Below are positions 1-64,000 of a stretch of 64,000 bases of DNA, piece after piece. The stretch lies in the NCBI GenBank assembly GCA_013425405.1, contig JACCLF010000047.1, forward strand, positions 3,252 to 67,251. Reading direction: 5' to 3'. The first letter of the stretch is position 1; the number at the start of each line of letters is the position of its first letter. Made by a program: the position numbers and the translations under genes. The DNA comes from Candidatus Micrarchaeota archaeon. Lineage in GTDB: Archaea; Micrarchaeota; Micrarchaeia; Burarchaeales; Fermentimicrarchaeaceae. The notes beneath the pieces are model-generated. The model searched no databases and was not told where the DNA came from. It was given only the letters and a program-made list of their open reading frames with translations.

Positions 1-2512
1 TTGTTCCCACAATGCAAGGCACGCCCATCTCCCTGCTTACAATTGCTGCATGGCAGTTCCTGACAAGGATGGGCGTATACATTTTTGTGAAGACGACATA
101 ATTATGGTTCTCCTCAACTTCAATGTTGTAAACGTCGTTTTCACCCAGTTCTTCACCCATTTCTACTCTCAGCATTCGCAGGTCAGATTCTATAACCCTC
201 TCAATCTCTCGCCTAACGTTTCCATTCGCTAAGGGGAGTATGTGTCTCTCTATTTTTCTTGAATCCAGCAACAAATTCCCCTCGACATACGGCTTAATCC
301 TCCCTTTGTAGTTCACCTCGTCTATAATATCTCCCAAAACTTGTTTCGCGGCAAACAGCTTTGTCCCATTTTTCTTATCCCCCGCTTCTCCCTTTATTCT
401 TTTCGAGTAGTCCATCAGTTTCTGCAATCTATCAACAATCTGGATGTTATAGCAGCTTCCCCTTTGAATGCTCAGCTGCGGCATCATGCCCAATCTCAGA
501 CATGCTATTACAATACCCTGCGCCAGTTTCTCATCACCCGTATAAATATGCAGTCTGTTTCTATCAGCACCTATGCTCCCATCCCCATCCAAAACTCCTG
601 CGAGGAAGTTGTACAAGGAGTTTTCATTCAAAGACAGAGTCCATTCGCAAAGCTCCCTCTCCATCTGAGCAAACTTCTGTGCTGGTTCCTTCTTGCTGCA
701 TGTGAAATCCGTAGCAGTGCCAATAACCCTCTCTCCACTTCTGCTCAGTATCCCGTTTGAAACCTTCTCCCTCTCGCTGGTGAAACCATACCCAAACACA
801 TCCTCAAAGCAGTCTTTTACAGAGTCTATAAACTCTGCTTTCTCTGGCGTTTCCTTTTGAGTAAATGTAACTCTCCCATGCCTTGCATCAAAACTGTAGT
901 AGCCATCTGTAAACATTGCTCCTGCCAAGTAGGATAGGCTTGTTTGATTTGAGATGTTGTTTACCTTGGGAATTCTGTCCACTGCGCAAGCCATCTCCCC
1001 CCTCTCAAGCATATCAGACAACTTTCTCCCAACCAATTTTCTCCCCTCAAATGTCAGCATTTTGTGGTCAGGAGTCAAATCCAGCGAATTCTGCTTTGAG
1101 TTGCCGCTCTGCGAAATACGGACTCTCCACACCGGAGCTGCCCTCTTGAATGCATTCACCACAGGCTTCCACTCAGATTTAAGGCTGGCTTCATCAACTG
1201 AGAGCACACGCAACTCTCTTCCCTCCCTGACACTCTCATAGACTTCCTTCATTTTCATGAATCCCTTGTCTGTCAGTACCTTTGTATCCCCAGCAAAGCA
1301 AGTGGCCCCACCTGAATTCGTGACTATTGCAGCTGCTTTCTTCATTGCAGGCACATAATCCGGCGAGGTCATCTCGGTTACAAGTATCTCGCCCTTCTCC
1401 ATCTTGTCAATGTCTTTTGCTGTCGGAATCAGCTTCACCTTTCCCACAGCAACTCCGGGACTTGCGCCCGAGCCTCTCAGAATTATCTCCGCATTTGCAA
1501 CAGCTGTTGCCGCCTCTCCCACAGTCTCACCCCCTCCTTTCTTCAAAGTTGTAATGGGTCTGCTTTGAACTATGAAAATCTCCCCTTTGGAAACCGCCCA
1601 CTCGATATCCTGGGGCCATCCATAATGATTCTCAATCTCCTTTCCATACTTTGCAAGTTCGACAATCTCCTTGTCGGTTATCTTCTGCTTCTCCTGCATC
1701 TCCGGCTTGATATTCACGTGCTCGTTTTTCCCGTTAATCTTTGTTATCATCCAAGTCTGCTTCGCAATGTTCCTCTCAACTATCTCCATAACATCCTTCT
1801 GCACTACATACCCGTCTGGAGTGATAGAGCCCGAAACAACGATCTCGCCAAGTCCATAGCCCGCCTCAACGCTTATCCTGTTCGGGTCGTTGGTTATGGG
1901 GTCGCTTGTGAACATAACTCCGGCTTTCTCAGACTGAACCATCTCTTGAACCACTGCAGACAACCCCACTTTGAGGTGGTCAAAGCCCTTCTCCTGCCTG
2001 TAGTATATCGCCCTGCTCCCAAAAAGAGAGGCCCAGCACATCTGGACTGCTTTGACTACGTCGTCAGCACCCTTTATGTTCAGGTATGTTTCCTGCTGCC
2101 CTGCAAAACTCGCCTCTGGCAAATCTTCAGCAGTTGCCGAGCTCCTTACGGCGACGTATTTCTCCTGGGACTCACTGGGCATAACATCAACGCCGCAGAG
2201 TTTGTTGTATGCTTTTATTATGTCCGTCCTTATGGAATCAGGAACTCTTGCCGAGAGTATCAACGCCTTTATCTCATCGCTCACAGCATTAAGCTTCGCA
2301 GTGTTCTGCACGTCAAGGTTTTGAGTAATTTTTGCTATTGCTTTGTCAATCCCATTCGTCTTAATAAACGTGAAATACGCATCGCTTGTTGTGCAGAAAC
2401 CATTCGGAACAGGAAAACCTGCACCCGCCATCTCTCCAAGGTTGGCTCCTTTCCCGCCCACCTTTCCCACGTCTTCTTTGCCTATCTGAGAAAACCAAAG
2501 CACATTCTCCAT
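1..2512 (-). CDS. ppsA: Phosphoenolpyruvate synthase, 3'-truncated by the window edge, carrying an in-frame intein
   Basis: Hand translation of the minus strand from ATG 2512-2510 gives MENVLWFSQIGKEDVGKVGGKGANLGEMAGAGFPVPNGF... The frame stays open to nt 2 with no stop in the window, so it is absent from the ORF track. The phosphohistidine motif is split as ...TNSGGAT / intein / CHAAIVSREMGVPCIVGT. Confidence 0.9.
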   Translation of the reverse strand, partial: MENVLWFSQIGKEDVGKVGGKGANLGEMAGAGFPVPNGFCTTSDAYFTFIKTNGIDKAIAKITQNLDVQNTAKLNAVSDEIKALILSARVPDSIRTDIIKAYNKLCGVDVMPSESQEKYVAVRSSATAEDLPEASFAGQQETYLNIKGADDVVKAVQMCWASLFGSRAIYYRQEKGFDHLKVGLSAVVQEMVQSEKAGVMFTSDPITNDPNRISVEAGYGLGEIVVSGSITPDGYVVQKDVMEIVERNIAKQTWMITKINGKNEHVNIKPEMQEKQKITDKEIVELAKYGKEIENHYGWPQDIEWAVSKGEIFIVQSRPITTLKKGGGETVGEAATAVANAEIILRGSGASPGVAVGKVKLIPTAKDIDKMEKGEILVTEMTSPDYVPAMKKAAAIVTNSGGATCFAGDTKVLTDKGFMKMKEVYESVREGRELRVLSVDEASLKSEWKPVVNAFKRAAPVWRVRISQSGNSKQNSLDLTPDHKMLTFEGRKLVGRKLSDMLERGEMACAVDRIPKVNNISNQTSLSYLAGAMFTDGYYSFDARHGRVTFTQKETPEKAEFIDSVKDCFEDVFGYGFTSEREKVSNGILSRSGERVIGTATDFTCSKKEPAQKFAQMERELCEWTLSLNENSLYNFLAGVLDGDGSIGADRNRLHIYTGDEKLAQGIVIACLRLGMMPQLSIQRGSCYNIQIVDRLQKLMDYSKRIKGEAGDKKNGTKLFAAKQVLGDIIDEVNYKGRIKPYVEGNLLLDSRKIERHILPLANGNVRREIERVIESDLRMLRVEMGEELGENDVYNIEVEENHNYVVFTKMYTPILVRNCHAAIVSREMGVPCIVGT
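56..1300 (-). mobile_element. Intein (415 codons) with LAGLIDADG homing-endonuclease domain inside ppsA
   Basis: Begins CFAGDTKVLT (block A) and has TPDHKM (block B). Two LAGLIDADG motifs are present: LSYLAGAMFTDGYY (nt ~896-929) and LYNFLAGVLDGDGSI (nt ~575-604). Block F is VYNIEVEENHNYVV. It ends PILVRN, followed by the +1 Cys of CHAAIV. Confidence 0.85.
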
Positions 2513-2537
2513 TCATACACCTCCAAACAGAATGCAA

Positions 2538-3062
2538 TCAACTGAGTGCAATCGTATTAACATGATACGCTCCTGACAGCTTCCGGGTAGCCCTTTTCAT
2601 AGCCTCCTTGACGATTTCGAAATCCTTCTTCATGAACCTAATCATAAAAATCTTCTGGTTTGTCTTTATCCTCGCAGCCCTGTCGTTTGCCCTTCCAAAT
2701 GATTTGGCCATTCCCCTCTGCAATCTGTCTGCTCCTGCCCCCACTATCATTTTATTTTCTCTTATTACATTGTGGGGGAATATAAGAACCCTGAAGTAGT
2801 AGTTGCCTGGTATCTGCTTCTCAATGTATTTGTTGGTTGCCTGCCTTGCCGCTTCTATGGAGTTGTCCCTCAGCTGGATTGGGCCACCAGATACGAGGTC
2901 AATCTCCATCTCGTAATTCTTGCCGGCATCTCCCATATTGAAAATCTGAATAGCATTGTGCGGCAATGCCTTTACGAAAGACTTCCTGGGTCTCTTCTTT
3001 GAGAACCTTGTCCAGGAAACTTTTCCAACATCTCTGCACGTATGCGCAGGTCTCAAGCCCAT
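2538..3062 (-). CDS. rpl10e: Ribosomal protein L10e (uL16)
   Basis: MGLRPAHTCRDVGKVSWTRFSKKRPRKSF...GADRLQRGM is typical of L10e. Start moved to Met4 of the track ORF. Confidence 0.9.
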   Translation of the reverse strand: MGLRPAHTCRDVGKVSWTRFSKKRPRKSFVKALPHNAIQIFNMGDAGKNYEMEIDLVSGGPIQLRDNSIEAARQATNKYIEKQIPGNYYFRVLIFPHNVIRENKMIVGAGADRLQRGMAKSFGRANDRAARIKTNQKIFMIRFMKKDFEIVKEAMKRATRKLSGAYHVNTIALS

Positions 3063-3139
3063 ACAAAACACCTAAAGTCGGAATAAAATTTTAGAAGTGA
3101 AAGCTTAAAAGCATTGCCCTTTTTACTTCTCAGATTCAA

Positions 3140-4063
3140 TCATCCAACAAGCTCCTCCAGCATCTGGCATCTCATACATACTTCATGAGAGCTCAGCTCT
3201 CCGCATTGCTTGCATCTCATCGGAGTTTCATCACTATTAAACTTTTCTCTCAATGCGCCTTTAACGCTCATGAAGCTGTTGAAAACCCTGAATTTCGTGC
3301 CCGGGAACTTCTCCTCCAGCTCATTGAGGAAAATCCTCACATCATTCCTGAATGCTTCATGCGCATAGGGGCATCTCCCAAACTTGATATTCATACCTTT
3401 TATTATTGAGTAAACAGCAACCTCCCTCTCAGGAATTCTCATCAGAGGCTTTATTCTGTCAACAAAGAACTCACTCTTTACTATACCTCCCGCAGGCCCG
3501 AACCTCGCCAGCCTGAAAGGCTCATTTCTCAGGAAATTCATCAGAACAGTCTGCGCTGCATCATCCAAGTTGTGCCCAACAGCAAGCTTGTTCAAACCCA
3601 TCTCCCTTGCGGACTTGTTGAGAATCCACCTCCTGAAAACTCCGCAGTAGCTGCATGTTCCCCTCCTTTCCTCTCTCTTGGCAATCTCGTCAACAGTGAT
3701 GCCAACTTCCTTTTTGAATGTGAGTATTCTATGCTCCACTCCTAGCTTCTTGCAGTTTTCCTTTGCAACACTGAGAGTCGTTTCTCTGTATCTTTTTATC
3801 CCCTCGTCAACAGAGAGAGCAACGAGAGGGACTCTCATGCTCCCGCAAATATCTTTCAGTATATGCAGCATTGACATGCTGTCCTTGCCACCTGAAACTG
3901 CAACTCCTATCCTGTCCCCCTTCTCAATCATTTTGAATTCCCGCACTGTCCTGCGCACTCTCTTCTCAAAGCTCTCAACAAAGTGCTTCTTACATAGGTT
4001 TTCATTCCCATAGGGAAGATATACTGCTGCTATCCCGTTGCATTTTGAACAGCTAACCTCCAT
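3140..4063 (-). CDS. ttuA: tRNA 2-thiolation PP-loop ATPase (TtuA/NcsA family)
   Basis: PP-loop SGGKDS. N-terminal CSKC...CKKH and C-terminal CKQCG...CMRC zinc fingers. Start set at MEVSCSKC because the longer track ORF overlaps the upstream gene. Confidence 0.8.
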   Translation of the reverse strand: MEVSCSKCNGIAAVYLPYGNENLCKKHFVESFEKRVRRTVREFKMIEKGDRIGVAVSGGKDSMSMLHILKDICGSMRVPLVALSVDEGIKRYRETTLSVAKENCKKLGVEHRILTFKKEVGITVDEIAKREERRGTCSYCGVFRRWILNKSAREMGLNKLAVGHNLDDAAQTVLMNFLRNEPFRLARFGPAGGIVKSEFFVDRIKPLMRIPEREVAVYSIIKGMNIKFGRCPYAHEAFRNDVRIFLNELEEKFPGTKFRVFNSFMSVKGALREKFNSDETPMRCKQCGELSSHEVCMRCQMLEELVG

Positions 4064-4274
4064 ACACCACACCAAATATCTCAATTCTGTCATGTCCGCC
4101 AACTTTCTCAAGCTCGGAAACCAGTTCCCCATTTTTTCTTGCCAAATGCGTTTCTCTGTTAACCCCCATCCAATGCATCAAATCGAGCACATTCATGCCT
4201 TTTTCCAGCTTAATTTTCACATATTTTCCGTTTAGCCTGACTTTAAAAGAGTCCATGCATTCATTTAAATACAT
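4053..4274 (-). CDS. ThiS/MoaD-like ubiquitin-fold sulfur carrier ending in Gly-Gly
   Basis: 73 aa ending ...IEIFGVVYGG. Lies immediately upstream of, and overlapping, the TtuA-like gene. Confidence 0.7.
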   Translation of the reverse strand: MYLNECMDSFKVRLNGKYVKIKLEKGMNVLDLMHWMGVNRETHLARKNGELVSELEKVGGHDRIEIFGVVYGG

Positions 4275-4321
4275 AATTCTTTAAAAGGACAGAAGGAGGT
4301 TTTTTTTGAAGGTGTATCGAT

Positions 4322-4831
4322 ATGGGATTCTACAAGCTCGTTAAAAAGACATTTGAAGCGGAGCGCAAGCAACGTTCCCCTTTATACAAAGCAAGACTAA
4401 TTAAGTGGAGAAAGACGGGGACAGTGGAGAGAGTCGAAAGGCCAACCAACATAGCCCGAGCCAGGGAGCTTGGCTACAAGGCAAAGCAGGGCGTTGTAGT
4501 CGCCCGTGTGAAGGTGGGAAGAGGCAGAAGAAAAAGGCCCAAGCCCGACCTGGGGAGAAAACCCTCCAAATCCGGCAGATTCTTCTCTCCTGGAAAGTCC
4601 CTCCAGAGGATTGCGGAGGAGAAAGCATCAACGAAATTCCCAAATCTTGAGGTTCTCAACTCCTACTGGGTTGGTGAGGACGGGAACTTCAAATACTTTG
4701 AGGTTCTGCTCTTTGATACCAGCCACCCCGCGATAAAAAATGACAGGTCATTTTCATCCCTGATTGGACAGAGGGGAAGAGCCTACAGAGGTCTCACCAG
4801 CGCGGGTAAGAAAGGCAGAGCATATGTTTGA
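4322..4831 (+). CDS. rpl15e: Ribosomal protein L15e
   Basis: [31 protein letters not shown]...[23 protein letters not shown] is typical of L15e. Confidence 0.9.
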
Positions 4832-4863
4832 AAGTTTGCGGCTGTGCTGCAGGAGGTATCAGC

Positions 4864-5769
4864 ATGTGGGTGAGCAAAAGGAGAAGGATAATTGATTTGG
4901 CAACCAAGGAAGTTATTACTGCTGCCCCGAATACCACGATCAAAGCACTGTGCGACCTCATGATAAAGACTGGGAAGAGGAAAATACCCATAGTCGACTC
5001 ATTGGTCCACCTCAAGGGAATAGTAACCAGCACCGACCTTATAAACTATTTCGGCGGCGGGGACAAGTACTTCATAATAGAGAAGGATTACAAGGACAAC
5101 TTCCTCAGCGGAGTAAACGCCCCAGCTTCGAAAATCATGACCCGTGAAGTCCTCTTCGTTAATGAAGATGAGCCGGTGCCGTCCGTTGCTGATGTGATGC
5201 TCAACCAGTATTTTGGAGGCTTGCCGATTCTTGACAAGGATGTGAAGCTTGTTGGCATTGTGACCGAGCAGGATTTCATACGCCCTCTCGCAGGAGAGAA
5301 GCTCAATTTTCCCGCCAGAAACGCCATGAGCAAGAAAGTCATAACGGTGACGCCAAACACAGCAATAAAGGATGTGACAAGAATAATGTGCGGCAACCAG
5401 CTCAGGAGGCTTCCAGTTGTAAGCGAGCACAAGATTGTTGGCATGGTGCGTTCATACGACATACTCAAGTTCATAAGCGACGCCGAGTTCGCCAAGTTCC
5501 ATACCTCCAAAGCAGAAGTTATACTAAATGAAATATCCAGCAATGTCATGAGCAAGGACATATACACCATAGATGAGGAGCTTGACCTCGGAGAGGTGAT
5601 ACACCTCTTCAAGAAGAAGAGGGTCGGCGGGTTCCCAGTTATCAAAGGCGATAAGCTTCTGGGGATAATCACCGAGAGGGATGTCTTCAGGGCGATATAC
5701 GCAACCCTCAAGATGCAGTTCCCCAAGAAATTCAATGAGATAGTCTTCACGCTCTTCCACAAGAAGTGA
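4864..5769 (+). CDS. CBS-domain protein (four tandem CBS motifs)
   Basis: Repeated CBS signatures (KIPIVD...GIVTSTDL, GGLPILD...GIVTEQDF, RRLPVV...GMVRSYDI, GGFPVI...GIITERDV). ATG at 4864 is preceded by GGAGGT. Confidence 0.8.
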   Translation: MWVSKRRRIIDLATKEVITAAPNTTIKALCDLMIKTGKRKIPIVDSLVHLKGIVTSTDLINYFGGGDKYFIIEKDYKDNFLSGVNAPASKIMTREVLFVNEDEPVPSVADVMLNQYFGGLPILDKDVKLVGIVTEQDFIRPLAGEKLNFPARNAMSKKVITVTPNTAIKDVTRIMCGNQLRRLPVVSEHKIVGMVRSYDILKFISDAEFAKFHTSKAEVILNEISSNVMSKDIYTIDEELDLGEVIHLFKKKRVGGFPVIKGDKLLGIITERDVFRAIYATLKMQFPKKFNEIVFTLFHKK

Positions 5770-5776
5770 GCTTCCC

Positions 5777-6322
5777 ATGCCCGAATACTATGACTTGGAT
5801 GTGCGCTTCTGGGAGGCAGGCTTGGAGAGCTATGCAAGCTCCCTTGGCTTCAAAAGCATATGCAGCTTTTCCCCCCAAGGCAATGGCATTGAAATAAAAA
5901 CCAGGGAAGAAGATGTACGATTCAAAAAAGACGGGAAAATCATTCTTGTTTCTTCAGATAACCCGGAAACCCTGAAAAAAGCATGCAAGAGGGATGCTGA
6001 CATGCTGCTCTTCCCCAGGTTCGTTCCAGATGTTGGTTTAGTGAGGGCAGCCGCGGAGAACAGGAAGCCATTTGAAATCCCCCTCTCGCTTCTGCTGGAG
6101 AGAAGGGGTGCAGAAAGAGCATTTCTTATTTCAAGGATGAGAGTCTTCCTACGGCTCTGCAACAAGTACGGGGCGGATTTCATAATCGCCAGCGGCGCCT
6201 CAGGCAGACTTTCCATGAAGTCTCCCGGCGAGCTTACTGCCGTTGGAGAGGCGCTCGGCCTGTCCCATGACCAAGCGGTAAAATCAATTTCAATGGTTCC
6301 GGAGTATATTCTCAAGAGATGA
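5777..6322 (+). CDS. rnp3: RNase P protein component 3 (Rpp30)
   Basis: 181 aa starting MPEYYDLDV. Occupies the Rpp30 position at the head of the exosome superoperon, directly before Pop5. Confidence 0.7.
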   Translation: MPEYYDLDVRFWEAGLESYASSLGFKSICSFSPQGNGIEIKTREEDVRFKKDGKIILVSSDNPETLKKACKRDADMLLFPRFVPDVGLVRAAAENRKPFEIPLSLLLERRGAERAFLISRMRVFLRLCNKYGADFIIASGASGRLSMKSPGELTAVGEALGLSHDQAVKSISMVPEYILKR

Positions 6323-6326
6323 TGCC

Positions 6327-6632
6327 ATGATTCCCACGATGAGAGAGAAAAGGAGGTACATCCACTTCAAGCTTGAGTGCAACCGCAGACTCAGCGAGAC
6401 CGAGGCAAAAGATGAGCTCTACAATGCAATCCTGTCATTTCTAGGAGAGCTGGGCTTTTCAAAAGCCAACCCGAGGCTTGTGGAATTCAATGACAACTCA
6501 GGAATTCTCATGTGCTGCAACCCAGAAGTTCAAAGGGTTAAAGCCGCCTTGGCGCTTGTTGACAAGATAAAGGGCGAGAATGGCTGCATAAGGGTTCTGA
6601 AAGTTTCTGGAATGATAGGCAAACTCCAGTAA
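6327..6632 (+). CDS. rnp2: RNase P protein component 2 (Pop5)
   Basis: REKRRYIHFKL N-terminus and ~100 aa length are typical of archaeal Pop5. Gene order fits. Confidence 0.75.
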   Translation: MIPTMREKRRYIHFKLECNRRLSETEAKDELYNAILSFLGELGFSKANPRLVEFNDNSGILMCCNPEVQRVKAALALVDKIKGENGCIRVLKVSGMIGKLQ

Positions 6633-6704
6633 GGAAAATTGGTAAGTATTTTAAACCTTAGATGTGAATTATATTCGTAGTGAGAGAGAAGAAGAGGTGA
6701 ATTA

Positions 6705-7415
6705 ATGTATCCGGTTTCTCCGCAAGCATACGACCGAGCTATAACCGTATTCAGCCCTGATGGAAGGCTCTTTCAAGTGGAATATGCCAAAGAGGCTGTG
6801 AGGAGAGGAGCCACGGCAATGGGTATTGTGTGCGCAGACGGCGTAATTCTTGTCGCGCACAAGAACATTGTCTCAAACCTTCTTGTGTTTGAATCAATGA
6901 AAAAAATATTCAAGATAGACAACCACCTAGCTGCGACTGCATCAGGTCTTGTTGCAGATGCCAGGAGGCTTGTCGATATGGCAAGGCTCGAGGCGCAGAG
7001 GCACAGGCTCCTGTACAATGAGCCCATGAGCGTTGAATCCGTCTCAAGGCATCTCTGCGACGCCATGCAGAGCTACACGCAGTACGGAGGAGTAAGGCCT
7101 TTTGGAGTTTCACTTCTCATAGCGGGAGTTGACAGCGAGCCCAGGCTGTATGAGGCTGAGCCAAGCGGCGCGCTCACTGGCTTCAAGGCTGATGCCATTG
7201 GGAGCGGAAAGAAGGAGGTTGACGAATTCTTCGAGAAGGAGTACAAGGACGGGCTCAGCATAGACGACGGCATAAGCCTTGCCATGAAAGCTCTCAAGAA
7301 GACAACCGACTCGAAGCTGAAGGCTGAGAATGTGGACATAGCAGAGATAACGAAAGGCAAGAAGCTCAAAGTGCTCTCTGATGAGGAAGTGAGCAAATAT
7401 CTCTCAAAGGCCTAG
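6705..7415 (+). CDS. psmA: Proteasome alpha subunit
   Basis: YDRAITVFSPDGRLFQVEYA signature. Confidence 0.95.
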   Translation: MYPVSPQAYDRAITVFSPDGRLFQVEYAKEAVRRGATAMGIVCADGVILVAHKNIVSNLLVFESMKKIFKIDNHLAATASGLVADARRLVDMARLEAQRHRLLYNEPMSVESVSRHLCDAMQSYTQYGGVRPFGVSLLIAGVDSEPRLYEAEPSGALTGFKADAIGSGKKEVDEFFEKEYKDGLSIDDGISLAMKALKKTTDSKLKAENVDIAEITKGKKLKVLSDEEVSKYLSKA

Positions 7416-7427
7416 TTGTGTGTTTTT

Positions 7428-8120
7428 ATGGTAAGCTTAGATAAGGCCATAACAGCCCGCTTGGAGACGCACGGGGAGAAATTTGAGATTCTGGTTGACC
7501 CAGACTTAGCTTATCTATTCAAAACTGGCAGCAAGAAGGACACCCTAAACCTGCTGGTTGTTGAGGAGATATTCACAGATGCTCGGAAGGCCGAGAGGCC
7601 TACCGCCGAGTCTTTGAAGAAGGCTTTCGGCACTACAGAAGTAATGAAAATAGCCGAAGTTATAATAAGGAAAGGTGACGTTCAGCTCACTACGGGGCAG
7701 AGAAAGACGATGGCTGAGGAGAAAAGAAGGAAGATTGTGGCAATTCTTGCAAGGGAGTGCATAGACCCCCGAACTGGCGCGCCGCACCCTCCCCAGAGAA
7801 TTGAGAAAGCTATGGAGGAGAGCAAGGTGCACATCGACCCATTCAAGGATGCAGAAATACAGCTGAACGAGGTTGTTGATGCGCTGAGGCCCATACTGCC
7901 CATGAAGTTCGAGAAGGTGAAGATTGCGGTGCGAGTTCCAGCAGAGTATGCCCCGAGAGCATTTGGCACTCTCAAGGAATACAACATCCAGAACGAGGAA
8001 TGGCAGTCAAACGGAAACCTGATAGTAGTTGTTGAGATGCCTGCGGGCCTGCAGGGTGAATTTTACGATAAGATAAACAAGATAACCTCCGGAAGTGTTG
8101 AGACAAAAATTTTGAAATGA
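7428..8120 (+). CDS. sdo1: SBDS-family ribosome maturation protein
   Basis: MVSLDKAITARLETHGEKFEILVDPDLA N-terminus. Conserved position between psmA and rrp4. Confidence 0.85.
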   Translation: MVSLDKAITARLETHGEKFEILVDPDLAYLFKTGSKKDTLNLLVVEEIFTDARKAERPTAESLKKAFGTTEVMKIAEVIIRKGDVQLTTGQRKTMAEEKRRKIVAILARECIDPRTGAPHPPQRIEKAMEESKVHIDPFKDAEIQLNEVVDALRPILPMKFEKVKIAVRVPAEYAPRAFGTLKEYNIQNEEWQSNGNLIVVVEMPAGLQGEFYDKINKITSGSVETKILK

Positions 8121-8133
8121 AGTGGTGATACAG

Positions 8134-8739
8134 ATGACTAGAATAGTTGTGCCTGGCGAGCTTGTTGCAAGCTCTCCACAGAGAATTGAGTTTGCATTCA
8201 TTGAGAACGGCAAGACTTACTCCTCAGTGCTAGGGCTTTTTGATGAGGCGAATCTGCGGGTGATACCCCTTGAAGGAGCCTACATGCCGGCGCAGTACGA
8301 CATCATTGTCGGAATTATCAACGAGGTCAAGTTTGCGGGCTATAACATTGACATAAACTCCCCGTACAAGGGATTCCTCTCTGCAAAGGATTCAAGATAC
8401 GAGTACAAGCTTGGCGATGTCATATCAGCAAAGATAGTGGAGGTTGACGAGGTCAAGAGTGTTAACCTTGAGGGCGCCAGGGCTCTGAGAGACGGCGAGA
8501 TTATAGAAATAAGCCCTGTCAAGATCCCAAGAGTCATAGGAAAGAAGAATTCCATGCTCGACATGATTAAGGAAGCAACAAAGAGCGAGATCTTTGTTGG
8601 CAAGAACGGCAGAATCTGGATACAGGGGGGGAACTCCGCCCTTGCGGCCAGAACCATACTGAAGGTTGAGAAGGAGGCGCATACAACCGGTTTAACCGAA
8701 AGAATCAGCGCTTTCCTGAAGGATGAAGTCAGCAGATAA
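8134..8739 (+). CDS. rrp4: Exosome RNA-binding subunit Rrp4 (S1 + KH)
   Basis: Position upstream of rrp41 and its length fit Rrp4. S1-like core then KH-like GKNGRIWI. ATG 8134 follows GGTGAT. Confidence 0.85.
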   Translation: MTRIVVPGELVASSPQRIEFAFIENGKTYSSVLGLFDEANLRVIPLEGAYMPAQYDIIVGIINEVKFAGYNIDINSPYKGFLSAKDSRYEYKLGDVISAKIVEVDEVKSVNLEGARALRDGEIIEISPVKIPRVIGKKNSMLDMIKEATKSEIFVGKNGRIWIQGGNSALAARTILKVEKEAHTTGLTERISAFLKDEVSR

Positions 8740-8750
8740 CTGGTGGTGAT

Positions 8751-9488
8751 ATGGAGAAACCCAAATTGATTATTGATGGAAAAAGAATCGACGGCAGATC
8801 TATGGACGAGCTGAGGCCTTTGAAGATTCAGGCGGGAGTGCTGAACAAGGCTGACGGCTCCGCCTATGTGGAGTGGGGCGGAAACAAGGTGCTTGCAGCT
8901 GTTTACGGGCCTAGGGAGTGCATCCCAAGGCATGACGCCAGCCCTTACAGGGCGATTATACACTGCAGATACCTCATGGCCCCGTTTTCAACTCTTGACG
9001 AGCACGGTAGGAGCGGGCCGAACAGGAGATCTACAGAAGTGTCAAAGGTGATAAAGGAAGTTTTTGAGAATGTCGTCATGACCGAAAAATTTCCAAAAAC
9101 TGCAATTGACATTTTCATAGAAGTGCTGCAGGCAGACGGGGGAACAAGATGCGCGGGCATAACTGCTGCAGCGGTTGCCCTTGCGGATGCAGGAATTCCA
9201 ATGAAGGACCTGCCCTGCGCTGTCGCAGTTGGCAAGATAGAAAATGAGATTGCTGTGGACTTTGGCAAGCTGGAGGATAATTACGGTGATGGCGATATGC
9301 CAATTGCCATTGCCCCGAGGAATAACGAGCTGCTGCTGCTTCAGATGGACGGAATGTTCACCAAGGATGAACTGAGGAAGGCACTTGAACTTGCATTCAA
9401 TGTTTTCCCGAAGATAAATGCCCTCCAGGTAGAGGCACTGAGGGCGCACTATGCCGTGAAGAAGGATGAATTGTCTAGAGGGGATTGA
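8751..9488 (+). CDS. rrp41: Exosome RNase PH subunit Rrp41
   Basis: RIDGRSMDELRPLKIQAGVLNKADGSAYVEWGGNKVLAAVYGPRE is an RNase PH domain. Confidence 0.9.
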   Translation: MEKPKLIIDGKRIDGRSMDELRPLKIQAGVLNKADGSAYVEWGGNKVLAAVYGPRECIPRHDASPYRAIIHCRYLMAPFSTLDEHGRSGPNRRSTEVSKVIKEVFENVVMTEKFPKTAIDIFIEVLQADGGTRCAGITAAAVALADAGIPMKDLPCAVAVGKIENEIAVDFGKLEDNYGDGDMPIAIAPRNNELLLLQMDGMFTKDELRKALELAFNVFPKINALQVEALRAHYAVKKDELSRGD

Positions 9489-9489
9489 A

Positions 9490-10263
9490 ATGGATATACT
9501 TGACGAAATAAAAAAGGATTATGTCCTGGATTTGATGAAGAAGGAAAAGAGGCCGGATGACAGGGGCTTTTTTGACTACCGGCCGTGCACTGTTGAGAAA
9601 GGAATATTTGAATCTGCTGAGGGAAGCGCCCGTGTGAAGCTTGGAAAAACGCAGGTTGTCGCGGGAGTAAAAATAGATGTGGGAACACCCTTCAAGGACA
9701 GGCCTGACGAGGGAGTTCTCTCGACAACTGCAGAGCTGCTTCCGCTGGCATCACCAACCTTTGAGCCAGGTCCTCCTAATGCGGCTGCCATTGAGCTTGC
9801 GAGAATTGTTGACAGAGGAATACGAAGCAGCAATGCAATAGACCTGAACTCGCTTTTAATAGAGAAGGACAAGGTTCTGATGGTGTTTGTCGACATATAC
9901 GTGCTTGACCACGATGGCAACCTCATAGATGCATCAGCGTTGGCTGCAATGGCCGCCCTGCTCAATGCGAAACTTCCCAAGTATGAGGACGGGCGAATCA
10001 TAAGGACTGAGCGAAATGATAATTTGAAGGTGAGCCAGAAGGTCGTCACATGCACCTTCTCCAAGATAGGCTCGCGCATAGTTCTTGACCCTGGGCTTGA
10101 CGAGGAGAAGGCAATGAGCGCCAGGCTTACTCTGGCTACGACTCCAGAGTATGTATGCGCCATGCAGAAAGGTGGAAGTGGCGCTTTCACAAAAGACGAG
10201 CTCATGAATCTCATAGATGTTTCATTTGAGAAGGGAAATGAGCTGAGGAAATTTCTGGATTGA
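9490..10263 (+). CDS. rrp42: Exosome RNase PH-like subunit Rrp42
   Basis: RPDDRGFFDYRPCTVEKGIFESAEGSARVKLGKTQVVAGVK. ATG 9490 lies just after the rrp41 stop. Confidence 0.9.
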   Translation: MDILDEIKKDYVLDLMKKEKRPDDRGFFDYRPCTVEKGIFESAEGSARVKLGKTQVVAGVKIDVGTPFKDRPDEGVLSTTAELLPLASPTFEPGPPNAAAIELARIVDRGIRSSNAIDLNSLLIEKDKVLMVFVDIYVLDHDGNLIDASALAAMAALLNAKLPKYEDGRIIRTERNDNLKVSQKVVTCTFSKIGSRIVLDPGLDEEKAMSARLTLATTPEYVCAMQKGGSGAFTKDELMNLIDVSFEKGNELRKFLD

Positions 10264-10275
10264 GGAGGTGAGCCC

Positions 10276-10515
10276 GTGGCCAAAGCCCAGGTTAGATATG
10301 GGGGAGAGATGAGAAAGAGAGCCGCTGCCGTTGACAGGCAGAGAGTTGCCAAGTACGCATGCCCCAAATGTGGAAAGAGAAAGGTCAAAAGAGAATGCTA
10401 TGCAGTATGGAAATGCAGGTCATGCGGTGCTACATTCGCTGGCGGTGCCTACTCGCTAACAACTGCAGTTGGAGAGACAGGCAGAAGAATAATTGCTGAT
10501 GTGAAAAAGAGGTAG
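10276..10515 (+). CDS. rpl37ae: Ribosomal protein L37Ae (eL43)
   Basis: CPKCGKRKVKRECYAVWKCRSCGATFAGGAY zinc ribbon. GTG start after GGAGGTGA. Confidence 0.9.
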   Translation: MAKAQVRYGGEMRKRAAAVDRQRVAKYACPKCGKRKVKRECYAVWKCRSCGATFAGGAYSLTTAVGETGRRIIADVKKR

Positions 10516-10520
10516 TTTAT

Positions 10521-10652
10521 ATGTACACCTGCTGGAAATGCAAGAAATCTGTGAAAGAATTGGATGGATCGTTTGTGAGATGCCCCTACTGCGGGTGCAG
10601 GGCGCTTTTCAAGGAGAGACAGCCCATAGCAAAGGACGTGAAGGCTGAATAG
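10521..10652 (+). CDS. rpoP: RNA polymerase subunit P (Rpo12)
   Basis: Not in the ORF track (43 aa). Sequence MYTCWKCKKSVKELDGSFVRCPYCGCRALFKERQPIAKDVKAE is a CxxC...CxxC zinc ribbon in the canonical position after rpl37ae. Confidence 0.85.
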   Translation: MYTCWKCKKSVKELDGSFVRCPYCGCRALFKERQPIAKDVKAE

Positions 10653-11111
10653 ATGGGAGTCTACGTAACAACAAGCAAGAACCCCTCAGCCAAAACTAAG
10701 GTTCTCTGCGAGGCGCTCTCGCTGGTACTGCCTGGCTCCACCCGTGAGCAAAGGGGTAAAAAAAGCATAGAGCAGATTTTCAGAAGGGCAAAACTTCTCG
10801 GAAAAAGAAGGGTGGTGCTCATCTACGAAAAAAATGGAGTTCCCTCCAGTATATGCCTGATGAAAGTGAAAGCCCACTCATGGGACTGGGTAGGTGAGGA
10901 ATTATTTATTTCAAAATTTCGCATTTATAAGCTCCCTGCAGACCTTCCAACTGAGCTCATCGTGAGCGGTGAGAGAAAGGAGGAATTCGAGAAGCTTTTT
11001 GATTTTGAGAAAACCGAAGGGGATGATTTCATTGAGCTCGCCTGCGGGAAGAAGGAACTCTCATTCTCATACTGGGGCAAACCCCTGATTAAGCTGGGAC
11101 TGGTCTCATGA
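10653..11111 (+). CDS. Brix-domain (Imp4-like) ribosome biogenesis protein
   Basis: MGVYVTTSKNPSAKTKVLCEALSLVLPGSTREQRGKKSIEQI pattern and superoperon position. Confidence 0.7.
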   Translation: MGVYVTTSKNPSAKTKVLCEALSLVLPGSTREQRGKKSIEQIFRRAKLLGKRRVVLIYEKNGVPSSICLMKVKAHSWDWVGEELFISKFRIYKLPADLPTELIVSGERKEEFEKLFDFEKTEGDDFIELACGKKELSFSYWGKPLIKLGLVS

Positions 11112-11350
11112 AAGCAACGCTTGAGATAGGATTCGCCAATCAAAAAATAGTCAAGAAGGCTCTCAACTCGCTGAAGCAGGAGACCAGCTTCAAGAAAAGG
11201 AGCAACACCAGTATGAGAGTTAGGGGTAATGCCCTGCTCATCAGCATAGAGGCAAAAGAATTCCCAGCTCTGAGGGCAACTGTTCATTCTTACCTAAGGC
11301 TTTTAAATGTCATATTCTCTGTTTCAAATCTGACAGAAAAGGAGGGATAG
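11108..11350 (+). CDS. pcc1: KEOPS subunit Pcc1
   Basis: 80 aa: MKATLEIGFANQKIVKKALNSLKQE...ALLISIEAKEFPALRATVHSYLRLL. Conserved position before prefoldin beta. Confidence 0.6.
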   Translation: MKATLEIGFANQKIVKKALNSLKQETSFKKRSNTSMRVRGNALLISIEAKEFPALRATVHSYLRLLNVIFSVSNLTEKEG

Positions 11351-11351
11351 C

Positions 11352-11699
11352 ATGGTTGATATGCCGAAGGAACTGGAGCATGACATAAATGAGTTCCAAA
11401 CTGCGCAGAATCAGCTCCAGATGATTGTCATCCAGAAGCAGCAGGTTAAGATGCAGCTGGAGGAAATAGATGATGCGCTTGAGGAGCTTAAGGGAAAGAG
11501 CGGCAAGGTTTTCAAGTCAATCGGCTCGGTGCTCGTTGAGTCGAAGGCAGACGATGTTGTGAAAGAGCTCAATGAGGACAAGGAGACGATGAAAGTTAGG
11601 ATCGGGGTTTTTGGTAAGCAGGAGGAGAAGCTCAGGGGAAGGCTTGTGGAACTCAAGTCCAAGATAGAGAAAGCCGCTGGGGCGATGGGAGCCGCATGA
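11352..11699 (+). CDS. pfdB: Prefoldin beta subunit
   Basis: 115-aa coiled-coil/beta-hairpin/coiled-coil layout (QNQLQMIVIQKQQVKMQLEE...VFKSIGSVLVE...). Confidence 0.8.
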   Translation: MVDMPKELEHDINEFQTAQNQLQMIVIQKQQVKMQLEEIDDALEELKGKSGKVFKSIGSVLVESKADDVVKELNEDKETMKVRIGVFGKQEEKLRGRLVELKSKIEKAAGAMGAA

Positions 11700-12688
11700 A
11701 AGAAATGCTAAATTTCCTAAAATCTGCGAGGGGGAAGAAAGCTCTAATCCTAATACACTCCCTTGCTGATTTGGATGCGGTCGGGAGTGCTGTTGCCCTC
11801 CAGTCATTCCTCAAAAATTCCTCAATAATTGCTTCGGATCTGCCTACTGCAAAAGCTAGGAAGCTGCTTAAGTTCATAAAGTCTGAAGTCAGAATTGGCG
11901 GGAAGCTCAGCGCAGACATGATGGTAATCCTGGATACCAATTCATACGACATGCTCGGCGAGCTTGCGAAAGATGTTAAGAATTTCAAAGGGGAAAAAGT
12001 TGTCATAGATCACCACTCCCTCCACCCTGATTCAATAAAAGCAAATCATCTGCTGGTTGACAACCGCTACCTCTCCACTTCAGAGATTATCTACGAATTG
12101 CTGAAAGAGCTTAAATGCAAAATTTCCGAGACTGAGGCAGTATGCCTGCTTTGCGGGATTATCGACGATTCCGCAGGCTTCAGGAATGCCAACAGGAAGA
12201 CATTCCGCAATATCGCCCAGCTTCTCGGTAAAACCGGACTGGGGTATGACGATATTATGAGGCTTACCGAAACAAATGCAGATATATCCAAAAGAATAGC
12301 CCTGCTCACAGCCTGCAAGCGAGCTGAGGTGGTTAGGGTTGGCAATTACCTCATAGCAAAATCAACTGTTGGTTCTTTTGAAGCCAAGGCTGCGGAAGCT
12401 CTAACAAATCTGGGAGCTGATTTCTCATTCGTAGGATGCAATGAAAAGAAGGATGCAAGGATATCCGCAAGGGTTAGAAGCGATGCTTGCGATGAGCTCG
12501 GCATAAATATTGCAACGCAGGTGATGGAGAAAGTTGGGAAAACCCTGAAGGGCAGCGGAGGGGGGCATGCGTGCGCTGCAGGGGCGGATGGACCTGATGT
12601 CGATGCCTTTGAAGATGCGATGGATGAATGCGTTAAAATCACAAAGGAGATTGTGGAGAGGAAAACTCATGCTAAAGCCAGAAGTTGA
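11696..12688 (+). CDS. DHH/DHHA1-family phosphoesterase (NrnA/RecJ-like)
   Basis: Motifs HSLADLDAVGS, VIDHH and GGGHACAAG. Confidence 0.8.
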   Translation: MKEMLNFLKSARGKKALILIHSLADLDAVGSAVALQSFLKNSSIIASDLPTAKARKLLKFIKSEVRIGGKLSADMMVILDTNSYDMLGELAKDVKNFKGEKVVIDHHSLHPDSIKANHLLVDNRYLSTSEIIYELLKELKCKISETEAVCLLCGIIDDSAGFRNANRKTFRNIAQLLGKTGLGYDDIMRLTETNADISKRIALLTACKRAEVVRVGNYLIAKSTVGSFEAKAAEALTNLGADFSFVGCNEKKDARISARVRSDACDELGINIATQVMEKVGKTLKGSGGGHACAAGADGPDVDAFEDAMDECVKITKEIVERKTHAKARS

Positions 12689-12974
12689 GAAAAAAGTTCT
12701 GCTATTCTTAAAAAAGATACCTAACGGTAAGGTTGCAACCTACAAAAGCATAGGCGACAGGTTCAAGCTCCACCCAAGATTGGTTGGGTTGGTTATGAGC
12801 AGGAACAAGCATCCTGAGTTATATCCCTGCTTCAAGGTTGTGAAGTCAAACGGCGAGCTTGGAGGATATTCAGCTGGCGGAGTGAAAAAGAAAGCAGAGC
12901 TTCTTAAAAGAGATGGCATTCAACTCAAAAGAAGAGTGGATTTGAAGAGATATCTGTGGCACTATATACTGTGA
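12669..12974 (+). CDS. Short MGMT-family (DNA-binding domain only) protein with variant active site PCFKV
   Basis: KVATYKSIGDRF...HPELYPCFKVVKSNGELGGYSAGG aligns to the MGMT C-terminal domain (canonical PCHRV). Start set at MLKPEVEKK. Confidence 0.65.
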   Translation: MLKPEVEKKVLLFLKKIPNGKVATYKSIGDRFKLHPRLVGLVMSRNKHPELYPCFKVVKSNGELGGYSAGGVKKKAELLKRDGIQLKRRVDLKRYLWHYIL

Positions 12975-13933
12975 AATATTCCGCCTACGCTCTCTACATC
13001 ACCCTCGAGACTGACGTATCCATACCCAACTGCATAATTTCTGTAAGCCATATGCCTGATTATTTCGCTTGAGTTAATCGTTAGAAGTTTACCGTCAAAT
13101 CTCTCAATTCTGTCCTTCTCAAGCGGCTCGTGGCCGTTAATCCCTATCTTACAACTCATTCTACCAAGAGCGCGCTTATAAACCGACGGACCAAAGAAAC
13201 GGCCAATCCCTCTGTTTGTGTTCTCCGCCATCCCGTCTACATTCTCTCTGCCGTCGTTCCACACAATATCCTTCTCAATCTCACTCCCTCCATACGCTAT
13301 ATTGGCCTCGTTAATTTTGTCCGATACCCCTCCATGGAAGAAGAAAATGCCATTCTCAGTCTTTGCGGCCAAGGGAAGCATCCCAAAAACCTCGAAGTAT
13401 TGCCTGTACATACCTCCATTGAAGTCATTGTATTTTTTAATGTTCTCTTCAAGGAAGCTCTTGGCTCCGGGAGAGTTCTCGGAGGATGGCTGAATCTCAT
13501 GGTCCCCCTTCAGCATTACAACATTATCACGAAAATTCCTTTTGAGCTCCAGCAACAAATTCACAACTTCCACCTGCTGCGGTCCCCTGTCTATATAATC
13601 CCCCAGAGCGACCAGAGTCAATTTTTCACCTTTCTTAACCCTTTCTACAAAATTAGTCTCCTTGAGTATCTTAACGAGGGAGCTCTCATCCCCGTGCAGG
13701 TCCCCAACAACAATTGCATTCCCTCCTTTGGGGATGTACGCCATATTGCCCGTCATCCTAAGCCCGGAATGCCGTGCCCTCTCCTCCCTCAGAATATCTT
13801 TAACAATTATCGCAGTCTCCCTTGCCCTGCCAAAATCAAGCTTATCCGCTACATCCACTATTTCATCAAGAGTTAAGCTCTTCGCTTCCTTCTCTCCTGG
13901 GAGTTTCTTAACAACCATGCTTAACTCACTCAT
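12962..13933 (-). CDS. PPP-family Ser/Thr protein phosphatase (metallophosphoesterase)
   Basis: GDLHGD, GDYIDRG and LKGDHE motifs. Start set at MSELSMVVKK. Confidence 0.8.
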   Translation of the reverse strand: MSELSMVVKKLPGEKEAKSLTLDEIVDVADKLDFGRARETAIIVKDILREERARHSGLRMTGNMAYIPKGGNAIVVGDLHGDESSLVKILKETNFVERVKKGEKLTLVALGDYIDRGPQQVEVVNLLLELKRNFRDNVVMLKGDHEIQPSSENSPGAKSFLEENIKKYNDFNGGMYRQYFEVFGMLPLAAKTENGIFFFHGGVSDKINEANIAYGGSEIEKDIVWNDGRENVDGMAENTNRGIGRFFGPSVYKRALGRMSCKIGINGHEPLEKDRIERFDGKLLTINSSEIIRHMAYRNYAVGYGYVSLEGDVESVGGIFHSI

Positions 13934-14052
13934 TTGAGATATAAAAGCATATCCAAAAATCACAATGTTCCAGCTTCAGGATGAAAGCGAATATATAACA
14001 GTATATCAAATCCAATCGGCCATTCACTGGAAAGCTACCCCCCTCCACGAGG

Positions 14053-14060
14053 TTTATAAA
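14053..14060 (+). promoter_or_regulatory. TATA box of tnpB copy 1 (near-leaderless transcript)
   Basis: TTTATAAA lies ~27 nt upstream of ATG 14087 and is conserved in copy 2. Confidence 0.5.
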
Positions 14061-14086
14061 GGAAAAAATCGACGTAAATAACGTCT

Positions 14087-15280
14087 ATGAAAAGCTATAA
14101 ATTCAGAATATACCCATCAAAGAAGCAGGAGGAGCTTCTGAACAAGCATCTCTGGCTAGCAAAGAACCTATGGAATGAGTTGCTTGGAGAGTGCAAAAAA
14201 ATTTACACAAATTTTGGCTACTTCCCGACAAAGAATACCTTACAGCTGATGGTAAAGAACTATGGTCTTTATGCTCAAACTCAGCAAGAGATTGCACATA
14301 GAGTTCACAATTCCGTAATTCGAGTTTTCAAACTGAGAAATAATCTAGTAAAATGTGGTTTTCCACGCTTCAAATCTATTGACAGAATGAAGAGTTTACA
14401 TTATCCGCAGTATGGATTTTGCTTTGACAAAAAACTCAAAGTCACTCCATTTGGAGAGATTGCAATAAAGAAGCACCGGGAGATAAAAGGTGAAATAAAG
14501 ACGCTGACTCTGAAAAGGGAGTCTTCTGGAAAGTGGTTTGCAATTTTTTGTGCTGAGACACCAAAAGAAATTCCAAAAGAAAATAATGGAGAGGCAGTTG
14601 GAATTGACCTGGGAGTGATGAGATTTGCAACCCTATCTGATGGTAAAGTGATAAAGAACCCAAGGCATCTCATGAAATATGAGAAAGAGCTTGCATTCAT
14701 CCAGAGGAAGTTCTCAAGGAAAAAGAAAAGAAGCAAAAACAGGAAAATGGCAAAGGTAAGAGTTGCAAGGTTATATGAAAAGATTTCAGATTGCAGAAGA
14801 GATTTCCTGCACAAGATTTCAACTGAATTGGTGAATGATTATTCCTTCATTGCATCAGAAAGGCTTGCCTCACAGAAGATGGCAGAACAGAATTACGGCA
14901 AGCAGATTCATGATGCTGGATGGAGTATGTTTGCAAACATGCTTGCATACAAGGCGGAAGGAGCTGGATGCAGGGTTGTATTTGTGAACCCAGAAAATAC
15001 TTCAAAAATGTGCAGCAGATGCGGAAACATCAGAAAAGACTTGAGTCTGCGGGACAGGACGTATACCTGCCCTGAATGTGGACTAACCATAGACAGGGAT
15101 TTAAATGCTGCAGTAAATATACTCAAGAGAGTTACCCCTGGGCAAGGGGGAAGTAACGCCTGCAATTCCTTGCAAAAGGAAAGAGATGTTGCAGAAAGAA
15201 GCAACGTCTGTGAAGCAGGAAGTTTGCGCCTATTAATAGGCGAAGCGTGTCACAAAGCTACATCTCCAGAATTCTCTTAA
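14087..15280 (+). CDS. tnpB: TnpB RNA-guided endonuclease (IS200/IS605 OrfB)
   Basis: MKSYKFRIYPSKKQEELLNKHLWLAKNLWN. RuvC-I AVGIDLGV, RuvC-II IASERL, zinc finger CSRCG...CPECG, RuvC-III DRDLNAAVNI. The ORF reads through the element end into host DNA. Confidence 0.9.
   Translation: MKSYKFRIYPSKKQEELLNKHLWLAKNLWNELLGECKKIYTNFGYFPTKNTLQLMVKNYGLYAQTQQEIAHRVHNSVIRVFKLRNNLVKCGFPRFKSIDRMKSLHYPQYGFCFDKKLKVTPFGEIAIKKHREIKGEIKTLTLKRESSGKWFAIFCAETPKEIPKENNGEAVGIDLGVMRFATLSDGKVIKNPRHLMKYEKELAFIQRKFSRKKKRSKNRKMAKVRVARLYEKISDCRRDFLHKISTELVNDYSFIASERLASQKMAEQNYGKQIHDAGWSMFANMLAYKAEGAGCRVVFVNPENTSKMCSRCGNIRKDLSLRDRTYTCPECGLTIDRDLNAAVNILKRVTPGQGGSNACNSLQKERDVAERSNVCEAGSLRLLIGEACHKATSPEFS
15148..15253 (+). 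ncRNA. Candidate omega-RNA (reRNA) scaffold core of TnpB copy 1
   Basis: GGGAAGTAACGCCTGCAATTCCTTGCAAAAGGAAAGAGATGTTGCA and GCAACGTCTGTGAAGCAGGAAG are nucleotide-identical to copy 2 although the protein diverges upstream. Hairpins are TTCCTT-GCAA-AAGGAA, GTTGC-loop-GCAAC and a terminal hairpin. Confidence 0.55.
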
Positions 15281-16460
15281 GTGTCTTTTCAGCGCTACCC
15301 TTCCCCTCCTCGCTTAGCAATGCATACAATGTCTCGATGTCTATGTCGGATTTGAACCCATACTGCTTCAGTTTGTTCTTGAGAATTTCTATGCCAATAT
15401 CCTTGACAGACAGTTTGCTCTCCCTCAGGCTCCTGAGCTTGTCTATTTTCTCTTTCAGGGTTTCAGATTCAAGGTCTTTGTCAATTTCCACAATTGCCCT
15501 GTCCTCAAATTCCCCAGCAATTGAGCTAACATCGAGGTTTGACTGGTTGAGGCCTTTTGCCATACTTCCCCTCAGCTTGAGCTTTATCAACGGCTTTACC
15601 TCAGTCTTATTCTCCAACAGCTTCTCAATGCTTTTCCTTGCCTTTGCGAGCACTTCCTCCAGACTCGCCTGCTTGAACTCCAGCTCCTCAAAGAAGAATG
15701 GCCTGCTCTGTATCTCGCGGAAGACTGCCTCCTTGCTCTTAGTGTCAAAAACAAAGAACCCCTTTCCCCCGACATCCTCCTTCCTCATCTGCGTCACCAC
15801 AGTGCTTCCCGGGATGATGAAGTAGGCTCCGCTGTCAAGTTTCTGAATAGTCTTTGCATGTATATGCCCGCAGAGATACAGGTCAAACCCCTTCGGAAGG
15901 TCCTCCATTCCCATCAGACTCTCACCGGGAAGGAACTCCTTCATGCTCTGGTGGAAGAGAAACACATTGAAAGCTCCGTCTACTGGTTTTGGCGAGAGCG
16001 CTTCCAGAGCACTCTTTGCGTACTCCTCAGGGATGCCGCCCATTCCCTGCAGGGCAATTCGCTCCCCATCCTTTTCAAAAACCGCCGTGGCAGCATGCAC
16101 ATTCACGAGAAACCCTGCCTTCTCAAGCAACTCAATAGGGTTGACTAACTCCTTCGTCCTTCTCTCATGTGTTCCATGGATTGCCACTACTGGAACTTCA
16201 GCATAATTCTTCCTCCCGTCCTTGCTGTCATAGCTTGCAAGCTTTGCTTCCCACTTCTTCCCAAAGGCATTTCTGAACAGCTTGAAGGACCTTGCCAGAA
16301 TCTCCTGCTTGGGAATCCTGGAATCAAATATATCACCGAGCAGCACTACCAACTCTGCCTCCTCGCATGCTCTGGAAAAAGCTCTCTCCGCCTGCTCGAA
16401 TGAATCATCCAGGAACCTTACATACCCCAGATGAAAATCGGCAAGCACCGCAATTTTCAA
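15258..16460 (-). CDS. mre11: Mre11/SbcD-like DNA repair nuclease
   Basis: Metallophosphoesterase motifs DFHLG, GDIFD, IHGTHE and CGHIH, plus a long helical C-terminus. Confidence 0.7.
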   Translation of the reverse strand: MKIAVLADFHLGYVRFLDDSFEQAERAFSRACEEAELVVLLGDIFDSRIPKQEILARSFKLFRNAFGKKWEAKLASYDSKDGRKNYAEVPVVAIHGTHERRTKELVNPIELLEKAGFLVNVHAATAVFEKDGERIALQGMGGIPEEYAKSALEALSPKPVDGAFNVFLFHQSMKEFLPGESLMGMEDLPKGFDLYLCGHIHAKTIQKLDSGAYFIIPGSTVVTQMRKEDVGGKGFFVFDTKSKEAVFREIQSRPFFFEELEFKQASLEEVLAKARKSIEKLLENKTEVKPLIKLKLRGSMAKGLNQSNLDVSSIAGEFEDRAIVEIDKDLESETLKEKIDKLRSLRESKLSVKDIGIEILKNKLKQYGFKSDIDIETLYALLSEEGKGSAEKTLKRILEM

Positions 16461-16625
16461 GCAACCACCCTCCTAGCTAAGTCGAATCCAGCGGACATAC
16501 ATAATTATTAAAAACAAAGTATAAAATCCCTTATATGACATCAAGCACAACTTTCACCCTTTTCACTGCATTAGTCATGGTCCTAGTAACAATAATATTC
16601 ATCTATTTCATTACAAGGTGAGCAG

Positions 16626-17045
16626 ATGGACTGGAGAATAGCCGCAATTGTAACGATGCTTGCACTTGGCGTCTACAACATACTTGTGCAGCAGTTCGTA
16701 AAGAAGGTTGACTGGCGAGTAATGATACCCATAGCTTTCGTTGTCTCCCTTGCGCTCCTTATATACTTCCTGACTACCTACCCATCATTCATTGATAATG
16801 TAACTTCCGGTTCAATACTCTTCTCATTCGCGCTGGCTTTCGTGTTTTGCGTGGCAACAGTATTTACCTACATAACATTCAAGGAGGGAGCCCAGCCAGG
16901 TCTTGCTGCCATGATATTCAACCTGAGCGCCATTGTCACAATTCTCATTTCAGCGTTTTTACTAAAAACAGATACCCTGGACCTTCAGAAAATCGTCGGC
17001 ATACTCTTCAGCCTGCTGGGGATGGTCCTGCTGCTCTACAGGTGA
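16626..17045 (+). CDS. Single EamA-domain (DMT superfamily) membrane protein
   Basis: 139 aa with five predicted TM helices and an EamA-like pattern. Confidence 0.55.
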   Translation: MDWRIAAIVTMLALGVYNILVQQFVKKVDWRVMIPIAFVVSLALLIYFLTTYPSFIDNVTSGSILFSFALAFVFCVATVFTYITFKEGAQPGLAAMIFNLSAIVTILISAFLLKTDTLDLQKIVGILFSLLGMVLLLYR

Positions 17046-17117
17046 CTCGTATAGATAGACAGCTGACGAATAAGTTTATAAAAATTATGTAGTATATTAT
17101 ACCACGGAGGGAGAAAA

Positions 17118-18860
17118 ATGGAAGCAGATTTTGTAAAAGTATCCAAGAAAAAGTTCAAGGGAAAGTCCAACATGGGCGCATACGAGAAGATTTACCCCAA
17201 TTTCAAGTGGGAGGATGTGCATGATGAGGTAGAATGGTTTGAGGGAGGCAAGCTGAACCAGGCTTACAACACAATGGACAAGCACAGGGACACCTGGAGG
17301 AAGAACAAAGTCGCAATGTACTGGGAGGGTGACGACGGCACTACGAAGAAATTCACTTTTCTGGAGATGTCCAACCTGTCGAACCAGTTTGCCAATGCGC
17401 TCAAGAGCCGTGGCATCAAGAAGGGGGACAGAGTATTCATCTTCCTCTCAAGAGTTCCCGAGAATTACATAAGCTTCCTCGGCATACTGAAAATGGGCGG
17501 AATTGCAGGCACTATGTTTGCAGCATTTGGCCCTGAGGCGGTAAAGGACAGGCTGGTGGACAGCGAAGCTATAGCTCTTGTGACAGATATGAAGCTCAAG
17601 CCGAGGGTTGACCAGGTAAGAAAAGACCTTCCAAATCTAAAATATGTTTTTGTTGTAGGAGGCAAGGATTTGAAGGCTGACCAGGGTGAACTCAGTTTCG
17701 ATGAGGAAATTAAGCGTGCATCACGAGATTTTGAAGCTGAAAAAATGAACCCCGAGGATGTTGCTTTCATGCAATACACCTCCGGCTCGACAGGAAAGCC
17801 CAAGGGAGTGATGCATACTCACGGAGGAATGGCCCAGCAGCACATAACCGCAAAATGGGTGCTGGATTTGAAGGATGAGGATATATACTGGTGCACCTCG
17901 GACCCTGGCTGGATAACTGGGATAATATACACGATTCTCGGCGCCTGGTCAAATGGAACTTCCCAGCTGATATTCGACGGAAGGTTTGACCCAGATAGGT
18001 GGTACTCGCTCATAGAGAAATACCAGGTTAATGTCTGGTACACCGCTCCAACTGCTCTGAGAATGCTGATGTCTTCTGGTGGAGAGGTACCGAAGAAATA
18101 CAACATGAAAAGCCTCAGGCACATATGTAGCGTTGGGGAGCCGCTCAACCCCGAGCCGATAAGGTGGGCGCGCAAGGTTTTCGGGCTTTGGGTGCACGAC
18201 ACCTGGTGGCAGACTGAAACAGGAAGCATGCTCATATGCAACTACCCCAAGATGGACATGAAAGTCGGATACATGGGCAAGCCGTTCCCGGGCATAACTG
18301 CATCAATACGCGATGACAACGGGAATGAGGTTGCACCTGGAGTAGAAGGGGACCTGTGCCTCAAACCTGGCTGGCCTTCCATGTTCACGGGAGTATGGAA
18401 AAATGAGGAGAAGTACAAGTCATACATAAAGAACGGCTGGTATATCACAGGCGACAAGGCTAAGATGGATCCCGACGGCTATTTCATATATGTCGGAAGA
18501 GGGGATGATGTCATAAAGACTGCAGGAGAGAGGGTGGGTCCGTTTGAAATAGAGAGCGTATTAGTGGAGCACCCTGCAGTTGCAGAGGCAGGTGTTATTG
18601 GCAAGCCTGACCCCGAGGGCATAAGAGGGGAGATAATAAAGGCATTCCTGGTTTTGAGGAAGGGCCACAGTGCTTCAAAGGAGCTGGAGGACGATATAAG
18701 GAAGTTCATCAAGACAAGGCTTGCAGGGCATATGTACCCCAAGGAAATCGAATTCAGGGACACCCTGCCAAGGACGCAGAGCGGAAAGATAATGAGGAGA
18801 GTCCTGAAAGCACAAGAGCTCGGACTGCCTACCGGAGACCTCTCGACAATAGAGAAATAA
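17118..18860 (+). CDS. acs: AMP-forming acetyl-/acyl-CoA synthetase
   Basis: YTSGSTGKPKGV AMP-binding motif. GDKAKMDPDGYFIYVGRGDDVIKTAGERVGPFEIE. C-terminal PRTQSGKIMRR. Confidence 0.85.
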   Translation: MEADFVKVSKKKFKGKSNMGAYEKIYPNFKWEDVHDEVEWFEGGKLNQAYNTMDKHRDTWRKNKVAMYWEGDDGTTKKFTFLEMSNLSNQFANALKSRGIKKGDRVFIFLSRVPENYISFLGILKMGGIAGTMFAAFGPEAVKDRLVDSEAIALVTDMKLKPRVDQVRKDLPNLKYVFVVGGKDLKADQGELSFDEEIKRASRDFEAEKMNPEDVAFMQYTSGSTGKPKGVMHTHGGMAQQHITAKWVLDLKDEDIYWCTSDPGWITGIIYTILGAWSNGTSQLIFDGRFDPDRWYSLIEKYQVNVWYTAPTALRMLMSSGGEVPKKYNMKSLRHICSVGEPLNPEPIRWARKVFGLWVHDTWWQTETGSMLICNYPKMDMKVGYMGKPFPGITASIRDDNGNEVAPGVEGDLCLKPGWPSMFTGVWKNEEKYKSYIKNGWYITGDKAKMDPDGYFIYVGRGDDVIKTAGERVGPFEIESVLVEHPAVAEAGVIGKPDPEGIRGEIIKAFLVLRKGHSASKELEDDIRKFIKTRLAGHMYPKEIEFRDTLPRTQSGKIMRRVLKAQELGLPTGDLSTIEK

Positions 18861-19063
18861 GCTCCTTCTTTTTTATCTTCTCTTTTTATTTCTCAGTACA
18901 TCAAAATATTTTAGCTTGACTGTTATAGTCTCGCAGAGCGAAGTTGATATCGATTGTAACCATGGTTACATACCACTAATAAAGCCCTAGTTGCTTCAGG
19001 ATTGCCAAAACAAGCTTTAATCTGCACGCTCTAAGCACGCATCCAAGATAAAGGAGTTTTCCC

Positions 19064-19687
19064 TCAGCCTGCTTTCAAATTACTGAATTCACCCTTCCTC
19101 TTCCCGCGCTCAAGGGAGTTTTTCAAATCCTGATACTCAGCTGCAAGCATTGCATTAATCGTCCTTATCCGGTCTTCCAGAACTTTTTCAGCTTTCCCAC
19201 CGAATGGAGCCCAGTCATATTCCTTAACAACCATGTCCATCATGTTCTTTATATCTTCTGGCTTGTATGCGCCCCTCCTTATTTTCAGTATTGCCTTGTC
19301 AGCTTTTATCAGATTTTTAGTAAGAATCTGTTCGGAAAATTCCTCAAAACTCCTCTTATCAGTTTCCCTCTTGACTGTCCCGCCAGTTTTCTCTATCTCT
19401 TTTCTAAGCGCCTCATTGCTCTCGCCAAGTGCCAGTGTCATTTCACTGAGCGCTCTGCTGAAAACTTTTGTTCTGTTCCAAATTGTCTCGCCTCTCGACT
19501 CAAAATGCCTATACTCCCGCGCAAGTGCAGCACTGGCTGAACCAGCAAAATCAATGAATTCCTTGTGGCTGCCGTAGTCTTTGATGAAGTTATCCATTAT
19601 GCCCCTCAGGTTCTTTTCCTCGGATTCCTTTATTCTCTTGACAAATTCATCAACTTTCCCGCTGTGCATATCATGGGCTACGGTCAT
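19064..19687 (-). CDS. Hypothetical alpha-helical protein
   Basis: 207-aa ORF with normal codon usage. No motif recognised. Confidence 0.5.
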   Translation of the reverse strand: MTVAHDMHSGKVDEFVKRIKESEEKNLRGIMDNFIKDYGSHKEFIDFAGSASAALAREYRHFESRGETIWNRTKVFSRALSEMTLALGESNEALRKEIEKTGGTVKRETDKRSFEEFSEQILTKNLIKADKAILKIRRGAYKPEDIKNMMDMVVKEYDWAPFGGKAEKVLEDRIRTINAMLAAEYQDLKNSLERGKRKGEFSNLKAG

Positions 19688-19730
19688 AAGTTACCTCTAA
19701 CAAATTTGCTCATTTCCGCCTTTTAAACAT

Positions 19731-19937
19731 TTACCTAGCCAGCCTTATATCTTCCTCCGTAACCGTCTTCCTCCCAGCGTGTTTAGCAAGCTTGACCGCC
19801 TTTGCCGCAACCTCCAGGGCATGTTCCTCAAGCATCAGGGCAAGCTCCTTAGAGGCGTCTTTGCTCACCCTTTCGGCTCCTGCCTTCCTTATGAGCTTCT
19901 CAACCCTTGCAAGCGGCAATACGGCAATAAGTTTCAT
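19731..19937 (-). CDS. Archaeal histone (HMf family)
   Basis: LPLARVEKLIRKAGAERVSKDASKELALMLEEHALEVAAKAVKLAKHAGRKTVTEEDIRLA. Confidence 0.9.
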   Translation of the reverse strand: MKLIAVLPLARVEKLIRKAGAERVSKDASKELALMLEEHALEVAAKAVKLAKHAGRKTVTEEDIRLAR

Positions 19938-19953
19938 TAACTCATATGCAATT

Positions 19954-21321
19954 CTATTTATTTATGAATTTTGAGTAGTCCACAAGCTTCCTCAATGACT
20001 TTATTGCGTATGTCGAAGATGTATAAGTAGGAACCCCGCAGTTCTCCAGTATCCTGCTGTGCACCTCCGCGTATTCCCCTCCCGGGCAGGCTACGAGTAT
20101 TGGCTTTTTCTTCAGGTTTGATGCTTCAACCAGTATGCTCAAAACCCTGGAATCAATGCTCTCTGTCTGGAAAAGGACTCCTACGAGAATTGCATCCACA
20201 TTCGGGTCGTCAAGCATGGCGTGCACCGCAACTTCAAACCTGTCAGCACCCGCATCCCCACTAAGATCCAGCGGGTTCTTGACATTAACATAGGGAGGCA
20301 CCTTCTCGCTTATGCATTTCCTGCTCCCATCGCTCAACTCAGCAAGCTTCAAACCATTCTCCTCAACGCTGTCCGTCGCGACGACTGCCAAACCGCCTCC
20401 ATTGGTTATTATCCCAACCCTATCACCGCTGCAGAACGGCTGGGACTCAAAAAGTTTTGAGAAACTGAATATCTCATCAATATTCATCGCCTCAACTGCC
20501 TTGCACTGCTTGAATACTGCCTGGTAAACTGCAGCATTCCCAGCCAACGTGCCTGTGTGGGATTTCGTCGCAGCAGCACCTCCACTTGTCTTTCCCCCTT
20601 TCAGCACAACAACAGGCTTTCTTCTTGTGACTTCCTTCAATGCTTCAAAGAACTCCCGCCCCCTTTTCACCCCTTCTATGTAAAGCACAATTATCTTGGT
20701 TCTTCCATCATCCGCCATATACCTGAGCAAATCCGTCTCATCAAGTAAAGCAGCATTGCCGTAGGAAACAAATTTGGACATTCCAAAGCCCTGCCTTGCC
20801 ATCAAATCAAGCACGGCGCCTCCAATAGCACCGCTCTGGCTTATGAAGCTCACCGCCCCGAGCTTCGGCCTCCCCATTTTGTACGTTGGTATGAAAACAC
20901 TGTCAACTCTCGTCAATAGGTTTATCACTCCCATGCAGTTTGGCCCAAGGCATGTGATATTGTATTTGAGGCATATTTCCTTGAGCTGGTTCTCAAGCTC
21001 AACATTTCCTACCTCTGAGAAGCCACCGCTTATGACTATAGCTCCCTTAACCCCTTTCTCACCGCACTCTTTCAGCGCCTCTGGGACGAGTTTCGCAGGT
21101 ATGGATATGACCGCAAGATCAACGTCATCTTTGATGTTTTTGACACTCGCGTAGCATTTCAAATCAAGTATTTCCGTGCATTTGGGGTTTATGGGGTATA
21201 TCTGACCTCTAAAACCTCCCTCAATGAAGTTCTTCAGCAGCACATGCCCAATCTTTTCAGGGTCTCTGGAAGCTCCTATTATTGCAACACTGTTTGGGTT
21301 GAAGAGCGCATCTAGATTCAA
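19954..21321 (-). CDS. acdA: ADP-forming acetyl-CoA synthetase, alpha subunit
   Basis: NPNSVAIIGASRDPEKIGH CoA-binding N-terminus followed by succinyl-CoA-ligase-like domains. Confidence 0.85.
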   Translation of the reverse strand: MNLDALFNPNSVAIIGASRDPEKIGHVLLKNFIEGGFRGQIYPINPKCTEILDLKCYASVKNIKDDVDLAVISIPAKLVPEALKECGEKGVKGAIVISGGFSEVGNVELENQLKEICLKYNITCLGPNCMGVINLLTRVDSVFIPTYKMGRPKLGAVSFISQSGAIGGAVLDLMARQGFGMSKFVSYGNAALLDETDLLRYMADDGRTKIIVLYIEGVKRGREFFEALKEVTRRKPVVVLKGGKTSGGAAATKSHTGTLAGNAAVYQAVFKQCKAVEAMNIDEIFSFSKLFESQPFCSGDRVGIITNGGGLAVVATDSVEENGLKLAELSDGSRKCISEKVPPYVNVKNPLDLSGDAGADRFEVAVHAMLDDPNVDAILVGVLFQTESIDSRVLSILVEASNLKKKPILVACPGGEYAEVHSRILENCGVPTYTSSTYAIKSLRKLVDYSKFINK

Positions 21322-21935
21322 GGCAACACCCTCACATCAACTGCGCAATATCCCTTCTCATAGGCTATGACCGGGTTTATGTCCATCTCGTTTATCTGCT
21401 CATTCTCATAGAGCAGCTTTGAGACTTTCTGGAGAACATCAGCAATTGCTTCAATGTCCACGGGCTTTCTTCCCCTCACCCCTTTGAACAGCGGGTACGC
21501 CTTAAGCTCAGTTATCATCTCCATTGCATCCTCTCTGTCTATGGGGCAAACCCTCAATGAAAAATCCTTGAAGACTTCCACAAATATCCCTCCAAGTCCG
21601 AAGAGTATGACAGGTCCGAACTGCTCATCCCTCCTCCCACCAACTATTAGTTCAGAACCTGGCTTTGCCATGCTCTGGACAAGCACCCCGTCAACCCTTG
21701 CTTTCCCGGCATTTGAAAGAATTTCTGAATAAGCCTTCCTGAGCGAATCTTCATCCTTGACATTCAGCTTAACGCATCCCTGGTCTGACTTATGGATTAT
21801 CTCATCCGATACGACCTTTAAAACAACAGGATATTTTGCAACTTTCAGGGCATCATCAACACTTCTGACAATACCGCCTTCAACAAAACTTATATCGTAT
21901 TTTTTAATTAGGGAGATGGCATCCGCGTATTTCAT
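21318..21935 (-). CDS. acdB: ADP-forming acetyl-CoA synthetase, beta (ATP-grasp) subunit
   Basis: YPVVLKVVSDEIIHKSDQGCVKLNV and GPVILFGLGGIFVEV. Overlaps acdA. Confidence 0.8.
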   Translation of the reverse strand: MKYADAISLIKKYDISFVEGGIVRSVDDALKVAKYPVVLKVVSDEIIHKSDQGCVKLNVKDEDSLRKAYSEILSNAGKARVDGVLVQSMAKPGSELIVGGRRDEQFGPVILFGLGGIFVEVFKDFSLRVCPIDREDAMEMITELKAYPLFKGVRGRKPVDIEAIADVLQKVSKLLYENEQINEMDINPVIAYEKGYCAVDVRVLP

Positions 21936-21944
21936 TTCAACTAC

Positions 21945-22661
21945 CTACTTCCTTAAAACAAGATATATTGCAGCCAATATGCATACCACAACTACCAAAG
22001 CCCCCAGGATATAAACTGCTAGCTGCATCGGGTTCTTCCTGAAATTCTCCATGTAATACTCCATCTTAGCTTTCCTCTTTGTAGCACTATCGAGCGTTAC
22101 GGGCCCTGCAGGCGGCATCTCCGGTGCAGCGGGTTCTGGCGGAGCAACCGCCTCAGCAGGAGCCTCCCCAGTGACAACTATGTGCTGCTCAGGTGTCTTC
22201 TCCATTTTTGGGGTTGCACCCACTTTCTTAAACCCATCCTCAGTTATGCTCAGGCTTATCTTGATATTCCTTATTGAATAGCTCACCAAATCCTGCTTCA
22301 CAAGCTTGTGTATGCGCAACGCAAGGTCGCCGCTCCTTATGTTGAGCCCATTCTTAATCTCGTCAGGGTCTTTGTACCCCTCAACTATCTTCCTGAGTAT
22401 TGCCAAATCCAGCTCATCAACTGCCTCCTTTGCCTTCTCATCCGCAACTTCAAGCATTCTGGCTCCAACCTGCGTGACCTCCACCTCGCTGTTTCCAAAG
22501 TGGCTTGTCTTAAAGTCTATGTAGCCCTTCTGCTTCACGGTGGCAAGGATGTTTGCAGATTCAAAAAACTGGGAGTTTATCTTAGGGCCGAACTTCTCCA
22601 TTACTGTACCTGGCTCTATCCTCTGCAGTATAACCAAGTCCGTAAACGTGAGCTCTTCCAC
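21945..22661 (-). CDS. Hypothetical protein with Pro/Ala-rich linker and C-terminal TM anchor
   Basis: 238 aa. PAEAVAPPEPAAPEMPPAGP linker, then LAVYILGALVVVVCILAAIYLVL. Confidence 0.5.
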   Translation of the reverse strand: MEELTFTDLVILQRIEPGTVMEKFGPKINSQFFESANILATVKQKGYIDFKTSHFGNSEVEVTQVGARMLEVADEKAKEAVDELDLAILRKIVEGYKDPDEIKNGLNIRSGDLALRIHKLVKQDLVSYSIRNIKISLSITEDGFKKVGATPKMEKTPEQHIVVTGEAPAEAVAPPEPAAPEMPPAGPVTLDSATKRKAKMEYYMENFRKNPMQLAVYILGALVVVVCILAAIYLVLRK

Positions 22662-22997
22662 GATAAGCTTTTTCTATTTAACTTTTAAATAGTTATTGGT
22701 CAACTACCACCTACTGAAATCAGTGGCTTGCTCAACTGACTTTCGTCGGGAGCAATAGGCTAGTCGAACTGCAGCCCATTAGCAGAGGTATAACTATAGA
22801 GGTTGTTTCCTCGAGAACTGTCTGGACGGTCCTCATCATGAGCATATCATGCAGAAAAAGATATTTAACAAGTATGAGCGGGAAATCCCACACTCTTCAG
22901 AGGTGGGATGAGAGCGAATGTATAACCTCGGAATTTTCCAGCGGATGCAGCTTCTCTCTATACCGGGTTTTCACTGGAAAGCTACCCCTCAGAGAAG

Positions 22998-23005
22998 TTT
23001 ATAAA
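22998..23005 (+). promoter_or_regulatory. TATA box of tnpB copy 2
   Basis: TTTATAAA ~27 nt upstream of ATG 23032, the same context as copy 1. Confidence 0.5.
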
Positions 23006-23031
23006 GGGAAAAACAGAAGTAAATAACGTCT

Positions 23032-24180
23032 ATGAGAGCTTACAAATTTAGGATATACCCCTCAAAGAAGCAGGAGGAGCAGATGAGACAGCACCTCTGG
23101 CTAGCAAAGAACCTCTGGAATGAGATGCTTGAGCACAGCAAGCAGACTTACAAGGATTTTGGCTACTTCCCAACAAAGAATACCCTGCAGCTCATTGTGA
23201 AGGATTATGGCCTCTATTCTCAAACACAGCAGGAGGTAGCACACAGGGTTTTCAATTCACTAATGAGGGTTTTCAAGCTGAGAAAGAAAGGAGTGGAATG
23301 TGGTTTCCCGCGCTTCAAATCAATTGACAGAATGAAGAGCTTGCATTACCCGCAGTATGAGACTGGTTTCTGGCTTGACAAGAAACTTAGAGTCACTCCT
23401 TTTGGGGAAATTGCAGTAAAGAAGCACAGGGAGATAACTGGAAAGATAAAGACGCTGACTCTGAAAAGAGAATCTTCTGGGAGGTGGTTTGCCCTATTTG
23501 CTGTTGAAACTCCGAAAGAAATCCCAAAAGAAAACAAGGGACGGGCAGTAGGGATTGACTTGGGGCTGAAAACATTTGCAACCCTCTCAAATGGCGAAAT
23601 GATAAAAAACCCAAGACACCTCATGAAGCATGAGGATAGGCTTGCCTTCATTCAGAGGAAGTTCTCAAAGAAAAAGAAAAGAAGCAAAAGCAGGAAGAGA
23701 GCAAAGGTAAGGATTGCAAGGCTTCATGAGAAAGTAGCAGACACAAGGAGAGACTTCCTGCATAAATCATCAACACATCTGGTGAATGATTATTCCTTCA
23801 TTGCATTGGAGAAACTTGCATCAAAAGAAATGTCAGAAGAGAATTATGGCAAGCAAATAAATGATGCAGGATGGAATATGTTTGCAAACATGCTTGCATA
23901 CAAGGCGGAAGGAGCTGGATGCAGAGTTGTGTTTGTAGATCCAAGGAATACAACTCAAGAGTGCAGCAACTGCCACCAGATTGTCAGGAAAGACCTTACA
24001 GAGAGGATGCATAAATGTCCTTTCTGCGGGTTGGAGTTGGATAGAGATATAAATGCTGCACGTAACATACTTACCAAAGCTACCGTCGGGCAGACGGGAA
24101 GTAACGCCTGCAATTCCTTGCAAAAGGAAAGAGATGTTGCATTGGCAACGTCTGTGAAGCAGGAAGCCCACATCCTTTAA
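23032..24180 (+). CDS. tnpB: TnpB RNA-guided endonuclease (IS200/IS605 OrfB)
   Basis: MRAYKFRIYPSKKQEEQMRQHLWLAKNLWN. AVGIDLGL, IALEKL, CSNCH...CPFCG and DRDINAARNI. Paralog of 14087..15280. Confidence 0.9.
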   Translation: MRAYKFRIYPSKKQEEQMRQHLWLAKNLWNEMLEHSKQTYKDFGYFPTKNTLQLIVKDYGLYSQTQQEVAHRVFNSLMRVFKLRKKGVECGFPRFKSIDRMKSLHYPQYETGFWLDKKLRVTPFGEIAVKKHREITGKIKTLTLKRESSGRWFALFAVETPKEIPKENKGRAVGIDLGLKTFATLSNGEMIKNPRHLMKHEDRLAFIQRKFSKKKKRSKSRKRAKVRIARLHEKVADTRRDFLHKSSTHLVNDYSFIALEKLASKEMSEENYGKQINDAGWNMFANMLAYKAEGAGCRVVFVDPRNTTQECSNCHQIVRKDLTERMHKCPFCGLELDRDINAARNILTKATVGQTGSNACNSLQKERDVALATSVKQEAHIL

Positions 24181-24197
24181 GGGTGGGAGCATGTCAC
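24097..24197 (+). ncRNA. Candidate omega-RNA scaffold core of TnpB copy 2
   Basis: Same invariant blocks and hairpins as 15148..15253. The terminal hairpin is CCCAC-A-TCC-TTTAA-GG-GTGGG. Confidence 0.55.
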
Positions 24198-24268
24198 ATA
24201 TTGTGCGGTATATCTAAATATAGACGAAGGAACTAATGAATCATACAATTTAACAGAGGTAAAAAGTG

Positions 24269-25510
24269 ATGAAGTTTAGTTTTCTTGGGGGCGCCGGCGA
24301 GGTTGGCAGGTCTGCCTACCTAATTGAGGACGAAAAAAGGCTGCTTTTCGACCATGGTATAAAGCTTCAGCAGAGGACAGAATACCCGCTGCCCTTCCAG
24401 GGTTTTATTGACTATTCAATACTCTCGCATGCGCATCTTGACCACTCCGGTTTTATACCTGCAATATACGAATACTGCTCGCCCCCGTGCATAGCAACCT
24501 ACCCAACGCAGGCGCTGAGCACACTGCTGGTGAAGGATTCCATGAAAGTCCAGAGGCTGAAGAAGCAGAAGGTGAATTTTTCAGGCAACAGCTTCAGGAA
24601 GATGCTGAGCAACTTCATACCCCTTCCTTATGGGCAGAGCTTCTCCCTTTCAGATGACATTTCGCTGACATTCACAGATGCGGGGCACATCTCAGGAGCC
24701 GCAATAAGCACACTGCAGATTGGAGACAAGAAAGTTGTCTACACTGGCGACTTCAAGCTGGGGGATACATGGATGCACAAAGGAGCTGAATGCATAGATG
24801 GATGCAACATTCTGCTCATAGAGAGCACCTACTCCCAGAGGGAGCATCCTGACAGGAAGAAGCTTGAGGAAGAGCTTTACTCAGAGGTTAACTCCGTGTT
24901 GGAGAGGGGAGGAAATGCCCTTCTACCATGTTTTGCAGTGGGAAGGAGCCAGGAGATAATCCAGATGTTGCGGTATTTTGATGGGAGCATGAAGATATTC
25001 CTTGACGGCATGGCAAAGAGTGCCTCTGAGATAATGCTGGATTACCCGAGCTACCTAAGGGATGCAAAATACCTTTCGACCTGCCTCAGCACAGCCGAGT
25101 GGGTGAACAGCCCTGGCCAAAGGAGGAAAGCCCTCTCAAAGCCGAGCGTCATAGTCTCGCCTGCAGGGATGCTTGAGGGAGGGCCGTCACTGAGCTATGC
25201 CCTTCGCTTGAATGAGGAGTCCGAAATAATACTGACAGGCTTCCAGGTGCCCGGCACAAATGGCAGCATGCTACTCGAACAGCACAAGATGAGGGTTAAC
25301 GGAATAGTGCAGGACATAAAAGTCCCTGTGAATTACTTCGACCTTAGTGCCCATGCCTCACGCTCAGATTTATTCAGGTTTGTTGATAAAGCATCTCCGG
25401 AGAAGGTATTTTGCGTGCACGGCGATACCTGCAGGGAATTTGCCGAGGAACTCCGCGCAAAAGGTTACGATGCGGTTGCTCCTGCCAATGGAGAGTCGTT
25501 CGTGGTTTAG
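24269..25510 (+). CDS. Metallo-beta-lactamase / beta-CASP ribonuclease (aCPSF2-like)
   Basis: HAHLDHSG motif, ~413 aa, no KH domains, C-terminal VHGD. Confidence 0.75.
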   Translation: MKFSFLGGAGEVGRSAYLIEDEKRLLFDHGIKLQQRTEYPLPFQGFIDYSILSHAHLDHSGFIPAIYEYCSPPCIATYPTQALSTLLVKDSMKVQRLKKQKVNFSGNSFRKMLSNFIPLPYGQSFSLSDDISLTFTDAGHISGAAISTLQIGDKKVVYTGDFKLGDTWMHKGAECIDGCNILLIESTYSQREHPDRKKLEEELYSEVNSVLERGGNALLPCFAVGRSQEIIQMLRYFDGSMKIFLDGMAKSASEIMLDYPSYLRDAKYLSTCLSTAEWVNSPGQRRKALSKPSVIVSPAGMLEGGPSLSYALRLNEESEIILTGFQVPGTNGSMLLEQHKMRVNGIVQDIKVPVNYFDLSAHASRSDLFRFVDKASPEKVFCVHGDTCREFAEELRAKGYDAVAPANGESFVV

Positions 25511-25518
25511 GTGGTCTG

Positions 25519-26667
25519 ATGGAAATATGCATGCTTGACCCGCTCTTCTACCCGTACTTTGGGGGTACCGAAAAGGTAGTTTATGAGTTCGGCAAGCGTC
25601 TTGCCAGGAAGCATGGCATAAGCATACTCACCTCCCGCATACCCGGCACATCTCCCTACGAGGAAATTGAGGGAATGAAAGTTTACAGAACGCCTTGCAT
25701 ATACCTTAAGAACCTGCCTTCATTCATGCCTCCCCCCTACACCATTTCGCCGTTCCTCATGAGAGACCTTTTGAAGAGGTCTGAAGCCGATATATTCCAC
25801 ATCCACTGCAGGTATTTCTACTACTTGGAAACTCTAATCCCCATAAAATATATCATGAAGAAGAAACTGATGCTCACGCTCCACAATGCCAAGCCTGAAG
25901 GCATATCATTCATGACTGACAAATCCGCTGCGCTTTACGACATGGTTTGGGGTTACAGGATAATGGAAAACTGCAGCAGAATAGCTGCGGTGAGCAGATA
26001 CACCAAGGAGGTGACAGTCCCCGGCTACCTGCAGAACAACGCGGAAGTGGTATACAACGGAGTTGATGAGAAACGCTTCAAACCAAGGAAGGACAACTCA
26101 GTGAGGGAAAAATTCGGCATTGGAGAAGGACCGCTCCTGCTGACCAATGGAAGGCTGGTGACGCAGAAAGGCATGTACTACCTCATTGAGGCATTCTACA
26201 TGCTCAAGAAATACTTCAAGGATGCAAAGCTGATAATAATAGGGAAAGGGCCTCTGAAAGATGAGCTGGCCAGCCAGTGCTTCAGGCTTGGTGTGCAGGA
26301 TTCTGTAAGCTTTGCGACCGGCATACCTGAAGAGGAGCTTCCGCTCTATTACAATGCCGCTACCCTCTTCGTCCTGCCGACACTTTGGGAGCCTTCTGCA
26401 GTTGTGCTGTATGAGGCTCTTGCTTCAGGCAAGGCAATAGTCACCACAAGGGTTGGAGGGAACCCAGAGATAGTGAGCGGCAATTGCGGAGTGCTGGTTC
26501 CACCGCGCAATCCGAAAGAGCTCTGCGACAAGATTAAGCTTCTGCTTGAGGATGACGGGCTCAGGAAGAGAATGGAGAAAAATTCCAGGGAGCGGGCTGT
26601 TGATAATTTCACATGGGATATTGCCGCTAAGAGGTACGAGGGTATATACAAGAGAGTCCTCTCTTAA
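25519..26667 (+). CDS. Glycosyltransferase family 4
   Basis: EPSAVVLYEALASGKAIVTTRVGGNPEIV (EX7E region). Start at MEICMLDPLFYPYFGG, because the longer track ORF overlaps the previous gene. Confidence 0.8.
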   Translation: MEICMLDPLFYPYFGGTEKVVYEFGKRLARKHGISILTSRIPGTSPYEEIEGMKVYRTPCIYLKNLPSFMPPPYTISPFLMRDLLKRSEADIFHIHCRYFYYLETLIPIKYIMKKKLMLTLHNAKPEGISFMTDKSAALYDMVWGYRIMENCSRIAAVSRYTKEVTVPGYLQNNAEVVYNGVDEKRFKPRKDNSVREKFGIGEGPLLLTNGRLVTQKGMYYLIEAFYMLKKYFKDAKLIIIGKGPLKDELASQCFRLGVQDSVSFATGIPEEELPLYYNAATLFVLPTLWEPSAVVLYEALASGKAIVTTRVGGNPEIVSGNCGVLVPPRNPKELCDKIKLLLEDDGLRKRMEKNSRERAVDNFTWDIAAKRYEGIYKRVLS

Positions 26668-26715
26668 CAAGGTGAGCGGGAAACCCCACATCCTTTAGGG
26701 GTGGGAGCATGTCAC
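26664..26715 (+). repeat. Solo IS605-end-derived hairpin element (PATE/REP-like)
   Basis: TTAACAAGGTGAGCGGGAAACCCCACATCCTTTAGGGGTGGGAGCATGTCAC. The 5' arm matches the IS copy-2 left end and the 3' arm matches its right end. It fills the whole gap between two convergent stop codons. Confidence 0.8.
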
Positions 26716-27414
26716 CTATTTATAGAATTTGTACTCTTCGGATGTGCCTTTCCTCAGTATGTACAAATCAATATACGCCCTCCAGTAGTGCAGCGTCTCT
26801 CTCAAATAACCAGCCTTGTCAAACCTTCTGGTTGATGTGACAACAACAAGAGAGGGGTCGAAAACCACCTTGCCGAGCTTCTTGATTCTGTTGGGCAGCT
26901 CATTGTCGTCCAATGTCCTTATTTTCTCATCATACCCGCCGGCTTTCTCGTACGCATCCCTCCTGAAAGATGAATTGGAACCCTGGAAAGCTACGAACCC
27001 AAGCAGCTTGGCAGACCTCGGGAAGTAGTTTGTTGTGACCTTAAAGATAAGCCTGTGCTTGAGCTTGTTCTCATCAGGCGCTATAGGGCCTCCCACGGCA
27101 ACAACATCCTTATCCTCAAAATGCTTCGCTATTTTCTCCAGCCAGTCTGAAGGATATGCGGAATCGCCGTCGGTGCATACTATGATGTCACCTTTAGATT
27201 CCCTCACCCCGCGGTTTCTTGCAAGAGGGACACCCCTCCTCGGCTCGTAGATTACCCTGCCCTTATACTTCTTCACTATTCTCACAGTCCCGTCAGTGCT
27301 TCCCGAGTCCACAACAACTACCTCAAAATCCTTGAACCTCTGCTTGCTGAGCGACTCCATGCATCTCTTGATTACTTTCCCCTCATTTAGGGTTGGAATT
27401 ATCACAGATATCAT
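26716..27414 (-). CDS. Glycosyltransferase family 2
   Basis: MISVIIPTLNEGKVIKRCMESL...VVVVDSGSTDGT, then a DGD motif. Confidence 0.85.
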   Translation of the reverse strand: MISVIIPTLNEGKVIKRCMESLSKQRFKDFEVVVVDSGSTDGTVRIVKKYKGRVIYEPRRGVPLARNRGVRESKGDIIVCTDGDSAYPSDWLEKIAKHFEDKDVVAVGGPIAPDENKLKHRLIFKVTTNYFPRSAKLLGFVAFQGSNSSFRRDAYEKAGGYDEKIRTLDDNELPNRIKKLGKVVFDPSLVVVTSTRRFDKAGYLRETLHYWRAYIDLYILRKGTSEEYKFYK

Positions 27415-28592
27415 AGCACCATCTTCTCGTAGAGCTTCGCCATCCTCATTGCGCAGTTCTCAACTGAGAACTCCTCTGCGCTCTTCCTTGCATTTTCCTT
27501 CATCTCCTTGCCCTTTTTCAATGCCTTTATAATCTTCTCAGCGCACTCCTCAAAGTCGTCTGGGTCGAACTTGTAGCCGTTGTAATCCTCCCTTATTATC
27601 TCTTTCAGGGCAAGGTAGTCCGCGCCAACAACGGGCTTGCCGCTTGCCATTGCCTCCTGAACGACTATCCCCTGGGTTTCGAATTTGGATGGGATGACAA
27701 AAACATCTGCAGCAGCATATACCCTAGGCATCTTGTCAATAGGCAGAGCCTCATTGATGAAAGTGAACCACTTCTCAACTCCGGTTTTGCCAACAAGTTT
27801 CTTGTAGTAGCTGAATGCAGGTCCCTCTCCGACTATGACAAATCTAGCGTCTGAAAATTCCTCCAGAACTATGAGTGAAGATTTTATGAGCACGTCAAGA
27901 TTCTTCTCAAGCACAAGCCTTCCAACATTGAGGATAATCTTGTTCTTCTCCATGCACCACTCCTTTCTTATAGAGCTTCCGTCATTATCCGGGTTGTATC
28001 TCTTTATGTCAATGCCTGTTGGTATAACATATATGCCTGTAAGCCCTCTCTCCTCAAGCATCTCCTTTATTACAACGCTTGGCGCCACAACTGCATTGCA
28101 CTGCTTGTAGTACCACTGCAGATACTTCCAGGTGAACTTCTCCACCATCCCCCTTACAACCTTGGCGTTGGATATGTAATGCGTCGCCTGGGCGACAAGT
28201 GTGTGGAATGTGCTCACCAGAGGTAGCTTGTTGATCTTGGCGGCCTCAACTGCAGCCAGCCCCATTGTTGCCATTCCATGAGAGTGTATCAAATCTATCC
28301 CTAGTTCCTTGACCTTATTCTGGGAAGTAAACGGGAAAAGAGCTATTCGGTACATTGGGTATGGTCTAAAGGGAGTTGAAGTGTAATAAAACACTTTCTT
28401 ATCCTTGTTTTCTCTTTTTGCTTTTCTGTCTCCTGCGGCGAATATGTACACCTCATGCCCCATGTCCTCAAGAGCTCTCTTGAATGTGAGTATGGAAGTC
28501 ACAACCCCGTCTTTGTTCGGCAGGTATGTCTCGGTGTAATAGGCAATCTTCATATTTTTCAATATGTTGACTAGGGTATTTATTAATTTCAT
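27411..28592 (-). CDS. Glycosyltransferase family 4
   Basis: MKIAYYTETYLPNKDGV N-terminus and FETQGIVVQEAMASGKPVVG C-terminal motif. Confidence 0.85.
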   Translation of the reverse strand: MKLINTLVNILKNMKIAYYTETYLPNKDGVVTSILTFKRALEDMGHEVYIFAAGDRKAKRENKDKKVFYYTSTPFRPYPMYRIALFPFTSQNKVKELGIDLIHSHGMATMGLAAVEAAKINKLPLVSTFHTLVAQATHYISNAKVVRGMVEKFTWKYLQWYYKQCNAVVAPSVVIKEMLEERGLTGIYVIPTGIDIKRYNPDNDGSSIRKEWCMEKNKIILNVGRLVLEKNLDVLIKSSLIVLEEFSDARFVIVGEGPAFSYYKKLVGKTGVEKWFTFINEALPIDKMPRVYAAADVFVIPSKFETQGIVVQEAMASGKPVVGADYLALKEIIREDYNGYKFDPDDFEECAEKIIKALKKGKEMKENARKSAEEFSVENCAMRMAKLYEKMVL

Positions 28593-28600
28593 TGGCCTGG

Positions 28601-30436
28601 CTAAATCTTGGCTATCGCCCAGAGAGCAAACAGCGCGGCGGCCAGAAACAGCAGAGGCGCAACCACCCTCATGACGGCAACTATGGAGTTGACAGTTCCT
28701 ATAAGCTGCTGGGACTGGCTCACCCCAAAGACCCGCACTCCTTCAACTCTCTCAACCCTCATATCGGCCTCAACGCTCTCAAGGTTCTTTAATGCCTTTG
28801 AGACGCACTGGTAAGCCCTCTTCACAATTTCATCGCGTTTGACTCTGCCAATGGGGTTTATTACACCGCTGACGACATTTGCGCTGTGTGAGTCAGTTGT
28901 CATAACCTCGCAGCCAATGTTCATCTCTTTCACTGCGTTTATTATCTCCTTCCTTACGCTCGGCAGTATGCTGTTGCCATCGAAGAGTACGAATGCGAAT
29001 CTCTCCCTATCAAGTTCAAAAAGAGCAACCTTCAGCCCGTCTTTGCCCACTCCCGCCTCCTTGCCTAAATCTATAAGCGAATCAGCCGCCACTCCAAGCT
29101 TAATGGGTTTATCCTTCTTTCTCCTCTCAACTGCTTTTTCAATGGCATCCATATACTCAAAGCCCAAAGGGTCGCCTGCTTCAACTCTGGTTATCTCTCC
29201 TGTTTCGGCATTATGTGCGTCCGCAACCATTGCCTCCTCCAGCCCGCTCGCTATCGCCCGGTTCCTGAAAGCCAGCCCCAGGGAAAAATCTATATCCTCC
29301 GTTGTTCGGGGTGCTCTTGTGAGTGCTAAGAATCCCTTGCCGTTCACAACCAGGCTTTGCGCCCTGCATGTTTCACTTTTCCCAAGCGACATGCTGCCAA
29401 GCGCTTTCTTGAATTGCATTTCCTTCAGGGCATCCTGCGTCTTTTTTATGAACTTCACAGCCTCCTCAGATGAAACTGGGTTGAAGTCGTGCGTTGCAGT
29501 GCCGTGAAATACCATAACCTCCGCATCCGTCGCCTCGTTGATCGCATTGGAGAGTATGTAGGGGAACTCGCTTCCGCCCAGGTTTCCGAACGGCCCGAAA
29601 TGAACATAGGGTATGAGGAAGACGCACTTCAGCTTGTCTTTCGCCTTGAAAGCCATGACGCCAAGCAGGGTGTCAATCTCAACTCCAACCTCATCGAATA
29701 TATCCTCGAGCTTCTTGGACCTCTCAAACCATTGTGCAAGGAAGAGGCTCCCGGCTTCTATTCCGGAGACTCCAAAAGTTCTCTTCATTGGGGCGTTCAC
29801 AAGCCAGAACATCACGTAGACTGCCACAAGGAAGATTGACGACGCAAAATAGAGCTTCATGAGAACTATCTCCGGCGCAGTCGCCGGTGATGCGATGGGG
29901 CCATAGGCCATGAAGAACACCATGTTAAGGGTCGGCTGTGCAATTCCGAAGAACACCGCGCTTTTCCTTATGTTGAACAGGATGTATGCGACTGAGAACC
30001 ATATGGCGAAAACCAATGCATTACCAACAAGCATGACGTTGAAGCTGCTCAACATATCAAACTTGTTAACCTCAATAAATCTTGCGGCTACATAGAAAAG
30101 AGAGTAGACCATTGCTGACACAAAAGAGACGAATAGAATTTTTTTGAACCTTATCTTCCTTCTCGCAAGAAAGCATATTGCAGAAGAGAGCACTGCAGGC
30201 ACTCCCATTATAAATAATCCTTCCCCTCCCCCGCGCGCTATGGATGCCAATAAACCGCTTCCGCTGAGAAGGCTGGCTATGACACCTACGAAGAATGAGA
30301 GAAGAACTATTGATATGAATATCCTGAATGATGAGGGAAGGCTCCCCGAGAGAAATCGCGTTAATCCCACAGCCTTCCCAGTTGAATCCTGCAATGATTC
30401 ACCTACTGGTCCTCGCTCTGCCGTTCTTGCGAGCAA
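28601..30436 (-). CDS. Large polytopic membrane protein (DUF2070-like; family recalled from memory)
   Basis: 611 aa. N-terminal half has multiple TM helices, then a soluble domain and a C-terminal TM. The start is uncertain. Confidence 0.5.
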   Translation of the reverse strand: MLARTAERGPVGESLQDSTGKAVGLTRFLSGSLPSSFRIFISIVLLSFFVGVIASLLSGSGLLASIARGGGEGLFIMGVPAVLSSAICFLARRKIRFKKILFVSFVSAMVYSLFYVAARFIEVNKFDMLSSFNVMLVGNALVFAIWFSVAYILFNIRKSAVFFGIAQPTLNMVFFMAYGPIASPATAPEIVLMKLYFASSIFLVAVYVMFWLVNAPMKRTFGVSGIEAGSLFLAQWFERSKKLEDIFDEVGVEIDTLLGVMAFKAKDKLKCVFLIPYVHFGPFGNLGGSEFPYILSNAINEATDAEVMVFHGTATHDFNPVSSEEAVKFIKKTQDALKEMQFKKALGSMSLGKSETCRAQSLVVNGKGFLALTRAPRTTEDIDFSLGLAFRNRAIASGLEEAMVADAHNAETGEITRVEAGDPLGFEYMDAIEKAVERRKKDKPIKLGVAADSLIDLGKEAGVGKDGLKVALFELDRERFAFVLFDGNSILPSVRKEIINAVKEMNIGCEVMTTDSHSANVVSGVINPIGRVKRDEIVKRAYQCVSKALKNLESVEADMRVERVEGVRVFGVSQSQQLIGTVNSIVAVMRVVAPLLFLAAALFALWAIAKI

Positions 30437-30623
30437 TAGTCCTGCTCCGGATGGTCCTCTTAACTCCGCTCTCTTTTACCATCCTGTCCAGTGTGTACAC
30501 ATTCGAGATGAACTCCCTCGCAACTTCCCTGAAGCTCTTCTTTTTTTCCTGGGCTAGCTTCATCAGCTCCAGCGTTATGAACCTCATCTCGGAGTTTATG
30601 GATGCAATCTCTTCCTCATACAT
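30399..30623 (-). CDS. Small basic hypothetical protein
   Basis: 74-aa ORF upstream of, and overlapping, the membrane protein start. No motif recognised. Confidence 0.3.
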   Translation of the reverse strand: MYEEEIASINSEMRFITLELMKLAQEKKKSFREVAREFISNVYTLDRMVKESGVKRTIRSRTIARKNGRARTSR

Positions 30624-30674
30624 GACTTCTATTTCTCCGCAAAAAAATATAAGCCTTCTCCCCCCAATCCTGTC

Positions 30675-31304
30675 ATGGAGAGGGTATGCCCAAGGTGCGG
30701 TGCTCTAAGCGGAAGCAAGAAATTCTTCGGGGATTTCTGCGAGAACTGCTATTTAGACACAATAAACTTGAAATTTCCTATGAGAGTTGAGATTCAAACC
30801 TGCAAGATGTGCGGTAAGGTGAGAGTCTCAAAGTGGGAGGAGCTCAACAAAGCGAATCTTGAGAGCATTGTCAAGAAGAATGTTGAAGGCAATTACGACA
30901 GCTTCCAGGTCTCCCATCTCGGAGGGGACCAGTACGAAGTTACATTTCTTGTAAGCAGGGGCTCAAACTATTTTGAGGTGAAGAAAAGATTCTCGCTGAA
31001 GATGAATAAATCCATCTGCGAGGACTGCTCCAGGGCGACTTCCGGCTACTACGAGGCAATAATACAGGTCAGAGGGAAGAATACCCAAAGATGGGCTGAG
31101 AAAATAATGAGAGAGCTGAGGGGCAGGACATTTGTGAGCAAGTACTTGGAGCTTGATGAAGGAATTGACATCTATGTGGGCTCAAAAAAGGAGGCTGCAG
31201 AGGCTCTTTGTGTCCTGAAATGCAAGCCCTCCATCTCAGACAAGCTCTACGGAGTGAAGGATGGGAGAAGAGTTTACAGAAGGACATACTGTGTGCGGGT
31301 TTAA
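30675..31304 (+). CDS. NMD3-family zinc-ribbon protein (short archaeal form)
   Basis: CPRCG...FCENCY...CKMCGK...CEDC cysteine clusters are typical of the NMD3 N-terminal domain. Confidence 0.6.
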   Translation: MERVCPRCGALSGSKKFFGDFCENCYLDTINLKFPMRVEIQTCKMCGKVRVSKWEELNKANLESIVKKNVEGNYDSFQVSHLGGDQYEVTFLVSRGSNYFEVKKRFSLKMNKSICEDCSRATSGYYEAIIQVRGKNTQRWAEKIMRELRGRTFVSKYLELDEGIDIYVGSKKEAAEALCVLKCKPSISDKLYGVKDGRRVYRRTYCVRV

Positions 31305-31306
31305 AT

Positions 31307-31720
31307 CTACCTCACAACCTTGAACTTGAATCCATAATGGATTAGCCCTTCCTTGCCATCCTCCTGAATCTTCCTGAAAACCATCTCAACAAGAGTCCCT
31401 ACCTTCACATCCTTTTCTTCAGAGTCAACTATCTGTGTAGTGAGCTTCGGCCCCTCCACCAGCTCAACAATTGCCATCATGTAGGGAGCATCCAGCTCAA
31501 ACCCAGTCGGCGGGGCGTATACGACTGTGTAAGAGTAGACCTTGCCTTTACCTGAGAATTTCACTTCCCTTACCTTGCCTTTTCTCCTGCACTTGGGGCA
31601 CATCTTCCTCACTGGGAAGTATTTAGCTTTGCAGTTCTCGCACTCGCTCCCAATTAAGCCGTACCTCTCGGGAATCCTTCTCCATGTCAACGGAAGACCT
31701 AGAATTGTTGAAGACATCAT
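31307..31720 (-). CDS. DUF35 OB-fold/zinc-ribbon protein (thiolase-HMGCS scaffold)
   Basis: CENCKAKYFPVRKMCPKCRRKG followed by an OB fold. ATG 31720 is preceded by AGGTGG and lies downstream of the thiolase gene. Confidence 0.8.
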   Translation of the reverse strand: MMSSTILGLPLTWRRIPERYGLIGSECENCKAKYFPVRKMCPKCRRKGKVREVKFSGKGKVYSYTVVYAPPTGFELDAPYMMAIVELVEGPKLTTQIVDSEEKDVKVGTLVEMVFRKIQEDGKEGLIHYGFKFKVVR

Positions 31721-31725
31721 ACCAC

Positions 31726-32889
31726 CTAATCTGCCCTCTTCATTATACTGACGACGCATGTAGCGCCGCTACCTCCAACATTGTGCGTCAGGCCGATTTC
31801 CGCTCCATTCACCTGCCTGTTTTTCGCCTCGCCCCTAAGCTGCCAGGTTATCTCAACTGCCTGTTTCACACCGGTTGCCCCAACAGGATGCCCGCATCCC
31901 TTCAGACCTCCGCTGGTGTTCACCGGTATCCTCCCATCAAGTGCGGTTTCCCCGTCCTCAATTGCCCTTCCGCCTTTGCCTTTCTTGACGAAACCCAAAT
32001 CCTCATAGGCGATTATCTCAGCTATTGTGAAGCAGTCATGAACTTCGCACACATCAATGTCATTTGGCTTCATGCCCGCCACGTTGTATGCTTTCCTTGC
32101 AGCCTCAACTGTTGCATTCAGAGTTGTAAGAGATTTCCTGTGATGCAGCGCAAGCGTGTCGCTGGCCTGGCTGCTCGCAATTATCTCAATTGGCGTATCT
32201 GTATACTTCTTGGCTTTTTCAAGCGGGGCGAGTATCAATGCAGCCGCACCGTCAGTTATGGGGCTGCAGTCATAGAGCTTTAAAGGCGATGCAATCTTCT
32301 TTGATTTCATTACATCCCTTATGCTTATCTGGTTCTGGAAGTGTGCATAAGGGTTCTTTGAAGCATTTGAATGGTTCTTCACTGCAACCATTGCCATCTG
32401 TTCTTCAGTTGTGCCGAACTCGTGCATGTGCCTCCTCGCTATGAAAGCATATAGCGCAGGGAATGTGGCGCCCATGAAGAGCTCCCATTCCTGGTCTCCC
32501 GCTCCTCCAAGGGCAACCGCTGCATCTCCCACAGGCACATCTGTCATCTTCTCAACTCCGCCAACGACAACGATGTCGTGCAGCCCACTTCCCACCGCAA
32601 GATAGCCGGTTCTCAGTGCAACCCCTCCAGAGGCGCATGCAGCTTCCACTCTTGTTGCAGGAATCGGGTTCAACCCCATATAATCGGCAATGAGCGCGGT
32701 TATGTGCTCCTGCCCGATAAGCCTCCCGGCAGCCATCGTTCCTCCGTATATTGCATCTATCTCCTTGCCGGACATGTTTGCGTCATCTATTGCCTTCACT
32801 CCTGCCTCAGCTATCATATCTCTGAAGCCCCTCTCCCAATCCTCGCAGAATTTTGTCATTGCCGCTCCAACTATTGCAACTCTTCTCAT
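31726..32889 (-). CDS. Archaeal acetyl-CoA acetyltransferase (thiolase)
   Basis: [20 protein letters not shown] active-site Cys region and C-terminal GGSGATCV. Confidence 0.85.
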
Positions 32890-32898
32890 ATAATCTCC

Positions 32899-33945
32899 CT
32901 ACAAAGTTTTGAGTTTTCTCCTCTGCTTGACATACATCCCATAATCAAGATACTCCTTCTCCCCAATGTACTGGAAAACAGTCCTGTTCTTCCCCCTCCC
33001 CTCAAGAATCTTGTCAGTTATAACTATGCTGAATGAATCGCTTCCTGCACCGCTCCCAAAGGATGTTAGAAGTATCCTGTTTCCCGGCTTGGCAACATCA
33101 AGAACAGAAGCAAACCCAATGAGCGATGCAGCCGAGTAGGTGTTGCCTATCAGAGGAGTCAGCAGTCCCTGCTTCACCTTGCTTGGGTCTATCTTCAGCA
33201 TCTTGGCGACCTGAATCGGGAATTTACCATTCGGCTGGTGGAATACTGCATAATCAAAATCATCAGGTTTCAACCCAAGTTTATCCATCAGCTTCTTAGA
33301 TGCGCTTACTGTGTGCTTGAAATATGCAGGCTCTCCAGTGAACCTCCCTCCATGGCTTGGGAAATCCATCCCGGGCCTCCTCCAGAAGTCGGGCGTGTCA
33401 GTTGTGTAAGAGCACGTGCCCTCTATCTCTGCTATTATGTTGTCCGTGCCAATGATGAACGCAGCTGCTCCTGCTCCTGCGCTGTACTCCAGAACATCTC
33501 CGGGTCTGCCCTGGGATATATCAGTTCCTACACCTAACCCATACTCAATCATGCCCGAGCTGCACATTCCCATGCAGCACTGAATTGCCGTAGTGCCTGC
33601 CTTGCATGCGAACTGCATGTCCACAGCAGTGAGGTTCGGTGTGGAGCCAACAGCTTCTGCAACAATTGTTGCCGTTGGCTTGACTGCGTAAGGATGAGAT
33701 TCAGAGCCAACAAAAACTGCATTTATCCTCTTGGGGTCAATGCCACAACGTCTTATGGCGTTCCTGCTTGCCTCCACAGCTAGGGTTGCGGCATCCTCAT
33801 CCATGCCAGGAACACTCTTCTCAATTATCCCCAGCCCGTCACCTCCTCCTTCATCGCCCCATATCCTAGCTATCTCCTCAGCCTTAATTCTGTAGCGCGG
33901 TATGTGAACTCCGTAGCCTACTATACCAATCATATTCTCACTCAA
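32899..33945 (-). CDS. hmgS: Hydroxymethylglutaryl-CoA synthase
   Basis: [16 protein letters not shown]-terminus, 348 aa, in the conserved HMGCS-thiolase-DUF35 order. Confidence 0.85.
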
Positions 33946-34622
33946 AGCTTCTTCAGCCTCTCAAGCAGTTCATTTATGCCAAGCTTTGTAGTAACTATTG
34001 GCACCCTCTCCTTCTCTGCTATCTTGAGCGCAAGCTTGTCCACGCTGTCAATCCTGTGAAGCACCACAACGCTCGGCTTCATCTGGCTCACCCTCACGAC
34101 TACCATCGGAGATCGGCCAGTGCTGACTTTCGTAAAGATGAACGCCCTCTCAGGGCTTGCCCCGAAGAGCTTTGGAAACTCACTGTATGGCATCTCCACT
34201 ATGACCTTTATGCTGTCCAGCAAAGTAAAGCCGTAAAGCTTCTTCTCGGGCAGCACTTCGTCATTTACAACTACCTTTCCATCTATTATCTTTGTGAAGC
34301 TGTCAGCTGTTATGCTTGTTGCGAACTCGTGGGTCTCGTAGAATACTCCTCCCTCTACATCCTCCCTGAACCTCTGCGAAATCTGCCCTCCTCTCACGGA
34401 GTCTATGTCGATAAGGGCATCCACGAACCTCTTTATCACCTTTATGCCTGGCGACTCCCTCCTGTCGCCCTCGTAATCGCTTATTGTTGAAGCAGATATT
34501 TTGAGGTGCTTGCTGAGCCCAGCCTGCGTTATCTCAAATATCTCCCTCCACTTCTTCATGGTCTTTCCAGGAGTATCCGAGAGGGCTATCTCTCCAGCCA
34601 TCTTGACTGCGAACTTTTCCAT
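33942..34622 (-). CDS. HTH (XRE-type) transcriptional regulator with C-terminal domain
   Basis: [31 protein letters not shown] helix-turn-helix. Confidence 0.6.
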
Positions 34623-34724
34623 ACCTACAAATTCTGAGAAATAAGCTATTTAAGCTTATCGAACATATGTTCGTTAGATAACGTTATAATCATGTTTTTA
34701 TAGATAGATTTACATAAAATAAGC

Positions 34725-35744
34725 ATGCATAAGGAAGCCACCAAGAAAAACTCTTCCGATGAGGTAGTTGAAGAGTTGAACTTCACTAAAAGAAAGGATG
34801 CGGTGAAACAGCTGCAACATATAATCACATCGCATCAGGAGAAACCATACTTCGCGTATCTTGGGTTGCCGCAAGGCGGTGCCGTAAGAGCATTCAGCTA
34901 CAAGGGAGTCGCAACTGCAAGCGGCTTGAGGTTTGCCGTTCATATACACGACAAGAACTGCGAATTCTGCTTCGAGGCGAATTACGCCAGGGATATATGC
35001 AAGTCGCAAGGTCAGAGTTTCTTCTTTGAGAATATCCTGATGCGTGTTCTCAGGAACAATTCCACCCTAGAGAAGCTCCCTGGCTCGAAATTTGAGGAAC
35101 TTGGCGTTGTGTTCTCAGCGATGAATGATGCTAAGATTACACTGAGCCTGAGTAGAAGCATACCCCTGAGAGTTGATGGAGACAATCTTCGCTTTTGTAT
35201 CGATTCTTGCAAGGAACAGCTCAAGGCAGTAGTCCTAATCAATAAATTGGAGAAGGAGGGAACTTCACCGAAAGATGCCGTCAAAAATGTTCTTGAAGAT
35301 ATAGGAACGAAAGATTTGGTTAAAGCATGCAAGGAGTATGGATTTAAGGTTGAGGCGGATATTGCATCTTCCATTTGGAACCGGGTGGGCATACAGCAGA
35401 AAGAAATATTCGCATTCGTGAACAAATGGGAGACAGTGGAAAGACCTGAGCAGAAGCTTGCTGAACTTAAACTAGATGTTAAAAGAATAGGGGCGGACAT
35501 CTGTGAACTTCAAATCCGCAGAAGAATACTGAAAGATGAAAAATCTGTAGAGGTCAGTGAGGCTCGGCTGAAATCCCTTGAAAGAGCGGGTATTCCGAAA
35601 GATGAGTTTTTGAAGCAAATTTACAAAGACGATCTAAGGTATGAGAGGGCTGAGCTTTCACTCACGCAGAGAAACCTGCAGACTTTCCAAAATCTTGAGA
35701 AGCTTGTAGAGAAGATGGTTGCCGATGAACATAATAAACCTTGA
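34725..35744 (+). CDS. Hypothetical protein with C-terminal coiled coil
   Basis: 339-aa ORF. No motif recognised. Confidence 0.5.
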   Translation: MHKEATKKNSSDEVVEELNFTKRKDAVKQLQHIITSHQEKPYFAYLGLPQGGAVRAFSYKGVATASGLRFAVHIHDKNCEFCFEANYARDICKSQGQSFFFENILMRVLRNNSTLEKLPGSKFEELGVVFSAMNDAKITLSLSRSIPLRVDGDNLRFCIDSCKEQLKAVVLINKLEKEGTSPKDAVKNVLEDIGTKDLVKACKEYGFKVEADIASSIWNRVGIQQKEIFAFVNKWETVERPEQKLAELKLDVKRIGADICELQIRRRILKDEKSVEVSEARLKSLERAGIPKDEFLKQIYKDDLRYERAELSLTQRNLQTFQNLEKLVEKMVADEHNKP

Positions 35745-36357
35745 CAGCTGGAGCAGCTACGGCAAAGCTTCTGATGAATCCCTGAAAGCAATCTCAGCAG
35801 GAGAGATGATCATCTACCCCACCGACACGCTCTATGGAATCGGTGCAAATGCAACAGATGCAAATGCCGTAAGCACCGTCAATGAGGCAAAGAGAAGGGA
35901 GAACAAGCCAATCTCTGTGCTTGTTTCCGACTTCAGCATGATGAAGAAGTACTGCCTGCTTGACAATGTGTCATTCGCAATACTGCAGCATCTTTTTCCA
36001 GGCCCTGTTACAGGCATATTCCGCAAGAAATACGACTTTCCCAGCGGGATAACCAAGACTGACACCATAGCAATACGGATACCATGCCACCAGTTTGCTG
36101 TTTCCCTAGTCAGAAAGCTCGGCTTCCCAATAACCTCAACAAGCGCAAATTTCTCCGGGGCCAAATCGCCCAGCTCACTGGATGAGATACCTGATGAGCT
36201 CAAGGAGATCGCCAAGGTTGTTGTTGACGGCGGTAGATGCCACCATGGAATAGAATCAACAATAGTCGATTTCACCCTCAAGGTGCCGGAGATAATAAGG
36301 GAAGGAGCGGGCTCTGAGAGCATAGAAGAAATACTGAAGGATACTTCGCTAGTATAA
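35719..36357 (+). CDS. tsaC: L-threonylcarbamoyladenylate synthase (YrdC/Sua5 family, YrdC domain only)
   Basis: IYPTDTLYGIGANA, KPISVLV and TSTSANFSGAKSP. Confidence 0.85.
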   Translation: MPMNIINLDSWSSYGKASDESLKAISAGEMIIYPTDTLYGIGANATDANAVSTVNEAKRRENKPISVLVSDFSMMKKYCLLDNVSFAILQHLFPGPVTGIFRKKYDFPSGITKTDTIAIRIPCHQFAVSLVRKLGFPITSTSANFSGAKSPSSLDEIPDELKEIAKVVVDGGRCHHGIESTIVDFTLKVPEIIREGAGSESIEEILKDTSLV

Positions 36358-36418
36358 CAAATATAAGCTCTATATTATAACATGTATACGCAATAGCTGA
36401 AGCATACTCAAAAATCTG

Positions 36419-37264
36419 ATGGTTGGCATGTCACCTCAAACAGAAGAAGTTGAAGGCGGATACCGATTCCTTTCAGCCGTGCTGTTTCTTCTGATAGCCC
36501 TGCCCCTGGCTGGCTACGCAGTCATCCCGGACAACTACTACGTCTATTTACTCTCATATCCCCCTAAGATACTCCTGGTGCCCATCCATGAATTGGGCCA
36601 TATGCTTCTGATATTTTTTAAAGACGTCTCAGGTCTGCCATACGACTACCTAGATATTCCCGTAAGAATGGCAGGCTCAATTTTTGAAATGCTTGTGCCG
36701 CTCATGTTTGTGTTCTTCTTCATATTCGGCAGCCGAAGATATGCATTGGCGTGCCTGATCCTCGTAATTGCTGGAACTGCAATTACTGACTCCGGTGCGT
36801 ACATTAAAAGCGCTTCAAACCCATCTGGAATCGGGTTTAACCAGTTCATGGAAACTACTGAAGTGAATTCCTCAAATCACGACTGGTATCGGGTGTTGGA
36901 CTACTACAATGCTCTAGATAAGGCTGACTTTCTGGGAGAGCTCATAATTGGGTTAGGATTCGTGCTCACCATGATTGGATTCTTCTCCTCCGTTTTTGAA
37001 GTTAATCTAATACTGAACTACCGCCAGAGCTCAGATTTTATGCTTCTGATTCTATACGGCTCAATTCCTGCGGCAATACTTTCCATCGCCTACTTCAAAA
37101 TTTTCAGAGTGGTCGTTTCTATCCTCATCCTCATACCCCTCCTAATCCATTTCTATACGCGGATTCTCCCAAAGCTGAAGGATGAGGTGAAAGAAGTTGA
37201 CCGGGAAATTGAGAAAGACGAAGAGAACGCTGCAAAATCAGTGCAGACTCCCAAGGCGCAGTAA
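36419..37264 (+). CDS. Integral membrane protein with HExxH motif
   Basis: Multiple TM helices. PIHELGHML motif at a membrane boundary. Confidence 0.5.
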   Translation: MVGMSPQTEEVEGGYRFLSAVLFLLIALPLAGYAVIPDNYYVYLLSYPPKILLVPIHELGHMLLIFFKDVSGLPYDYLDIPVRMAGSIFEMLVPLMFVFFFIFGSRRYALACLILVIAGTAITDSGAYIKSASNPSGIGFNQFMETTEVNSSNHDWYRVLDYYNALDKADFLGELIIGLGFVLTMIGFFSSVFEVNLILNYRQSSDFMLLILYGSIPAAILSIAYFKIFRVVVSILILIPLLIHFYTRILPKLKDEVKEVDREIEKDEENAAKSVQTPKAQ

Positions 37265-37987
37265 ATGAAGAGCAGAAAACCACGAAGAGCGGTCAGGATT
37301 GTTCTTGTAGAGCCCGAGTATGAGATAAACATAGGGCATGTTGCACGCGTCATGGCAAACTTCGGCTTTGATGAGCTTTACATGGTCAACCCCAAGGTGG
37401 AGATTGGGTTCAACGCAAGGATGTTTGCAAAGCACGCCTCGCACATCCTTCAAAAAGCAAGAGTTGTTGGAAGGCTGGAGGATGCATTGAGAGGCTGTGA
37501 TCTCGTAGTTGGGACAACAGGCATAGTCGGCAGAAGCAGAAATGTAATACGCAACCCAGTAACACCTGCGAAATTTGCAAATGACATTAGTAAACTTAAA
37601 GGAAAGCTTGCTCTGCTCTTCGGCAGGGAGGGCACAGGCTTGAATAAAAACGAAGTTAAAAGATGCGATTTCCTCGTAACAATACCCGCCAGCGAGGATT
37701 ACCCTGTTCTCAACCTCTCCCATGCACTTGCAATTGTGCTCTACGAGCTGGCCTCAAACAAGAATCAGGTGATGATAACAGCTGCAAGCGAAGAGGAGAG
37801 GGAGATGCTAATCCGCTGCTTCAACAGCATTGTGGACAATTTCTCAATGCAGCTGAGGAGCCCTGACAAGATAAAGCAGTCTTTCAAAAGAGTGGTTGGC
37901 AGGTCTCTTGTTTCCGATGTTGAGGCTGCCGCTATACTATGCGTGCTGCAGAGAATAAGAAAGAAATTGAAAATAAAAAGACTTTAA
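37265..37987 (+). CDS. SpoU/TrmH-family RNA 2'-O-methyltransferase (TrmJ-like)
   Basis: VRIVLVEPEYEINIGHVARVMANFG and LLFGREGTGL. Confidence 0.8.
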   Translation: MKSRKPRRAVRIVLVEPEYEINIGHVARVMANFGFDELYMVNPKVEIGFNARMFAKHASHILQKARVVGRLEDALRGCDLVVGTTGIVGRSRNVIRNPVTPAKFANDISKLKGKLALLFGREGTGLNKNEVKRCDFLVTIPASEDYPVLNLSHALAIVLYELASNKNQVMITAASEEEREMLIRCFNSIVDNFSMQLRSPDKIKQSFKRVVGRSLVSDVEAAAILCVLQRIRKKLKIKRL

Positions 37988-38352
37988 GCTTTCTTCCTTG
38001 ACTTGACAATCTTAACCTTTGCAGGTGTGAGAAGAATCTTGTCGTTGTCTATCCTTGCAATGTCGCCGTCAATCTTCACCACAAAGCTCTTCATGCTTGA
38101 AACAATCGTCTTCAGCTTCGCAGTGTTCCTTGACATCGGGGCAACGTTGAGAAGTATTATGTTCCTCTGCCTCAGCTCATTCTCAATTACCTTCACATCC
38201 TCCTCGCTCTCAAGGGCAACTGGCTTCACATAGAAATCGGCAGCCTCGTGCAGCACATCCACATTCTCAAGCTCCACGGTGTCCATATACTCCTCAATGT
38301 CCATATCCTTGCTTATTCCCAGCGCCTTCGACAACTTCTGAAGTATCCCCAT
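37984..38352 (-). CDS. sepF: SepF-like cell division protein (DUF552)
   Basis: 122 aa: ...YVKPVALESEEDVKVIENELRQRNIILLNVAPM... Confidence 0.6.
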   Translation of the reverse strand: MGILQKLSKALGISKDMDIEEYMDTVELENVDVLHEAADFYVKPVALESEEDVKVIENELRQRNIILLNVAPMSRNTAKLKTIVSSMKSFVVKIDGDIARIDNDKILLTPAKVKIVKSRKKA

Positions 38353-38501
38353 GTTTCCACCTCTTTCAAATGCAACAGTTTAACTTTTCATTAGGGGGTT
38401 TAAATACTTTTCTTCTTGCATGCTCAGCATCTGCTAGAAAGCCTTAATAACCTTTTCACCTAAAACTACTATTCCTTCGTGGTGAACTTATAGGTGGTTA
38501 T

Positions 38502-39692
38502 TTGTTAAGCTCCTTCCAGGACATCCTCTCGCGGAGCAGCATCTTTGGAGACAGGAATACGCTCTCTCCGCACTACATACCATCAACACTGCCGCACAGG
38601 GAGAAGGAGATAAGCACAGTGATGTCTGCACTCTCCCCAGCCCTTAAAGGGGAGAAGCCCAGGAGCATGTTCATATACGGGAAAACAGGGACTGGGAAGA
38701 CTTCCTGCGTGAAATACGTGATGGAAAGATTCGAGGAGATGAAGAGCGGCACAGCAAGAATGTGCTACGTGAACTGCAGGATATACAACACGCGCTACAG
38801 AGTATTCCACAAGCTCATGAAGGACAACCTCCCGGAGTTTGCCAAAACCGGATACGGACTTTCCTTCTTCTACGAGAAGATGATTGATTTACTGAATGCC
38901 AGCGCAATAAACATGGTGACAGTGCTTGATGAGATTGACATGGTGAAGGACTTGGATGATTTGGTATACACCCTCACGCGGGCAAATGACGATTTGAAGA
39001 AAGGCGGCATGTCCCTAATCGGAATTTCAAACAAGCTTTCATTCAAAGACAGACTCGACCCTAGGAGCAGGAGCACCCTCTACGAAACCGAAATTGTATT
39101 CCCGCCTTATACCTCAAACCAGCTTAAATCCATCCTGGAGCAGAGGGTGAAGCTCGGCTTCTCAGATGGGGCTGTTGATGATTCTGCAATAAATCTTGCA
39201 TCGGCCATGGCAGCGCAGGACAACGGGGATGCTCGCTATGCCCTCAAGCTTATACTGAGAGCAGGGGAGATAGTTGATGAGGAGGGGGCGGGGGTTGTCT
39301 CTGAGAGGCATGTTACCGCAGCCAGAAAATCAGTTGACGAGGATGTATCCATTGAGGCAATAAGCACACTTCCTCAGCACCAGCAGATAGTGCTCTACTC
39401 AATAGCAACTCTCTCCATGGACGGAGGGCGCTATTCAAAGCTTACTGGAAATACAGACAACTACCTCCTTTCTGGAGAGATTTATGAAACATACCTGAGG
39501 GATTCCAGGAATTTCAAAAAAGAAGCCAGAAGTTCCCGCTGGTATAGGGAGTACTTGAGCGAACTCGAGATGCTTGGGCTTATAACTACTGTTGAATCAG
39601 GGAAGGGCATGAGAGGGCATACTCGGCTTGTGAAGCTCGCCTACTCCCCTGCAAAAGTCAAGAGCATTATTGAGAAGAATATCCTGGAGTGA
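38502..39692 (+). CDS. cdc6: Orc1/Cdc6 replication initiator
   Basis: Walker A YGKTGTGKT, Walker B VLDEID and a C-terminal winged helix. TTG start in the track. Confidence 0.9.
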   Translation: MLSSFQDILSRSSIFGDRNTLSPHYIPSTLPHREKEISTVMSALSPALKGEKPRSMFIYGKTGTGKTSCVKYVMERFEEMKSGTARMCYVNCRIYNTRYRVFHKLMKDNLPEFAKTGYGLSFFYEKMIDLLNASAINMVTVLDEIDMVKDLDDLVYTLTRANDDLKKGGMSLIGISNKLSFKDRLDPRSRSTLYETEIVFPPYTSNQLKSILEQRVKLGFSDGAVDDSAINLASAMAAQDNGDARYALKLILRAGEIVDEEGAGVVSERHVTAARKSVDEDVSIEAISTLPQHQQIVLYSIATLSMDGGRYSKLTGNTDNYLLSGEIYETYLRDSRNFKKEARSSRWYREYLSELEMLGLITTVESGKGMRGHTRLVKLAYSPAKVKSIIEKNILE

Positions 39693-40280
39693 CTACCACC
39701 CAGTTAGTTCTCTTCTGCTTCCAAATACGGCAACTAGCAGCAGAAGCGGTCCTATCATCATAGCCTCGTGGAACAAGCTTACGTTGCTCATGGGGTTATC
39801 TATGAAGTAACTAATACCGCCCAGGTTAATTGCTCCAATCAGATCAAAAATAAGAATTACGGCAGACAGGGCAATGCCGTACCAGTATGACCATTTCTTT
39901 GTTGTTGCAAGCCCAAAGCCCAGAGCGAGGAAGGCCAGCCCGATGATAAGCGAAGGCGTCCATGTGAGCAGCGAGCTGTCAAATGTCTCGTGCGACCCAA
40001 CAGACATTCTGTAAATGTACGTAGGCAGGTACTCCAGCAGTGCATAAGCATCATGAAGGCTGACAATTGCAACAAGCAGTGCCAGCAGGCTTGCTGCCAA
40101 AATTCTCATAGTTAACGATTTTCTTGTTTCTCCCCTCACATCCTTCACTATCTCCTTCAGGCAGTCATAGCAGTAAGCTTTGTCATCTATGAGCTCCACG
40201 CACGCTAGGCAGAAATACTTCTTGCATCTAGAGCACTTGTAAAGTCCTTCCTTACCAGGGTGGTTAATGCACTCAGCCAA
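39693..40280 (-). CDS. Membrane protein with N-terminal B-box-like zinc finger
   Basis: CINHPGKEGLYKCSRCKKYFCLACVELIDDKAYCYDC followed by four TM helices. Confidence 0.5.
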   Translation of the reverse strand: MAECINHPGKEGLYKCSRCKKYFCLACVELIDDKAYCYDCLKEIVKDVRGETRKSLTMRILAASLLALLVAIVSLHDAYALLEYLPTYIYRMSVGSHETFDSSLLTWTPSLIIGLAFLALGFGLATTKKWSYWYGIALSAVILIFDLIGAINLGGISYFIDNPMSNVSLFHEAMMIGPLLLLVAVFGSRRELTGW

Positions 40281-40286
40281 CTTGCC

Positions 40287-40517
40287 TCACCTGTTGTATC
40301 TGGCCATTGCCCTCTTTCTCTTCTTCTCATATATCCCTAAGCTCTTTCCGCAGCTTGGGCAGTAGTAACACTTCCTTCTCTCCATGAGCTTCACATCATC
40401 CGCAGTTTTCAAATCAGTGCTGAAAACAATGGACCTCTCATAGGTGACAGCCTTTCCTCTTGGGAGCCTCCTGCCGCACGCCCCGCAGTTAACCATCTGG
40501 CTTCTTCCTCTCATCAA
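40287..40517 (-). CDS. rps26e: Ribosomal protein S26e-like zinc-ribbon protein
   Basis: VNCGACGRRLPRGKAV...RKCYYCPSCGKSLGIYEKKRKR resembles crenarchaeal S26e (recalled pattern). Confidence 0.5.
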   Translation of the reverse strand: MMRGRSQMVNCGACGRRLPRGKAVTYERSIVFSTDLKTADDVKLMERRKCYYCPSCGKSLGIYEKKRKRAMARYNR

Positions 40518-40529
40518 ACCACCTCTGCT

Positions 40530-41285
40530 TTAATTATCGTTAATTGTACCAAGGCTTATTCCGTTCAATAGAAATGTTTCTGCATCCCCCAATTTAAACA
40601 TTTCATTTCTGAAGAGCGGTCCTAGCAAATCCCTCTCCTTGACAGCGTTGAACATCATCCCGCCAACCAGCTCGCTGAAAGCCGGCATGACTACAACTTT
40701 CATCTTCCTGTTGAAACTTGCATATTTCTTCTCCACCTTGCCGGAGTCAAGCCTCCCGACCACCCAAACTTTTTGAATGCTCCTGTAGCCCAGTTTGTCA
40801 ACAAGCTCTACGCAGGGGTGGTTGTGTGCTAGCGCAAGCCAGTCAGCCTCCATCATGCTCTCAGAAGGCCAAGCATGCCCATGGCTGAGTGAAATATCCA
40901 CTTTCCTAACTCCTGCTGCACCGTGCACCTCAATTCCTTCGGCTATCTCCCTTATCCCCCCGTCATGGTTCCCAGTTACTATGGATACTTTGGCTCTGTC
41001 GTTCAACTCCCCGAGAAACCTGCCGAGCTTTTCCCTGTCTGGAAACTGCATGTTGGGTATGTCATGCTTGACGTCACCAAGCAGGACAAGCTCCTTGCAA
41101 TGTGTTTCCTCAATAAGTTTCAGCAGCTTGTCCTTTGCTTTATCAAAAAGATTCATCTCTATGTTGCTGCCAAATATGCTCCTCTCCATGCCAAGGTGCA
41201 AATCAGCAACAACGAGCATCCCATTGCAGAGCATCGCAGGTTCGTTGCAGATGAACTTCAAATCCCCCATGAGAATACTATGCAA
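40530..41285 (-). CDS. ICC-like metallophosphoesterase
   Basis: VVADLHLG, GDVKHD, GNHD and SHGH motifs. Confidence 0.7.
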   Translation of the reverse strand: MHSILMGDLKFICNEPAMLCNGMLVVADLHLGMERSIFGSNIEMNLFDKAKDKLLKLIEETHCKELVLLGDVKHDIPNMQFPDREKLGRFLGELNDRAKVSIVTGNHDGGIREIAEGIEVHGAAGVRKVDISLSHGHAWPSESMMEADWLALAHNHPCVELVDKLGYRSIQKVWVVGRLDSGKVEKKYASFNRKMKVVVMPAFSELVGGMMFNAVKERDLLGPLFRNEMFKLGDAETFLLNGISLGTINDN

Positions 41286-41350
41286 CCATGAAAATAAATC
41301 AATAGCGGTTGGGTGAAAAGCCTGGACTGCTCAAATTTTTATTAACTCCC

Positions 41351-42424
41351 ATGCAAAAGCATAAGATGGCATTTTCACCAAGTTTCAAAGTAATGGGAAT
41401 AGAGATTGAGCTGCACTGGAGCCTGCTGGTTTTGCTTCTTCTCATACTGGCCGACCAGGGGGTTTATGCCGTCCTGTCCATCCTCTTTCTCTTCGCCTTT
41501 GTAGTGCTGCATGAGCTATCCCACTCCTATGTTGCAATTAAAAACGGAGTTGGGGTCAGGAAAATAACCCTCTTCCCCATAGGCGGAATGGCAACCATAG
41601 AGGAAGTTTCCATCCCGCCGGATGTCGAGTTCAAGCTTGCCCTGGCAGGACCGCTCTTCAATTTCGCAGTCATAGCAGTCACTCTGCTCCTCACTCTTCT
41701 AGCAACCGAGCCGGTAAGCTCATTCCTCTGGATGATCATACAGATCAACCTTGTGCTGGGCGTCTTCAACTTGCTGCCTGCAATACCTCTTGATGGAGGG
41801 AGAGTCTGGAGAAGCTGGAGGGAGAAGAAGGTCAGCCATTTGAGGGCAACGCTGGAAGCCGTGAAACTCAGCAGGTTCGTTGCCATACTCCTATTCTCCC
41901 TATCGCTAATAATCGCATTTACCTATGACAACCTCGGCATTCTGTTATGGAACTTCCTGATATCAGCTGTCATCTACCTCGGCTCCCAATCCGAGCTCAG
42001 CGTTGCCATACTCAAGGATTCCGCGAAAGGAGTTTTTGTCAGAGATGCGATGAACTTCTCCGCAGTTTCCGTAGACTCCAATTCGACACTGAGGGAAGCA
42101 TCCTCGCTTATGTATGCCACACGCTCTCCCCTCGTTGTTGTATCTAGCAGCCCGGTGAGAATTCTCAGCTACAGGCATCTCATAGGAATTGAAAGGGGCA
42201 AGTGGGGCAAGACTAGGGCGGCGGAGGTTGCCCAGCCATCTCCGGCATGCAGAATGGAAGAGCCGATTCTGGATGCCTGGAAAAAGATGAAATCCGCGGA
42301 TGTATCCATGTTGCCTGTCCTGTTTGACGGAGAGCTCATAGGGACAATAAGCGAGATTGATATAGAAAAGTTGCTTGTGTTGAATAGATTGAGAATTGAT
42401 TCCCCCGAAAAGGTTGAAAACTGA
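41351..42424 (+). CDS. Site-2 protease (M50) with C-terminal CBS pair
   Basis: HELSHSY, and NLLPAIPLDGG. The start could also be 41309 (TTG). Confidence 0.8.
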   Translation: MQKHKMAFSPSFKVMGIEIELHWSLLVLLLLILADQGVYAVLSILFLFAFVVLHELSHSYVAIKNGVGVRKITLFPIGGMATIEEVSIPPDVEFKLALAGPLFNFAVIAVTLLLTLLATEPVSSFLWMIIQINLVLGVFNLLPAIPLDGGRVWRSWREKKVSHLRATLEAVKLSRFVAILLFSLSLIIAFTYDNLGILLWNFLISAVIYLGSQSELSVAILKDSAKGVFVRDAMNFSAVSVDSNSTLREASSLMYATRSPLVVVSSSPVRILSYRHLIGIERGKWGKTRAAEVAQPSPACRMEEPILDAWKKMKSADVSMLPVLFDGELIGTISEIDIEKLLVLNRLRIDSPEKVEN

Positions 42425-42522
42425 AATGATAGCGCGTAACTAGGTAAGGTAAGATGGAATCCATACAAAAGGTATATCCGCGCGGACCAGTACCCAAAGG
42501 ATGCACCTCCAGAGGCAGTAGA

Positions 42523-42621
42523 GGGACGCCTGCGTTGTAGCGTAATTCAAAAATTACGAGGTAAATAAAAAAAGCAAAAAATAAGCTCTCTGAGGGAGTT
42601 GTGCTACAACGCAGGGACGCC
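42523..42621. mobile_element. Miniature inverted-repeat element (83 bp) with flanking 8-bp direct repeats
   Basis: Perfect 11-bp terminal inverted repeats TGCGTTGTAGC (42531-42541) and GCTACAACGCA (42603-42613). They are flanked by identical GGGACGCC at 42523-42530 and 42614-42621. The interior is AT-rich. Confidence 0.6.
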
Positions 42622-42672
42622 TATATGTTTATAAAGATTGGATTGCTAATATACAGAATTCTAGGTGGTTAG

Positions 42673-43218
42673 ATGAATCTTTGGCATGATATAGAAGCAG
42701 GTTCGAATGTTCCCAATCTAGTAAACGTCATAGTTGAAATACCGAAAGGCTCACAGAACAAGTACGAGTACGACAAGAAGTTCAATATAATAAAACTTGA
42801 TAGGGTGCTGTTCTCACCTTTCCACTACCCCGGTGATTATGGTCTCATACCAAAAACACTTTCCAAGGATGGAGACCCACTTGATGCACTTGTGCTTGTC
42901 ACAAACCCCACCTACCCGGGCATACTCATAAAGGCGAGACCCGTTGGGTTGCTTAGAATGAATGATGCCGGCAAGATAGATGACAAGATACTTTGCGTTT
43001 CTAATGATGACCCCAGGTTCAAGCACCATGTGGATATAGCGGACCTGGATGAGCACCTGCTCAAGGAAATTATGCACTTCTTTCAGGTGTACAAAGACCT
43101 CGAGGGAAAATCCGTGAAGATGACAGGCTGGAAGAACGCTGCCGCAGCCAAGAAGATACTAGTGGAGTCGGTTGAAGCCTACAACAAGAAATATGGGAGT
43201 AGTAAACCCAGCAGATGA
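42673..43218 (+). CDS. ppa: Inorganic pyrophosphatase (family I)
   Basis: VIVEIPKGSQNKYEYD and YPGDYGLIPKTLSKDGDPLDALVL. Confidence 0.95.
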   Translation: MNLWHDIEAGSNVPNLVNVIVEIPKGSQNKYEYDKKFNIIKLDRVLFSPFHYPGDYGLIPKTLSKDGDPLDALVLVTNPTYPGILIKARPVGLLRMNDAGKIDDKILCVSNDDPRFKHHVDIADLDEHLLKEIMHFFQVYKDLEGKSVKMTGWKNAAAAKKILVESVEAYNKKYGSSKPSR

Positions 43219-43223
43219 TGTCC

Positions 43224-43415
43224 CTAAGCCTTTATTCTCAGAGCGTATTTTCCAGGCATCTTTGCCTCTATCTTCTTAGCAAGCTCTGATTTCTCGGCAT
43301 CGAACACTATGAGGTAGCTGCTCCACTTGTCAGTTAGCTCTGTTCCGCCGCAATTCGGGCATTTGCCGCCCTCGCTTACAATGAACCTGCAGTTTTTGCA
43401 TGCTTTCTCAGCCAT
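43224..43415 (-). CDS. spt4: Transcription elongation factor Spt4
   Basis: KACKNCRFIVSEGGKCPNCG zinc ribbon, 63 aa, downstream of rpoE. Confidence 0.85.
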   Translation of the reverse strand: MAEKACKNCRFIVSEGGKCPNCGGTELTDKWSSYLIVFDAEKSELAKKIEAKMPGKYALRIKA

Positions 43416-43419
43416 ACCA

Positions 43420-44001
43420 TCACTTCTTCTTTGGTGCCGCTTCCTCCTTTATCTTCTTTGGTGCTGCTTCCTCCTTTATCCAGTCAAGCTTACCCAGCCC
43501 CTCTGGCCTCATGGTGAGGCCTATCTTTGTCTCCGGGATGCTGCCTTTCATGCTGACTGTCGATATCTTTGCCAGCACGTCATCGCCCTTCTTTATTATC
43601 TTCTTGCTCTCCCTGCCAATGAAGGCAGGTATCTTTTTGTCATATGACAGGAAGTCATTGGTTATCTGAGAGAGATGCGCCAGCCCGTCAATTGGGCCCA
43701 TCCTCACAAATACTCCGAACTCCACTATCTCGGTAACCTCGCCTTCAAATATCTCATTCAGCTCTGGCTTGTAAGTAAGCATGTCAAATGTCATCTCATG
43801 ATAGGATGCACCGTCACCCGGTATGACCTTCCCCTCGCTTATATCCCTGGGATTCCATATGCATAAAACTATTCCAAAGTCCTTGTCAACCTTCCTCTCG
43901 TACTTCTCCCTCAGTATGCTGATTATTGCCTCCTTTAGGTTTTTTGAGAAGTACTTCGGCTCAACTCTCACTGTGCTCTTCAAGGTTATTATGCTGTACA
44001 T
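43420..44001 (-). CDS. rpoE: RNA polymerase subunit E' (Rpo7) with S1 domain
   Basis: MYSIITLKSTVRVEPKYF N-terminus and an S1 fold. The C-terminus carries a duplicated IKEEAAPKK. Confidence 0.9.
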   Translation of the reverse strand: MYSIITLKSTVRVEPKYFSKNLKEAIISILREKYERKVDKDFGIVLCIWNPRDISEGKVIPGDGASYHEMTFDMLTYKPELNEIFEGEVTEIVEFGVFVRMGPIDGLAHLSQITNDFLSYDKKIPAFIGRESKKIIKKGDDVLAKISTVSMKGSIPETKIGLTMRPEGLGKLDWIKEEAAPKKIKEEAAPKKK

Positions 44002-44034
44002 CGTATCACCATTTTGTTGCGCAACATTAATATA

Positions 44035-44409
44035 TCATGCGAATTGCAAGCGTGACTTGCCCCTCAGTATGATAACTTTAACTCCTTCTTTCTTCAGCCG
44101 TTCTATGAGCTCCCTATCCATTGTGCATGCGACTGCGCCGTTTCTTGCGCAGTAGCTTACAACCCAGTCGTCAACCCCTCCCTCGTTCTTTTTTATCTCT
44201 ATTCTACCGAGCTTCAGCAGTTTTAAAGCATATTTTGCAGCAGTTGACTCTCCCCCCTTCCCTAACTGCATTCTGGTAAGCTCATCAACAACTCCCTTGC
44301 ATGTGACTGCATTGTACTCCCCAAGCAGCTCGCCCAATCCCCCGAATATATCCACCTTGAACTGATGAGCAAGCATCAGGAAATTTGTGTCCAACACTGC
44401 TTTTAGCAT
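44035..44409 (-). CDS. PIN-domain protein (Fcf1-like)
   Basis: MLKAVLDTNFLM N-terminus. Conserved position upstream of rpoE/spt4. Confidence 0.7.
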   Translation of the reverse strand: MLKAVLDTNFLMLAHQFKVDIFGGLGELLGEYNAVTCKGVVDELTRMQLGKGGESTAAKYALKLLKLGRIEIKKNEGGVDDWVVSYCARNGAVACTMDRELIERLKKEGVKVIILRGKSRLQFA

Positions 44410-44447
44410 TCAATAATTTTGTAGTATAACAAATTTAAATGCAACGC

Positions 44448-45524
44448 TTACTTGCCTATTTTCGCTCCTTTGAAAACATCAAGCAGTTCGGAATGCTTGT
44501 TGAAGTACTCCCTGCTTGGCTTGAGAATCTCCGAAAGCTCTTTTGCAACTGAGTTCTTAAGGTCCGTGGGATGCAGCTCCCCCTTTGCGTATGCGCTTCT
44601 AAGCTCTTCAAATTTAACATAATCAACATCCCCGCCGTATTTCTTGTTCCTCTCTATGTGCAGCGGCCTGTCCCTCATTATGATGTACTCGCAAAGCTCG
44701 ATTATCGGGTTGTTCTCTGCCTGCTTCTCCGGGCAGTAGGCCGCACCTATCTTCTCGCTTATCTCCTTCTCAGAATCGTGGATGTATATGCAGCTCTTTG
44801 GAGAGCTCTTGCTCATCTTTGAAGAAACCTCTGTATCAAGCTTCTCGTTGCTCTCAAAGCCCATCTTCTGCGGGCCCTGCAGCCCCATGAGGAGATGCGT
44901 GTGCACTGCAACAGGTTTTGGCCGTTTCATCTTCTCAGCAATCTCCCTGGTGAGCACGTGCACCTTCCTCTGGTCCATCCCTGCGTGCATCAGCTGAACC
45001 TTAAGATGGAATATGTCCGCAGCCTGCATTGCCGGGTAGAGCAGGGCAGCAGATTCTGTCACCTCTGTTTCCTTTCTTCCCATTATTGTCACGCACCTCA
45101 GCATCCTCTGTATGCTGGCGCTCTTCATAACCTCGATTACCTTCACCCAGTACCACTGGTCGTAATGCTCACTGGCAAGCGCATACCTAACCTGCGACTC
45201 ATCCAGACCAAGTGATACAAAGCCTGCCTTGAAATAACCCCTGGCTATCTCCCTTATCAGGCTCAAATCGCCTCCGAGCTTCTTGTTTATCCAGGAGTGG
45301 TAGTCAGCCAGCCATATGGTTGGTCTTATGCCGGCTTTTATGAAATCTTTTATCTTCATTGCAGTTAACAGCCCGGAGCCTATGTGCAGCATGCCGCTTA
45401 TCTCAAATCCTATGTAATGCTGGGGGTGCTCCTCACTTTCAAAAAGTTTCAGCAGCTCCTTCTCTGTCAGAACCTCCTCGGTAGGCTTCCTTTTTACGAG
45501 AAACATCTTATCTTCTATGTTCAA
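44448..45524 (-). CDS. tyrS: Tyrosyl-tRNA synthetase
   Basis: YIGFEISGMLHIGS (HIGH), LADYHSWIN and KMSKSS. Confidence 0.8.
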   Translation of the reverse strand: MNIEDKMFLVKRKPTEEVLTEKELLKLFESEEHPQHYIGFEISGMLHIGSGLLTAMKIKDFIKAGIRPTIWLADYHSWINKKLGGDLSLIREIARGYFKAGFVSLGLDESQVRYALASEHYDQWYWVKVIEVMKSASIQRMLRCVTIMGRKETEVTESAALLYPAMQAADIFHLKVQLMHAGMDQRKVHVLTREIAEKMKRPKPVAVHTHLLMGLQGPQKMGFESNEKLDTEVSSKMSKSSPKSCIYIHDSEKEISEKIGAAYCPEKQAENNPIIELCEYIIMRDRPLHIERNKKYGGDVDYVKFEELRSAYAKGELHPTDLKNSVAKELSEILKPSREYFNKHSELLDVFKGAKIGK

Positions 45525-45535
45525 TGAACCACCCT

Positions 45536-46306
45536 CTATGCAATCTCAGGCATTTCACATTTGAATTTCATCAATTTTATCCTTTCCCTAACCCTCCTTA
45601 TAGTGCTTTCCTTCAAACCAAGCTCTCTTGCAATAGTCCTATCAGTCTCCTTACTAACTCTCATTAGAATATGGTCAAGCTTGCCGTAGCTTACCCCAAG
45701 CTCTCCTTCAGCAGTCTGCCCTTCCCACAAGCCTGGAGAGGGTTTTTTCTTTATTATCTCCTTTGGAACCCCTAGCTCCTCTGCAAGTTTTCTCACCTCA
45801 GTTTTATACAGCCCACCAATTGGGAGGAAATCAACCCCCCCGTCCCCATAGCGCGTGAAATAACCCATCTTCAGCTCGCTTCTGTTCCCTGTTCCGGCGA
45901 CAAGCAGATTCCTGCTGTTAGAAAAGTAATATAGGATGCACATCCTTATCCTTGCTCTCAGGTTTCCATTCGGTATTCGGGCTCCTTCTTCAAATGTTGG
46001 CAATATCCGTTTGAACTCCGTATACACCGAGCTGAAATCAATTGTGTAATACTCCACGCCTAGGTGCTTTGCGACTCTTAGGGCATCTTCTATCTCTCTT
46101 TTTCCAGTGGTCTCTCTCTCAGGCATTATAAGAGCAGTTACCCTTCTCTTGCCAAGAGCCTTGGTGCAGAGTGTTGCGACAACTGCAGAATCGATTCCTC
46201 CGCTGAGGCCGACAACTACTCCCCTCGCGCCGGCTTCCCTGACCTTTCTTTTTATAAACTTCTCTAAAACCATATACTCCCTCATGTATGGATTTTCCTC
46301 CGCCAT
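45536..46306 (-). CDS. nadE: NH3-dependent NAD+ synthetase
   Basis: VVGLSGGIDSAVVATL PP-loop, 256 aa. Confidence 0.9.
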   Translation of the reverse strand: MAEENPYMREYMVLEKFIKRKVREAGARGVVVGLSGGIDSAVVATLCTKALGKRRVTALIMPERETTGKREIEDALRVAKHLGVEYYTIDFSSVYTEFKRILPTFEEGARIPNGNLRARIRMCILYYFSNSRNLLVAGTGNRSELKMGYFTRYGDGGVDFLPIGGLYKTEVRKLAEELGVPKEIIKKKPSPGLWEGQTAEGELGVSYGKLDHILMRVSKETDRTIARELGLKESTIRRVRERIKLMKFKCEMPEIA

Positions 46307-46362
46307 CCTTTTTATTATTTCTTATACTTGCATTTTTAAACTTTAAAATCAATAATATACAC

Positions 46363-47622
46363 ATGGTTGAGAGACTCGCCAAGCCCCCAGAACTTATAAT
46401 TGAGAAAGAGGCGGTTCTCCACAGAGCTAGAGAATTTTCTAAGTATGCAGATCTAGGTGAGATTAGCGTCTATGAAGAGAAGGGCCTGCTCAAATACATG
46501 CTATATAACCAGAATACCCTGTCATTTGGGGAAGGGGGAAGAGAGAAATTCCTTGGCAGCCTTGAAACTTTCAAAGTTGGGAGAGAAAGGAAGGGAATGG
46601 AGCTTGTTATAAAAGTAATCGACAAATTCGGCTATGTTCCCGAGGATATGGCATATGATGTACTGGCTCCCTATACGAGAACCCACAAACAAAAGGTTGA
46701 CAACCAAGTGAAGTATGCCTCATACAAAAGAGCAAAAACTCTAATTGATGCCTCCCTCTCTGATGGATGCCTCAAGAAAGAATTGTGGAAACCGAGAGGT
46801 GAGGAACACCTTGAATATTGGGTCTGGTATGAGCTTAAGAACAGGAGGATATTCGATAACTGGCCCTTTGTTTCTAATGAAAACAATAAGCATGTCGGGC
46901 GACCGATAAGCGAAGCTATATACTCCCCTACGGTGAATACCGCGTATATAAAGCCGAAGTTTAAAATTCAACGGCACGAATTCGTAGAGTCCAACAGAAA
47001 TACAATAGACAAAATAATGAGGAAATTCGACTCAAGACTGGCAGGCTTCAGCTATGAGAAAGAGGGTAGGAACATATTCTTAAGATGCGGTTTAACAGTG
47101 GATTGGATAATCGCATTCGAAATTCCACTGCCAAAAGCACTGGAGCTTGCAAAAACCCACCCAGAAAACTGGATGGAGAAAAGAATTCTAACCAGGTACA
47201 GCGAGATAAAACTTCCCAGAGGCGGTTCTGTTGAAACCTGGAAGGCAAACATTGAATACAGCAAACTGAACGGAATAAAATTCAAGGAAAACACCGCCAT
47301 TCTTATGACGGACCACCAGAAGTTCAAAGAGTCGCATAGATTCTTTGTTGAAAAGGGAATTCAGTTCAATGACTTCCTTCAGATTTTCACTTTTGATCTG
47401 GAAAGAATAAAGAAAAACTATGAATTCTGCGTTGAGCAACACTTGCAATTCAATGAATGCCTGAAACTGCTTGTAATACCCACTGGACAATTGCGAGAGA
47501 ATTATGACCTTTGTGAGTCTTTCAGAGATAGGATAGACAACTCAGGTTACCCCCATCTTCTTGTAAAGCCAACGGAAAAATTGAAAAAGAGATTTGGAGT
47601 TGACCAACCGCAAGCAATATAA
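46363..47622 (+). CDS. Hypothetical protein with C-terminal ~29-aa helical repeats
   Basis: Start at MVERLAKPPE. The repeats are ...NIEYSKLNGIKF..., ...SHRFFVEKGIQFNDFL..., ...NYEFCVEQHLQFNECL... and ...NYDLCESF... Confidence 0.5.
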   Translation: MVERLAKPPELIIEKEAVLHRAREFSKYADLGEISVYEEKGLLKYMLYNQNTLSFGEGGREKFLGSLETFKVGRERKGMELVIKVIDKFGYVPEDMAYDVLAPYTRTHKQKVDNQVKYASYKRAKTLIDASLSDGCLKKELWKPRGEEHLEYWVWYELKNRRIFDNWPFVSNENNKHVGRPISEAIYSPTVNTAYIKPKFKIQRHEFVESNRNTIDKIMRKFDSRLAGFSYEKEGRNIFLRCGLTVDWIIAFEIPLPKALELAKTHPENWMEKRILTRYSEIKLPRGGSVETWKANIEYSKLNGIKFKENTAILMTDHQKFKESHRFFVEKGIQFNDFLQIFTFDLERIKKNYEFCVEQHLQFNECLKLLVIPTGQLRENYDLCESFRDRIDNSGYPHLLVKPTEKLKKRFGVDQPQAI

Positions 47623-47660
47623 AATGTTAATGAATTAATTACTGCACAGATTGAGGTGAG

Positions 47661-47777
47661 TTGTTGGGTTCAATCCCAAGAAAATGGAAGAAAGCCGGAA
47701 GAATGCGTTGGAAATGGCTTAAGAAAAGAAGAAAGAAGATGAAGAGAAAGCTTAAGAGAAGAGTTGGCGAGCTTTAG
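47661..47777 (+). CDS. rpl41e: Ribosomal protein L41e
   Basis: Not in the track. TTG start after GAGGTGA. ...GSIPRKWKKAGRMRWKWLKKRRKKMKRKLKRRVGEL matches the recalled archaeal L41e core RRWKKKGRMRWKWYKKR. Confidence 0.65.
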   Translation: MLGSIPRKWKKAGRMRWKWLKKRRKKMKRKLKRRVGEL

Positions 47778-48427
47778 GCTCCCGCCCAGCTCCTAACAAC
47801 ATATCTACCTCTCTTCTCTATTTCCGCAAGTTGTCTCATAACCTCTCCATACTTTTCATACTTCCCATACCCCGAGAGGAAACTCCTGTACGTCTTCTCA
47901 CTGCCAAGCGATTTCTTCATTAGCAGAACATCAATAGCTTGTTCCTCCGCATCCTTTGAGAAGCTTCCCAAACCGAAATCTATGAAAAAAACCTTTCTGC
48001 CATCCACCATCACATTTGCGGTTGTGAAATCTCCATGGACTACGCCCAACCTGTGAAGTCTTGCCAATCCCCTGCCGGCTTCTCTTACCACCCGGCTGAT
48101 GTCTTTTCCCTTTCTATGCTTGATGAAATCCCTGAGCAAAACTCCGTCTATAAAACCAAGCTTCAGGCTGAATTCGTCTATTTCGTATACGGGCGGGCAA
48201 GCCACACTCGCTTCCTTTGCCGAGTGCAGTAGAGACGCTTCACTCCTTGTCCTGCTTCTCCTCAGCGGGACGTCTATCTCCTTTATCCTATATCTCTTGA
48301 TGACCCTGTTCTTAGTGGCGACTCTCCTGTTGATAAACCTGTCCGTATAGAGTTCTGCCTCCGCACCCCTCGCAAGGAATTTTGCCATACCTTCCATTAG
48401 CATCAGACGAATATATACCTTATCCAT
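47774..48427 (-). CDS. bud32: KEOPS kinase Bud32
   Basis: RGAEAELY, HRLGVVHGDFTTANVMV, FIDFGL and IEKRGRYV. The start is shortened because the 284-aa track ORF overlaps the upstream gene. Confidence 0.85.
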   Translation of the reverse strand: MDKVYIRLMLMEGMAKFLARGAEAELYTDRFINRRVATKNRVIKRYRIKEIDVPLRRSRTRSEASLLHSAKEASVACPPVYEIDEFSLKLGFIDGVLLRDFIKHRKGKDISRVVREAGRGLARLHRLGVVHGDFTTANVMVDGRKVFFIDFGLGSFSKDAEEQAIDVLLMKKSLGSEKTYRSFLSGYGKYEKYGEVMRQLAEIEKRGRYVVRSWAGA

Positions 48428-48438
48428 TATCCGCCAGA

Positions 48439-48777
48439 CTATACTTCCTTGATAGCTGCGTATAAAACAAGCATTACAACAAACGCTATGAACGCCCAGA
48501 ATACTATATCCAGTATGCCGCCGAGCCAGTTTATACTCCCACTCTGCCATCCGTAATATGTGTTGTAACTGAACCAGGGGTATGGATAGCCGTTTGCTAT
48601 ATTTTGTCCCACGCAGTTTTCCGTGCACTCTGAAATCTTGTAATATGCTCCCGATATTAGAACTACAATTAATGATATGATAAGAGCGTATAATATCCCA
48701 TCGCTAAACTTCGATTCGCTTATGCTCACGGCTTCCTGAACTTTTCGAATCTCAGGCGCTTTCTTCTTCCTAGGCAT
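48439..48777 (-). CDS. Small two-TM membrane protein
   Basis: 112 aa: basic N-terminus, TM, Trp/Tyr/Gly-rich loop, TM. Confidence 0.45.
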   Translation of the reverse strand: MPRKKKAPEIRKVQEAVSISESKFSDGILYALIISLIVVLISGAYYKISECTENCVGQNIANGYPYPWFSYNTYYGWQSGSINWLGGILDIVFWAFIAFVVMLVLYAAIKEV

Positions 48778-48924
48778 AAAGCATCACCAATTATGGTTAT
48801 CCCAAGCCCATTAATAAATATAACTCTTAAAAACATCAAAAAATTCATCACCAACTTATCTGGAGCGCATGATGGACATAAACCCTCCATTAATATTATA
48901 TACCAACATCAGCAATAAGAGTTC

Positions 48925-50370
48925 ATGAGATACAAAAAAGCGCAAATATCCGGTCTCGATCTTATACTTGCAATAATGCTTTTCTCTACTGCGATTATAC
49001 TTTTTTCGATTTTATGGGAAGTAGTGCAGTACAATGTAAAAACATCAACGGATGCGAATGTAATCGCCATCCAGGTTGCAAACAGGCTTCTGGACAGCCC
49101 AGGATACCCACTTAACTGGAACGCAACAAATGTGCAGCTGATAGGCCTGTCATCTGACAGAGGAGTGATGGACCAAGAAAAATTACAGAACCTCATCAAT
49201 CTTCTGAATAACCCCGCCACTTACGACCAGGCGAGGACGCTTCTTGGTCTTGGGCCGTACCAGATTTGCGTCAATATGACGTATCCGGATGGCACTCCAG
49301 TGATAATTAACAATCAAACCAATCAAACTGCCGTTGGTGGCAACTGCAATATCAGCGCCACAAGCTCCAGCAGCATAACAAGAACGGCTCTGTACGGGGA
49401 AGTCGTCGTTCATAACAATTCAATAACTTTCATTCTTGACTCTTCTGGAAGCATGAATTGGTACTCCACTTCTCTGGGATACACCCCCGGTGGCAATCTC
49501 ACAAGCTCATGGGTTAATACATTCAATGTAACATTCAACTCCACAAGCTCCAATTTTGATTTCGTGATGGAAACAAATGATAGTGGCAGCTCTAATTCCA
49601 GGATAAATGTAACAAGCCCATCGGGAATCAAGTACGGATGCAGGGATGGCAATCCAGGCTGCACCAACTGCGGCACTGGGTGCACAGCAACCCACTACAG
49701 CGGAGCAGATTACCTGAATTTCACAAGCTCGCGGTGGGAGAATGGAACATGGAGGGTCTATGTCAAAAAGTATAACCACCCAGGCACTCTATCCTACGAT
49801 GCTATGGCTCAAACTCCTCCTGTGAGGATAGATGCAGCAAAGAATGCAACAAAGAATTTCATTAATTTAATCCATGGCACATCCAGCTCGAAGGATGAGA
49901 TAGCGCTCTACAGGTTCAATCCGGTTGGAGGTGGGTGCAACAGCCTGAGATTGAGCAATTTCACGCAAGATAATAATACGCTAATAGGTAACGTTAGCAC
50001 CATAACCGCAAATGGTGCAACTCCAATTGCGCAAACTCTAAAAGATGCTGCAGATAACTCACTTAAATGGGCAACAAAGAAGCACACAATGATGATACTT
50101 GTCTCTGACGGAAGCGAGACATGCAATATGAGCACAACCGCCGTAAGTGATGCTGCGCTATATGCTATTAACTATGTTGAAAAGATATGCACGGTTGGAT
50201 TCGCCCAGGGCACTGCAGGCGAGGATCAGCTCAGGACTGTTGCCCGCATTGGAAAATGCCAGTATTACTCCGCAAGAAATCAAGCACAGCTGGCGCAGGC
50301 TCTGACGCAGATATATTTCGGAAATCTAGAGAAGCAGAACGTGTGGCTAACAATAGTGGTATGGAAATGA
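48925..50370 (+). CDS. Pilin-like (class III signal peptide) protein with vWA domain
   Basis: N-terminus MRYKKAQISGLDLILAIMLFSTAIILF. MIDAS ITFILDSSGSM. Later vWA elements are DEIALYRF, TANGATPIAQ and MMILVSDGSE. Many N-x-S/T sequons. Confidence 0.75.
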   Translation: MRYKKAQISGLDLILAIMLFSTAIILFSILWEVVQYNVKTSTDANVIAIQVANRLLDSPGYPLNWNATNVQLIGLSSDRGVMDQEKLQNLINLLNNPATYDQARTLLGLGPYQICVNMTYPDGTPVIINNQTNQTAVGGNCNISATSSSSITRTALYGEVVVHNNSITFILDSSGSMNWYSTSLGYTPGGNLTSSWVNTFNVTFNSTSSNFDFVMETNDSGSSNSRINVTSPSGIKYGCRDGNPGCTNCGTGCTATHYSGADYLNFTSSRWENGTWRVYVKKYNHPGTLSYDAMAQTPPVRIDAAKNATKNFINLIHGTSSSKDEIALYRFNPVGGGCNSLRLSNFTQDNNTLIGNVSTITANGATPIAQTLKDAADNSLKWATKKHTMMILVSDGSETCNMSTTAVSDAALYAINYVEKICTVGFAQGTAGEDQLRTVARIGKCQYYSARNQAQLAQALTQIYFGNLEKQNVWLTIVVWK

Positions 50371-50807
50371 GAAAAGGAGTTATTTTCACCTTTGATGCGC
50401 TTGTTGCTGTTGTCATAGCAGTAATGGCACTGACCGTACTCATGCAGATGGTGAGCCTGAGGACAAGCGAATGGTACAAGGAGATTGCGCTCTACAACTC
50501 CGCCCAGGATTTTCTCACCTCAAGGGATAAGGATGATACGCTAGTCGGAGCATTCAGCAAAACACCTGGGAATATCACATCAACTTTCACAGGTCTTATA
50601 GCATCCCAGATTCCTGCCAACATGGTGGCGCGACTGAACTTTACCATCTGCAGGTACAATCAAACTGCTTCTGCTTTTACATGCAATCAGAATATAACTG
50701 CGGGGTCAAATGGCACAACTCCTGTCAAAAGCGTTGTTAGAAGAGTCTTCACGGATCCGGCGAATAACTATTATGGCGTAGCCGTTATGGAAGTGTGGTA
50801 CAGATGA
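50367..50807 (+). CDS. Pilin-like protein (class III signal peptide)
   Basis: MRKGVIFTFDALVAVVIAVMALTVL. The ATG overlaps the upstream stop (ATGA). Confidence 0.7.
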   Translation: MRKGVIFTFDALVAVVIAVMALTVLMQMVSLRTSEWYKEIALYNSAQDFLTSRDKDDTLVGAFSKTPGNITSTFTGLIASQIPANMVARLNFTICRYNQTASAFTCNQNITAGSNGTTPVKSVVRRVFTDPANNYYGVAVMEVWYR

Positions 50808-51682
50808 AAAGAGGATTCATGCTCACTGCAATCACAGTAGTGCTATTCATGTTGCTGATAGACACAGCTCTCCAGTACTCCGAGAACTCATCAGCTTACT
50901 CAAAGAGAATCTCCGAGATGATTGTATCAAACAAAGTAACCTATACGTTTGATGATATAAACCAAGATGTAACCAGGATATTTGGCGTAAGCATAACCCA
51001 GAAGGCACCTTACTTGGTAATACAGGATTCAATGCCTGCTAGCAATATAACAACCAATCTTGGGCTCTATGAAAATTTTGTAAGGAACTACTACCTGCCT
51101 CCGGAAATAGAGGCAAAATTCCTGAATTCAAACGAACAGCCTATAACTCTAAACAACCTCTCAGCCAGTATTTTTGTAAGCCCATTCAACCTTAACTATG
51201 GCTACGATAATTTTAGCAAAAACAATCTTCTTATACAGGTCCCCGTTTCGCAGGTAGGCGCGATACCAAATGTGTGGTACAACCTGACAGTGACAAGCGG
51301 CAACTTTTCCATACCCCCGGATACTATAACTTGGGATACCCTGCCTGCTGGATGCTGCATTATTCTTGGTGTGACAATATATGATGGCGCTGCCGTAGTT
51401 CCATACAACTATAGCGGTATTTTTAACCCCACCAATTCTCCACCTGGGCATCTCAACCTGAGTTTCGTGGATCAGAACTGCTCGATGGAGATTCAGATAG
51501 GGAGCCAGTACCTCCTCAACCTCACCAATCACGGATGCAACATATCCAGCCAGATCAGCTTCAGCCTCAATGACAGTAACACACGTATTTATCTCCCTGA
51601 AAAAATAAGCGTCAGAGATGTGAACTACAACACTTCAAAGAAGGATAACATAAATCTAGTTGTAAAAAAGCTGATGGGCTAG
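50804..51682 (+). CDS. Pilin-like protein (class III signal peptide)
   Basis: MKRGFMLTAITVVLFMLLIDTAL. ATGA overlap with the upstream gene. Sequon-rich. Confidence 0.65.
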   Translation: MKRGFMLTAITVVLFMLLIDTALQYSENSSAYSKRISEMIVSNKVTYTFDDINQDVTRIFGVSITQKAPYLVIQDSMPASNITTNLGLYENFVRNYYLPPEIEAKFLNSNEQPITLNNLSASIFVSPFNLNYGYDNFSKNNLLIQVPVSQVGAIPNVWYNLTVTSGNFSIPPDTITWDTLPAGCCIILGVTIYDGAAVVPYNYSGIFNPTNSPPGHLNLSFVDQNCSMEIQIGSQYLLNLTNHGCNISSQISFSLNDSNTRIYLPEKISVRDVNYNTSKKDNINLVVKKLMG

Positions 51683-52651
51683 CTACCAAACTACCTCCAC
51701 TTCGTCAACCCTCATCTTCTGAACAACTCTGCAGTCGGCCAGCTTCATCTTTACTCCTGAGTTATACATGAGGCTCCCAGTCATTGCTATCATGGCTCCA
51801 TTGTCCGCATTGAACTGCCCCTCAGTTACAAAAAGCCTGCAGCCATGGGGCTTGGTCATTTCTTTCAGCATTTCCTGCAGCCTGCTGTTCTGTGCGACTC
51901 CCCCGCAGAGTATGAGCTCCTTCCTCTTTGTCAATGCCAGGGCCCTCTCAGTAGCCTCAACGAGCATTGAGAAAGCAGTTTCCTGCAGTGAGTAGCAAAC
52001 ATCCTCACTTCTATGCGTTTTCAGGCTATTCTGTGCCTCTGTTAAGAGACCTGCGAAGACCAAATCCATTCCTTTCACAGAGTAGGGCAGCGGGATGTAC
52101 CTCCCCTCCCGCGCCATCTTCTCAATAACAGAACCATGGGCGTGTTTCAAACCAATGCTCCTGCCGACAGAGTCTATGAGATTCCCCAAGCCGATATCAA
52201 GCGTTTCACCCATTACTCGGTATCTCCTATCCTCCCGCACTATTATCTGAGTGTTTCCTCCGCTGACATACACTACAAGTGGGTTCCTGCATCTGCAGAG
52301 GGTTCTTGCTATTTCAATGTGCGCCAGGGCATGATTAACCCCAATTATCGGTCTGTCAAGCATCTGGGCCATCATTTTTGCCCCCACCAGCCCAATTTTC
52401 AAGCAGGCTCCTAGGCCAGGACCCATTGTAAAAGCGACAAGTTCAACATCATCCAGTCCAACGCCGGCTGTTTCCAGAGACCTTTTCAGAACTGGCTCAA
52501 ACTCCTTTGAGAGGAAATCCGCAGCCTTTCTTGGGTGTATGCCAGCGTATTTTGGCTGGTAGGTGCTCCTCTCGTTGGCAAGCACCCTTCTTCCGTCAAC
52601 TATCCCAATCCCGACGGTATGCGCGCTGCTTTCCATCCCGATGCATATCAT
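51683..52651 (-). CDS. kae1: tRNA N6-adenosine threonylcarbamoyltransferase Kae1
   Basis: MICIGMESSAHTVGIGIV, HALAHIE and a C-terminal ADNGAMIA-type motif. Confidence 0.9.
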   Translation of the reverse strand: MICIGMESSAHTVGIGIVDGRRVLANERSTYQPKYAGIHPRKAADFLSKEFEPVLKRSLETAGVGLDDVELVAFTMGPGLGACLKIGLVGAKMMAQMLDRPIIGVNHALAHIEIARTLCRCRNPLVVYVSGGNTQIIVREDRRYRVMGETLDIGLGNLIDSVGRSIGLKHAHGSVIEKMAREGRYIPLPYSVKGMDLVFAGLLTEAQNSLKTHRSEDVCYSLQETAFSMLVEATERALALTKRKELILCGGVAQNSRLQEMLKEMTKPHGCRLFVTEGQFNADNGAMIAMTGSLMYNSGVKMKLADCRVVQKMRVDEVEVVW

Positions 52652-53433
52652 TTAATCACTTTGAACCAGTAGTAAAGTATTACCATTGCAACATTTATGA
52701 AGTTAAACGTCGCATGAGCGAATATTGACGGTATCACTGACTTCCTTCTTCTGCATAGAAGTGCAAATATTAAACCGGCTGTGAAGGCTGCGAGCGACTC
52801 CGTCAAAGAGCCATAGGAGTAATGCGCTGCTGTGAAAAGCACTGTTGAGATAACCACTCCAAACCGGCTGAGCAGGAATCCCCTGAAGAAAACTTCCTCT
52901 GCAATGGGGGCGATTGTAAAAGAAAAAATCAATATGTACCAGGGCAAGCCGCCCATTAACATTGACACCTTTCCAGGCTCCTCAAGGTGCAGCAGAAATA
53001 CTACCACAATAGCCTCCATAATGACCAATGGACCGACAAGAAGCAAGGTTGTTGCCACTCCCCAAATTGCATCCATTATAAATCCATCCTTTTTTAGACC
53101 AAGATAGCTAAAAGTTTTTTCCAAGCTCCTATGCTGCAGCTCAGCATCCCAAAAAAACGGGAAGGAGAGGAAAGCTATTGAAAGATCCATTGATGAGGCA
53201 TAGGGAACACGCATCAAAAACAGCACTAGAGCTGCATACAACAAAACAAACCAAATTCCCGCAGCTTTTCCGTACCTCTTTCCTACCTCCGCAGTGCATA
53301 CGACAAGCGCAAACCCCAGAAAGGGAATGGATACGAAGACAGGTGATCCTTTTATTAAAAACGTTACGAGAGCGAACATGGAACCAAGAAATAGAAGCAG
53401 AGCGAGTACGCGAAAGGTTCTCTCATTCTGCAT
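52648..53433 (-). CDS. CPBP-family intramembrane glutamic protease
   Basis: EEVFFRGFLL, TAAHYSYG and HATFNF motifs. Confidence 0.8.
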   Translation of the reverse strand: MQNERTFRVLALLLFLGSMFALVTFLIKGSPVFVSIPFLGFALVVCTAEVGKRYGKAAGIWFVLLYAALVLFLMRVPYASSMDLSIAFLSFPFFWDAELQHRSLEKTFSYLGLKKDGFIMDAIWGVATTLLLVGPLVIMEAIVVVFLLHLEEPGKVSMLMGGLPWYILIFSFTIAPIAEEVFFRGFLLSRFGVVISTVLFTAAHYSYGSLTESLAAFTAGLIFALLCRRRKSVIPSIFAHATFNFINVAMVILYYWFKVIK

Positions 53434-53437
53434 CCTA

Positions 53438-53587
53438 TTACCTTCTCGCTTCCAAGTAGCCGCATTTCCCGCAGGAGAACCTATCCTTGTGCTCTGCCAG
53501 ATGAACGCCGCTTCCGCATTTCGGGCACGAGCGCCTCTGCTTGTACTTCTTAACCTCTTTCTTCTTTTTCTCAGCCACTCTTCTCAC
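53438..53587 (-). CDS. rps27ae: Ribosomal protein S27ae (eS31)
   Basis: Not in the track. (MRR)[49 protein letters not shown] start at 53587 or 53578, overlapping the rps24e stop. Confidence 0.85.
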
Positions 53588-53915
53588 CCTTCTCCTCCTT
53601 TGCAGGAGCTTTCTCCTCAGCCTTCTTCTCTTTCTTTACTCCGGCGTCTCTCTCAAGCTTGTATTTGCTCTCTATGCCCATTGCCTCACTGTTTGAATAT
53701 ACTTTGGCATACCCCTTCAAATCCTGGCTGCCGTACCCCTGCTCAAGTATGTCTATCACCACAAGAGAGCTGTCAGCCCCAAGCTTTGAGCAAAGCGACT
53801 CCTTGACCCCCTTCCTGCTCGGGGTGGAGCCTGAGAAGCTTGCCCTGAACCTGATCTCTTTTCTATTCAGAATTGGATTGTCCTTCTGCTCGGTTATTTT
53901 AATCTCCATCTTCAA
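53571..53915 (-). CDS. rps24e: Ribosomal protein S24e
   Basis: [36 protein letters not shown]. Confidence 0.9.
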
Positions 53916-54313
53916 CCCCTCACCCTATTTATAATCTTTTTACCCATGCTCTCTAGGTACTCAACTTCTTTTCCCACCGTCATCTCATTCTTCATCTCCT
54001 GCGGAATTGTCATATCAAAAGTGCTGTAGTCCGCCAGGTCCATTATCTGCACGCTCTCCCCAGTGATTGACACCACCTGGCCTACCTTCCTCTCAATTAT
54101 CGGCACCTCAACATCTGCATCTGACGGCTTGAGCAGGGTCTTCTTCTGCCCGTCGAATATGCCCATTGCCGTAACTCTCATCTTGGCAGCCCCATGCTTT
54201 CCAGGCGCCGAAACCTCAATCTCCACAATCCTGCATGGAATGTCATCTATAATGGCATATTTGCCTATTCTCAGGTCTTTCATAACTGCAAGTATCCTAT
54301 CGGTCATTGTCAA
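53912..54313 (-). CDS. eif5a: Translation initiation factor 5A
   Basis: Hypusine-site motif SAPGKHGAAKMRV. Confidence 0.9.
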   Translation of the reverse strand: MTMTDRILAVMKDLRIGKYAIIDDIPCRIVEIEVSAPGKHGAAKMRVTAMGIFDGQKKTLLKPSDADVEVPIIERKVGQVVSITGESVQIMDLADYSTFDMTIPQEMKNEMTVGKEVEYLESMGKKIINRVRG

Positions 54314-54357
54314 TACCTACCTATCATTTTTTAACTTCTTAATTTTTAAACATTCTC

Positions 54358-55104
54358 ATGCAATTCATCGACTCGCACTGCCATCTTGATGCATTCAAGA
54401 ACTATGATGAGGTCGTCTCCCGGGCATTGAAATCTGGGGTTAAAGCAATTATCACCTCGGGCTGCTCTGTCAATTCCAAAAACAAAACCATTGAGATAGC
54501 CCAGAAATACCCCTCCTGCGTCTTCCCTGTTATTGGAGTAGCACCTCAGGAAGCAATGAGCATGAACAGTTTTGACTCTGAGCTGTCGTTTCTCAGGGAT
54601 AATAAACTCAAGGTAATAGGCGTTGGGGAGGTTGGTTTGGATTTCCACTGGGCCAAGTCACCTGAAGAAGTATCAAAACAGCGCGAGTGCTTCGAGCTAT
54701 TCCTCGACTACTCGATTTCAGAGAAGCTTCCCGTAGTGGTCCATTCCCGGGATGCAGAGAAGGATGTGCTTGATATCCTCATGAAGAAAGGCGCGGAGAG
54801 AGTCCTGCTGCACTGCTTCTCTGGGCAGCTCTCCATTGCTGAGAGCGCTGCAGAGCACGGCTTCCTGATATCAATACCGCCTGTGCCATCAAGGACAAGG
54901 GAAAAGGTAATTAAGCACATACCACTTGAAAACTTATTGCTGGAAACCGATGCTCCCTACCTGGGAAAAGAGCCTTCTGACGTTGACGACTCAGCCCAGC
55001 TTGTGGCGAGCATTAAGGAGCTGGAGGTGGAGGAGGTTTCCAAAGCGACTACAAAGAGCTGTATGGCTCTGTTCAACATGAGGGGTTTGAATGGCGGTGA
55101 TTGA
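54358..55104 (+). CDS. tatD: TatD-family metal-dependent hydrolase
   Basis: MQFIDSHCHLD, GEVGLDFHW, VVHSRDA and LLETDAPYL. Confidence 0.9.
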   Translation: MQFIDSHCHLDAFKNYDEVVSRALKSGVKAIITSGCSVNSKNKTIEIAQKYPSCVFPVIGVAPQEAMSMNSFDSELSFLRDNKLKVIGVGEVGLDFHWAKSPEEVSKQRECFELFLDYSISEKLPVVVHSRDAEKDVLDILMKKGAERVLLHCFSGQLSIAESAAEHGFLISIPPVPSRTREKVIKHIPLENLLLETDAPYLGKEPSDVDDSAQLVASIKELEVEEVSKATTKSCMALFNMRGLNGGD

Positions 55105-55549
55105 TAAGCTGAGGTCATTTATGAAGTCCAAAGAGGAGAAGAATGTGGCTCTTCTAGTTGACGGACCGAATGTCATACGGAAGGATGTGAATATAGATTT
55201 GGAGGGAGTGAAGAAGAAGGTTGAGAAATATGGAAAGATAAGGATATGCAAGGTTTTCCTGGACCAGTACGCTTCAGACAAGCTCATAGAGGCAGTGATA
55301 AACCAAGGGTACGAGCCTGTGATAACAACCGGGGATGTTGATGTGACGATGGCAGTATATGCAGTTGAGCAGATTTTCAACCCCCGCATCCAGATACTCG
55401 CTCTGATGACGAGGGATATTGACTTCAGGCCGGTCATAGTGAAGGCAAAGGAGAAGGGAAAGGAGACTATTGTAATAGGTGCTGACCCGGGCTTCAGCGT
55501 TGCCCTGAAGAAGACTGCGGACATTGTCATATTCGCGGATGCCCGCTGA
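55091..55549 (+). CDS. NYN-domain (LabA-like) protein
   Basis: VALLVDGPNV ... GDVDVTMAV ... LALMTRDIDFRPVI pattern. Confidence 0.65.
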   Translation: MAVIDKLRSFMKSKEEKNVALLVDGPNVIRKDVNIDLEGVKKKVEKYGKIRICKVFLDQYASDKLIEAVINQGYEPVITTGDVDVTMAVYAVEQIFNPRIQILALMTRDIDFRPVIVKAKEKGKETIVIGADPGFSVALKKTADIVIFADAR

Positions 55550-55605
55550 GAAAGGTTTATAAACTTCGGGAGGGATACGTATTCATTGTTTTTTAGAGGT
55601 GAACT

Positions 55606-55830
55606 ATGACAGAGAAGAGACCTTTTGACATTCTGAATGGAGCTCTTGGAGGCGCCGTGCTTCTGAAGCTCAAGGACGGAGTTGAGGTAAGGGGCACCAT
55701 GGCATCGTATGATGTGCACATGAACATTGTGCTCGAGAACTCCGAGCAGCTTGAAAACGGGGAAGTGAAGAGGAAGCTCGGCACAATGCTGGTTAGGGGA
55801 GACAACATAGTGTTCATATCCCCTTCCTGA
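55606..55830 (+). CDS. Sm-like archaeal protein (LSm)
   Basis: LLKLKDGVEVRGTMASYDVHMNIVLEN...LVRGDNIVFI (Sm1/Sm2 motifs). Confidence 0.9.
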   Translation: MTEKRPFDILNGALGGAVLLKLKDGVEVRGTMASYDVHMNIVLENSEQLENGEVKRKLGTMLVRGDNIVFISPS

Positions 55831-55881
55831 AAAACCACCAAGACTACTCGTGTTAGTTCTATCTGCATACTGTAAAATAGT

Positions 55882-55933
55882 GTGACATTCTCCCACCCCT
55901 AAAGCATGTGGGATTTCCCGCTCGCCTTGTTAA
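55882..55933 (-). repeat. Solo IS605-end-derived hairpin element
   Basis: The reverse complement reads TTAACAAGGCGAGCGGGAAATCCCACATGCTTTAGGGGTGGGAGAATGTCAC. Its TTAAC contains the TAA stop of the ACT-domain gene. Confidence 0.8.
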
Positions 55934-56379
55934 ATTCTGAAGTCCCTGCCTATTGTTTCGTATGCCATGCCGCAGTCCTTCCAGTTAAGCAGCAGAACAG
56001 CGGAATCAAAGCTCGTGGATATGCTGACTATGTTTATATTCTTAGTCGCCAGAACGCCCGCAAGCTTCGATATAACTCCGGGCTTGCCCATAAACTCTGT
56101 TCCGGTTACTGTAACCATGCCGAGATTCCTTGTTATGGAAAGAGCGCCGAATGAGGATGTCTTCGAAACTATATCCTCAAGAGCATCCCTAGCTTTTTCC
56201 ATGTCTGCATCATCCACGAAGAAGCTTACCGAGTATTCACCCATGGAGATGCAGTAGATGTTTATACTCTTTGCAGAAAGAGCTGATGAGAACTTTGTTA
56301 TTACTCCTGGGGTCACTCTGACCCTATCGCCTGTGACAGACAATGAACTTATTGGCCTCTTGTAGAGCTTCAAATCCAT
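55930..56379 (-). CDS. Stand-alone tandem ACT-domain protein (aspartokinase regulatory-domain-like)
   Basis: Two ACT-like repeats: GVITKFSSALSAKSINIYCIS and GVISKLAGVLATKNINIVSIS. Confidence 0.65.
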   Translation of the reverse strand: MDLKLYKRPISSLSVTGDRVRVTPGVITKFSSALSAKSINIYCISMGEYSVSFFVDDADMEKARDALEDIVSKTSSFGALSITRNLGMVTVTGTEFMGKPGVISKLAGVLATKNINIVSISTSFDSAVLLLNWKDCGMAYETIGRDFRI

Positions 56380-56456
56380 CTTCCCACAGATTAAGTATGG
56401 ATATACGGATATATAATATTTTCTATAGAGCGCTTAACCGAACGTTTAAAAAGGAG

Positions 56457-57677
56457 ATGCAACAAATCTTAATTATGCAAGAACGAGTCGTAAAGTTGCA
56501 TAAAGATAGCCTAAATTCACTATTTTTGTTAATACAAAATAAGAGTACGCTGAAGGAATTCTCAAGAACTATGGGTATACGATACGGAACTTTAAGAAAA
56601 TGGAAAGCAGGTAAGGCCCCCATACCTTATTCAGTATTTTGTAAGATTATCAAAAAGTACCAAGCAAATAAAAAATCATTTGAGTACGAACTCTCAGTAT
56701 CAAAAAGATATGGGGCAAGTCGATTGAATGAATGGATTTTACTGCAGAAACATAAAAAAATACGAACTAAAGCAACTAACACGATGTACAGAAAATACGG
56801 GAGAGATTACTTCAGAAAAATAGGACTAAGAAGTGCTGAAAAAGGATACTTAACAAAAAAAGAACTTGAAGTTCACTTGATAAATAAAAGTTTACGCAAA
56901 AAACTACAATCAAAATCACATTTTACAATTAACGACGCAAATTACGATTTAGTCTACTTCAAGAATAACAAACCAATTTTTGCAGAAGAGGTACTCGGTG
57001 GAAGGAAAAAGAAGAGTTCAGTCCTATTTCAGATTGCAAAAATCCAAGAAAAAAGTGAGAAATTAGGGTTTCCAGTTATAGTTACATCATGGTACAAACA
57101 AAACTTTAATGCTAAAAATGAGATGTTCCCTCTCGAAAGTGTATTGTGGATGCTAGAGACGGATTCGCTTTTGCCAATATTGCTGGATGTTAAGGCATTT
57201 TTTGATTTTAGAACCAGATTATTGTCCAGTCAAGTCGTACCATTGAAAGGAAATTTGTACGAATTCTGTAAAAAAGAGATTAAAAACAGGTATTTATTAA
57301 GGGGGGCAAAGGCTGAAAAAAATACCCCACAAAATTATTTAGAGAAAACAGTGCACGAGCTATTCAAAAAGCATGGATTCAATCCTGCAGGCAAAAAAAT
57401 ACTTAGAACGAAGTATGATACCTATTTTGTCGTAGACGATTTTATACCTGAACTAAACGCGGCAGTTATGGTGACACCAACAAATATAGATGATATTATC
57501 GGTCAATCATTCGGGATAAAAACAATGTGCGACGATAGACTAGTTACTGTTGGCGTACTACAAAATAAGACTCGATATAAGAAATATAAATATGAGAGAG
57601 TAAAGAATAGGTATGTGGACTATGTATTTGTTGGTGCAAAAGAACTGGAGGAATGGTTGAAGAACATGGGCTCGTAG
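56457..57677 (+). CDS. AT-rich orphan protein: N-terminal HTH plus two possible PD-(D/E)xK-like modules
   Basis: HTH STLKEFSRTMGIRYGTLRKWKAG. Later YDLVYF...FAEEVLGGRKK and YFVVDDF...AAVMV. The last 10 nt overlap the tRNA-Ala 5' end. The start is uncertain (56457 or 56475). Confidence 0.5.
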   Translation: MQQILIMQERVVKLHKDSLNSLFLLIQNKSTLKEFSRTMGIRYGTLRKWKAGKAPIPYSVFCKIIKKYQANKKSFEYELSVSKRYGASRLNEWILLQKHKKIRTKATNTMYRKYGRDYFRKIGLRSAEKGYLTKKELEVHLINKSLRKKLQSKSHFTINDANYDLVYFKNNKPIFAEEVLGGRKKKSSVLFQIAKIQEKSEKLGFPVIVTSWYKQNFNAKNEMFPLESVLWMLETDSLLPILLDVKAFFDFRTRLLSSQVVPLKGNLYEFCKKEIKNRYLLRGAKAEKNTPQNYLEKTVHELFKKHGFNPAGKKILRTKYDTYFVVDDFIPELNAAVMVTPTNIDDIIGQSFGIKTMCDDRLVTVGVLQNKTRYKKYKYERVKNRYVDYVFVGAKELEEWLKNMGS

Positions 57678-57762
57678 CTCAGTAGCAGAGCGCTTCTTTG
57701 GCGAAATAACTATTTTTGTTCCAATATAGAAGAGGCCGCGGGTGCGACTCCCGCCGAGTCCA
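57668..57762 (+). tRNA. tRNA-Ala (anticodon GGC) with 23-nt intron at 37/38
   Basis: Acceptor GGGCTCG/CGAGTCC with the G3:U70 Ala identity pair. D stem GCTC/GAGC. Anticodon stem CTTCT/AGAAG. Loop TTGGCG-[intron]-T. T stem GCGGG/CCCGC. Discriminator A. The intron folds as a BHB: TTGG/CCAA helix flanked by 3-nt bulges CG|A and TA|T. Confidence 0.8.
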
Positions 57763-57850
57763 CTGCTGATTTTACTTATTGAGTAATGTGTGCGATTGCG
57801 AAAAATCCTCAAAAAATTAGGGCGTTCGGTTTCTGGAAAATATTAAATTT

Positions 57851-57900
57851 TTGGGAGGTTAGGTGGTGGAATTATCGTGAAAGTTCCACTGACCTCCCAA
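57851..57900. repeat. Interrupted hairpin flanked by 12-nt direct repeats
   Basis: TTGGGAGGT...GTGGAA-loop-TTCCAC...ACCTCCCAA. AAATTAGGGCGT occurs at 57814-57825 and 57906-57917. Confidence 0.6.
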
Positions 57901-58085
57901 CCCCTAAATTAGGGCGTACTAAATAAGGAAAAGGAGATATTTAAACTTGCTTCTTCTAAACAAAAATAAGGAGGTCAATCCGAAGATTGCGTTGAAAGGA
58001 TATTCTTTGAGAATCATACTACGCCGCTCCCATTTGAAATCGCACTCAATATAATTAAATACATAGATTTACATGTTATATTGTA

Positions 58086-59951
58086 ATGAAAAAAGGGCAG
58101 AGCTGGGCGGAGTACATAACAGTTCTTGCAGTTACCGTCATAATGGCGGGAATTGCCATGTACATGGCCGGCGCCTTCATGGGAAACAACAGGCAGATTT
58201 CTGAGAAAGACAGCGCGTCATACTGGTTTTCAGCCGACGTTGGAATTACCAGATACTACGTAAACTCCTCAGCTGCACAGCTCCTTATAAAGAATAACAA
58301 GAATTTCAAAATAAATGTGACAAACATAAGCTCTACAGGTGTTAGCATTCTACTTGCGCCGGATGGAGCCAACAGCGTAGTGCTAGAGCCTGGACAGAGT
58401 GTGCAGGTTACTGTGCCCGGTTTGACATGCCTAACCGGAGCATACTCCCTCCCTTTGGTTATAACGTATGCAGATGTGAATTATGGTGCGAAATATACTG
58501 TCTACGGTGAGAAGCCACTTATCGGGCAATGCATGAATTTCACCTCTCCTCCAGCTGCACAATGCTCTCCTCCTTGCACAACTAATACAACAGCGTGCAT
58601 TGCATTCTGCAGCGTAAATCTAAAATGCACCTTCCAAGCAAGTTCTGCAACATGCCAGATACCCTGTGTTGGGACGCAATGCACTTTCTGTCTACCTAAC
58701 TGTGGAAACCCAACATGCACATCCTGCGGAACAAACTCAACATGTGTCCAGAGCAATAACTGGTGTAACGGGACTCAGAGCTGCCTCGCCGACACGGCCG
58801 ATACGTGTAGCATACCCTGTTCTAGCGGAGCCTGCACTTCATGTCAAGCCTGCACTCCCGGCACATGCACAAACTGTACAAATGGGTGCAATGCAACAAC
58901 CGGCTTGTGCAACCCCGCAGCGCCAACATGCCAAGGCTGTACATTTAACGGCTATTGCAACTCAAGCTGTACGGGTTCCAGCTGTACAACCTTCGATATG
59001 GTATGCGATAACGCCGCACCTAACGCTCAGGCATGCTCCAACTCCACAGGGGGAACGACAGGAGGTCCTCCGTACTACTCCAAAGTAACCTGTTGCAGTG
59101 GTACTGCGCAAAGCTGTGGAACGAATTCAACCATCACCTGTCTCCATACTGCTAATTGGTGCAATGGAGCAACTCAGAACTGCAGCCCGGATATAATCGT
59201 CCCATGCAATATTTCGTGCTCTGGCGCAGGAGTCTGTGACTCATGCACACCAACCTGCACTACCGGCGCATGTACGAACTGTCCTGGAGGTCAATCATGC
59301 AATGCGACTACTGGCCTTTGCAATTCAGTCTGCCAGTCAGACTGCACATTCGGCGTCATTGGCATATGCAACTCCAGCTGCTCAGGAAGCTGCACAGGCT
59401 GGCTATCTGGGTGTGCCGGCTTCAATAAGGGCAAATCAATATGCGCTGATACATATCATAATGTTTCCTGCTGCAACGACGCACCAACAAGCTGCGCAAC
59501 AAACAGCACTTCATGCAATGCATACTGCAATGCAAACCAGAACTGCACCTATCCATTCAACCCTGCAACATGCCAGAGGACGTGTAATTCAACTACTGGT
59601 CTCTGTCAGTATTGCACTCCTTCATGCGGAACTGCCACATGCACTGGCTGCGGAACAAGCAGTATCCCATGTAATCCATACTGCAGCTCAAATCGGAGGT
59701 GCGTATATCCGTCTAACCCTGTAACATGCACTAATACGTGCAGCGGAGGTTCCTGCCAGCTTTGCACTCCTTCATGCGGAACTGCCACATGCAACAACTG
59801 TGCAGCAGGATGTATAGGCGCAGGAGTCTGCGTACCATTCTGTACTGGAGCAGGCGATACTTGTAATGTAAACTGTAAATGTCGCACTAGCAATCCAAAA
59901 TGCTGTGGCGATGGGCGGTGTCACCCGTCATCATTCCTTTGTCTAGCATAG
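58086..59951 (+). CDS. Pilin-signal (class III signal peptide) protein with giant cysteine-rich, sequon-rich modular ectodomain
   Basis: N-terminus MKKGQSWAEYITVLAVTVIMAGIAMYMAG. Residues ~155-621 hold about 86 Cys by hand count, many as CxxC. Internal duplications include CNATTGLCN x2, NWCNG(T/A)Q x2 and CTPSCGTATC x2. Confidence 0.8.
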   Translation: MKKGQSWAEYITVLAVTVIMAGIAMYMAGAFMGNNRQISEKDSASYWFSADVGITRYYVNSSAAQLLIKNNKNFKINVTNISSTGVSILLAPDGANSVVLEPGQSVQVTVPGLTCLTGAYSLPLVITYADVNYGAKYTVYGEKPLIGQCMNFTSPPAAQCSPPCTTNTTACIAFCSVNLKCTFQASSATCQIPCVGTQCTFCLPNCGNPTCTSCGTNSTCVQSNNWCNGTQSCLADTADTCSIPCSSGACTSCQACTPGTCTNCTNGCNATTGLCNPAAPTCQGCTFNGYCNSSCTGSSCTTFDMVCDNAAPNAQACSNSTGGTTGGPPYYSKVTCCSGTAQSCGTNSTITCLHTANWCNGATQNCSPDIIVPCNISCSGAGVCDSCTPTCTTGACTNCPGGQSCNATTGLCNSVCQSDCTFGVIGICNSSCSGSCTGWLSGCAGFNKGKSICADTYHNVSCCNDAPTSCATNSTSCNAYCNANQNCTYPFNPATCQRTCNSTTGLCQYCTPSCGTATCTGCGTSSIPCNPYCSSNRRCVYPSNPVTCTNTCSGGSCQLCTPSCGTATCNNCAAGCIGAGVCVPFCTGAGDTCNVNCKCRTSNPKCCGDGRCHPSSFLCLA

Positions 59952-59960
59952 AAGAAATAG

Positions 59961-60014
59961 CTTAGCAGAAGCGAGCGAGAAACCCCACACGCTTTAGCGG
60001 TGGGAGCATGTCAC
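59961..60014 (+). repeat. Solo IS605-end-derived hairpin element
   Basis: CTTAGCAGAAGCGAGCGAGAAACCCCACACGCTTTAGCGGTGGGAGCATGTCAC. The inner stem CGC/GCG is compensatory relative to the other copies. Confidence 0.8.
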
Positions 60015-60074
60015 CGCTAGGAAATGTAGAGAGAAGCATAAGATATAATAATCCCGTATTGCATTAATAGAACG

Positions 60075-60341
60075 GTGATGCCGATGTTCAACCTTGGGAG
60101 GAAGGGGTATACCAGCGAATGGTGGAGCAAGAAGCTCCGAAAGAGATTCTTAATGTGGGCAAGTTACTTTATAGTCGGCATGTACCTGCTTTTACTAGCG
60201 GTTTTCATAATCCTGTCCCTCTCATTTCCTGGAGCATCAGACCCGATGCATATTTCATTCCTCAAGGACTTCATATTCTACTTCAGCTCTCCAGTTATTC
60301 TTTTTGCCATACTGCTAGTGCTCTGGAGCAGAGAAATATAG
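60075..60341 (+). CDS. Small membrane protein
   Basis: 88 aa with two hydrophobic helices. Confidence 0.4.
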   Translation: MMPMFNLGRKGYTSEWWSKKLRKRFLMWASYFIVGMYLLLLAVFIILSLSFPGASDPMHISFLKDFIFYFSSPVILFAILLVLWSREI

Positions 60342-60413
60342 GTCATCAATACTCATTTTTGAGTAAGTTTTAAAAGGATATGCGCTATAAATTTTATAGC
60401 AGGTGATTTTTTT

Positions 60414-60755
60414 ATGGGAGATGATAGAGAGGAAAAATGCAAGCATATGGATTTCATGCTTGACGTATTCGGAAAGAGATGGGCAACAAGAGTTTTCCTG
60501 AGGCTGCTCTACTCTGAAAAAAGAATGGGCTTCAATGAACTTCTGCGTGCAACTCCTGGCATAAACCCAAAAATGCTGGCTGAGAGGCTGAAGAGCCTTG
60601 AGTCGCACGGTTTGGTCAAGAGGGAAGTTGAAACCAGCCCCATAAGAACTTACTACTCGCTCACAGAGGCCGGAATTGATTTGAAAGGTCCAATTGATTC
60701 AATGCTCGCATGGAACAAAAAGTGGTGTTTCGGGGATTATAAAAAACGTCCATGA
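60414..60755 (+). CDS. HxlR-family winged-helix transcriptional regulator
   Basis: FGKRWATRVFLRLLYSEKRMGFNELLRATPGINPKMLAERLKSLESHGLVKREV. Confidence 0.85.
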   Translation: MGDDREEKCKHMDFMLDVFGKRWATRVFLRLLYSEKRMGFNELLRATPGINPKMLAERLKSLESHGLVKREVETSPIRTYYSLTEAGIDLKGPIDSMLAWNKKWCFGDYKKRP

Positions 60756-60829
60756 CCAAAACAATTTTAATCCCCTTTGTGTAATATTTCTAACTGGTTC
60801 TGATGTTTTGAGTGAGGAGAGTGTATAGC

Positions 60830-62374
60830 ATGCCCGAAGTGAGGAGAGTTTTGATAAGCGTTTCAGACAAGAGCGGAATTGCCGAATTCGCAAAGGGACT
60901 TTGCGAACTTGGATTCGAAATAATATCGACGGGAGGAAGTGCGAAAATTCTGAGAGACAATGGCATTCCAACAAAGGAGGTATCCGATATTACGGGCTCA
61001 CCCGAGATGCTTGACGGGCGTGTGAAGACTCTTCACCCGAAGATACACGGAGGCATACTGGCGCTGAGGGGCAGGAAGGAGCATATGCGGCAGCTGAAGG
61101 AGAATGGCATAGAGAAGATAGACCTGGTTGTCGTTAATTTCTACCCATTTGAGCAAACAATCTCAAAGAAAGATGTTAAGCATGAAGATGCTATTGAGAA
61201 CATAGACATAGGTGGGCCCACGCTCATAAGGGCAGCTGCCAAGAACTACGAGAGCGTTGGGGTTGTAGTCGACCCTTCCGACTACCAGGGAGTTCTCAGC
61301 GAGCTCAGGAAGGAAAAATTCCTTTCGCCTCGCACAAGGGAGAGACTTGCAACCAAAGCTTTCCAGCATACTGCAAGATATGATGCCATAATCTCAAACT
61401 ACCTTGAGAAAAAGTTCCCCGGGGAGTTTTTCCCGAAATTCCTAACTCTGAGCTTTGAGAAGAGCATGGAGCTTCGCTATGGAGAGAATCCGCACCAGAG
61501 GGCATCCTTCTACAGGGATATGGAAAGCGATGAAACTTCAATCTCAAATGCAAGGCAGCTGCAGGGGAGGGAGATATCCTACAACAACATGCTTGATGCC
61601 GATTCCGCCCTTGAGCTTCTAAAGGAATTTGAGGAGCCTGCCGTTGTTATAGTCAAGCATAACAACCCCTGCGGGGTTGCAACCGACAAAATCCTGAAGA
61701 ACGCATACATCAAGGCAAAGGCAACCGACCCCGAGGCTGCATTTGGAGGCGTTGTGGCCCTCAACAGAAATGTTGATGCTGACACCGCAAGAGAGATAAC
61801 CACGTTGCTGACAGACGTATTGGTGGCTCCAGGCTATTCAGCGGAAGCATTGGAAATTTTTTCGGGAAAGAAGAACATGAGAGTGCTGGAACTCGGCATT
61901 TTCTCCACAAAGAAGAGAGAGCGGAGAGAGCTTAGGAGCGTGAATGGAGGGCTCCTTGTTGAGGAGAGGAATACTAAGCTGCTGATTGGCGAGCCAAAGG
62001 TTGTTACCAAAAGGAAGCCAACAAAAGCGGAAATGAGGGCGCTGTTGTTTGCATGGAAGGTATGCAAGCATGTCAAATCCAATGCCATAGTATACGCATT
62101 TGAGGATAGAACCGTTGGAATAGGTGCGGGGCAGATGAAAAGGTCAGACTCCTCAAAGCTCGGTGCAATGAAAGCAGTTGAATCGCTCAAAGGCGCGATT
62201 CTTGCATCCGATGCATTCTTCCCATTCAGGGACGCAGTGGATGTTGCAGTGGATGCGGGAGTTACCGCAGTAATCCAGCCAGGCGGTTCAAAGAACGATC
62301 AGGAGATAATAGATGCCTGCAACGAGCGCAATATAGCCATGGTTTTCACTGGCATACGTCACTTCAAGCACTAA
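60830..62374 (+). CDS. purH: Bifunctional AICAR transformylase / IMP cyclohydrolase
   Basis: VRRVLISVSDKSGIAEFAKGL, KTLHPKIHGGIL and C-terminal GIRHFKH. Confidence 0.95.
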   Translation: MPEVRRVLISVSDKSGIAEFAKGLCELGFEIISTGGSAKILRDNGIPTKEVSDITGSPEMLDGRVKTLHPKIHGGILALRGRKEHMRQLKENGIEKIDLVVVNFYPFEQTISKKDVKHEDAIENIDIGGPTLIRAAAKNYESVGVVVDPSDYQGVLSELRKEKFLSPRTRERLATKAFQHTARYDAIISNYLEKKFPGEFFPKFLTLSFEKSMELRYGENPHQRASFYRDMESDETSISNARQLQGREISYNNMLDADSALELLKEFEEPAVVIVKHNNPCGVATDKILKNAYIKAKATDPEAAFGGVVALNRNVDADTAREITTLLTDVLVAPGYSAEALEIFSGKKNMRVLELGIFSTKKRERRELRSVNGGLLVEERNTKLLIGEPKVVTKRKPTKAEMRALLFAWKVCKHVKSNAIVYAFEDRTVGIGAGQMKRSDSSKLGAMKAVESLKGAILASDAFFPFRDAVDVAVDAGVTAVIQPGGSKNDQEIIDACNERNIAMVFTGIRHFKH

Positions 62375-63285
62375 TCATTTTTTCTTTCGCTCCACACTGC
62401 AAACAAAAGTACACCAGCCAGTATGCAGAATGGTATGCATCCCTTGATAAGCGCAGAAGTTATGTTTGTCACGTTCTCAGTGCTGGGCGTGTTATTCTCA
62501 GTCTCGTTGTAGGTTTGGTTATAACTCTCATTCTGGGGAACTTCGGTGTTGTTGTTCTCAGGAGGGGCTGACTGGTTATTCTGCGAGTTGTTATTGCCCG
62601 GTGGTGCACCGCACGATGCAGGCTTAGCGTATCCCTCAGCCTGGCGTATCCTGTTTATTGCATCATTTACCGCATAGAGGGAGTCATGAATGTTGCATAC
62701 GACCAGCATATCACTTGCTCTCTGAATCTCAGTTGATGCAAACTGCAATACGTTATATCCCGATGTGTTGTAGCAATTTCCAGTGTACTGTGCGCTGACC
62801 CTGGTATACTCGCTCCTTGCGACATCCAGTTTGTCCAAGACGGTTTGCTCATAAATGTTCGTATAGTGCCCCACTGTCACCTCAAGTGTTGTATCATATT
62901 CCATTGACCCGGCGCAATATTCCCCATTGCCGCAAATATCGCCAACCCACCCGACTATCTTGAATGGAATAACGTCAGTTGCGTTCTTCCCACCGGTTAT
63001 GGTATACAACGTAAATGTGCAGGTCTGCCTCATCCCAGCGCCGACATCGCATGCTTTTCCACCATCCTGCAGCTGACCTGAGGAAGAGTTGTAGTAGAGA
63101 TAGGTGACTCTCATAAATTTAGTGCTGGAAGGATTCTGGATTCCGACGTCCACAGTAAAGCGGTTTGCATCTCCTTGCATCCTGCAATTTGAGACGTTAA
63201 ATAAACTGGTGCCTACTAAAGTTGCAGTCAAATCAGCTGCACTCACAACGCCGACCATCAGCAAAACAGCCAGGAAATATCTCAT
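62371..63285 (-). CDS. Secreted protein with Sec signal peptide, Asn/Thr-rich linker and C-terminal TM anchor
   Basis: MRYFLAVLLMVGVVSAADL. C-terminus is ...NNNSQNNQSAPPENNNTEVPQNESYNQTYNETENNTPSTENVTNITSALIKGCIPFCILAGVLLFAVWSERKND. Confidence 0.6.
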   Translation of the reverse strand: MRYFLAVLLMVGVVSAADLTATLVGTSLFNVSNCRMQGDANRFTVDVGIQNPSSTKFMRVTYLYYNSSSGQLQDGGKACDVGAGMRQTCTFTLYTITGGKNATDVIPFKIVGWVGDICGNGEYCAGSMEYDTTLEVTVGHYTNIYEQTVLDKLDVARSEYTRVSAQYTGNCYNTSGYNVLQFASTEIQRASDMLVVCNIHDSLYAVNDAINRIRQAEGYAKPASCGAPPGNNNSQNNQSAPPENNNTEVPQNESYNQTYNETENNTPSTENVTNITSALIKGCIPFCILAGVLLFAVWSERKND

Positions 63286-63297
63286 AACATCACCACT

Positions 63298-63579
63298 TTA
63301 TTTTCTCCTTTTTAATATATATCCCCTTGTATTGAACTCAATCTGGAGCAGGTACTGCATAAGGTTCAGTGTGGATAAACCAATTATCATTACTATAAGC
63401 ATAACCCCGAATTTTATTGTCCACAGCAAATCTGTTGCGATGAGCGTGAGCACAACAAGAAACAGGGCGAAAATAGAAAGCGCTATATCAAACAGCTCGA
63501 TTACGAGAAGCCACGTCCGGAGCGTCTCCTCGTCCTTTGGAAGAATCCAGTTCAGCACGAAGTTCTTGAAACCACCCAT
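63298..63579 (-). CDS. Small membrane protein
   Basis: 93 aa with two or three TM helices. Confidence 0.4.
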   Translation of the reverse strand: MGGFKNFVLNWILPKDEETLRTWLLVIELFDIALSIFALFLVVLTLIATDLLWTIKFGVMLIVMIIGLSTLNLMQYLLQIEFNTRGYILKRRK

Positions 63580-63623
63580 TGCAAATCAAATAACTATCGT
63601 AACACCTATTTTTATTCCTTACT

Positions 63624-63725
63624 GGGTCCTCGGGGCCAGCCATTGAGCATCCGCCCTTTTCAGGGCACTCCAAAAACATGCCGTGCAAAGTTTTTTTGGA
63701 ATTTTTCCCGGCTGGCCGAGGGCCC
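63624..63725. repeat. GC-rich long inverted repeat enclosing two small hairpins (MITE or structured RNA)
   Basis: GGGTCCTCGGGGCCAGCC pairs with GGCTGGCCGAGGGCCCC (about 16 bp, 2-nt bulge). Inner hairpins are GCCC-TTTTCA-GGGC and TCCAAAAA...TTTTTGGA. Confidence 0.55.
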
Positions 63726-63726
63726 C

Positions 63727-63780
63727 CTTAGCAGAAGCGAGCGAGAAACCCCACGCTCTTCAGAGGTGGGAGTATGTCAG
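63727..63780 (+). repeat. Solo IS605-end-derived hairpin element
   Basis: CTTAGCAGAAGCGAGCGAGAAACCCCACGCTCTTCAGAGGTGGGAGTATGTCAG. Loop and inner stem are of the copy-2 left-end type (CTC-TTCA-GAG). Confidence 0.8.
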
Positions 63781-64000
63781 TATGAAACCTTCTGGTGCTG
63801 CAACGAGAAGCCCTCCCTTGCTTTTCAAGCTGTCTGCGATGCGTCCGGCGGCATAGCCGAAAAAATTGATTAATGCTTTCATAAAAACGCCTTCTGCCGA
63901 TGCCCTCGTGTCGAATGAAGCCACGCAGGTGTTTCCAAGGGAGTTTGCGGGAATTTTGCCCAGGAAATCCTTTACTGCCTCAGTCAGTCTGCCACCATGC
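63760..64000 (-). CDS. Flavodoxin-like protein, 5'-truncated by the window edge
   Basis: Hand translation: ...RLTEAVKDFLGKIPANSLGNTCVASFDTRASAEGVFMKALINFFGYAAGRIADSLKSKGGLLVAAPEGFILTYSHL*. The last codons and the stop lie inside the repeat at 63727-63780. Confidence 0.5.
   Translation of the reverse strand, partial: HGGRLTEAVKDFLGKIPANSLGNTCVASFDTRASAEGVFMKALINFFGYAAGRIADSLKSKGGLLVAAPEGFILTYSHL

Follow-up and report, generated by a model that had tools for sequence, protein, structure and literature searches.

Four short hairpin elements, which we term solos, and two longer insertion sequence (IS) copies are present in the DNA analyzed here, a 64-kb (64,000 nucleotides) stretch from Candidatus Micrarchaeota that we call the window. 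The flanking proteins encoded in the window have 80–90% identical orthologues that are annotated as Micrarchaeota, and the window also carries an intron-containing tRNA. Each solo begins after a TTAA or TTAG target and consists of a 17–18-nt leader ending in GAAAY, a hairpin, and a 10-nt tail of the form AG(C/A/T)ATGTCA(C/G). The hairpin stem has an outer part of 5 bp (CCCAC/GTGGG) and a variable inner part of 3 bp, with a single bulged base, and is capped by a TTYA loop. The same structure is found in all solos and at both the left end (LE) and the right end (RE) of one of the IS copies (IS copy 2).

Solo 1 (plus strand) occupies positions 26668–26715 (48 nt), with its TTAA target at 26664–26667. 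Its 17-nt LE leader carries the guide AAAC and is followed by the hairpin (26685–26705) and the 10-nt RE tail AGCATGTCAC. Upstream is a GT4/GT1 glycosyltransferase gene (ORF 25411–26667), whose stop codon is the TAA of the target. Solo 2 lies on the minus strand at 55882–55929 (48 nt), with its TTAA target at 55930–55933 and its hairpin at 55892–55912. The inner stem of this hairpin is a hybrid (ATGC..GGG) with a G·G mismatch. Here also the TAA of the target is a stop codon, in this case that of an ACT-domain gene (55930–56379, minus strand). Solo 3 (plus strand, 59966–60014, 49 nt; target TTAG at 59962–59965) has the guide AAAC, the LE-type loop ACGCTTTAGCG, and the RE tail AGCATGTCAC. Solo 4 (plus strand, 63732–63780, 49 nt; target TTAG at 63728–63731) likewise has the guide AAAC. 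Its loop, GCTCTTCAGAG, resembles that of the IS copy 2 LE, and its tail, AGTATGTCAG, is like the RE of an IS in the related locus L123. All four copies were found at the positions given in an earlier note on this DNA, and their boundaries were refined by using empty sites in relatives, which define both ends of solos 1 and 2. Three of the four directly follow a gene in the sense orientation, and two of these start at its stop codon. Pairwise identity among the window solos is 75–92%.

A chance origin of the four solos was rejected from pattern counts. A 41-nt degenerate pattern that includes both arms, with up to three mismatches, matches the window exactly four times and has zero matches in 100 shuffles. 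Similarly, the hairpin core CCCAC-N6–12-GTGGG is present six times compared with 0.2 expected occurrences, and these six are the four solos plus both ends of IS copy 2. Rfam searches, run on the whole window at the gathering threshold and on positions 13500–27000 and 63200–64000 at an E-value threshold, assigned no family to the solos, to the IS ends, or to the conserved noncoding stretch.

IS copy 2 (22869–24197, 1329 bp, plus strand) is an IS200/IS605 element of the IS1341 (tnpB-only) type. It follows a TTAA target at 22865–22868 and contains an LE hairpin (22887–22907), tnpB (23032–24180), and an RE in which the guide GAAG and a hairpin (24167–24187) precede the cleavage tetranucleotide TCAC (24194–24197). 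An IS from Micrarchaeota Sv174 (L023) shares 87.5% identity with this element. The corresponding site is empty in locus L247, where it reads CTATTAA/ATATTGTGCAG (the slash marks the insertion point), indicating that insertion occurred directly after TTAA. IS copy 1 (13912–15253, plus strand, with the left boundary uncertain within 13912–13980) is a second tnpB-only element with a tnpB ORF at 14087–15280. The two copies are 74–80% identical over homologous blocks, and both match the Pfam families OrfB_IS605, Cas12f1-like_TNB, and HTH_OrfB. The RE of IS copy 1 has the geometry of that of copy 2, with a different hairpin (GCGCCTATTAATAGGCG) and a TCAC end at 15253, whereas its LE has decayed and the LE hairpin is unrecognizable.

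The 5′ arm of the solos matches the LE of IS copy 2 (TTAA/CAAGTATGAGCGGGAAAT-CCCAC), and the 3′ arm and tail, GTGGGAGCATGTCAC, are identical to its RE. With the leader corresponding to one end of the element and the tail to the other, the solos are chimeras of the LE and RE arms of a tnpB-only IS, as the earlier note had proposed. IS copy 1, with its different RE hairpin and unrecognizable LE hairpin, is not their parent. The absence of a TnpA or RAYT-like Y1 gene from the window, which had also been claimed, was borne out by searches of the six-frame translation. Neither tblastn with two TnpA probes nor an HMM made from nine TnpA sequences revealed a Y1 transposase in the 64-kb window (best E values 0.5–0.9).

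To compare orthologous intergenic regions, syntenic loci of relatives were fetched via the orthologues of two flanking genes. The site of solo 1 is empty in L247 and L248, where two convergent glycosyltransferase stop codons abut (TAG/CTA and TAG/TCA); the window has TTAA/48 nt/CTA at this point. Likewise, the site of solo 2 is empty in L123 and L124, which read TTAA/ACTAG compared with TTAA/48 nt/ACTAT in the window, and the element is also absent in L120–L122 and L125–L126. In L123, the intergenic region that matches the site of solo 3 carries no hairpin element, and solo 4 is absent from the same locus, which has cccccTTTG/gtgg at the matching point. All four window solos are lineage-specific. 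No target duplication is evident where the empty-site boundaries are clean, namely at solos 1 and 2 and at IS copy 2. The precisely bounded empty sites of solos 1 and 2, together with the lack of solos 3 and 4 in L123, show that the solos are insertions. The possibility that they represent ancient gene 3′ ends, which the earlier note had named as grounds for refutation, is ruled out by this comparison.

We also considered whether solos 3 and 4 bound a composite transposon. This candidate was rejected, since the intervening genes are syntenic in relatives from which these solos are missing. As a separate observation, metagenome contig L161 has two same-orientation solos 1.3 kb apart, and these flank phage-like lysis genes rather than IS cargo.

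The arrangement of the ends can be compared with that of IS608, where each hairpin foot is preceded on its 5′ side by a 4-nt guide that base-pairs with the cleavage site (PMC3201880). The distances in IS608 are 19 nt at the left end and 10 nt at the right end (PMC3201880). In the elements examined here, 17–18 nt separate the target from the hairpin foot, and 10 nt lie between the foot and the end. True REs of full elements pair as GAAG-TCAC, GAAT-TCAA, and GAAC-TCAG, and left-end pairing between guide and target holds in three of the four window solos. Searching one genome per species for a left-end pattern yielded at least 119 loci. The matches listed span Micrarchaeota, Thermoplasmata, Marsarchaeota, Nanoarchaeota, Nitrososphaeria, and other groups, and they also include Geobacillus, other Bacillales, and cyanobacteria. 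Among the matches listed, 110 of 120 cases have an N in GAAAN that forms a Watson–Crick pair with the fourth base of the TTAN upstream, with all four pair types represented (A-T, 56; T-A, 29; C-G, 16; G-C, 9). Thus, the left ends and the true REs of full elements follow the published IS608 rule in the pairing of guide with cleavage site, and the spacing is also nearly equal.

Genes for the relevant transposase are found beside the same motif elsewhere. Among the matches listed, a Y1 transposase gene adjoins the LE motif in at least 14 loci, and at least five of these were confirmed as Pfam Y1_Tnp, including L029 and L092 from Micrarchaeota. The listed pairings of LE motif and Y1_Tnp gene are distributed among Micrarchaeota, Marsarchaeota, Thermoplasmata, and bacteria.

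The evidence for the hairpin is comparative. In 64 distinct hairpins from many genomes, pairing of the inner stem is observed in 155 of 192 cells, whereas 1000 shuffles give a mean of 96 and a maximum of 116. Thermodynamic folding does not separate the hairpins from shuffled sequences, since the folding energies of the solos are no better than those of shuffles (DNA z-scores from +0.03 to −1.7). Covariation of the inner 3-bp stem, which the earlier note had described for the window copies, is present in copies 1, 3, and 4 and fails in copy 2 (TGC/GGG), where the stem contains the G·G mismatch. The further proposal that selection acts on the hairpin itself in the solos is not upheld. The inner stems of the solos match differing parental LE and RE hairpins, and one of them is a mismatched hybrid, which suggests that the covariation was inherited from the IS ends. 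We therefore conclude that covariation was selected at the IS ends by TnpA recognition and was then passed on to the solos.

More can be learned about the origin of the solos from the junctions between their LE and RE portions. As a reference, we used a 277-bp PATE in Micrarchaeota Sv174 (L048), which has distinct loops at its two ends (LE, ACGC..GCG; RE, ATCC..GGG). The leader of solo 1 matches the LE leader of this PATE at 21 of 21 nt, and its loop and tail are those of the RE of the PATE, which places the crossover in the 5′ stem. Solo 3 combines an LE loop with an RE tail, as do solos in Sv174 and in Ca. Fermentimicrarchaeum, and its crossover is placed in the 3′ stem. The hybrid, mismatched loop of solo 2 points to a crossover in the loop. 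Finally, solo 4 joins an LE loop resembling that of IS copy 2 to the tail GTATGTCAG, a tail typical of a different IS subfamily seen in L123. Judged by their sequences, these differing junctions and mosaic arms indicate that the solos probably arose by several independent deletions rather than as copies of one master.

Related elements form a size series composed of 48–50-nt solos, 158–603-bp PATEs, and elements of ∼1.3–2.4 kb. When the flanks of 132 solos were compared by BLAST with all fetched loci, only same-state or empty alleles were recovered, with no site carrying a full IS (or a longer PATE) in one genome and a solo in another. Such a pair has been described in Haloquadratum walsbyi, where the 1500-bp ISHwa23 (IS1341 type) is present in one strain and a 52-bp terminal-only PATE is present at the same position in the other (PMC3119063). 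In that example, the deletion occurred at a 19-bp repeat that holds the palindrome (PMC3119063).

We consider it probable that each solo is the remnant of a tnpB-only IS200/IS605 (IS1341-type) element, that the four copies reflect four separate insertions and deletions, and that they are now inert scars. The deletion mechanism that we infer has the following steps. An IS1341-type element would insert 3′ of TTAA or TTAG on single-stranded DNA without duplicating its target. Recombination or replication slippage could then occur between the LE and RE hairpins, which constitute 22-nt direct repeats (CCCAC-N11-GTGGGA). Such an event would remove tnpB, the omega-RNA region, and one copy of the hairpin. 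The predicted product, a terminal-only PATE of 48–49 nt, consists of the LE leader (with AAAY as the TnpA guide), a single hairpin, and 10 nt of RE tail that terminate in the cleavage tetranucleotide TCAC or TCAG. This product would keep a usable left end, but the lone guide mismatches the right-end cleavage site and only a single hairpin remains, and canonical excision by TnpA should therefore fail.

The predicted immobility of the solos depends on this last step, and the mismatch on which it is based can be observed directly. Solo 4 is the only window solo in which the last base of the right end (G) is complementary to the corresponding guide base (C). For a broader sample, metagenomes were scanned with a solo-only pattern, which gave at least 120 loci; when pooled with the genome set, at least 134 nonredundant solos were available. 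Among the matches listed, the solo guide matches the left target in 94 of 118 cases (80%), whereas it matches the last base of the right end in only 16 of 134 (12%). In IS608, assembly of the transpososome needs the interaction of cleavage site and guide at both ends as well as two hairpins, one for each monomer (PMC3201880). By extension from this work, an element with one hairpin and a guide that is noncognate for its right end should not be excised by a TnpA dimer.

An alternative, which we view as possible though unlikely, is that the solos are mobile. According to this explanation, they would be minimal nonautonomous IS200/IS605 derivatives that arose by a single core deletion and are now moved by TnpA encoded elsewhere, reinserting 3′ of TTAA or TTAG. 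Several observations are consistent with such movement. All four window solos are lineage-specific and have exact IS-type boundaries, and solos exceed full IS copies among the window insertions by four to two. Among the matches listed, solo length without the target has a sharp peak at 48–50 nt in both archaea and bacteria, and identical 48–50-nt cores are found at three or more distinct metagenome loci. Micrarchaeota have TnpA genes with the same LE, no allele pair of full element and solo was found among the loci fetched, and the guide of solo 4, like that of a few others, is compatible with both ends. In Haloquadratum, moreover, the 52-bp form accounts for all of six strain-specific insertions (Dyall-Smith et al. 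2011, PMC3119063). The lineage-specific solos (4 of 6 window insertions), the repeated identical cores, and the six Haloquadratum insertions are explained equally well or better if solos transpose.

Other evidence weighs against mobility. In 118 of the 134 solos among the matches listed, and likewise in three of the four window solos, the single guide lacks complementarity to the right-end cleavage site. IS608 requires guide interactions at both ends together with two hairpins (PMC3201880). Among the matches listed, agreement between guide and left target is 80% for solos compared with 95% for full LEs (p = 0.001), suggesting that the match is decaying rather than remaining in use. In addition, the window solos are mosaics with three junction types and 75–92% identity, which is not the pattern left by copies of one master, and no TnpA is encoded in the 64-kb window. 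A bolder version of this idea is that the 48–50-nt single-hairpin form is a conserved, self-sufficient substrate that Y1 TnpA-type enzymes can still move or bind. It would then be the smallest transposable unit known, or else a TnpA decoy, that has spread, at a fixed length, across archaea and bacteria and persists by docking harmlessly on TAA and TAG stop codons. We hold this version to be improbable.

The locations of the solos relative to genes raise the question of a host function. It could be proposed that the solos have been co-opted, either as a transcribed small RNA or 3′-UTR hairpin comparable to VNG_R0052 of Halobacterium, or as a REP-like decoy that titrates TnpA. Three of the four copies are directly downstream from a gene in the sense orientation and two begin at the stop codon, and their TTYA loops match the UUCA tetraloop motif described in Halobacterium (PMC4615843). 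Furthermore, a fused LE–RE PATE of Halobacterium is transcribed, and its overexpression improved growth (PMC4615843). However, solos 1 and 2 begin at the upstream stop codon because the TTAA target itself contains TAA, and only insertions at such positions leave the gene intact. Full-length LEs are similarly enriched at stop codons. Counting TTAA- and TTAG-targeted elements among the matches listed, and taking as real only the stop codons of open frames with 60 or more codons, insertions at stop codons account for 4 of 16 solos and 9 of 55 full LEs. The pooled value (13 of 71) is compared with 5.9% of background TTAR sites (p = 2e-4). This enrichment looks like a survival filter rather than a sign of function.

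Additional features of the solos argue against co-option. Relatives lack the element at all four sites (empty sites for copies 1 and 2, absence for copies 3 and 4), hairpin stability is no better than that of shuffles, one stem (solo 2) is mismatched, and there is no Rfam match. The terminator-like role that had been suggested earlier was also rejected, since the hairpin is not followed by a T-tract. A terminator scan of positions 55000–64000, made with a tool that does not cover archaeal termination signals, called none at the three solos located there, whose tails (AGCATGTCAC) have no terminator-like T-tract. Given these characteristics, we judge co-option to be quite improbable.

A final functional proposal casts the solos as miniature guide-RNA modules from which TnpB would obtain new guides, taken from the DNA downstream from each copy. 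The 3′ arm comprises the last 15 nt of the RE, a stretch that corresponds by position to the guide-adjacent end of the omega-RNA scaffold (a position established for TnpB, PMC8612924). However, the retained RE consists only of the last hairpin plus 10 nt. The region upstream of this hairpin, which overlaps the 3′ end of tnpB and contains the omega-RNA scaffold in characterized TnpB systems, has been deleted entirely. The 158–603-bp PATEs keep more of the RE, and forms of this kind are reported to encode omega-RNAs (PMC10055086). With the scaffold known from published work on TnpB gone and no Rfam match, the suggestion of a mini guide-RNA module made in the earlier note is very hard to sustain, and we regard it as extremely unlikely.

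The interpretation that we favor, remnants of IS elements produced by core deletion, has some practical consequences. Hairpins of ∼50 nt can be used in annotation to mark former or current IS200/IS605 insertion sites, and in DPANN genomes such hairpins should not be mistaken for terminators, REPs, or novel RNA genes. A single left-end design (GAGCG-GAAAN-hairpin) recurs in organisms ranging from Geobacillus to Micrarchaeota, and the fourth base of its guide tracks TTAA, TTAG, TTAT, and TTAC targets. Single-hairpin derivatives with a fixed length of 48–50 nt are common in archaeal genomes and metagenomes, and insertions are enriched where the TAA or TAG of the target is the stop codon of a gene. 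The value of the finding would be raised if an element with one hairpin and a noncognate right-end guide can be mobilized.

Several known classes of small repeats resemble the solos to different extents. A classical MITE was rejected, since the ends (CAAGG... and ...GTCAC) form no terminal inverted repeat and no duplication is seen when filled and empty sites are compared. REPs are short single hairpins that follow a conserved tetranucleotide, are often located at gene 3′ ends, and are evolutionarily tied to Y1 HUH transposases. They are associated with a domesticated RAYT (TnpA-REP) and are not sequence-identical to resident IS ends. The solos are also short single hairpins after a conserved tetranucleotide and often lie at gene 3′ ends. 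Despite this likeness, their assignment to a REP-like family does not hold, because no RAYT or Y1 gene is present in the window and the copies are chimeras of IS ends. There is also no REPIN pattern in the window, which has four single copies in 64 kb that are 75–92% identical, none with a nearby inverted partner. By analogy only, the solos can be likened to solo LTRs, in which a single terminal repeat remains after recombination between direct terminal repeats removes the interior. Solo LTRs belong to an unrelated class, and the repeats here are 22-nt hairpins rather than long terminal repeats.

The closest relationships are with other members of the IS200/IS605 group. Like the ends of IS608 and ISGst-type elements, those examined here have subterminal imperfect hairpins, insertion 3′ of TTAN, and a 4-nt guide located 5′ of the hairpin foot (PMC3201880). 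Among the matches listed, the left end GAGCG-GAAAN-CCCAC..GTGGGATGARAGCGA is also found in Geobacillus and other Bacillales. Unlike IS608 and ISGst-type elements, the solos carry a single hairpin rather than two, and they combine a left-type guide with a right-type cleavage site. Geobacillus PATEs differ from the solos in keeping both ends and often an omega-RNA (PMC10055086).

Fused LE–RE elements, including the VNG_R0052 ncRNA, have been described in haloarchaea, where the 5′ side of an RE stem–loop with a UUCA-type tetraloop is fused to part of an LE (Gomes-Filho et al. 2015, PMC4615843). The window solos have TTTA or TTCA loops, which can be compared with this tetraloop. For VNG_R0052 of Halobacterium, both transcription and an effect on growth have been shown (PMC4615843), whereas the window solos are known from sequence alone. 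No Rfam family (e.g., HgcC) matches the window copies.

PATEs have been defined as elements without inverted terminal repeats that have one or more near-terminal palindromes related to IS605-type ends, cause no target duplication, and are not long enough to code for a transposase (PMC3119063 Table 4). The window solos have no inverted terminal repeat, a subterminal palindrome, and no duplication, which places them in the terminal-only type. The likeness to PATEs proposed in the earlier note is thus well founded: the solos are 48–49 nt long, their arms match the ends of IS copy 2, they lack a target duplication, and they are too short to encode a transposase. Novelty cannot be claimed on this basis, since 52-bp terminal-only PATEs derived from IS1341-type (TnpB-only) elements have already been described in Haloquadratum walsbyi (PMC3119063) and fused LE+RE elements are reported to be common in haloarchaea (PMC4615843).

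The 52-bp Haloquadratum PATEs are core deletions of HqIRS46 and ISHwa23 and, like the solos, are archaeal and derived from IS605-type elements, including the tnpB-only IS1341 type (PMC3119063). They share the organization of LE leader, one near-terminal palindrome, and RE tail, with the length of 52 bp counting the 4-nt target (PMC3119063). Also as observed here, they have no inverted terminal repeats, no target duplication, and strain-specific insertions, and the 19–22-bp direct repeat is the palindrome itself (PMC3119063). The present examples differ in that they are from Micrarchaeota (DPANN), have the hairpin CCCAC/GTGGG, and follow TTAA or TTAG targets. Where Haloquadratum provides an allele pair of full element and solo, the loci fetched here provide none, and the junction types were read instead by comparison with the related 277-bp PATE. 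Therefore, the window solos are further examples, in Micrarchaeota, of the known terminal-only PATEs that derive from IS1341-type IS200/IS605 elements.

The left-end design GAGCG-R-GAAAN-CCCAC..GTGGGATGARAGCGA is common to IS200/IS605 elements of bacteria and archaea, as judged from a genome scan (loci L001-L119). Among the matches listed, its hosts include Bacillales, cyanobacteria, DPANN, Thermoplasmata, and Nitrososphaeria, and at least four target classes (TTAA, TTAG, TTAT, and TTAC) are represented, with the guide base following each. An exception to this target-guide rule is the guide AAAC beside a TTAA target, where position four is mismatched (A/C). Four independent insertions of one sub-lineage share this combination: solo 1 of the window (26664-26689) and three loci of Micrarchaeota Sv174 (L026, the second solo in L016, and L048, the last being the locus of a related 277-bp PATE). 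The rule is otherwise strong.

The right end of IS copy 1, a tnpB-only element, lies at 15196-15253 (+) and keeps the flanks GGAAG...AAGCGTGTCAC with the same geometry as in IS copy 2, while an unrelated palindrome (GCGCCTATTAATAGGCG) occupies the place of the original hairpin. Its tnpB ORF runs past the element end, up to 15280, and its left-end hairpin is unrecognisable. A degenerate hairpin remnant (TTAACAGAGCGAGCGGGAAATCCCGCATCCTTTAGCGGTGGGATGAAGATGC) is present in the relative L120 (18780-18835, -). Because its 3' side is of the left-end type and lacks the right-end tail, this remnant represents another kind of truncation. Between the beta-CASP RNase gene and its upstream neighbour (22716-22864), the window has ∼140 nt more than the relative L247, and the same spot in relative L248 (9820-9960) holds a decayed IS left-end remnant in reverse orientation (..GTGAGCGGAAAATCACAC..CTGGAAAGCTACCC..). 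Together, these differences suggest a recurrent insertion site.

Directly upstream of solo 4 is a conserved non-coding stretch of ∼100 nt (63626-63727, +), whose counterpart in relative L123 (3780-3885, -) shows two compensatory changes. Its predicted fold has a long closing stem of 15 pairs with hairpins inside, and the TTAG target of solo 4 sits immediately 3′ of this stem. Since an Rfam search of 63200-64000 yielded no match to the stretch at the E-value threshold, it could represent a small RNA that lacks annotation. Solo 3 lies 10 nt downstream from the stop codon of a 621-aa cysteine-rich ORF (58086-59951, +) with no Pfam match. The ORF contains repeats of ∼150 nt (59598-59665/59748-59815), and the L123 alignment covers both ends of its region (58053-58570 and 59457-59883), leaving the middle unaligned. 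A 95-nt Rfam tRNA match at 57668-57762 (+), scoring 53.9 bits and absent from ARAGORN output, presumably contains an intron.

Two identical solos reside in the metagenome contig OJMK01000346.1 (L161, 60-1480, -), where they share the same orientation, are separated by 1.28 kb, and adjoin a lysozyme-like ORF. The pair lies within a phage-like lysis region, and therefore bacterial mobile DNA also carries the single-hairpin form.

What the first reader, a model, noticed from the sequence alone, without database searches (positions are those of the whole stretch)
58086..59951. 621-aa pilin-signal protein whose ectodomain is ~18% cysteine in duplicated CxxC modules
After a class III signal/pilin-like N-terminus (MKKGQSWAEYITVLAVTVIMAGIAMYMAG) and a ~120-aa beta-rich domain, the remaining ~470 residues contain about 86 Cys by hand count, with almost no charged or large hydrophobic residues. 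They are dominated by C, T, S, N and G, with many CxxC pairs (CTSC, CTNC, CDSC, CQYC, CQLC, CTGC) and more than 15 N-x-S/T sequons. Two module types are visible. Type A is ~45 aa: C.(A/P)(F/Y)C(S/N).N..C.(Y)(P).......TC...C.....C.(F/Y/L)C(L/T)P(N/S)CG...C..C. Type B is ~105 aa: CGTNST..C....NWCNG.Q.C......PC..SC...G.C.SC...CT.G.CTNC.....CNATTGLCN...C..CTF.G.CNSSC.GSC... The order is A-B-B-A-A plus a knottin-like tail (CNVNCKCRTSNPKCCGDGRC). The style recalls Giardia VSP, furin or EGF-like eukaryotic surface repeats rather than any archaeal pilin I know. It implies extensive extracellular disulfide or metal chemistry on a pilus-displayed protein. A solo IS-end hairpin sits 10 nt after its stop.
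Basis: partly seen in the sequence, partly recalled or inferred. Interest (0 to 1): 0.75.

Follow-up and report, generated by a model that had tools for sequence, protein, structure and literature searches.

The report
Cysteine-rich modular pilin of a Micrarchaeon
A tiny symbiotic archaeon (Micrarchaeota) encodes a pilus-type surface protein whose outer 470 residues are a chain of previously undescribed, probably disulfide-locked and sugar-coated mini-domains that are swapped like cassettes between closely related strains, as expected for a rapidly evolving cell-contact protein.

Summary
ORF 58086-59951 (+) encodes 621 aa with 88 Cys, 86 of them in residues 151-621 (18.3%, against a 1.6% mean in 37 other ORFs of the window). 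Codon-position divergence and 12 homologues show that the frame is real. The protein is identical to a "hypothetical protein" of a Candidatus Micrarchaeota MAG.

Residues 1-150 form a confidently predicted archaeal type IV pilin module: MKKG|Q…E at +5, one long helix, then an Ig-like sandwich. This module belongs to a large family of roughly 150-aa stand-alone pilins. Some members carry lectin or propeller cargo, so the protein is a "modular pilin".

The cargo here is five copies of a 10-Cys module A, two copies of a 10-Cys module C, two hairpins and a 10-Cys tail. The modules are joined by "GTNST" sequon linkers.

Modules A and C match nothing in Pfam or the PDB, and I found them only in a few Micrarchaeota. 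Syntenic orthologues keep the pilin end but carry different module sets, with recombination breakpoints at module borders. The most likely role is a variable adhesin or surface coat. That function is inferred, not shown.

The parts
58050..58061 (+). A/T-rich TATA-like box (TATAATTAAATA) 25-36 nt upstream of the ATG; possible archaeal promoter giving a leaderless or short-leader mRNA
   Evidence: Read from the sequence. The DNA match to the orthologous locus L001 starts at 58053. Inference only; not tested.
58086..59951 (+). Whole gene: 621-aa cysteine-rich modular pilin (stop codon at 59949-59951)
   Evidence: Identical to NCBI H0N98_04365, Candidatus Micrarchaeota archaeon. Frame confirmed by the codon-position pattern.
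58086..58175 (+). Class III signal peptide (MKKG, predicted cleavage G4|Q5) and hydrophobic alpha-1 helix (residues 5-30, Glu at +5)
   Evidence: Q5, E9, Y10 and L14 are at least 90% conserved in the 77-sequence alignment A1. AF2 helix 4-30. Homologues hit PF04021.
58176..58535 (+). Globular pilin domain (residues 31-150): short helix plus Ig-like beta-sandwich, with Cys115 and Cys149 conserved in the family consensus
   Evidence: AF2 pLDDT 80-98. Foldseek lists archaeal pilins and archaellins 8fk7, 5tfy and 8q30 among many Ig-like folds. NCBIfam UpsA E=8e-5, below cut-off. Most of the listed best 150 of 242 exhaustive-search hits are 140-180-aa proteins matching residues 1-150.
58536..58595 (+). 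Linker (residues 151-170) with Cys160 and Cys164 and the first sequon linker (CTTNTTAC); the 5' recombination breakpoint against L001 lies at about 58570
58596..58727 (+). Module A, copy 1 (residues 171-214, 10 Cys)
   Evidence: HMM hit E=1.4e-15; z = 11-12 against A2 and A3
58743..58877 (+).
   Evidence: HMM E=8.4e-12; z = 11.6 against copy 3
58878..58928 (+). Hairpin h1 (residues 265-281, Cys268 and Cys275)
   Evidence: h1 against h2 z = 5.7
58929..59117 (+). Module C, copy 1 (residues 282-344, 10 Cys including the CC pair)
   Evidence: HMM E=1.2e-21
59139..59282 (+). Module A, copy 3 (residues 352-399, 10 Cys). The 98.8%-identity block shared with strain L008 ends at 59275, inside the last CxxC of this module
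59283..59330 (+). Hairpin h2 (residues 400-415, CPGGQSCNATTGLC)
59331..59495 (+). Module C, copy 2 (residues 416-470, 10 Cys). The 3' block shared with L001 begins at 59457
59514..59651 (+). Module A, copy 4 (residues 477-522, 10 Cys); the copy that was modelled
   Evidence: HMM E=6.8e-17. AF2 on residues 470-529 with 41 module instances: mean pLDDT 85.1.
59670..59801 (+). Module A, copy 5 (residues 529-572, 10 Cys)
   Evidence: HMM E=3.2e-16. DNA repeat D2 is 78% identical to copy 4.
59802..59948 (+). C-terminal cap (residues 573-621, 10 Cys)
   Evidence: Cys positions. AF2 pLDDT 57-70 with beta-hairpins. No Pfam match.
59961..60013 (+). Solo 53-nt hairpin repeat derived from an IS200/IS605-family (TnpB) 3' end; not part of the protein but directly after it, and specific to this strain
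   Evidence: Repeat family D3. The copies at the 3' ends of the TnpB genes 14087-15280 and 23032-24180 are the related 15201 and the 24144 copy. Matches the 3' end of the TnpB gene in L001. Absent from the orthologous spacers of L001 and L008.
60075..60341 (+). Conserved 88-aa membrane protein immediately downstream; a syntenic partner of unknown role
   Evidence: An 85-91-aa ORF occupies the same position in L001, L002, L003 and L008. 90.6% aa identity to the L001 copy.
57668..57762 (+). Intron-containing tRNA upstream; a conserved landmark of the locus
   Evidence: Rfam RF00005, 53.9 bits. Conserved in L001, L002 and L008.

Best explanation
The gene encodes an archaeal modular type IV pilin. 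What the data show: a class III signal peptide (MKKG|QSWAE, Glu at +5), a hydrophobic alpha-1 helix and an Ig-like pilin domain (residues 1-150). This domain belongs to a large family of roughly 150-aa stand-alone pilins, and the family also serves as a carrier for lectin and propeller cargo. Fused to it here is a 470-residue chain of ten small modules: five 10-Cys A modules, two 10-Cys C modules, two hairpins and a 10-Cys cap. The modules are connected by six-residue G-T-N-S-T-x linkers.

Inferred mechanism: a prepilin peptidase cleaves after Gly4. The helix anchors the protein in the membrane and then in the core of a type IV pilus, most likely at the tip or sparsely along it because the cargo is bulky. 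Each module is locked by five intramodule disulfides and the linkers are N-glycosylated. The result would be a stiff, protease-resistant, glycan-shielded rod projecting from the filament.

Related strains keep the pilin end and the locus but exchange whole modules by recombination at the conserved module ends. I therefore take the rod to be a fast-evolving contact surface: an adhesin or variable coat used by this episymbiotic Micrarchaeon to bind its host or a surface, or to escape pilus-targeting viruses.
For: Pilin module:
- Motif and conservation: Q5, E9 and Y10 are at least 90% conserved.
- AF2 pLDDT about 95 for residues 1-150, with helix 4-30 followed by a beta-sandwich.
- Archaeal pilins and archaellins appear among the Foldseek hits.
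- Weak UpsA hit. PF04021 hits in homologues.
- 242 exhaustive-search hits; among the 150 listed, most are 140-180-aa proteins that match residues 1-150.

Carrier role:
- Relatives of the same module carry PQQ propeller, Laminin_G_3, F5/8-C, SBBP and Lcl_C cargo. This matches the 'modular pilin' concept (PMC8179133).
- The A and C modules also occur without a pilin module, in proteins with a C-terminal TM anchor (P0017, P0022, P0133). They are therefore independent, portable units.

Disulfides:
- Every module has an even Cys count (positions).
- All 14 pilin-type homologues (13 full length plus the N-terminally truncated P0016) have even totals.
- Cys3 of module A is replaced (by Tyr) in 6 of 47 instances, and in 5 of those 6 Cys9 is replaced as well; the sixth (P0012/623-663) shows a different, uncertainly aligned pattern. 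Cys9 is never missing with Cys3 present.
- Module A folds confidently as a small beta domain, mean pLDDT 85.

Glycosylated linkers: 27 of 39 linkers upstream of an A module carry a sequon, against about 17% expected.

Cassette exchange:
- Synteny ACT / pilin / 88-aa / HxlR / PurH holds in L001-L003.
- Against L001, the gene ends are 87% identical while the flanks are 73-82%, and the middle (58571-59456) is unalignable.
- Against L008, identity is 98.8% up to 59275, the last CxxC of a module. Similarity then disappears, and the downstream flank is only 85.5% identical.
- Homologues carry 1-5 A modules and 1-5 C modules in different orders, together with other module types.

Biology: Micrarchaeota encode type IV pilus systems and a FlaK-like peptidase, and have been seen attached to hosts by pili-like structures (PMC5498576).
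Against: - No prepilin peptidase, pilus ATPase or platform protein, oligosaccharyltransferase or disulfide oxidoreductase was found among the ORFs annotated in the window. Not every ORF was scanned, and the rest of the genome could not be scanned.
- The target's own N-terminus does not reach PF04021 at E<=0.1, and the UpsA hit is far below cut-off (22.8 against 130 bits).
- The Foldseek hits to pilins are weak (E about 1.5e-3, high rmsd) and sit among many generic Ig-like folds.
- Disulfide bonding is inferred from parity and co-loss, not observed. Several of the co-loss cases are orthologous (P0009, P0010, P0014), so there are only about 3-4 independent events.
- Adhesion, host binding and viral escape have no direct evidence. 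For the Cys-rich part of the block shared with L008, my rough estimate from the counts is dN/dS about 0.7. That suggests relaxed constraint and does not demonstrate positive selection.
Confidence: 0.6

Rival explanations
1. The protein is a membrane-anchored surface coat or stalk protein that is never polymerised. The class III signal peptide and helix serve only for export and anchoring, as in the Sulfolobus solute-binding proteins that carry pilin-type signals. The Cys-rich rod then forms a glycocalyx-like or S-layer-associated brush on the cell body.
For: The same A and C modules occur in proteins anchored by a C-terminal TM helix, with a hydrolase or Ig-like head (P0017, P0022, P0133). There they look like cell-surface stalks. 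A 470-residue cargo is bulky for a filament subunit. No pilus machinery genes lie next to the gene in any of four loci.
Against: The N-terminal 150 residues are 35-48% identical to many stand-alone pilins of about 150 aa. These have the size and stand-alone gene context typical of major pilins. Q5, E9 and the helix, which are the polymerisation determinants, are conserved. Major pilin genes are commonly unlinked to the machinery (Makarova et al. 2016, PMC4858521, say this of one pilin family; the generalisation is my own knowledge).
Confidence: 0.25
2. The protein is an extracellular metal-binding or redox protein. The 86 cysteines would act as thiolate ligands (metallothionein-like sequestration, or a Fe-S or Cu cluster array), or as a redox relay, rather than as structural disulfides.
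For: Very high Cys content with CxxC, CC and CxC spacings. Few other side chains compete.
Against: - Every module and every pilin-type homologue examined has an even Cys count.
- Cys3 and Cys9 are lost together, which is expected for a bonded pair and not for a ligand set.
- Only 3 His and few acidic residues.
- Conserved aromatic, Pro and Gly framework positions, and a confident beta-rich AF2 model without any metal.
- N-glycosylation linkers typical of a structural ectodomain.
Confidence: 0.05
3. The modules are effectors or toxins. Disulfide-rich, knottin-like units delivered on a pilus tip would perturb the host membrane or inhibit host enzymes, and would not simply adhere.
For: Small, hyper-stable disulfide-rich domains are often inhibitors or toxins (general knowledge). 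DPANN archaea must breach or couple to host envelopes (PMC11291902, from its abstract only).
Against: No similarity to any toxin or inhibitor family in Pfam or the PDB. The modules also sit as stalks between enzyme or Ig heads and membrane anchors. The composition (T/S/N/G, almost no charge or amphipathicity) is unlike membrane-active peptides.
Confidence: 0.05
4. The ORF is an artefact: a wrong frame, a pseudogene or a low-complexity region.
For: Compositional bias leaves open stretches of up to 175 codons in other frames.
Against: Divergence is concentrated on third codon positions in the annotated frame. Twelve homologues keep the Cys framework. The locus is syntenic in four other contigs. 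AF2 models of two parts are confident.
Confidence: 0.01

Closest known systems
Modular type IV pilins (e.g. Streptococcus sanguinis PilB with a vWA module and PilC with a ConA-like lectin module; Raynaud et al. 2021, PMC8179133)
   Same: [quoted passage not shown] Relatives of this pilin module carry Laminin_G_3 lectin, discoidin and propeller cargo. A vWA-bearing pilin-like gene lies 8 kb upstream.
   Different: This one is archaeal (the 2021 census was made with the bacterial IPR012902 motif). The cargo is not one recognisable domain but ten tandem Cys-rich modules of undescribed families. The cargo is reshuffled between strains. Tip location and adhesion are untested.
Archaeal type IV pilins (Sulfolobus UpsA and Aap pilins, Methanococcus EpdA-E/MMP1685; Pfam PF04021 Class_IIIsignal)
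   Same: The leader ends in Gly, followed by Gln, with Glu at +5. A hydrophobic helix is followed by an Ig-like beta-sandwich. There is a weak UpsA profile hit.
   Different: Four times longer than ordinary pilins. The target's own N-terminus falls below the Pfam threshold. No sequence-level membership in UpsA (22.8 against 130 bits).
Giardia variant-specific surface proteins (VSPs) and other high-cysteine membrane proteins
   Same: The ectodomain has 12-18% Cys with many CxxC motifs and is rich in Thr/Ser/Asn/Gly. The repertoire is variable. Relatives P0017, P0022 and P0133 even share the topology: Cys-rich ectodomain, C-terminal TM helix and a short basic tail.
   Different: No sequence similarity (PF03302 and all other Pfam models are silent at E<=10). 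The protein is prokaryotic and the target has an N-terminal pilin anchor. Variation is by allelic module exchange at a single locus, not by switching among about 200 paralogues. The resemblance is convergent.
Eukaryotic disulfide-rich extracellular repeats (EGF-like, laminin-EGF, furin-like/TNFR cysteine-rich domains, LDL-receptor class A)
   Same: Beads-on-a-string arrays of 40-55-residue modules, each with its own closed set of disulfides. They serve as rigid spacers or binding surfaces.
   Different: Ten Cys per module instead of six to eight. The spacing differs (C-x3-C-x5-C-x8-C-x3-C-x4-6-C-x2-C-x3-C-x4-C-x2-C). There are no profile or structural matches.

Membership tests
Type IV pilin / class III signal peptide protein | Short basic leader ending in Gly/Ala, then a hydrophobic stretch of about 20 residues with Glu at +5 | tested here: met
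   MKKG|QSWAEYITVLAVTVIMAGIAMYMAG. Q5, E9, Y10 and L14 are at least 90% conserved in 77 sequences.
Type IV pilin / class III signal peptide protein | Match to the Pfam PF04021 (Class_IIIsignal) or NCBIfam pilin models above threshold | tested here: inconclusive
   The target has no PF04021 hit at E<=0.1. UpsA scores 22.8 bits against a cut-off of 130. Homologues come close: P0019 scores 22.9 bits against 23.7 and P0049 scores 22.1. P0164-P0166 carry precomputed PF04021 hits.
Type IV pilin / class III signal peptide protein | Long N-terminal alpha-helix followed by a globular beta domain | tested here: met
   AF2 gives helix 4-30 and then nine strands, with pLDDT about 95. Foldseek lists archaeal pilus and archaellum subunits 8fk7_A, 5tfy_A and 8q30 at E about 1.5e-3 among generic Ig folds.
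Type IV pilin / class III signal peptide protein | Processing by a prepilin peptidase (PibD/FlaK/EppA) and assembly by a PilB/PilC-type machinery | not testable with these tools
   No such genes were found among the ORFs annotated in the 64-kb window. The literature reports T4P systems and a FlaK-like peptidase in another Micrarchaeon (PMC5498576).
Modular pilin (sensu Raynaud et al. 2021) | A pilin module fused at its C-terminus to module(s) that also exist outside pilins | tested here: met
   The A and C modules occur in non-pilin proteins P0017, P0022 and P0133. The same pilin module carries Laminin_G_3, PQQ, F5/8-C and SBBP cargo in other proteins.
Modular pilin (sensu Raynaud et al. 2021) | Cargo module has a direct role in a pilus function (adhesion, binding) | not testable with these tools
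   Requires an experiment.
Giardia VSP (PF03302) | Sequence match to the VSP profile; C-terminal TM helix with a CRGKA tail | tested here: not met
   No Pfam hit for the whole protein or for isolated modules at E<=10. The target has no C-terminal TM helix.
EGF-like, furin-like or TNFR cysteine-rich repeats | Profile or fold match to these 6-8-Cys domains | tested here: not met
   Pfam is silent. The PDB profile search with 41 module A instances gave 0 hits at E<=10. Foldseek of the pLDDT-85 model gave a best E of 9.2.
Metallothionein-like metal-binding protein | Cys act as metal ligands with no fixed pairing; typically no regular secondary structure | tested here: inconclusive
   Even Cys parity, paired loss of Cys3 and Cys9 and a confident beta-rich model argue against it. 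Metal content cannot be tested in silico.

The most novel reading that the evidence does not exclude
Micrarchaeota (DPANN) would have a VSP-like variable surface system mounted on type IV pili. A single pilin locus would display a rod of new-fold, five-disulfide mini-domains joined by glycosylated linkers. Whole modules would be exchanged between strains by recombination at the conserved module ends, re-tuning host specificity or evading pilus-binding viruses. Modules A and C would then be two new extracellular domain families with a fold not yet in the PDB.
Probability: 0.3. Interest if true: 0.75.

Novelty: new variant of a known kind. Interest (0 to 1): 0.58.

Why it matters
DPANN archaea depend on physical contact with host cells, yet the molecules that make and specify that contact are largely unknown. 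This protein offers a concrete, testable candidate. It combines a pilin carrier with a hypervariable, disulfide-locked and glycosylated rod. The rod's modules are found only in a narrow Micrarchaeota clade and are reshuffled between strains.

It also extends the 'modular pilin' principle from bacteria to archaea. It adds two apparently new extracellular domain families. One of them already has a confident predicted structure without any PDB neighbour.

Finally, it is a prokaryotic case of convergence with Giardia VSP-type cysteine-rich variable coats. Because the modules are small (about 45 aa) and hyper-stable by design, they may also be of interest as protein-engineering scaffolds.

Tried and rejected
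- Pfam and NCBIfam on the whole protein and on isolated modules, at E up to 10. Nothing was found for the Cys-rich part.
- PDB sequence searches with the whole protein and with a 41-instance module A profile. No hits.
- Foldseek of the module A model against the PDB and BFVD. No meaningful hits.
- AF2 on the full-length protein. The Cys-rich part had pLDDT 30-45 because modules were misaligned in the family MSA. Modelling one module with an instance-level MSA solved this. Model coordinates are not exposed, so disulfide pairs could not be read from the model.
- Profile search of the 5.8-billion-protein set with the A-A alignment. It returned only 2 proteins, none of them the pilin-type family members (P0001-P0013) from which most of the profile was built, which I attribute to composition filters. 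I did not use it as evidence of rarity. Rarity rests on pattern plus tblastn scans (2 loci in 185,579 genomes, 5 loci in JGI metagenomes, 0 in viral contigs) and on the exhaustive phmmer search.
- The idea that the two 444-aa ORFs (46288 and 56343) are copies of one IS. Rejected: they are unrelated.
- A diversity-generating retroelement or silent donor cassettes. The window holds no second copy of any gene segment apart from the internal A4/A5 repeat. This is not excluded genome-wide.
- ARAGORN missed the upstream tRNA. Rfam found it.
- The listing of cluster members gave no organism names for the stand-alone pilins.
- The Kadnikov et al. 2020 paper on Sv326 is not held.
Full report
**1. The observation**

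It has 88 Cys. Two lie in residues 1-150 and 86 lie in residues 151-621 (18.3%). There are 12 CxxC motifs and 20 N-x-S/T sequons. The ectodomain has only 22 charged residues. Thirty-seven other ORFs of the window average 1.6% Cys, with a maximum of 4.6%.

The frame is real. Against the orthologue in L001, mismatches fall 7/9/39 (N-terminal part) and 8/13/35 (C-terminal part) on codon positions 1/2/3, as they do in the flanking PurH, ACT, TatD and Kae1 genes. The open stretches in other frames are by-products of composition. The protein is identical to NCBI 'hypothetical protein H0N98_04365 [Candidatus Micrarchaeota archaeon]'.

**2. Anatomy**

Residues 1-150 form a pilin module. The leader MKKG is followed by QSWAE, with Glu at +5, and a hydrophobic helix. 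In a 77-sequence alignment Q5, E9, Y10 and L14 are at least 90% conserved, and two Cys (115 and 149) are in the consensus. AlphaFold2 predicts helix 4-30, a short helix and a nine-strand sandwich with pLDDT about 95. Foldseek returns generic Ig-like folds, among them archaeal pilus and archaellum subunits 8fk7, 5tfy and 8q30 at E about 1.5e-3. NCBIfam gives a sub-threshold UpsA hit.

The remaining 470 residues resolve into modules. Pairwise scores against composition-preserving shuffles and HMMs show the following:
- Five copies of a module A of about 45 aa (171-214, 220-264, 352-399, 477-522, 529-572).
- Two copies of a module C of about 55 aa (282-344, 416-470).
- Two short hairpins (265-281, 400-415).
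- A 49-aa cap (573-621).

Module A has the framework C-x3-C-x5-C-x8-C-x3-C-x4-6-C-x2-C-x3-C-x4-C-x2-C. Modules are joined by a six-residue linker with consensus G-T-N-S-T-x. Twenty-seven of 39 distinct linkers upstream of an A module carry a sequon, against about 17% expected from the background sequon density.

**3. Disulfides or metal?**

From the Cys positions, every unit has an even Cys count: pilin domain 2, linker 2, each A 10, each C 10, each hairpin 2, cap 10. All 14 pilin-type homologues (13 full length plus P0016, which lacks its first residues) have even totals, from 32 to 142.

Among 47 module A instances, 30 have all ten Cys. Cys3 is replaced (by Tyr) in six, and in five of those six Cys9 is replaced as well; the sixth, P0012/623-663, shows a different and uncertainly aligned pattern. 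Cys9 is never missing where Cys3 is present. The five cases are P0007/225, P0009, P0010, P0014 and P0013/663, which I count as about 3-4 independent events. Paired loss is what a bonded pair predicts.

A single A module, modelled with an MSA of 41 module instances, folds confidently: mean pLDDT 85.1, five models at 81-85, five short strands. I conclude that structural disulfides are much more likely than metal ligation. This is inference, because no coordinates or chemistry were available.

**4. What family?**

No Pfam model matches the whole protein or isolated modules, even at E<=10. PDB sequence searches with the protein and with the module A profile give nothing. The confident module A model has no Foldseek neighbour in the PDB or BFVD.

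The exhaustive phmmer search of 1.84 billion representatives gave 242 hits. Among the 150 listed, most are proteins of 140-180 aa that match only residues 1-150. About one in five of the listed hits is longer. Pfam shows that these longer ones carry PQQ propeller, Laminin_G_3, F5/8 type C, SBBP, Lcl_C or FGE-sulfatase-like cargo. The closest stand-alone relatives (44-48% identity) are isolated genes among archaeal housekeeping genes and carry PF04021. The N-terminal 150 residues are therefore a general pilin carrier. This is the 'modular pilin' design described for bacteria (PMC8179133).

Conversely, the Cys-rich part hit only a handful of proteins. Pattern plus tblastn scans with the A-A alignment found 2 loci in 185,579 species genomes (Ca. 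Fermentimicrarchaeum limneticum Sv326 and Micrarchaeota Sv174), 5 loci in the JGI metagenomes and none in viral contigs. The scans used one to three peptide patterns each, so they set a lower bound.

The A and C modules also occur without a pilin module. P0017, P0022 and P0133 have a signal peptide or an Ig-like or hydrolase head, then C and A modules, then 'GGGSPL(L/I)RK', a TM helix and a basic tail. P0011-P0013 combine the modules with different pilin-type N-termini. The modules are thus portable extracellular units of this clade.

**5. Variation**

The locus is syntenic in four other contigs: ACT-domain gene, tRNA, pilin, 85-91-aa membrane protein, HxlR, PurH. The protein, however, is 361-664 aa long, with 1-5 A modules, 1-5 C modules and further module types in different orders.

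- Against L001, the flanks are 73-82% identical. The gene's 5' part (58053-58570) is 86.9% identical and its 3' part (59457-59883) is 87.4% identical. The 886 nt in between do not align. Third-position divergence in the conserved ends is 0.25 per codon, against 0.35-0.46 in neighbouring genes.
- Against L008, identity is 98.8% over 57245-59275 and ends exactly in the last CxxC of the third A module. There the window continues with a hairpin, while L008 continues with a GTNTTS linker and another A module. The downstream flank resumes at only 85.5% identity.
- The DNA of the module ends plus linkers is itself a repeat family (D1). This offers homology for module exchange.
- Within the Cys-rich part of the block shared with L008 there are 11 non-synonymous and 5 synonymous changes, none removing a Cys. 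I estimate dN/dS at roughly 0.7. That indicates relaxed constraint but does not prove positive selection.

**6. Mechanism proposed**

Shown: the pilin-type N-terminus and fold, the modular Cys-rich cargo, the conserved sequon linkers and the mosaic alleles.

Inferred:
- Cleavage after Gly4 by a prepilin peptidase.
- Anchoring through the helix in the membrane or in a type IV filament, probably at the tip or sparsely along it because of the bulk of the cargo.
- Five disulfides per module and glycosylated linkers, giving a stiff, protease-resistant rod.
- A role as a variable adhesin or coat in host or surface contact, or in escape from pilus-binding viruses.

Micrarchaeota are known to encode T4P systems and a FlaK-like peptidase, and to contact hosts through pili-like structures (PMC5498576). 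No pilus machinery, oligosaccharyltransferase or disulfide oxidoreductase was found among the ORFs annotated in the window. Two GT4 glycosyltransferases lie at 25.4-28.6 kb.

**7. Rivals**

- A non-polymerised surface coat or stalk that uses the pilin signal only as an anchor (0.25).
- A metal-binding or redox protein (0.05).
- A toxin or effector (0.05).
- An artefact (0.01, refuted).

**8. Novelty and score**

The architecture is a new (archaeal, Cys-rich, cassette-shuffled) variant of the known modular-pilin kind. Modules A and C appear to be undescribed domain families. The function is unproven. Interest 0.58.

Noticed in passing
window 57668-57762 (+): A 95-nt tRNA found by Rfam (53.9 bits) but missed by ARAGORN. 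Its length implies an intron of about 23 nt. By eye the anticodon is GGC (Ala). It overlaps the last 10 nt of the 444-aa ORF and is conserved upstream of the pilin gene in L001, L002 and L008. Variable DNA sits on either side of it in different strains, which suggests an integration hot spot.
   Followed up: partly
window 22864-22916, 24144-24196, 26662-26714, 55882-55933 (-), 59961-60013, 63727-63779: A 53-nt hairpin repeat family (CCCCAC…GTGGG core). The 24144 copy, and the related 15201 copy, lie at the 3' ends of two TnpB (OrfB_IS605 + Cas12f1-like TNB) genes at 23032-24180 and 14087-15280. The others are solo copies, which may be IS200/605 right-end or omega-RNA remnants. The copy after the pilin stop codon is missing from the orthologous spacers of L001 and L008.
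   Followed up: partly
window 48925-51682 (+): Three consecutive genes with pilin-like N-termini: a 481-aa vWA-domain protein (MRYKKAQISGLD…), a protein of about 150 aa (MEMRKGVIFTFDA…, weak DUF7288 hit) and a 295-aa protein (MKRGFMLT…). The triad is conserved at the same position in L001-L003. It may be a minor-pilin or tip complex, with the vWA protein recalling S. sanguinis PilB.
   Followed up: partly
window 60075-60341 (+): An 88-aa predicted two-TM protein directly downstream of the pilin gene. An 85-91-aa ORF occupies the same position in L001, L002, L003 and L008, and it is 90.6% aa-identical to the L001 copy, better conserved than the neighbouring enzymes. No family; role unknown.
   Followed up: partly
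window 56343-57677 (+): A 444-aa ORF in a low-GC island (37% against about 47%), with only marginal HTH hits and no family. An 83%-identical DNA copy is present in L003, but the ORF is absent from L001 and L002. It is unrelated to the other 444-aa ORF at 46288-47622.
   Followed up: partly
window 58385-58400: Six of the 25 mismatches in the 2-kb block that is 98.8% identical to L008 cluster in 16 nt (codons 100-105 of the pilin domain, including E101N). This looks like a micro-conversion tract in a surface loop.
   Followed up: no
window 62371-63285 (-): A 304-aa protein with an N-terminal signal peptide, a sequon-rich Asn/Gln/Ser/Thr stalk and a C-terminal TM anchor. No Pfam family. It is another probable glycosylated surface protein. 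ORFs of similar length (287-312 aa) occupy the same position in L001-L003, but their relatedness was not tested.
   Followed up: no
homologues P0002, P0003, P0005, P0007-P0010, P0017 (loci L001, L003, L008, L009): Orthologues use further Cys-rich module types that are absent from the target: 'NCDxNPxxGCEVNL…NCGxCG', 'CG(D/N)GxCxxGETxxxCxxDC' and 'CxDxNxCTxDxC…CTHTPI'. P0017 has a Cys in its signal peptide (LVGC), which may be a lipobox.
   Followed up: no
P0014 (377 aa, metagenome): One orthologue loses the Cys-rich pattern after about residue 260 and continues as a His/Ala/Gln/Thr-rich sequence typical of an out-of-frame reading of Cys-rich DNA. This is probably a frameshifted allele or an assembly error.
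   Followed up: no
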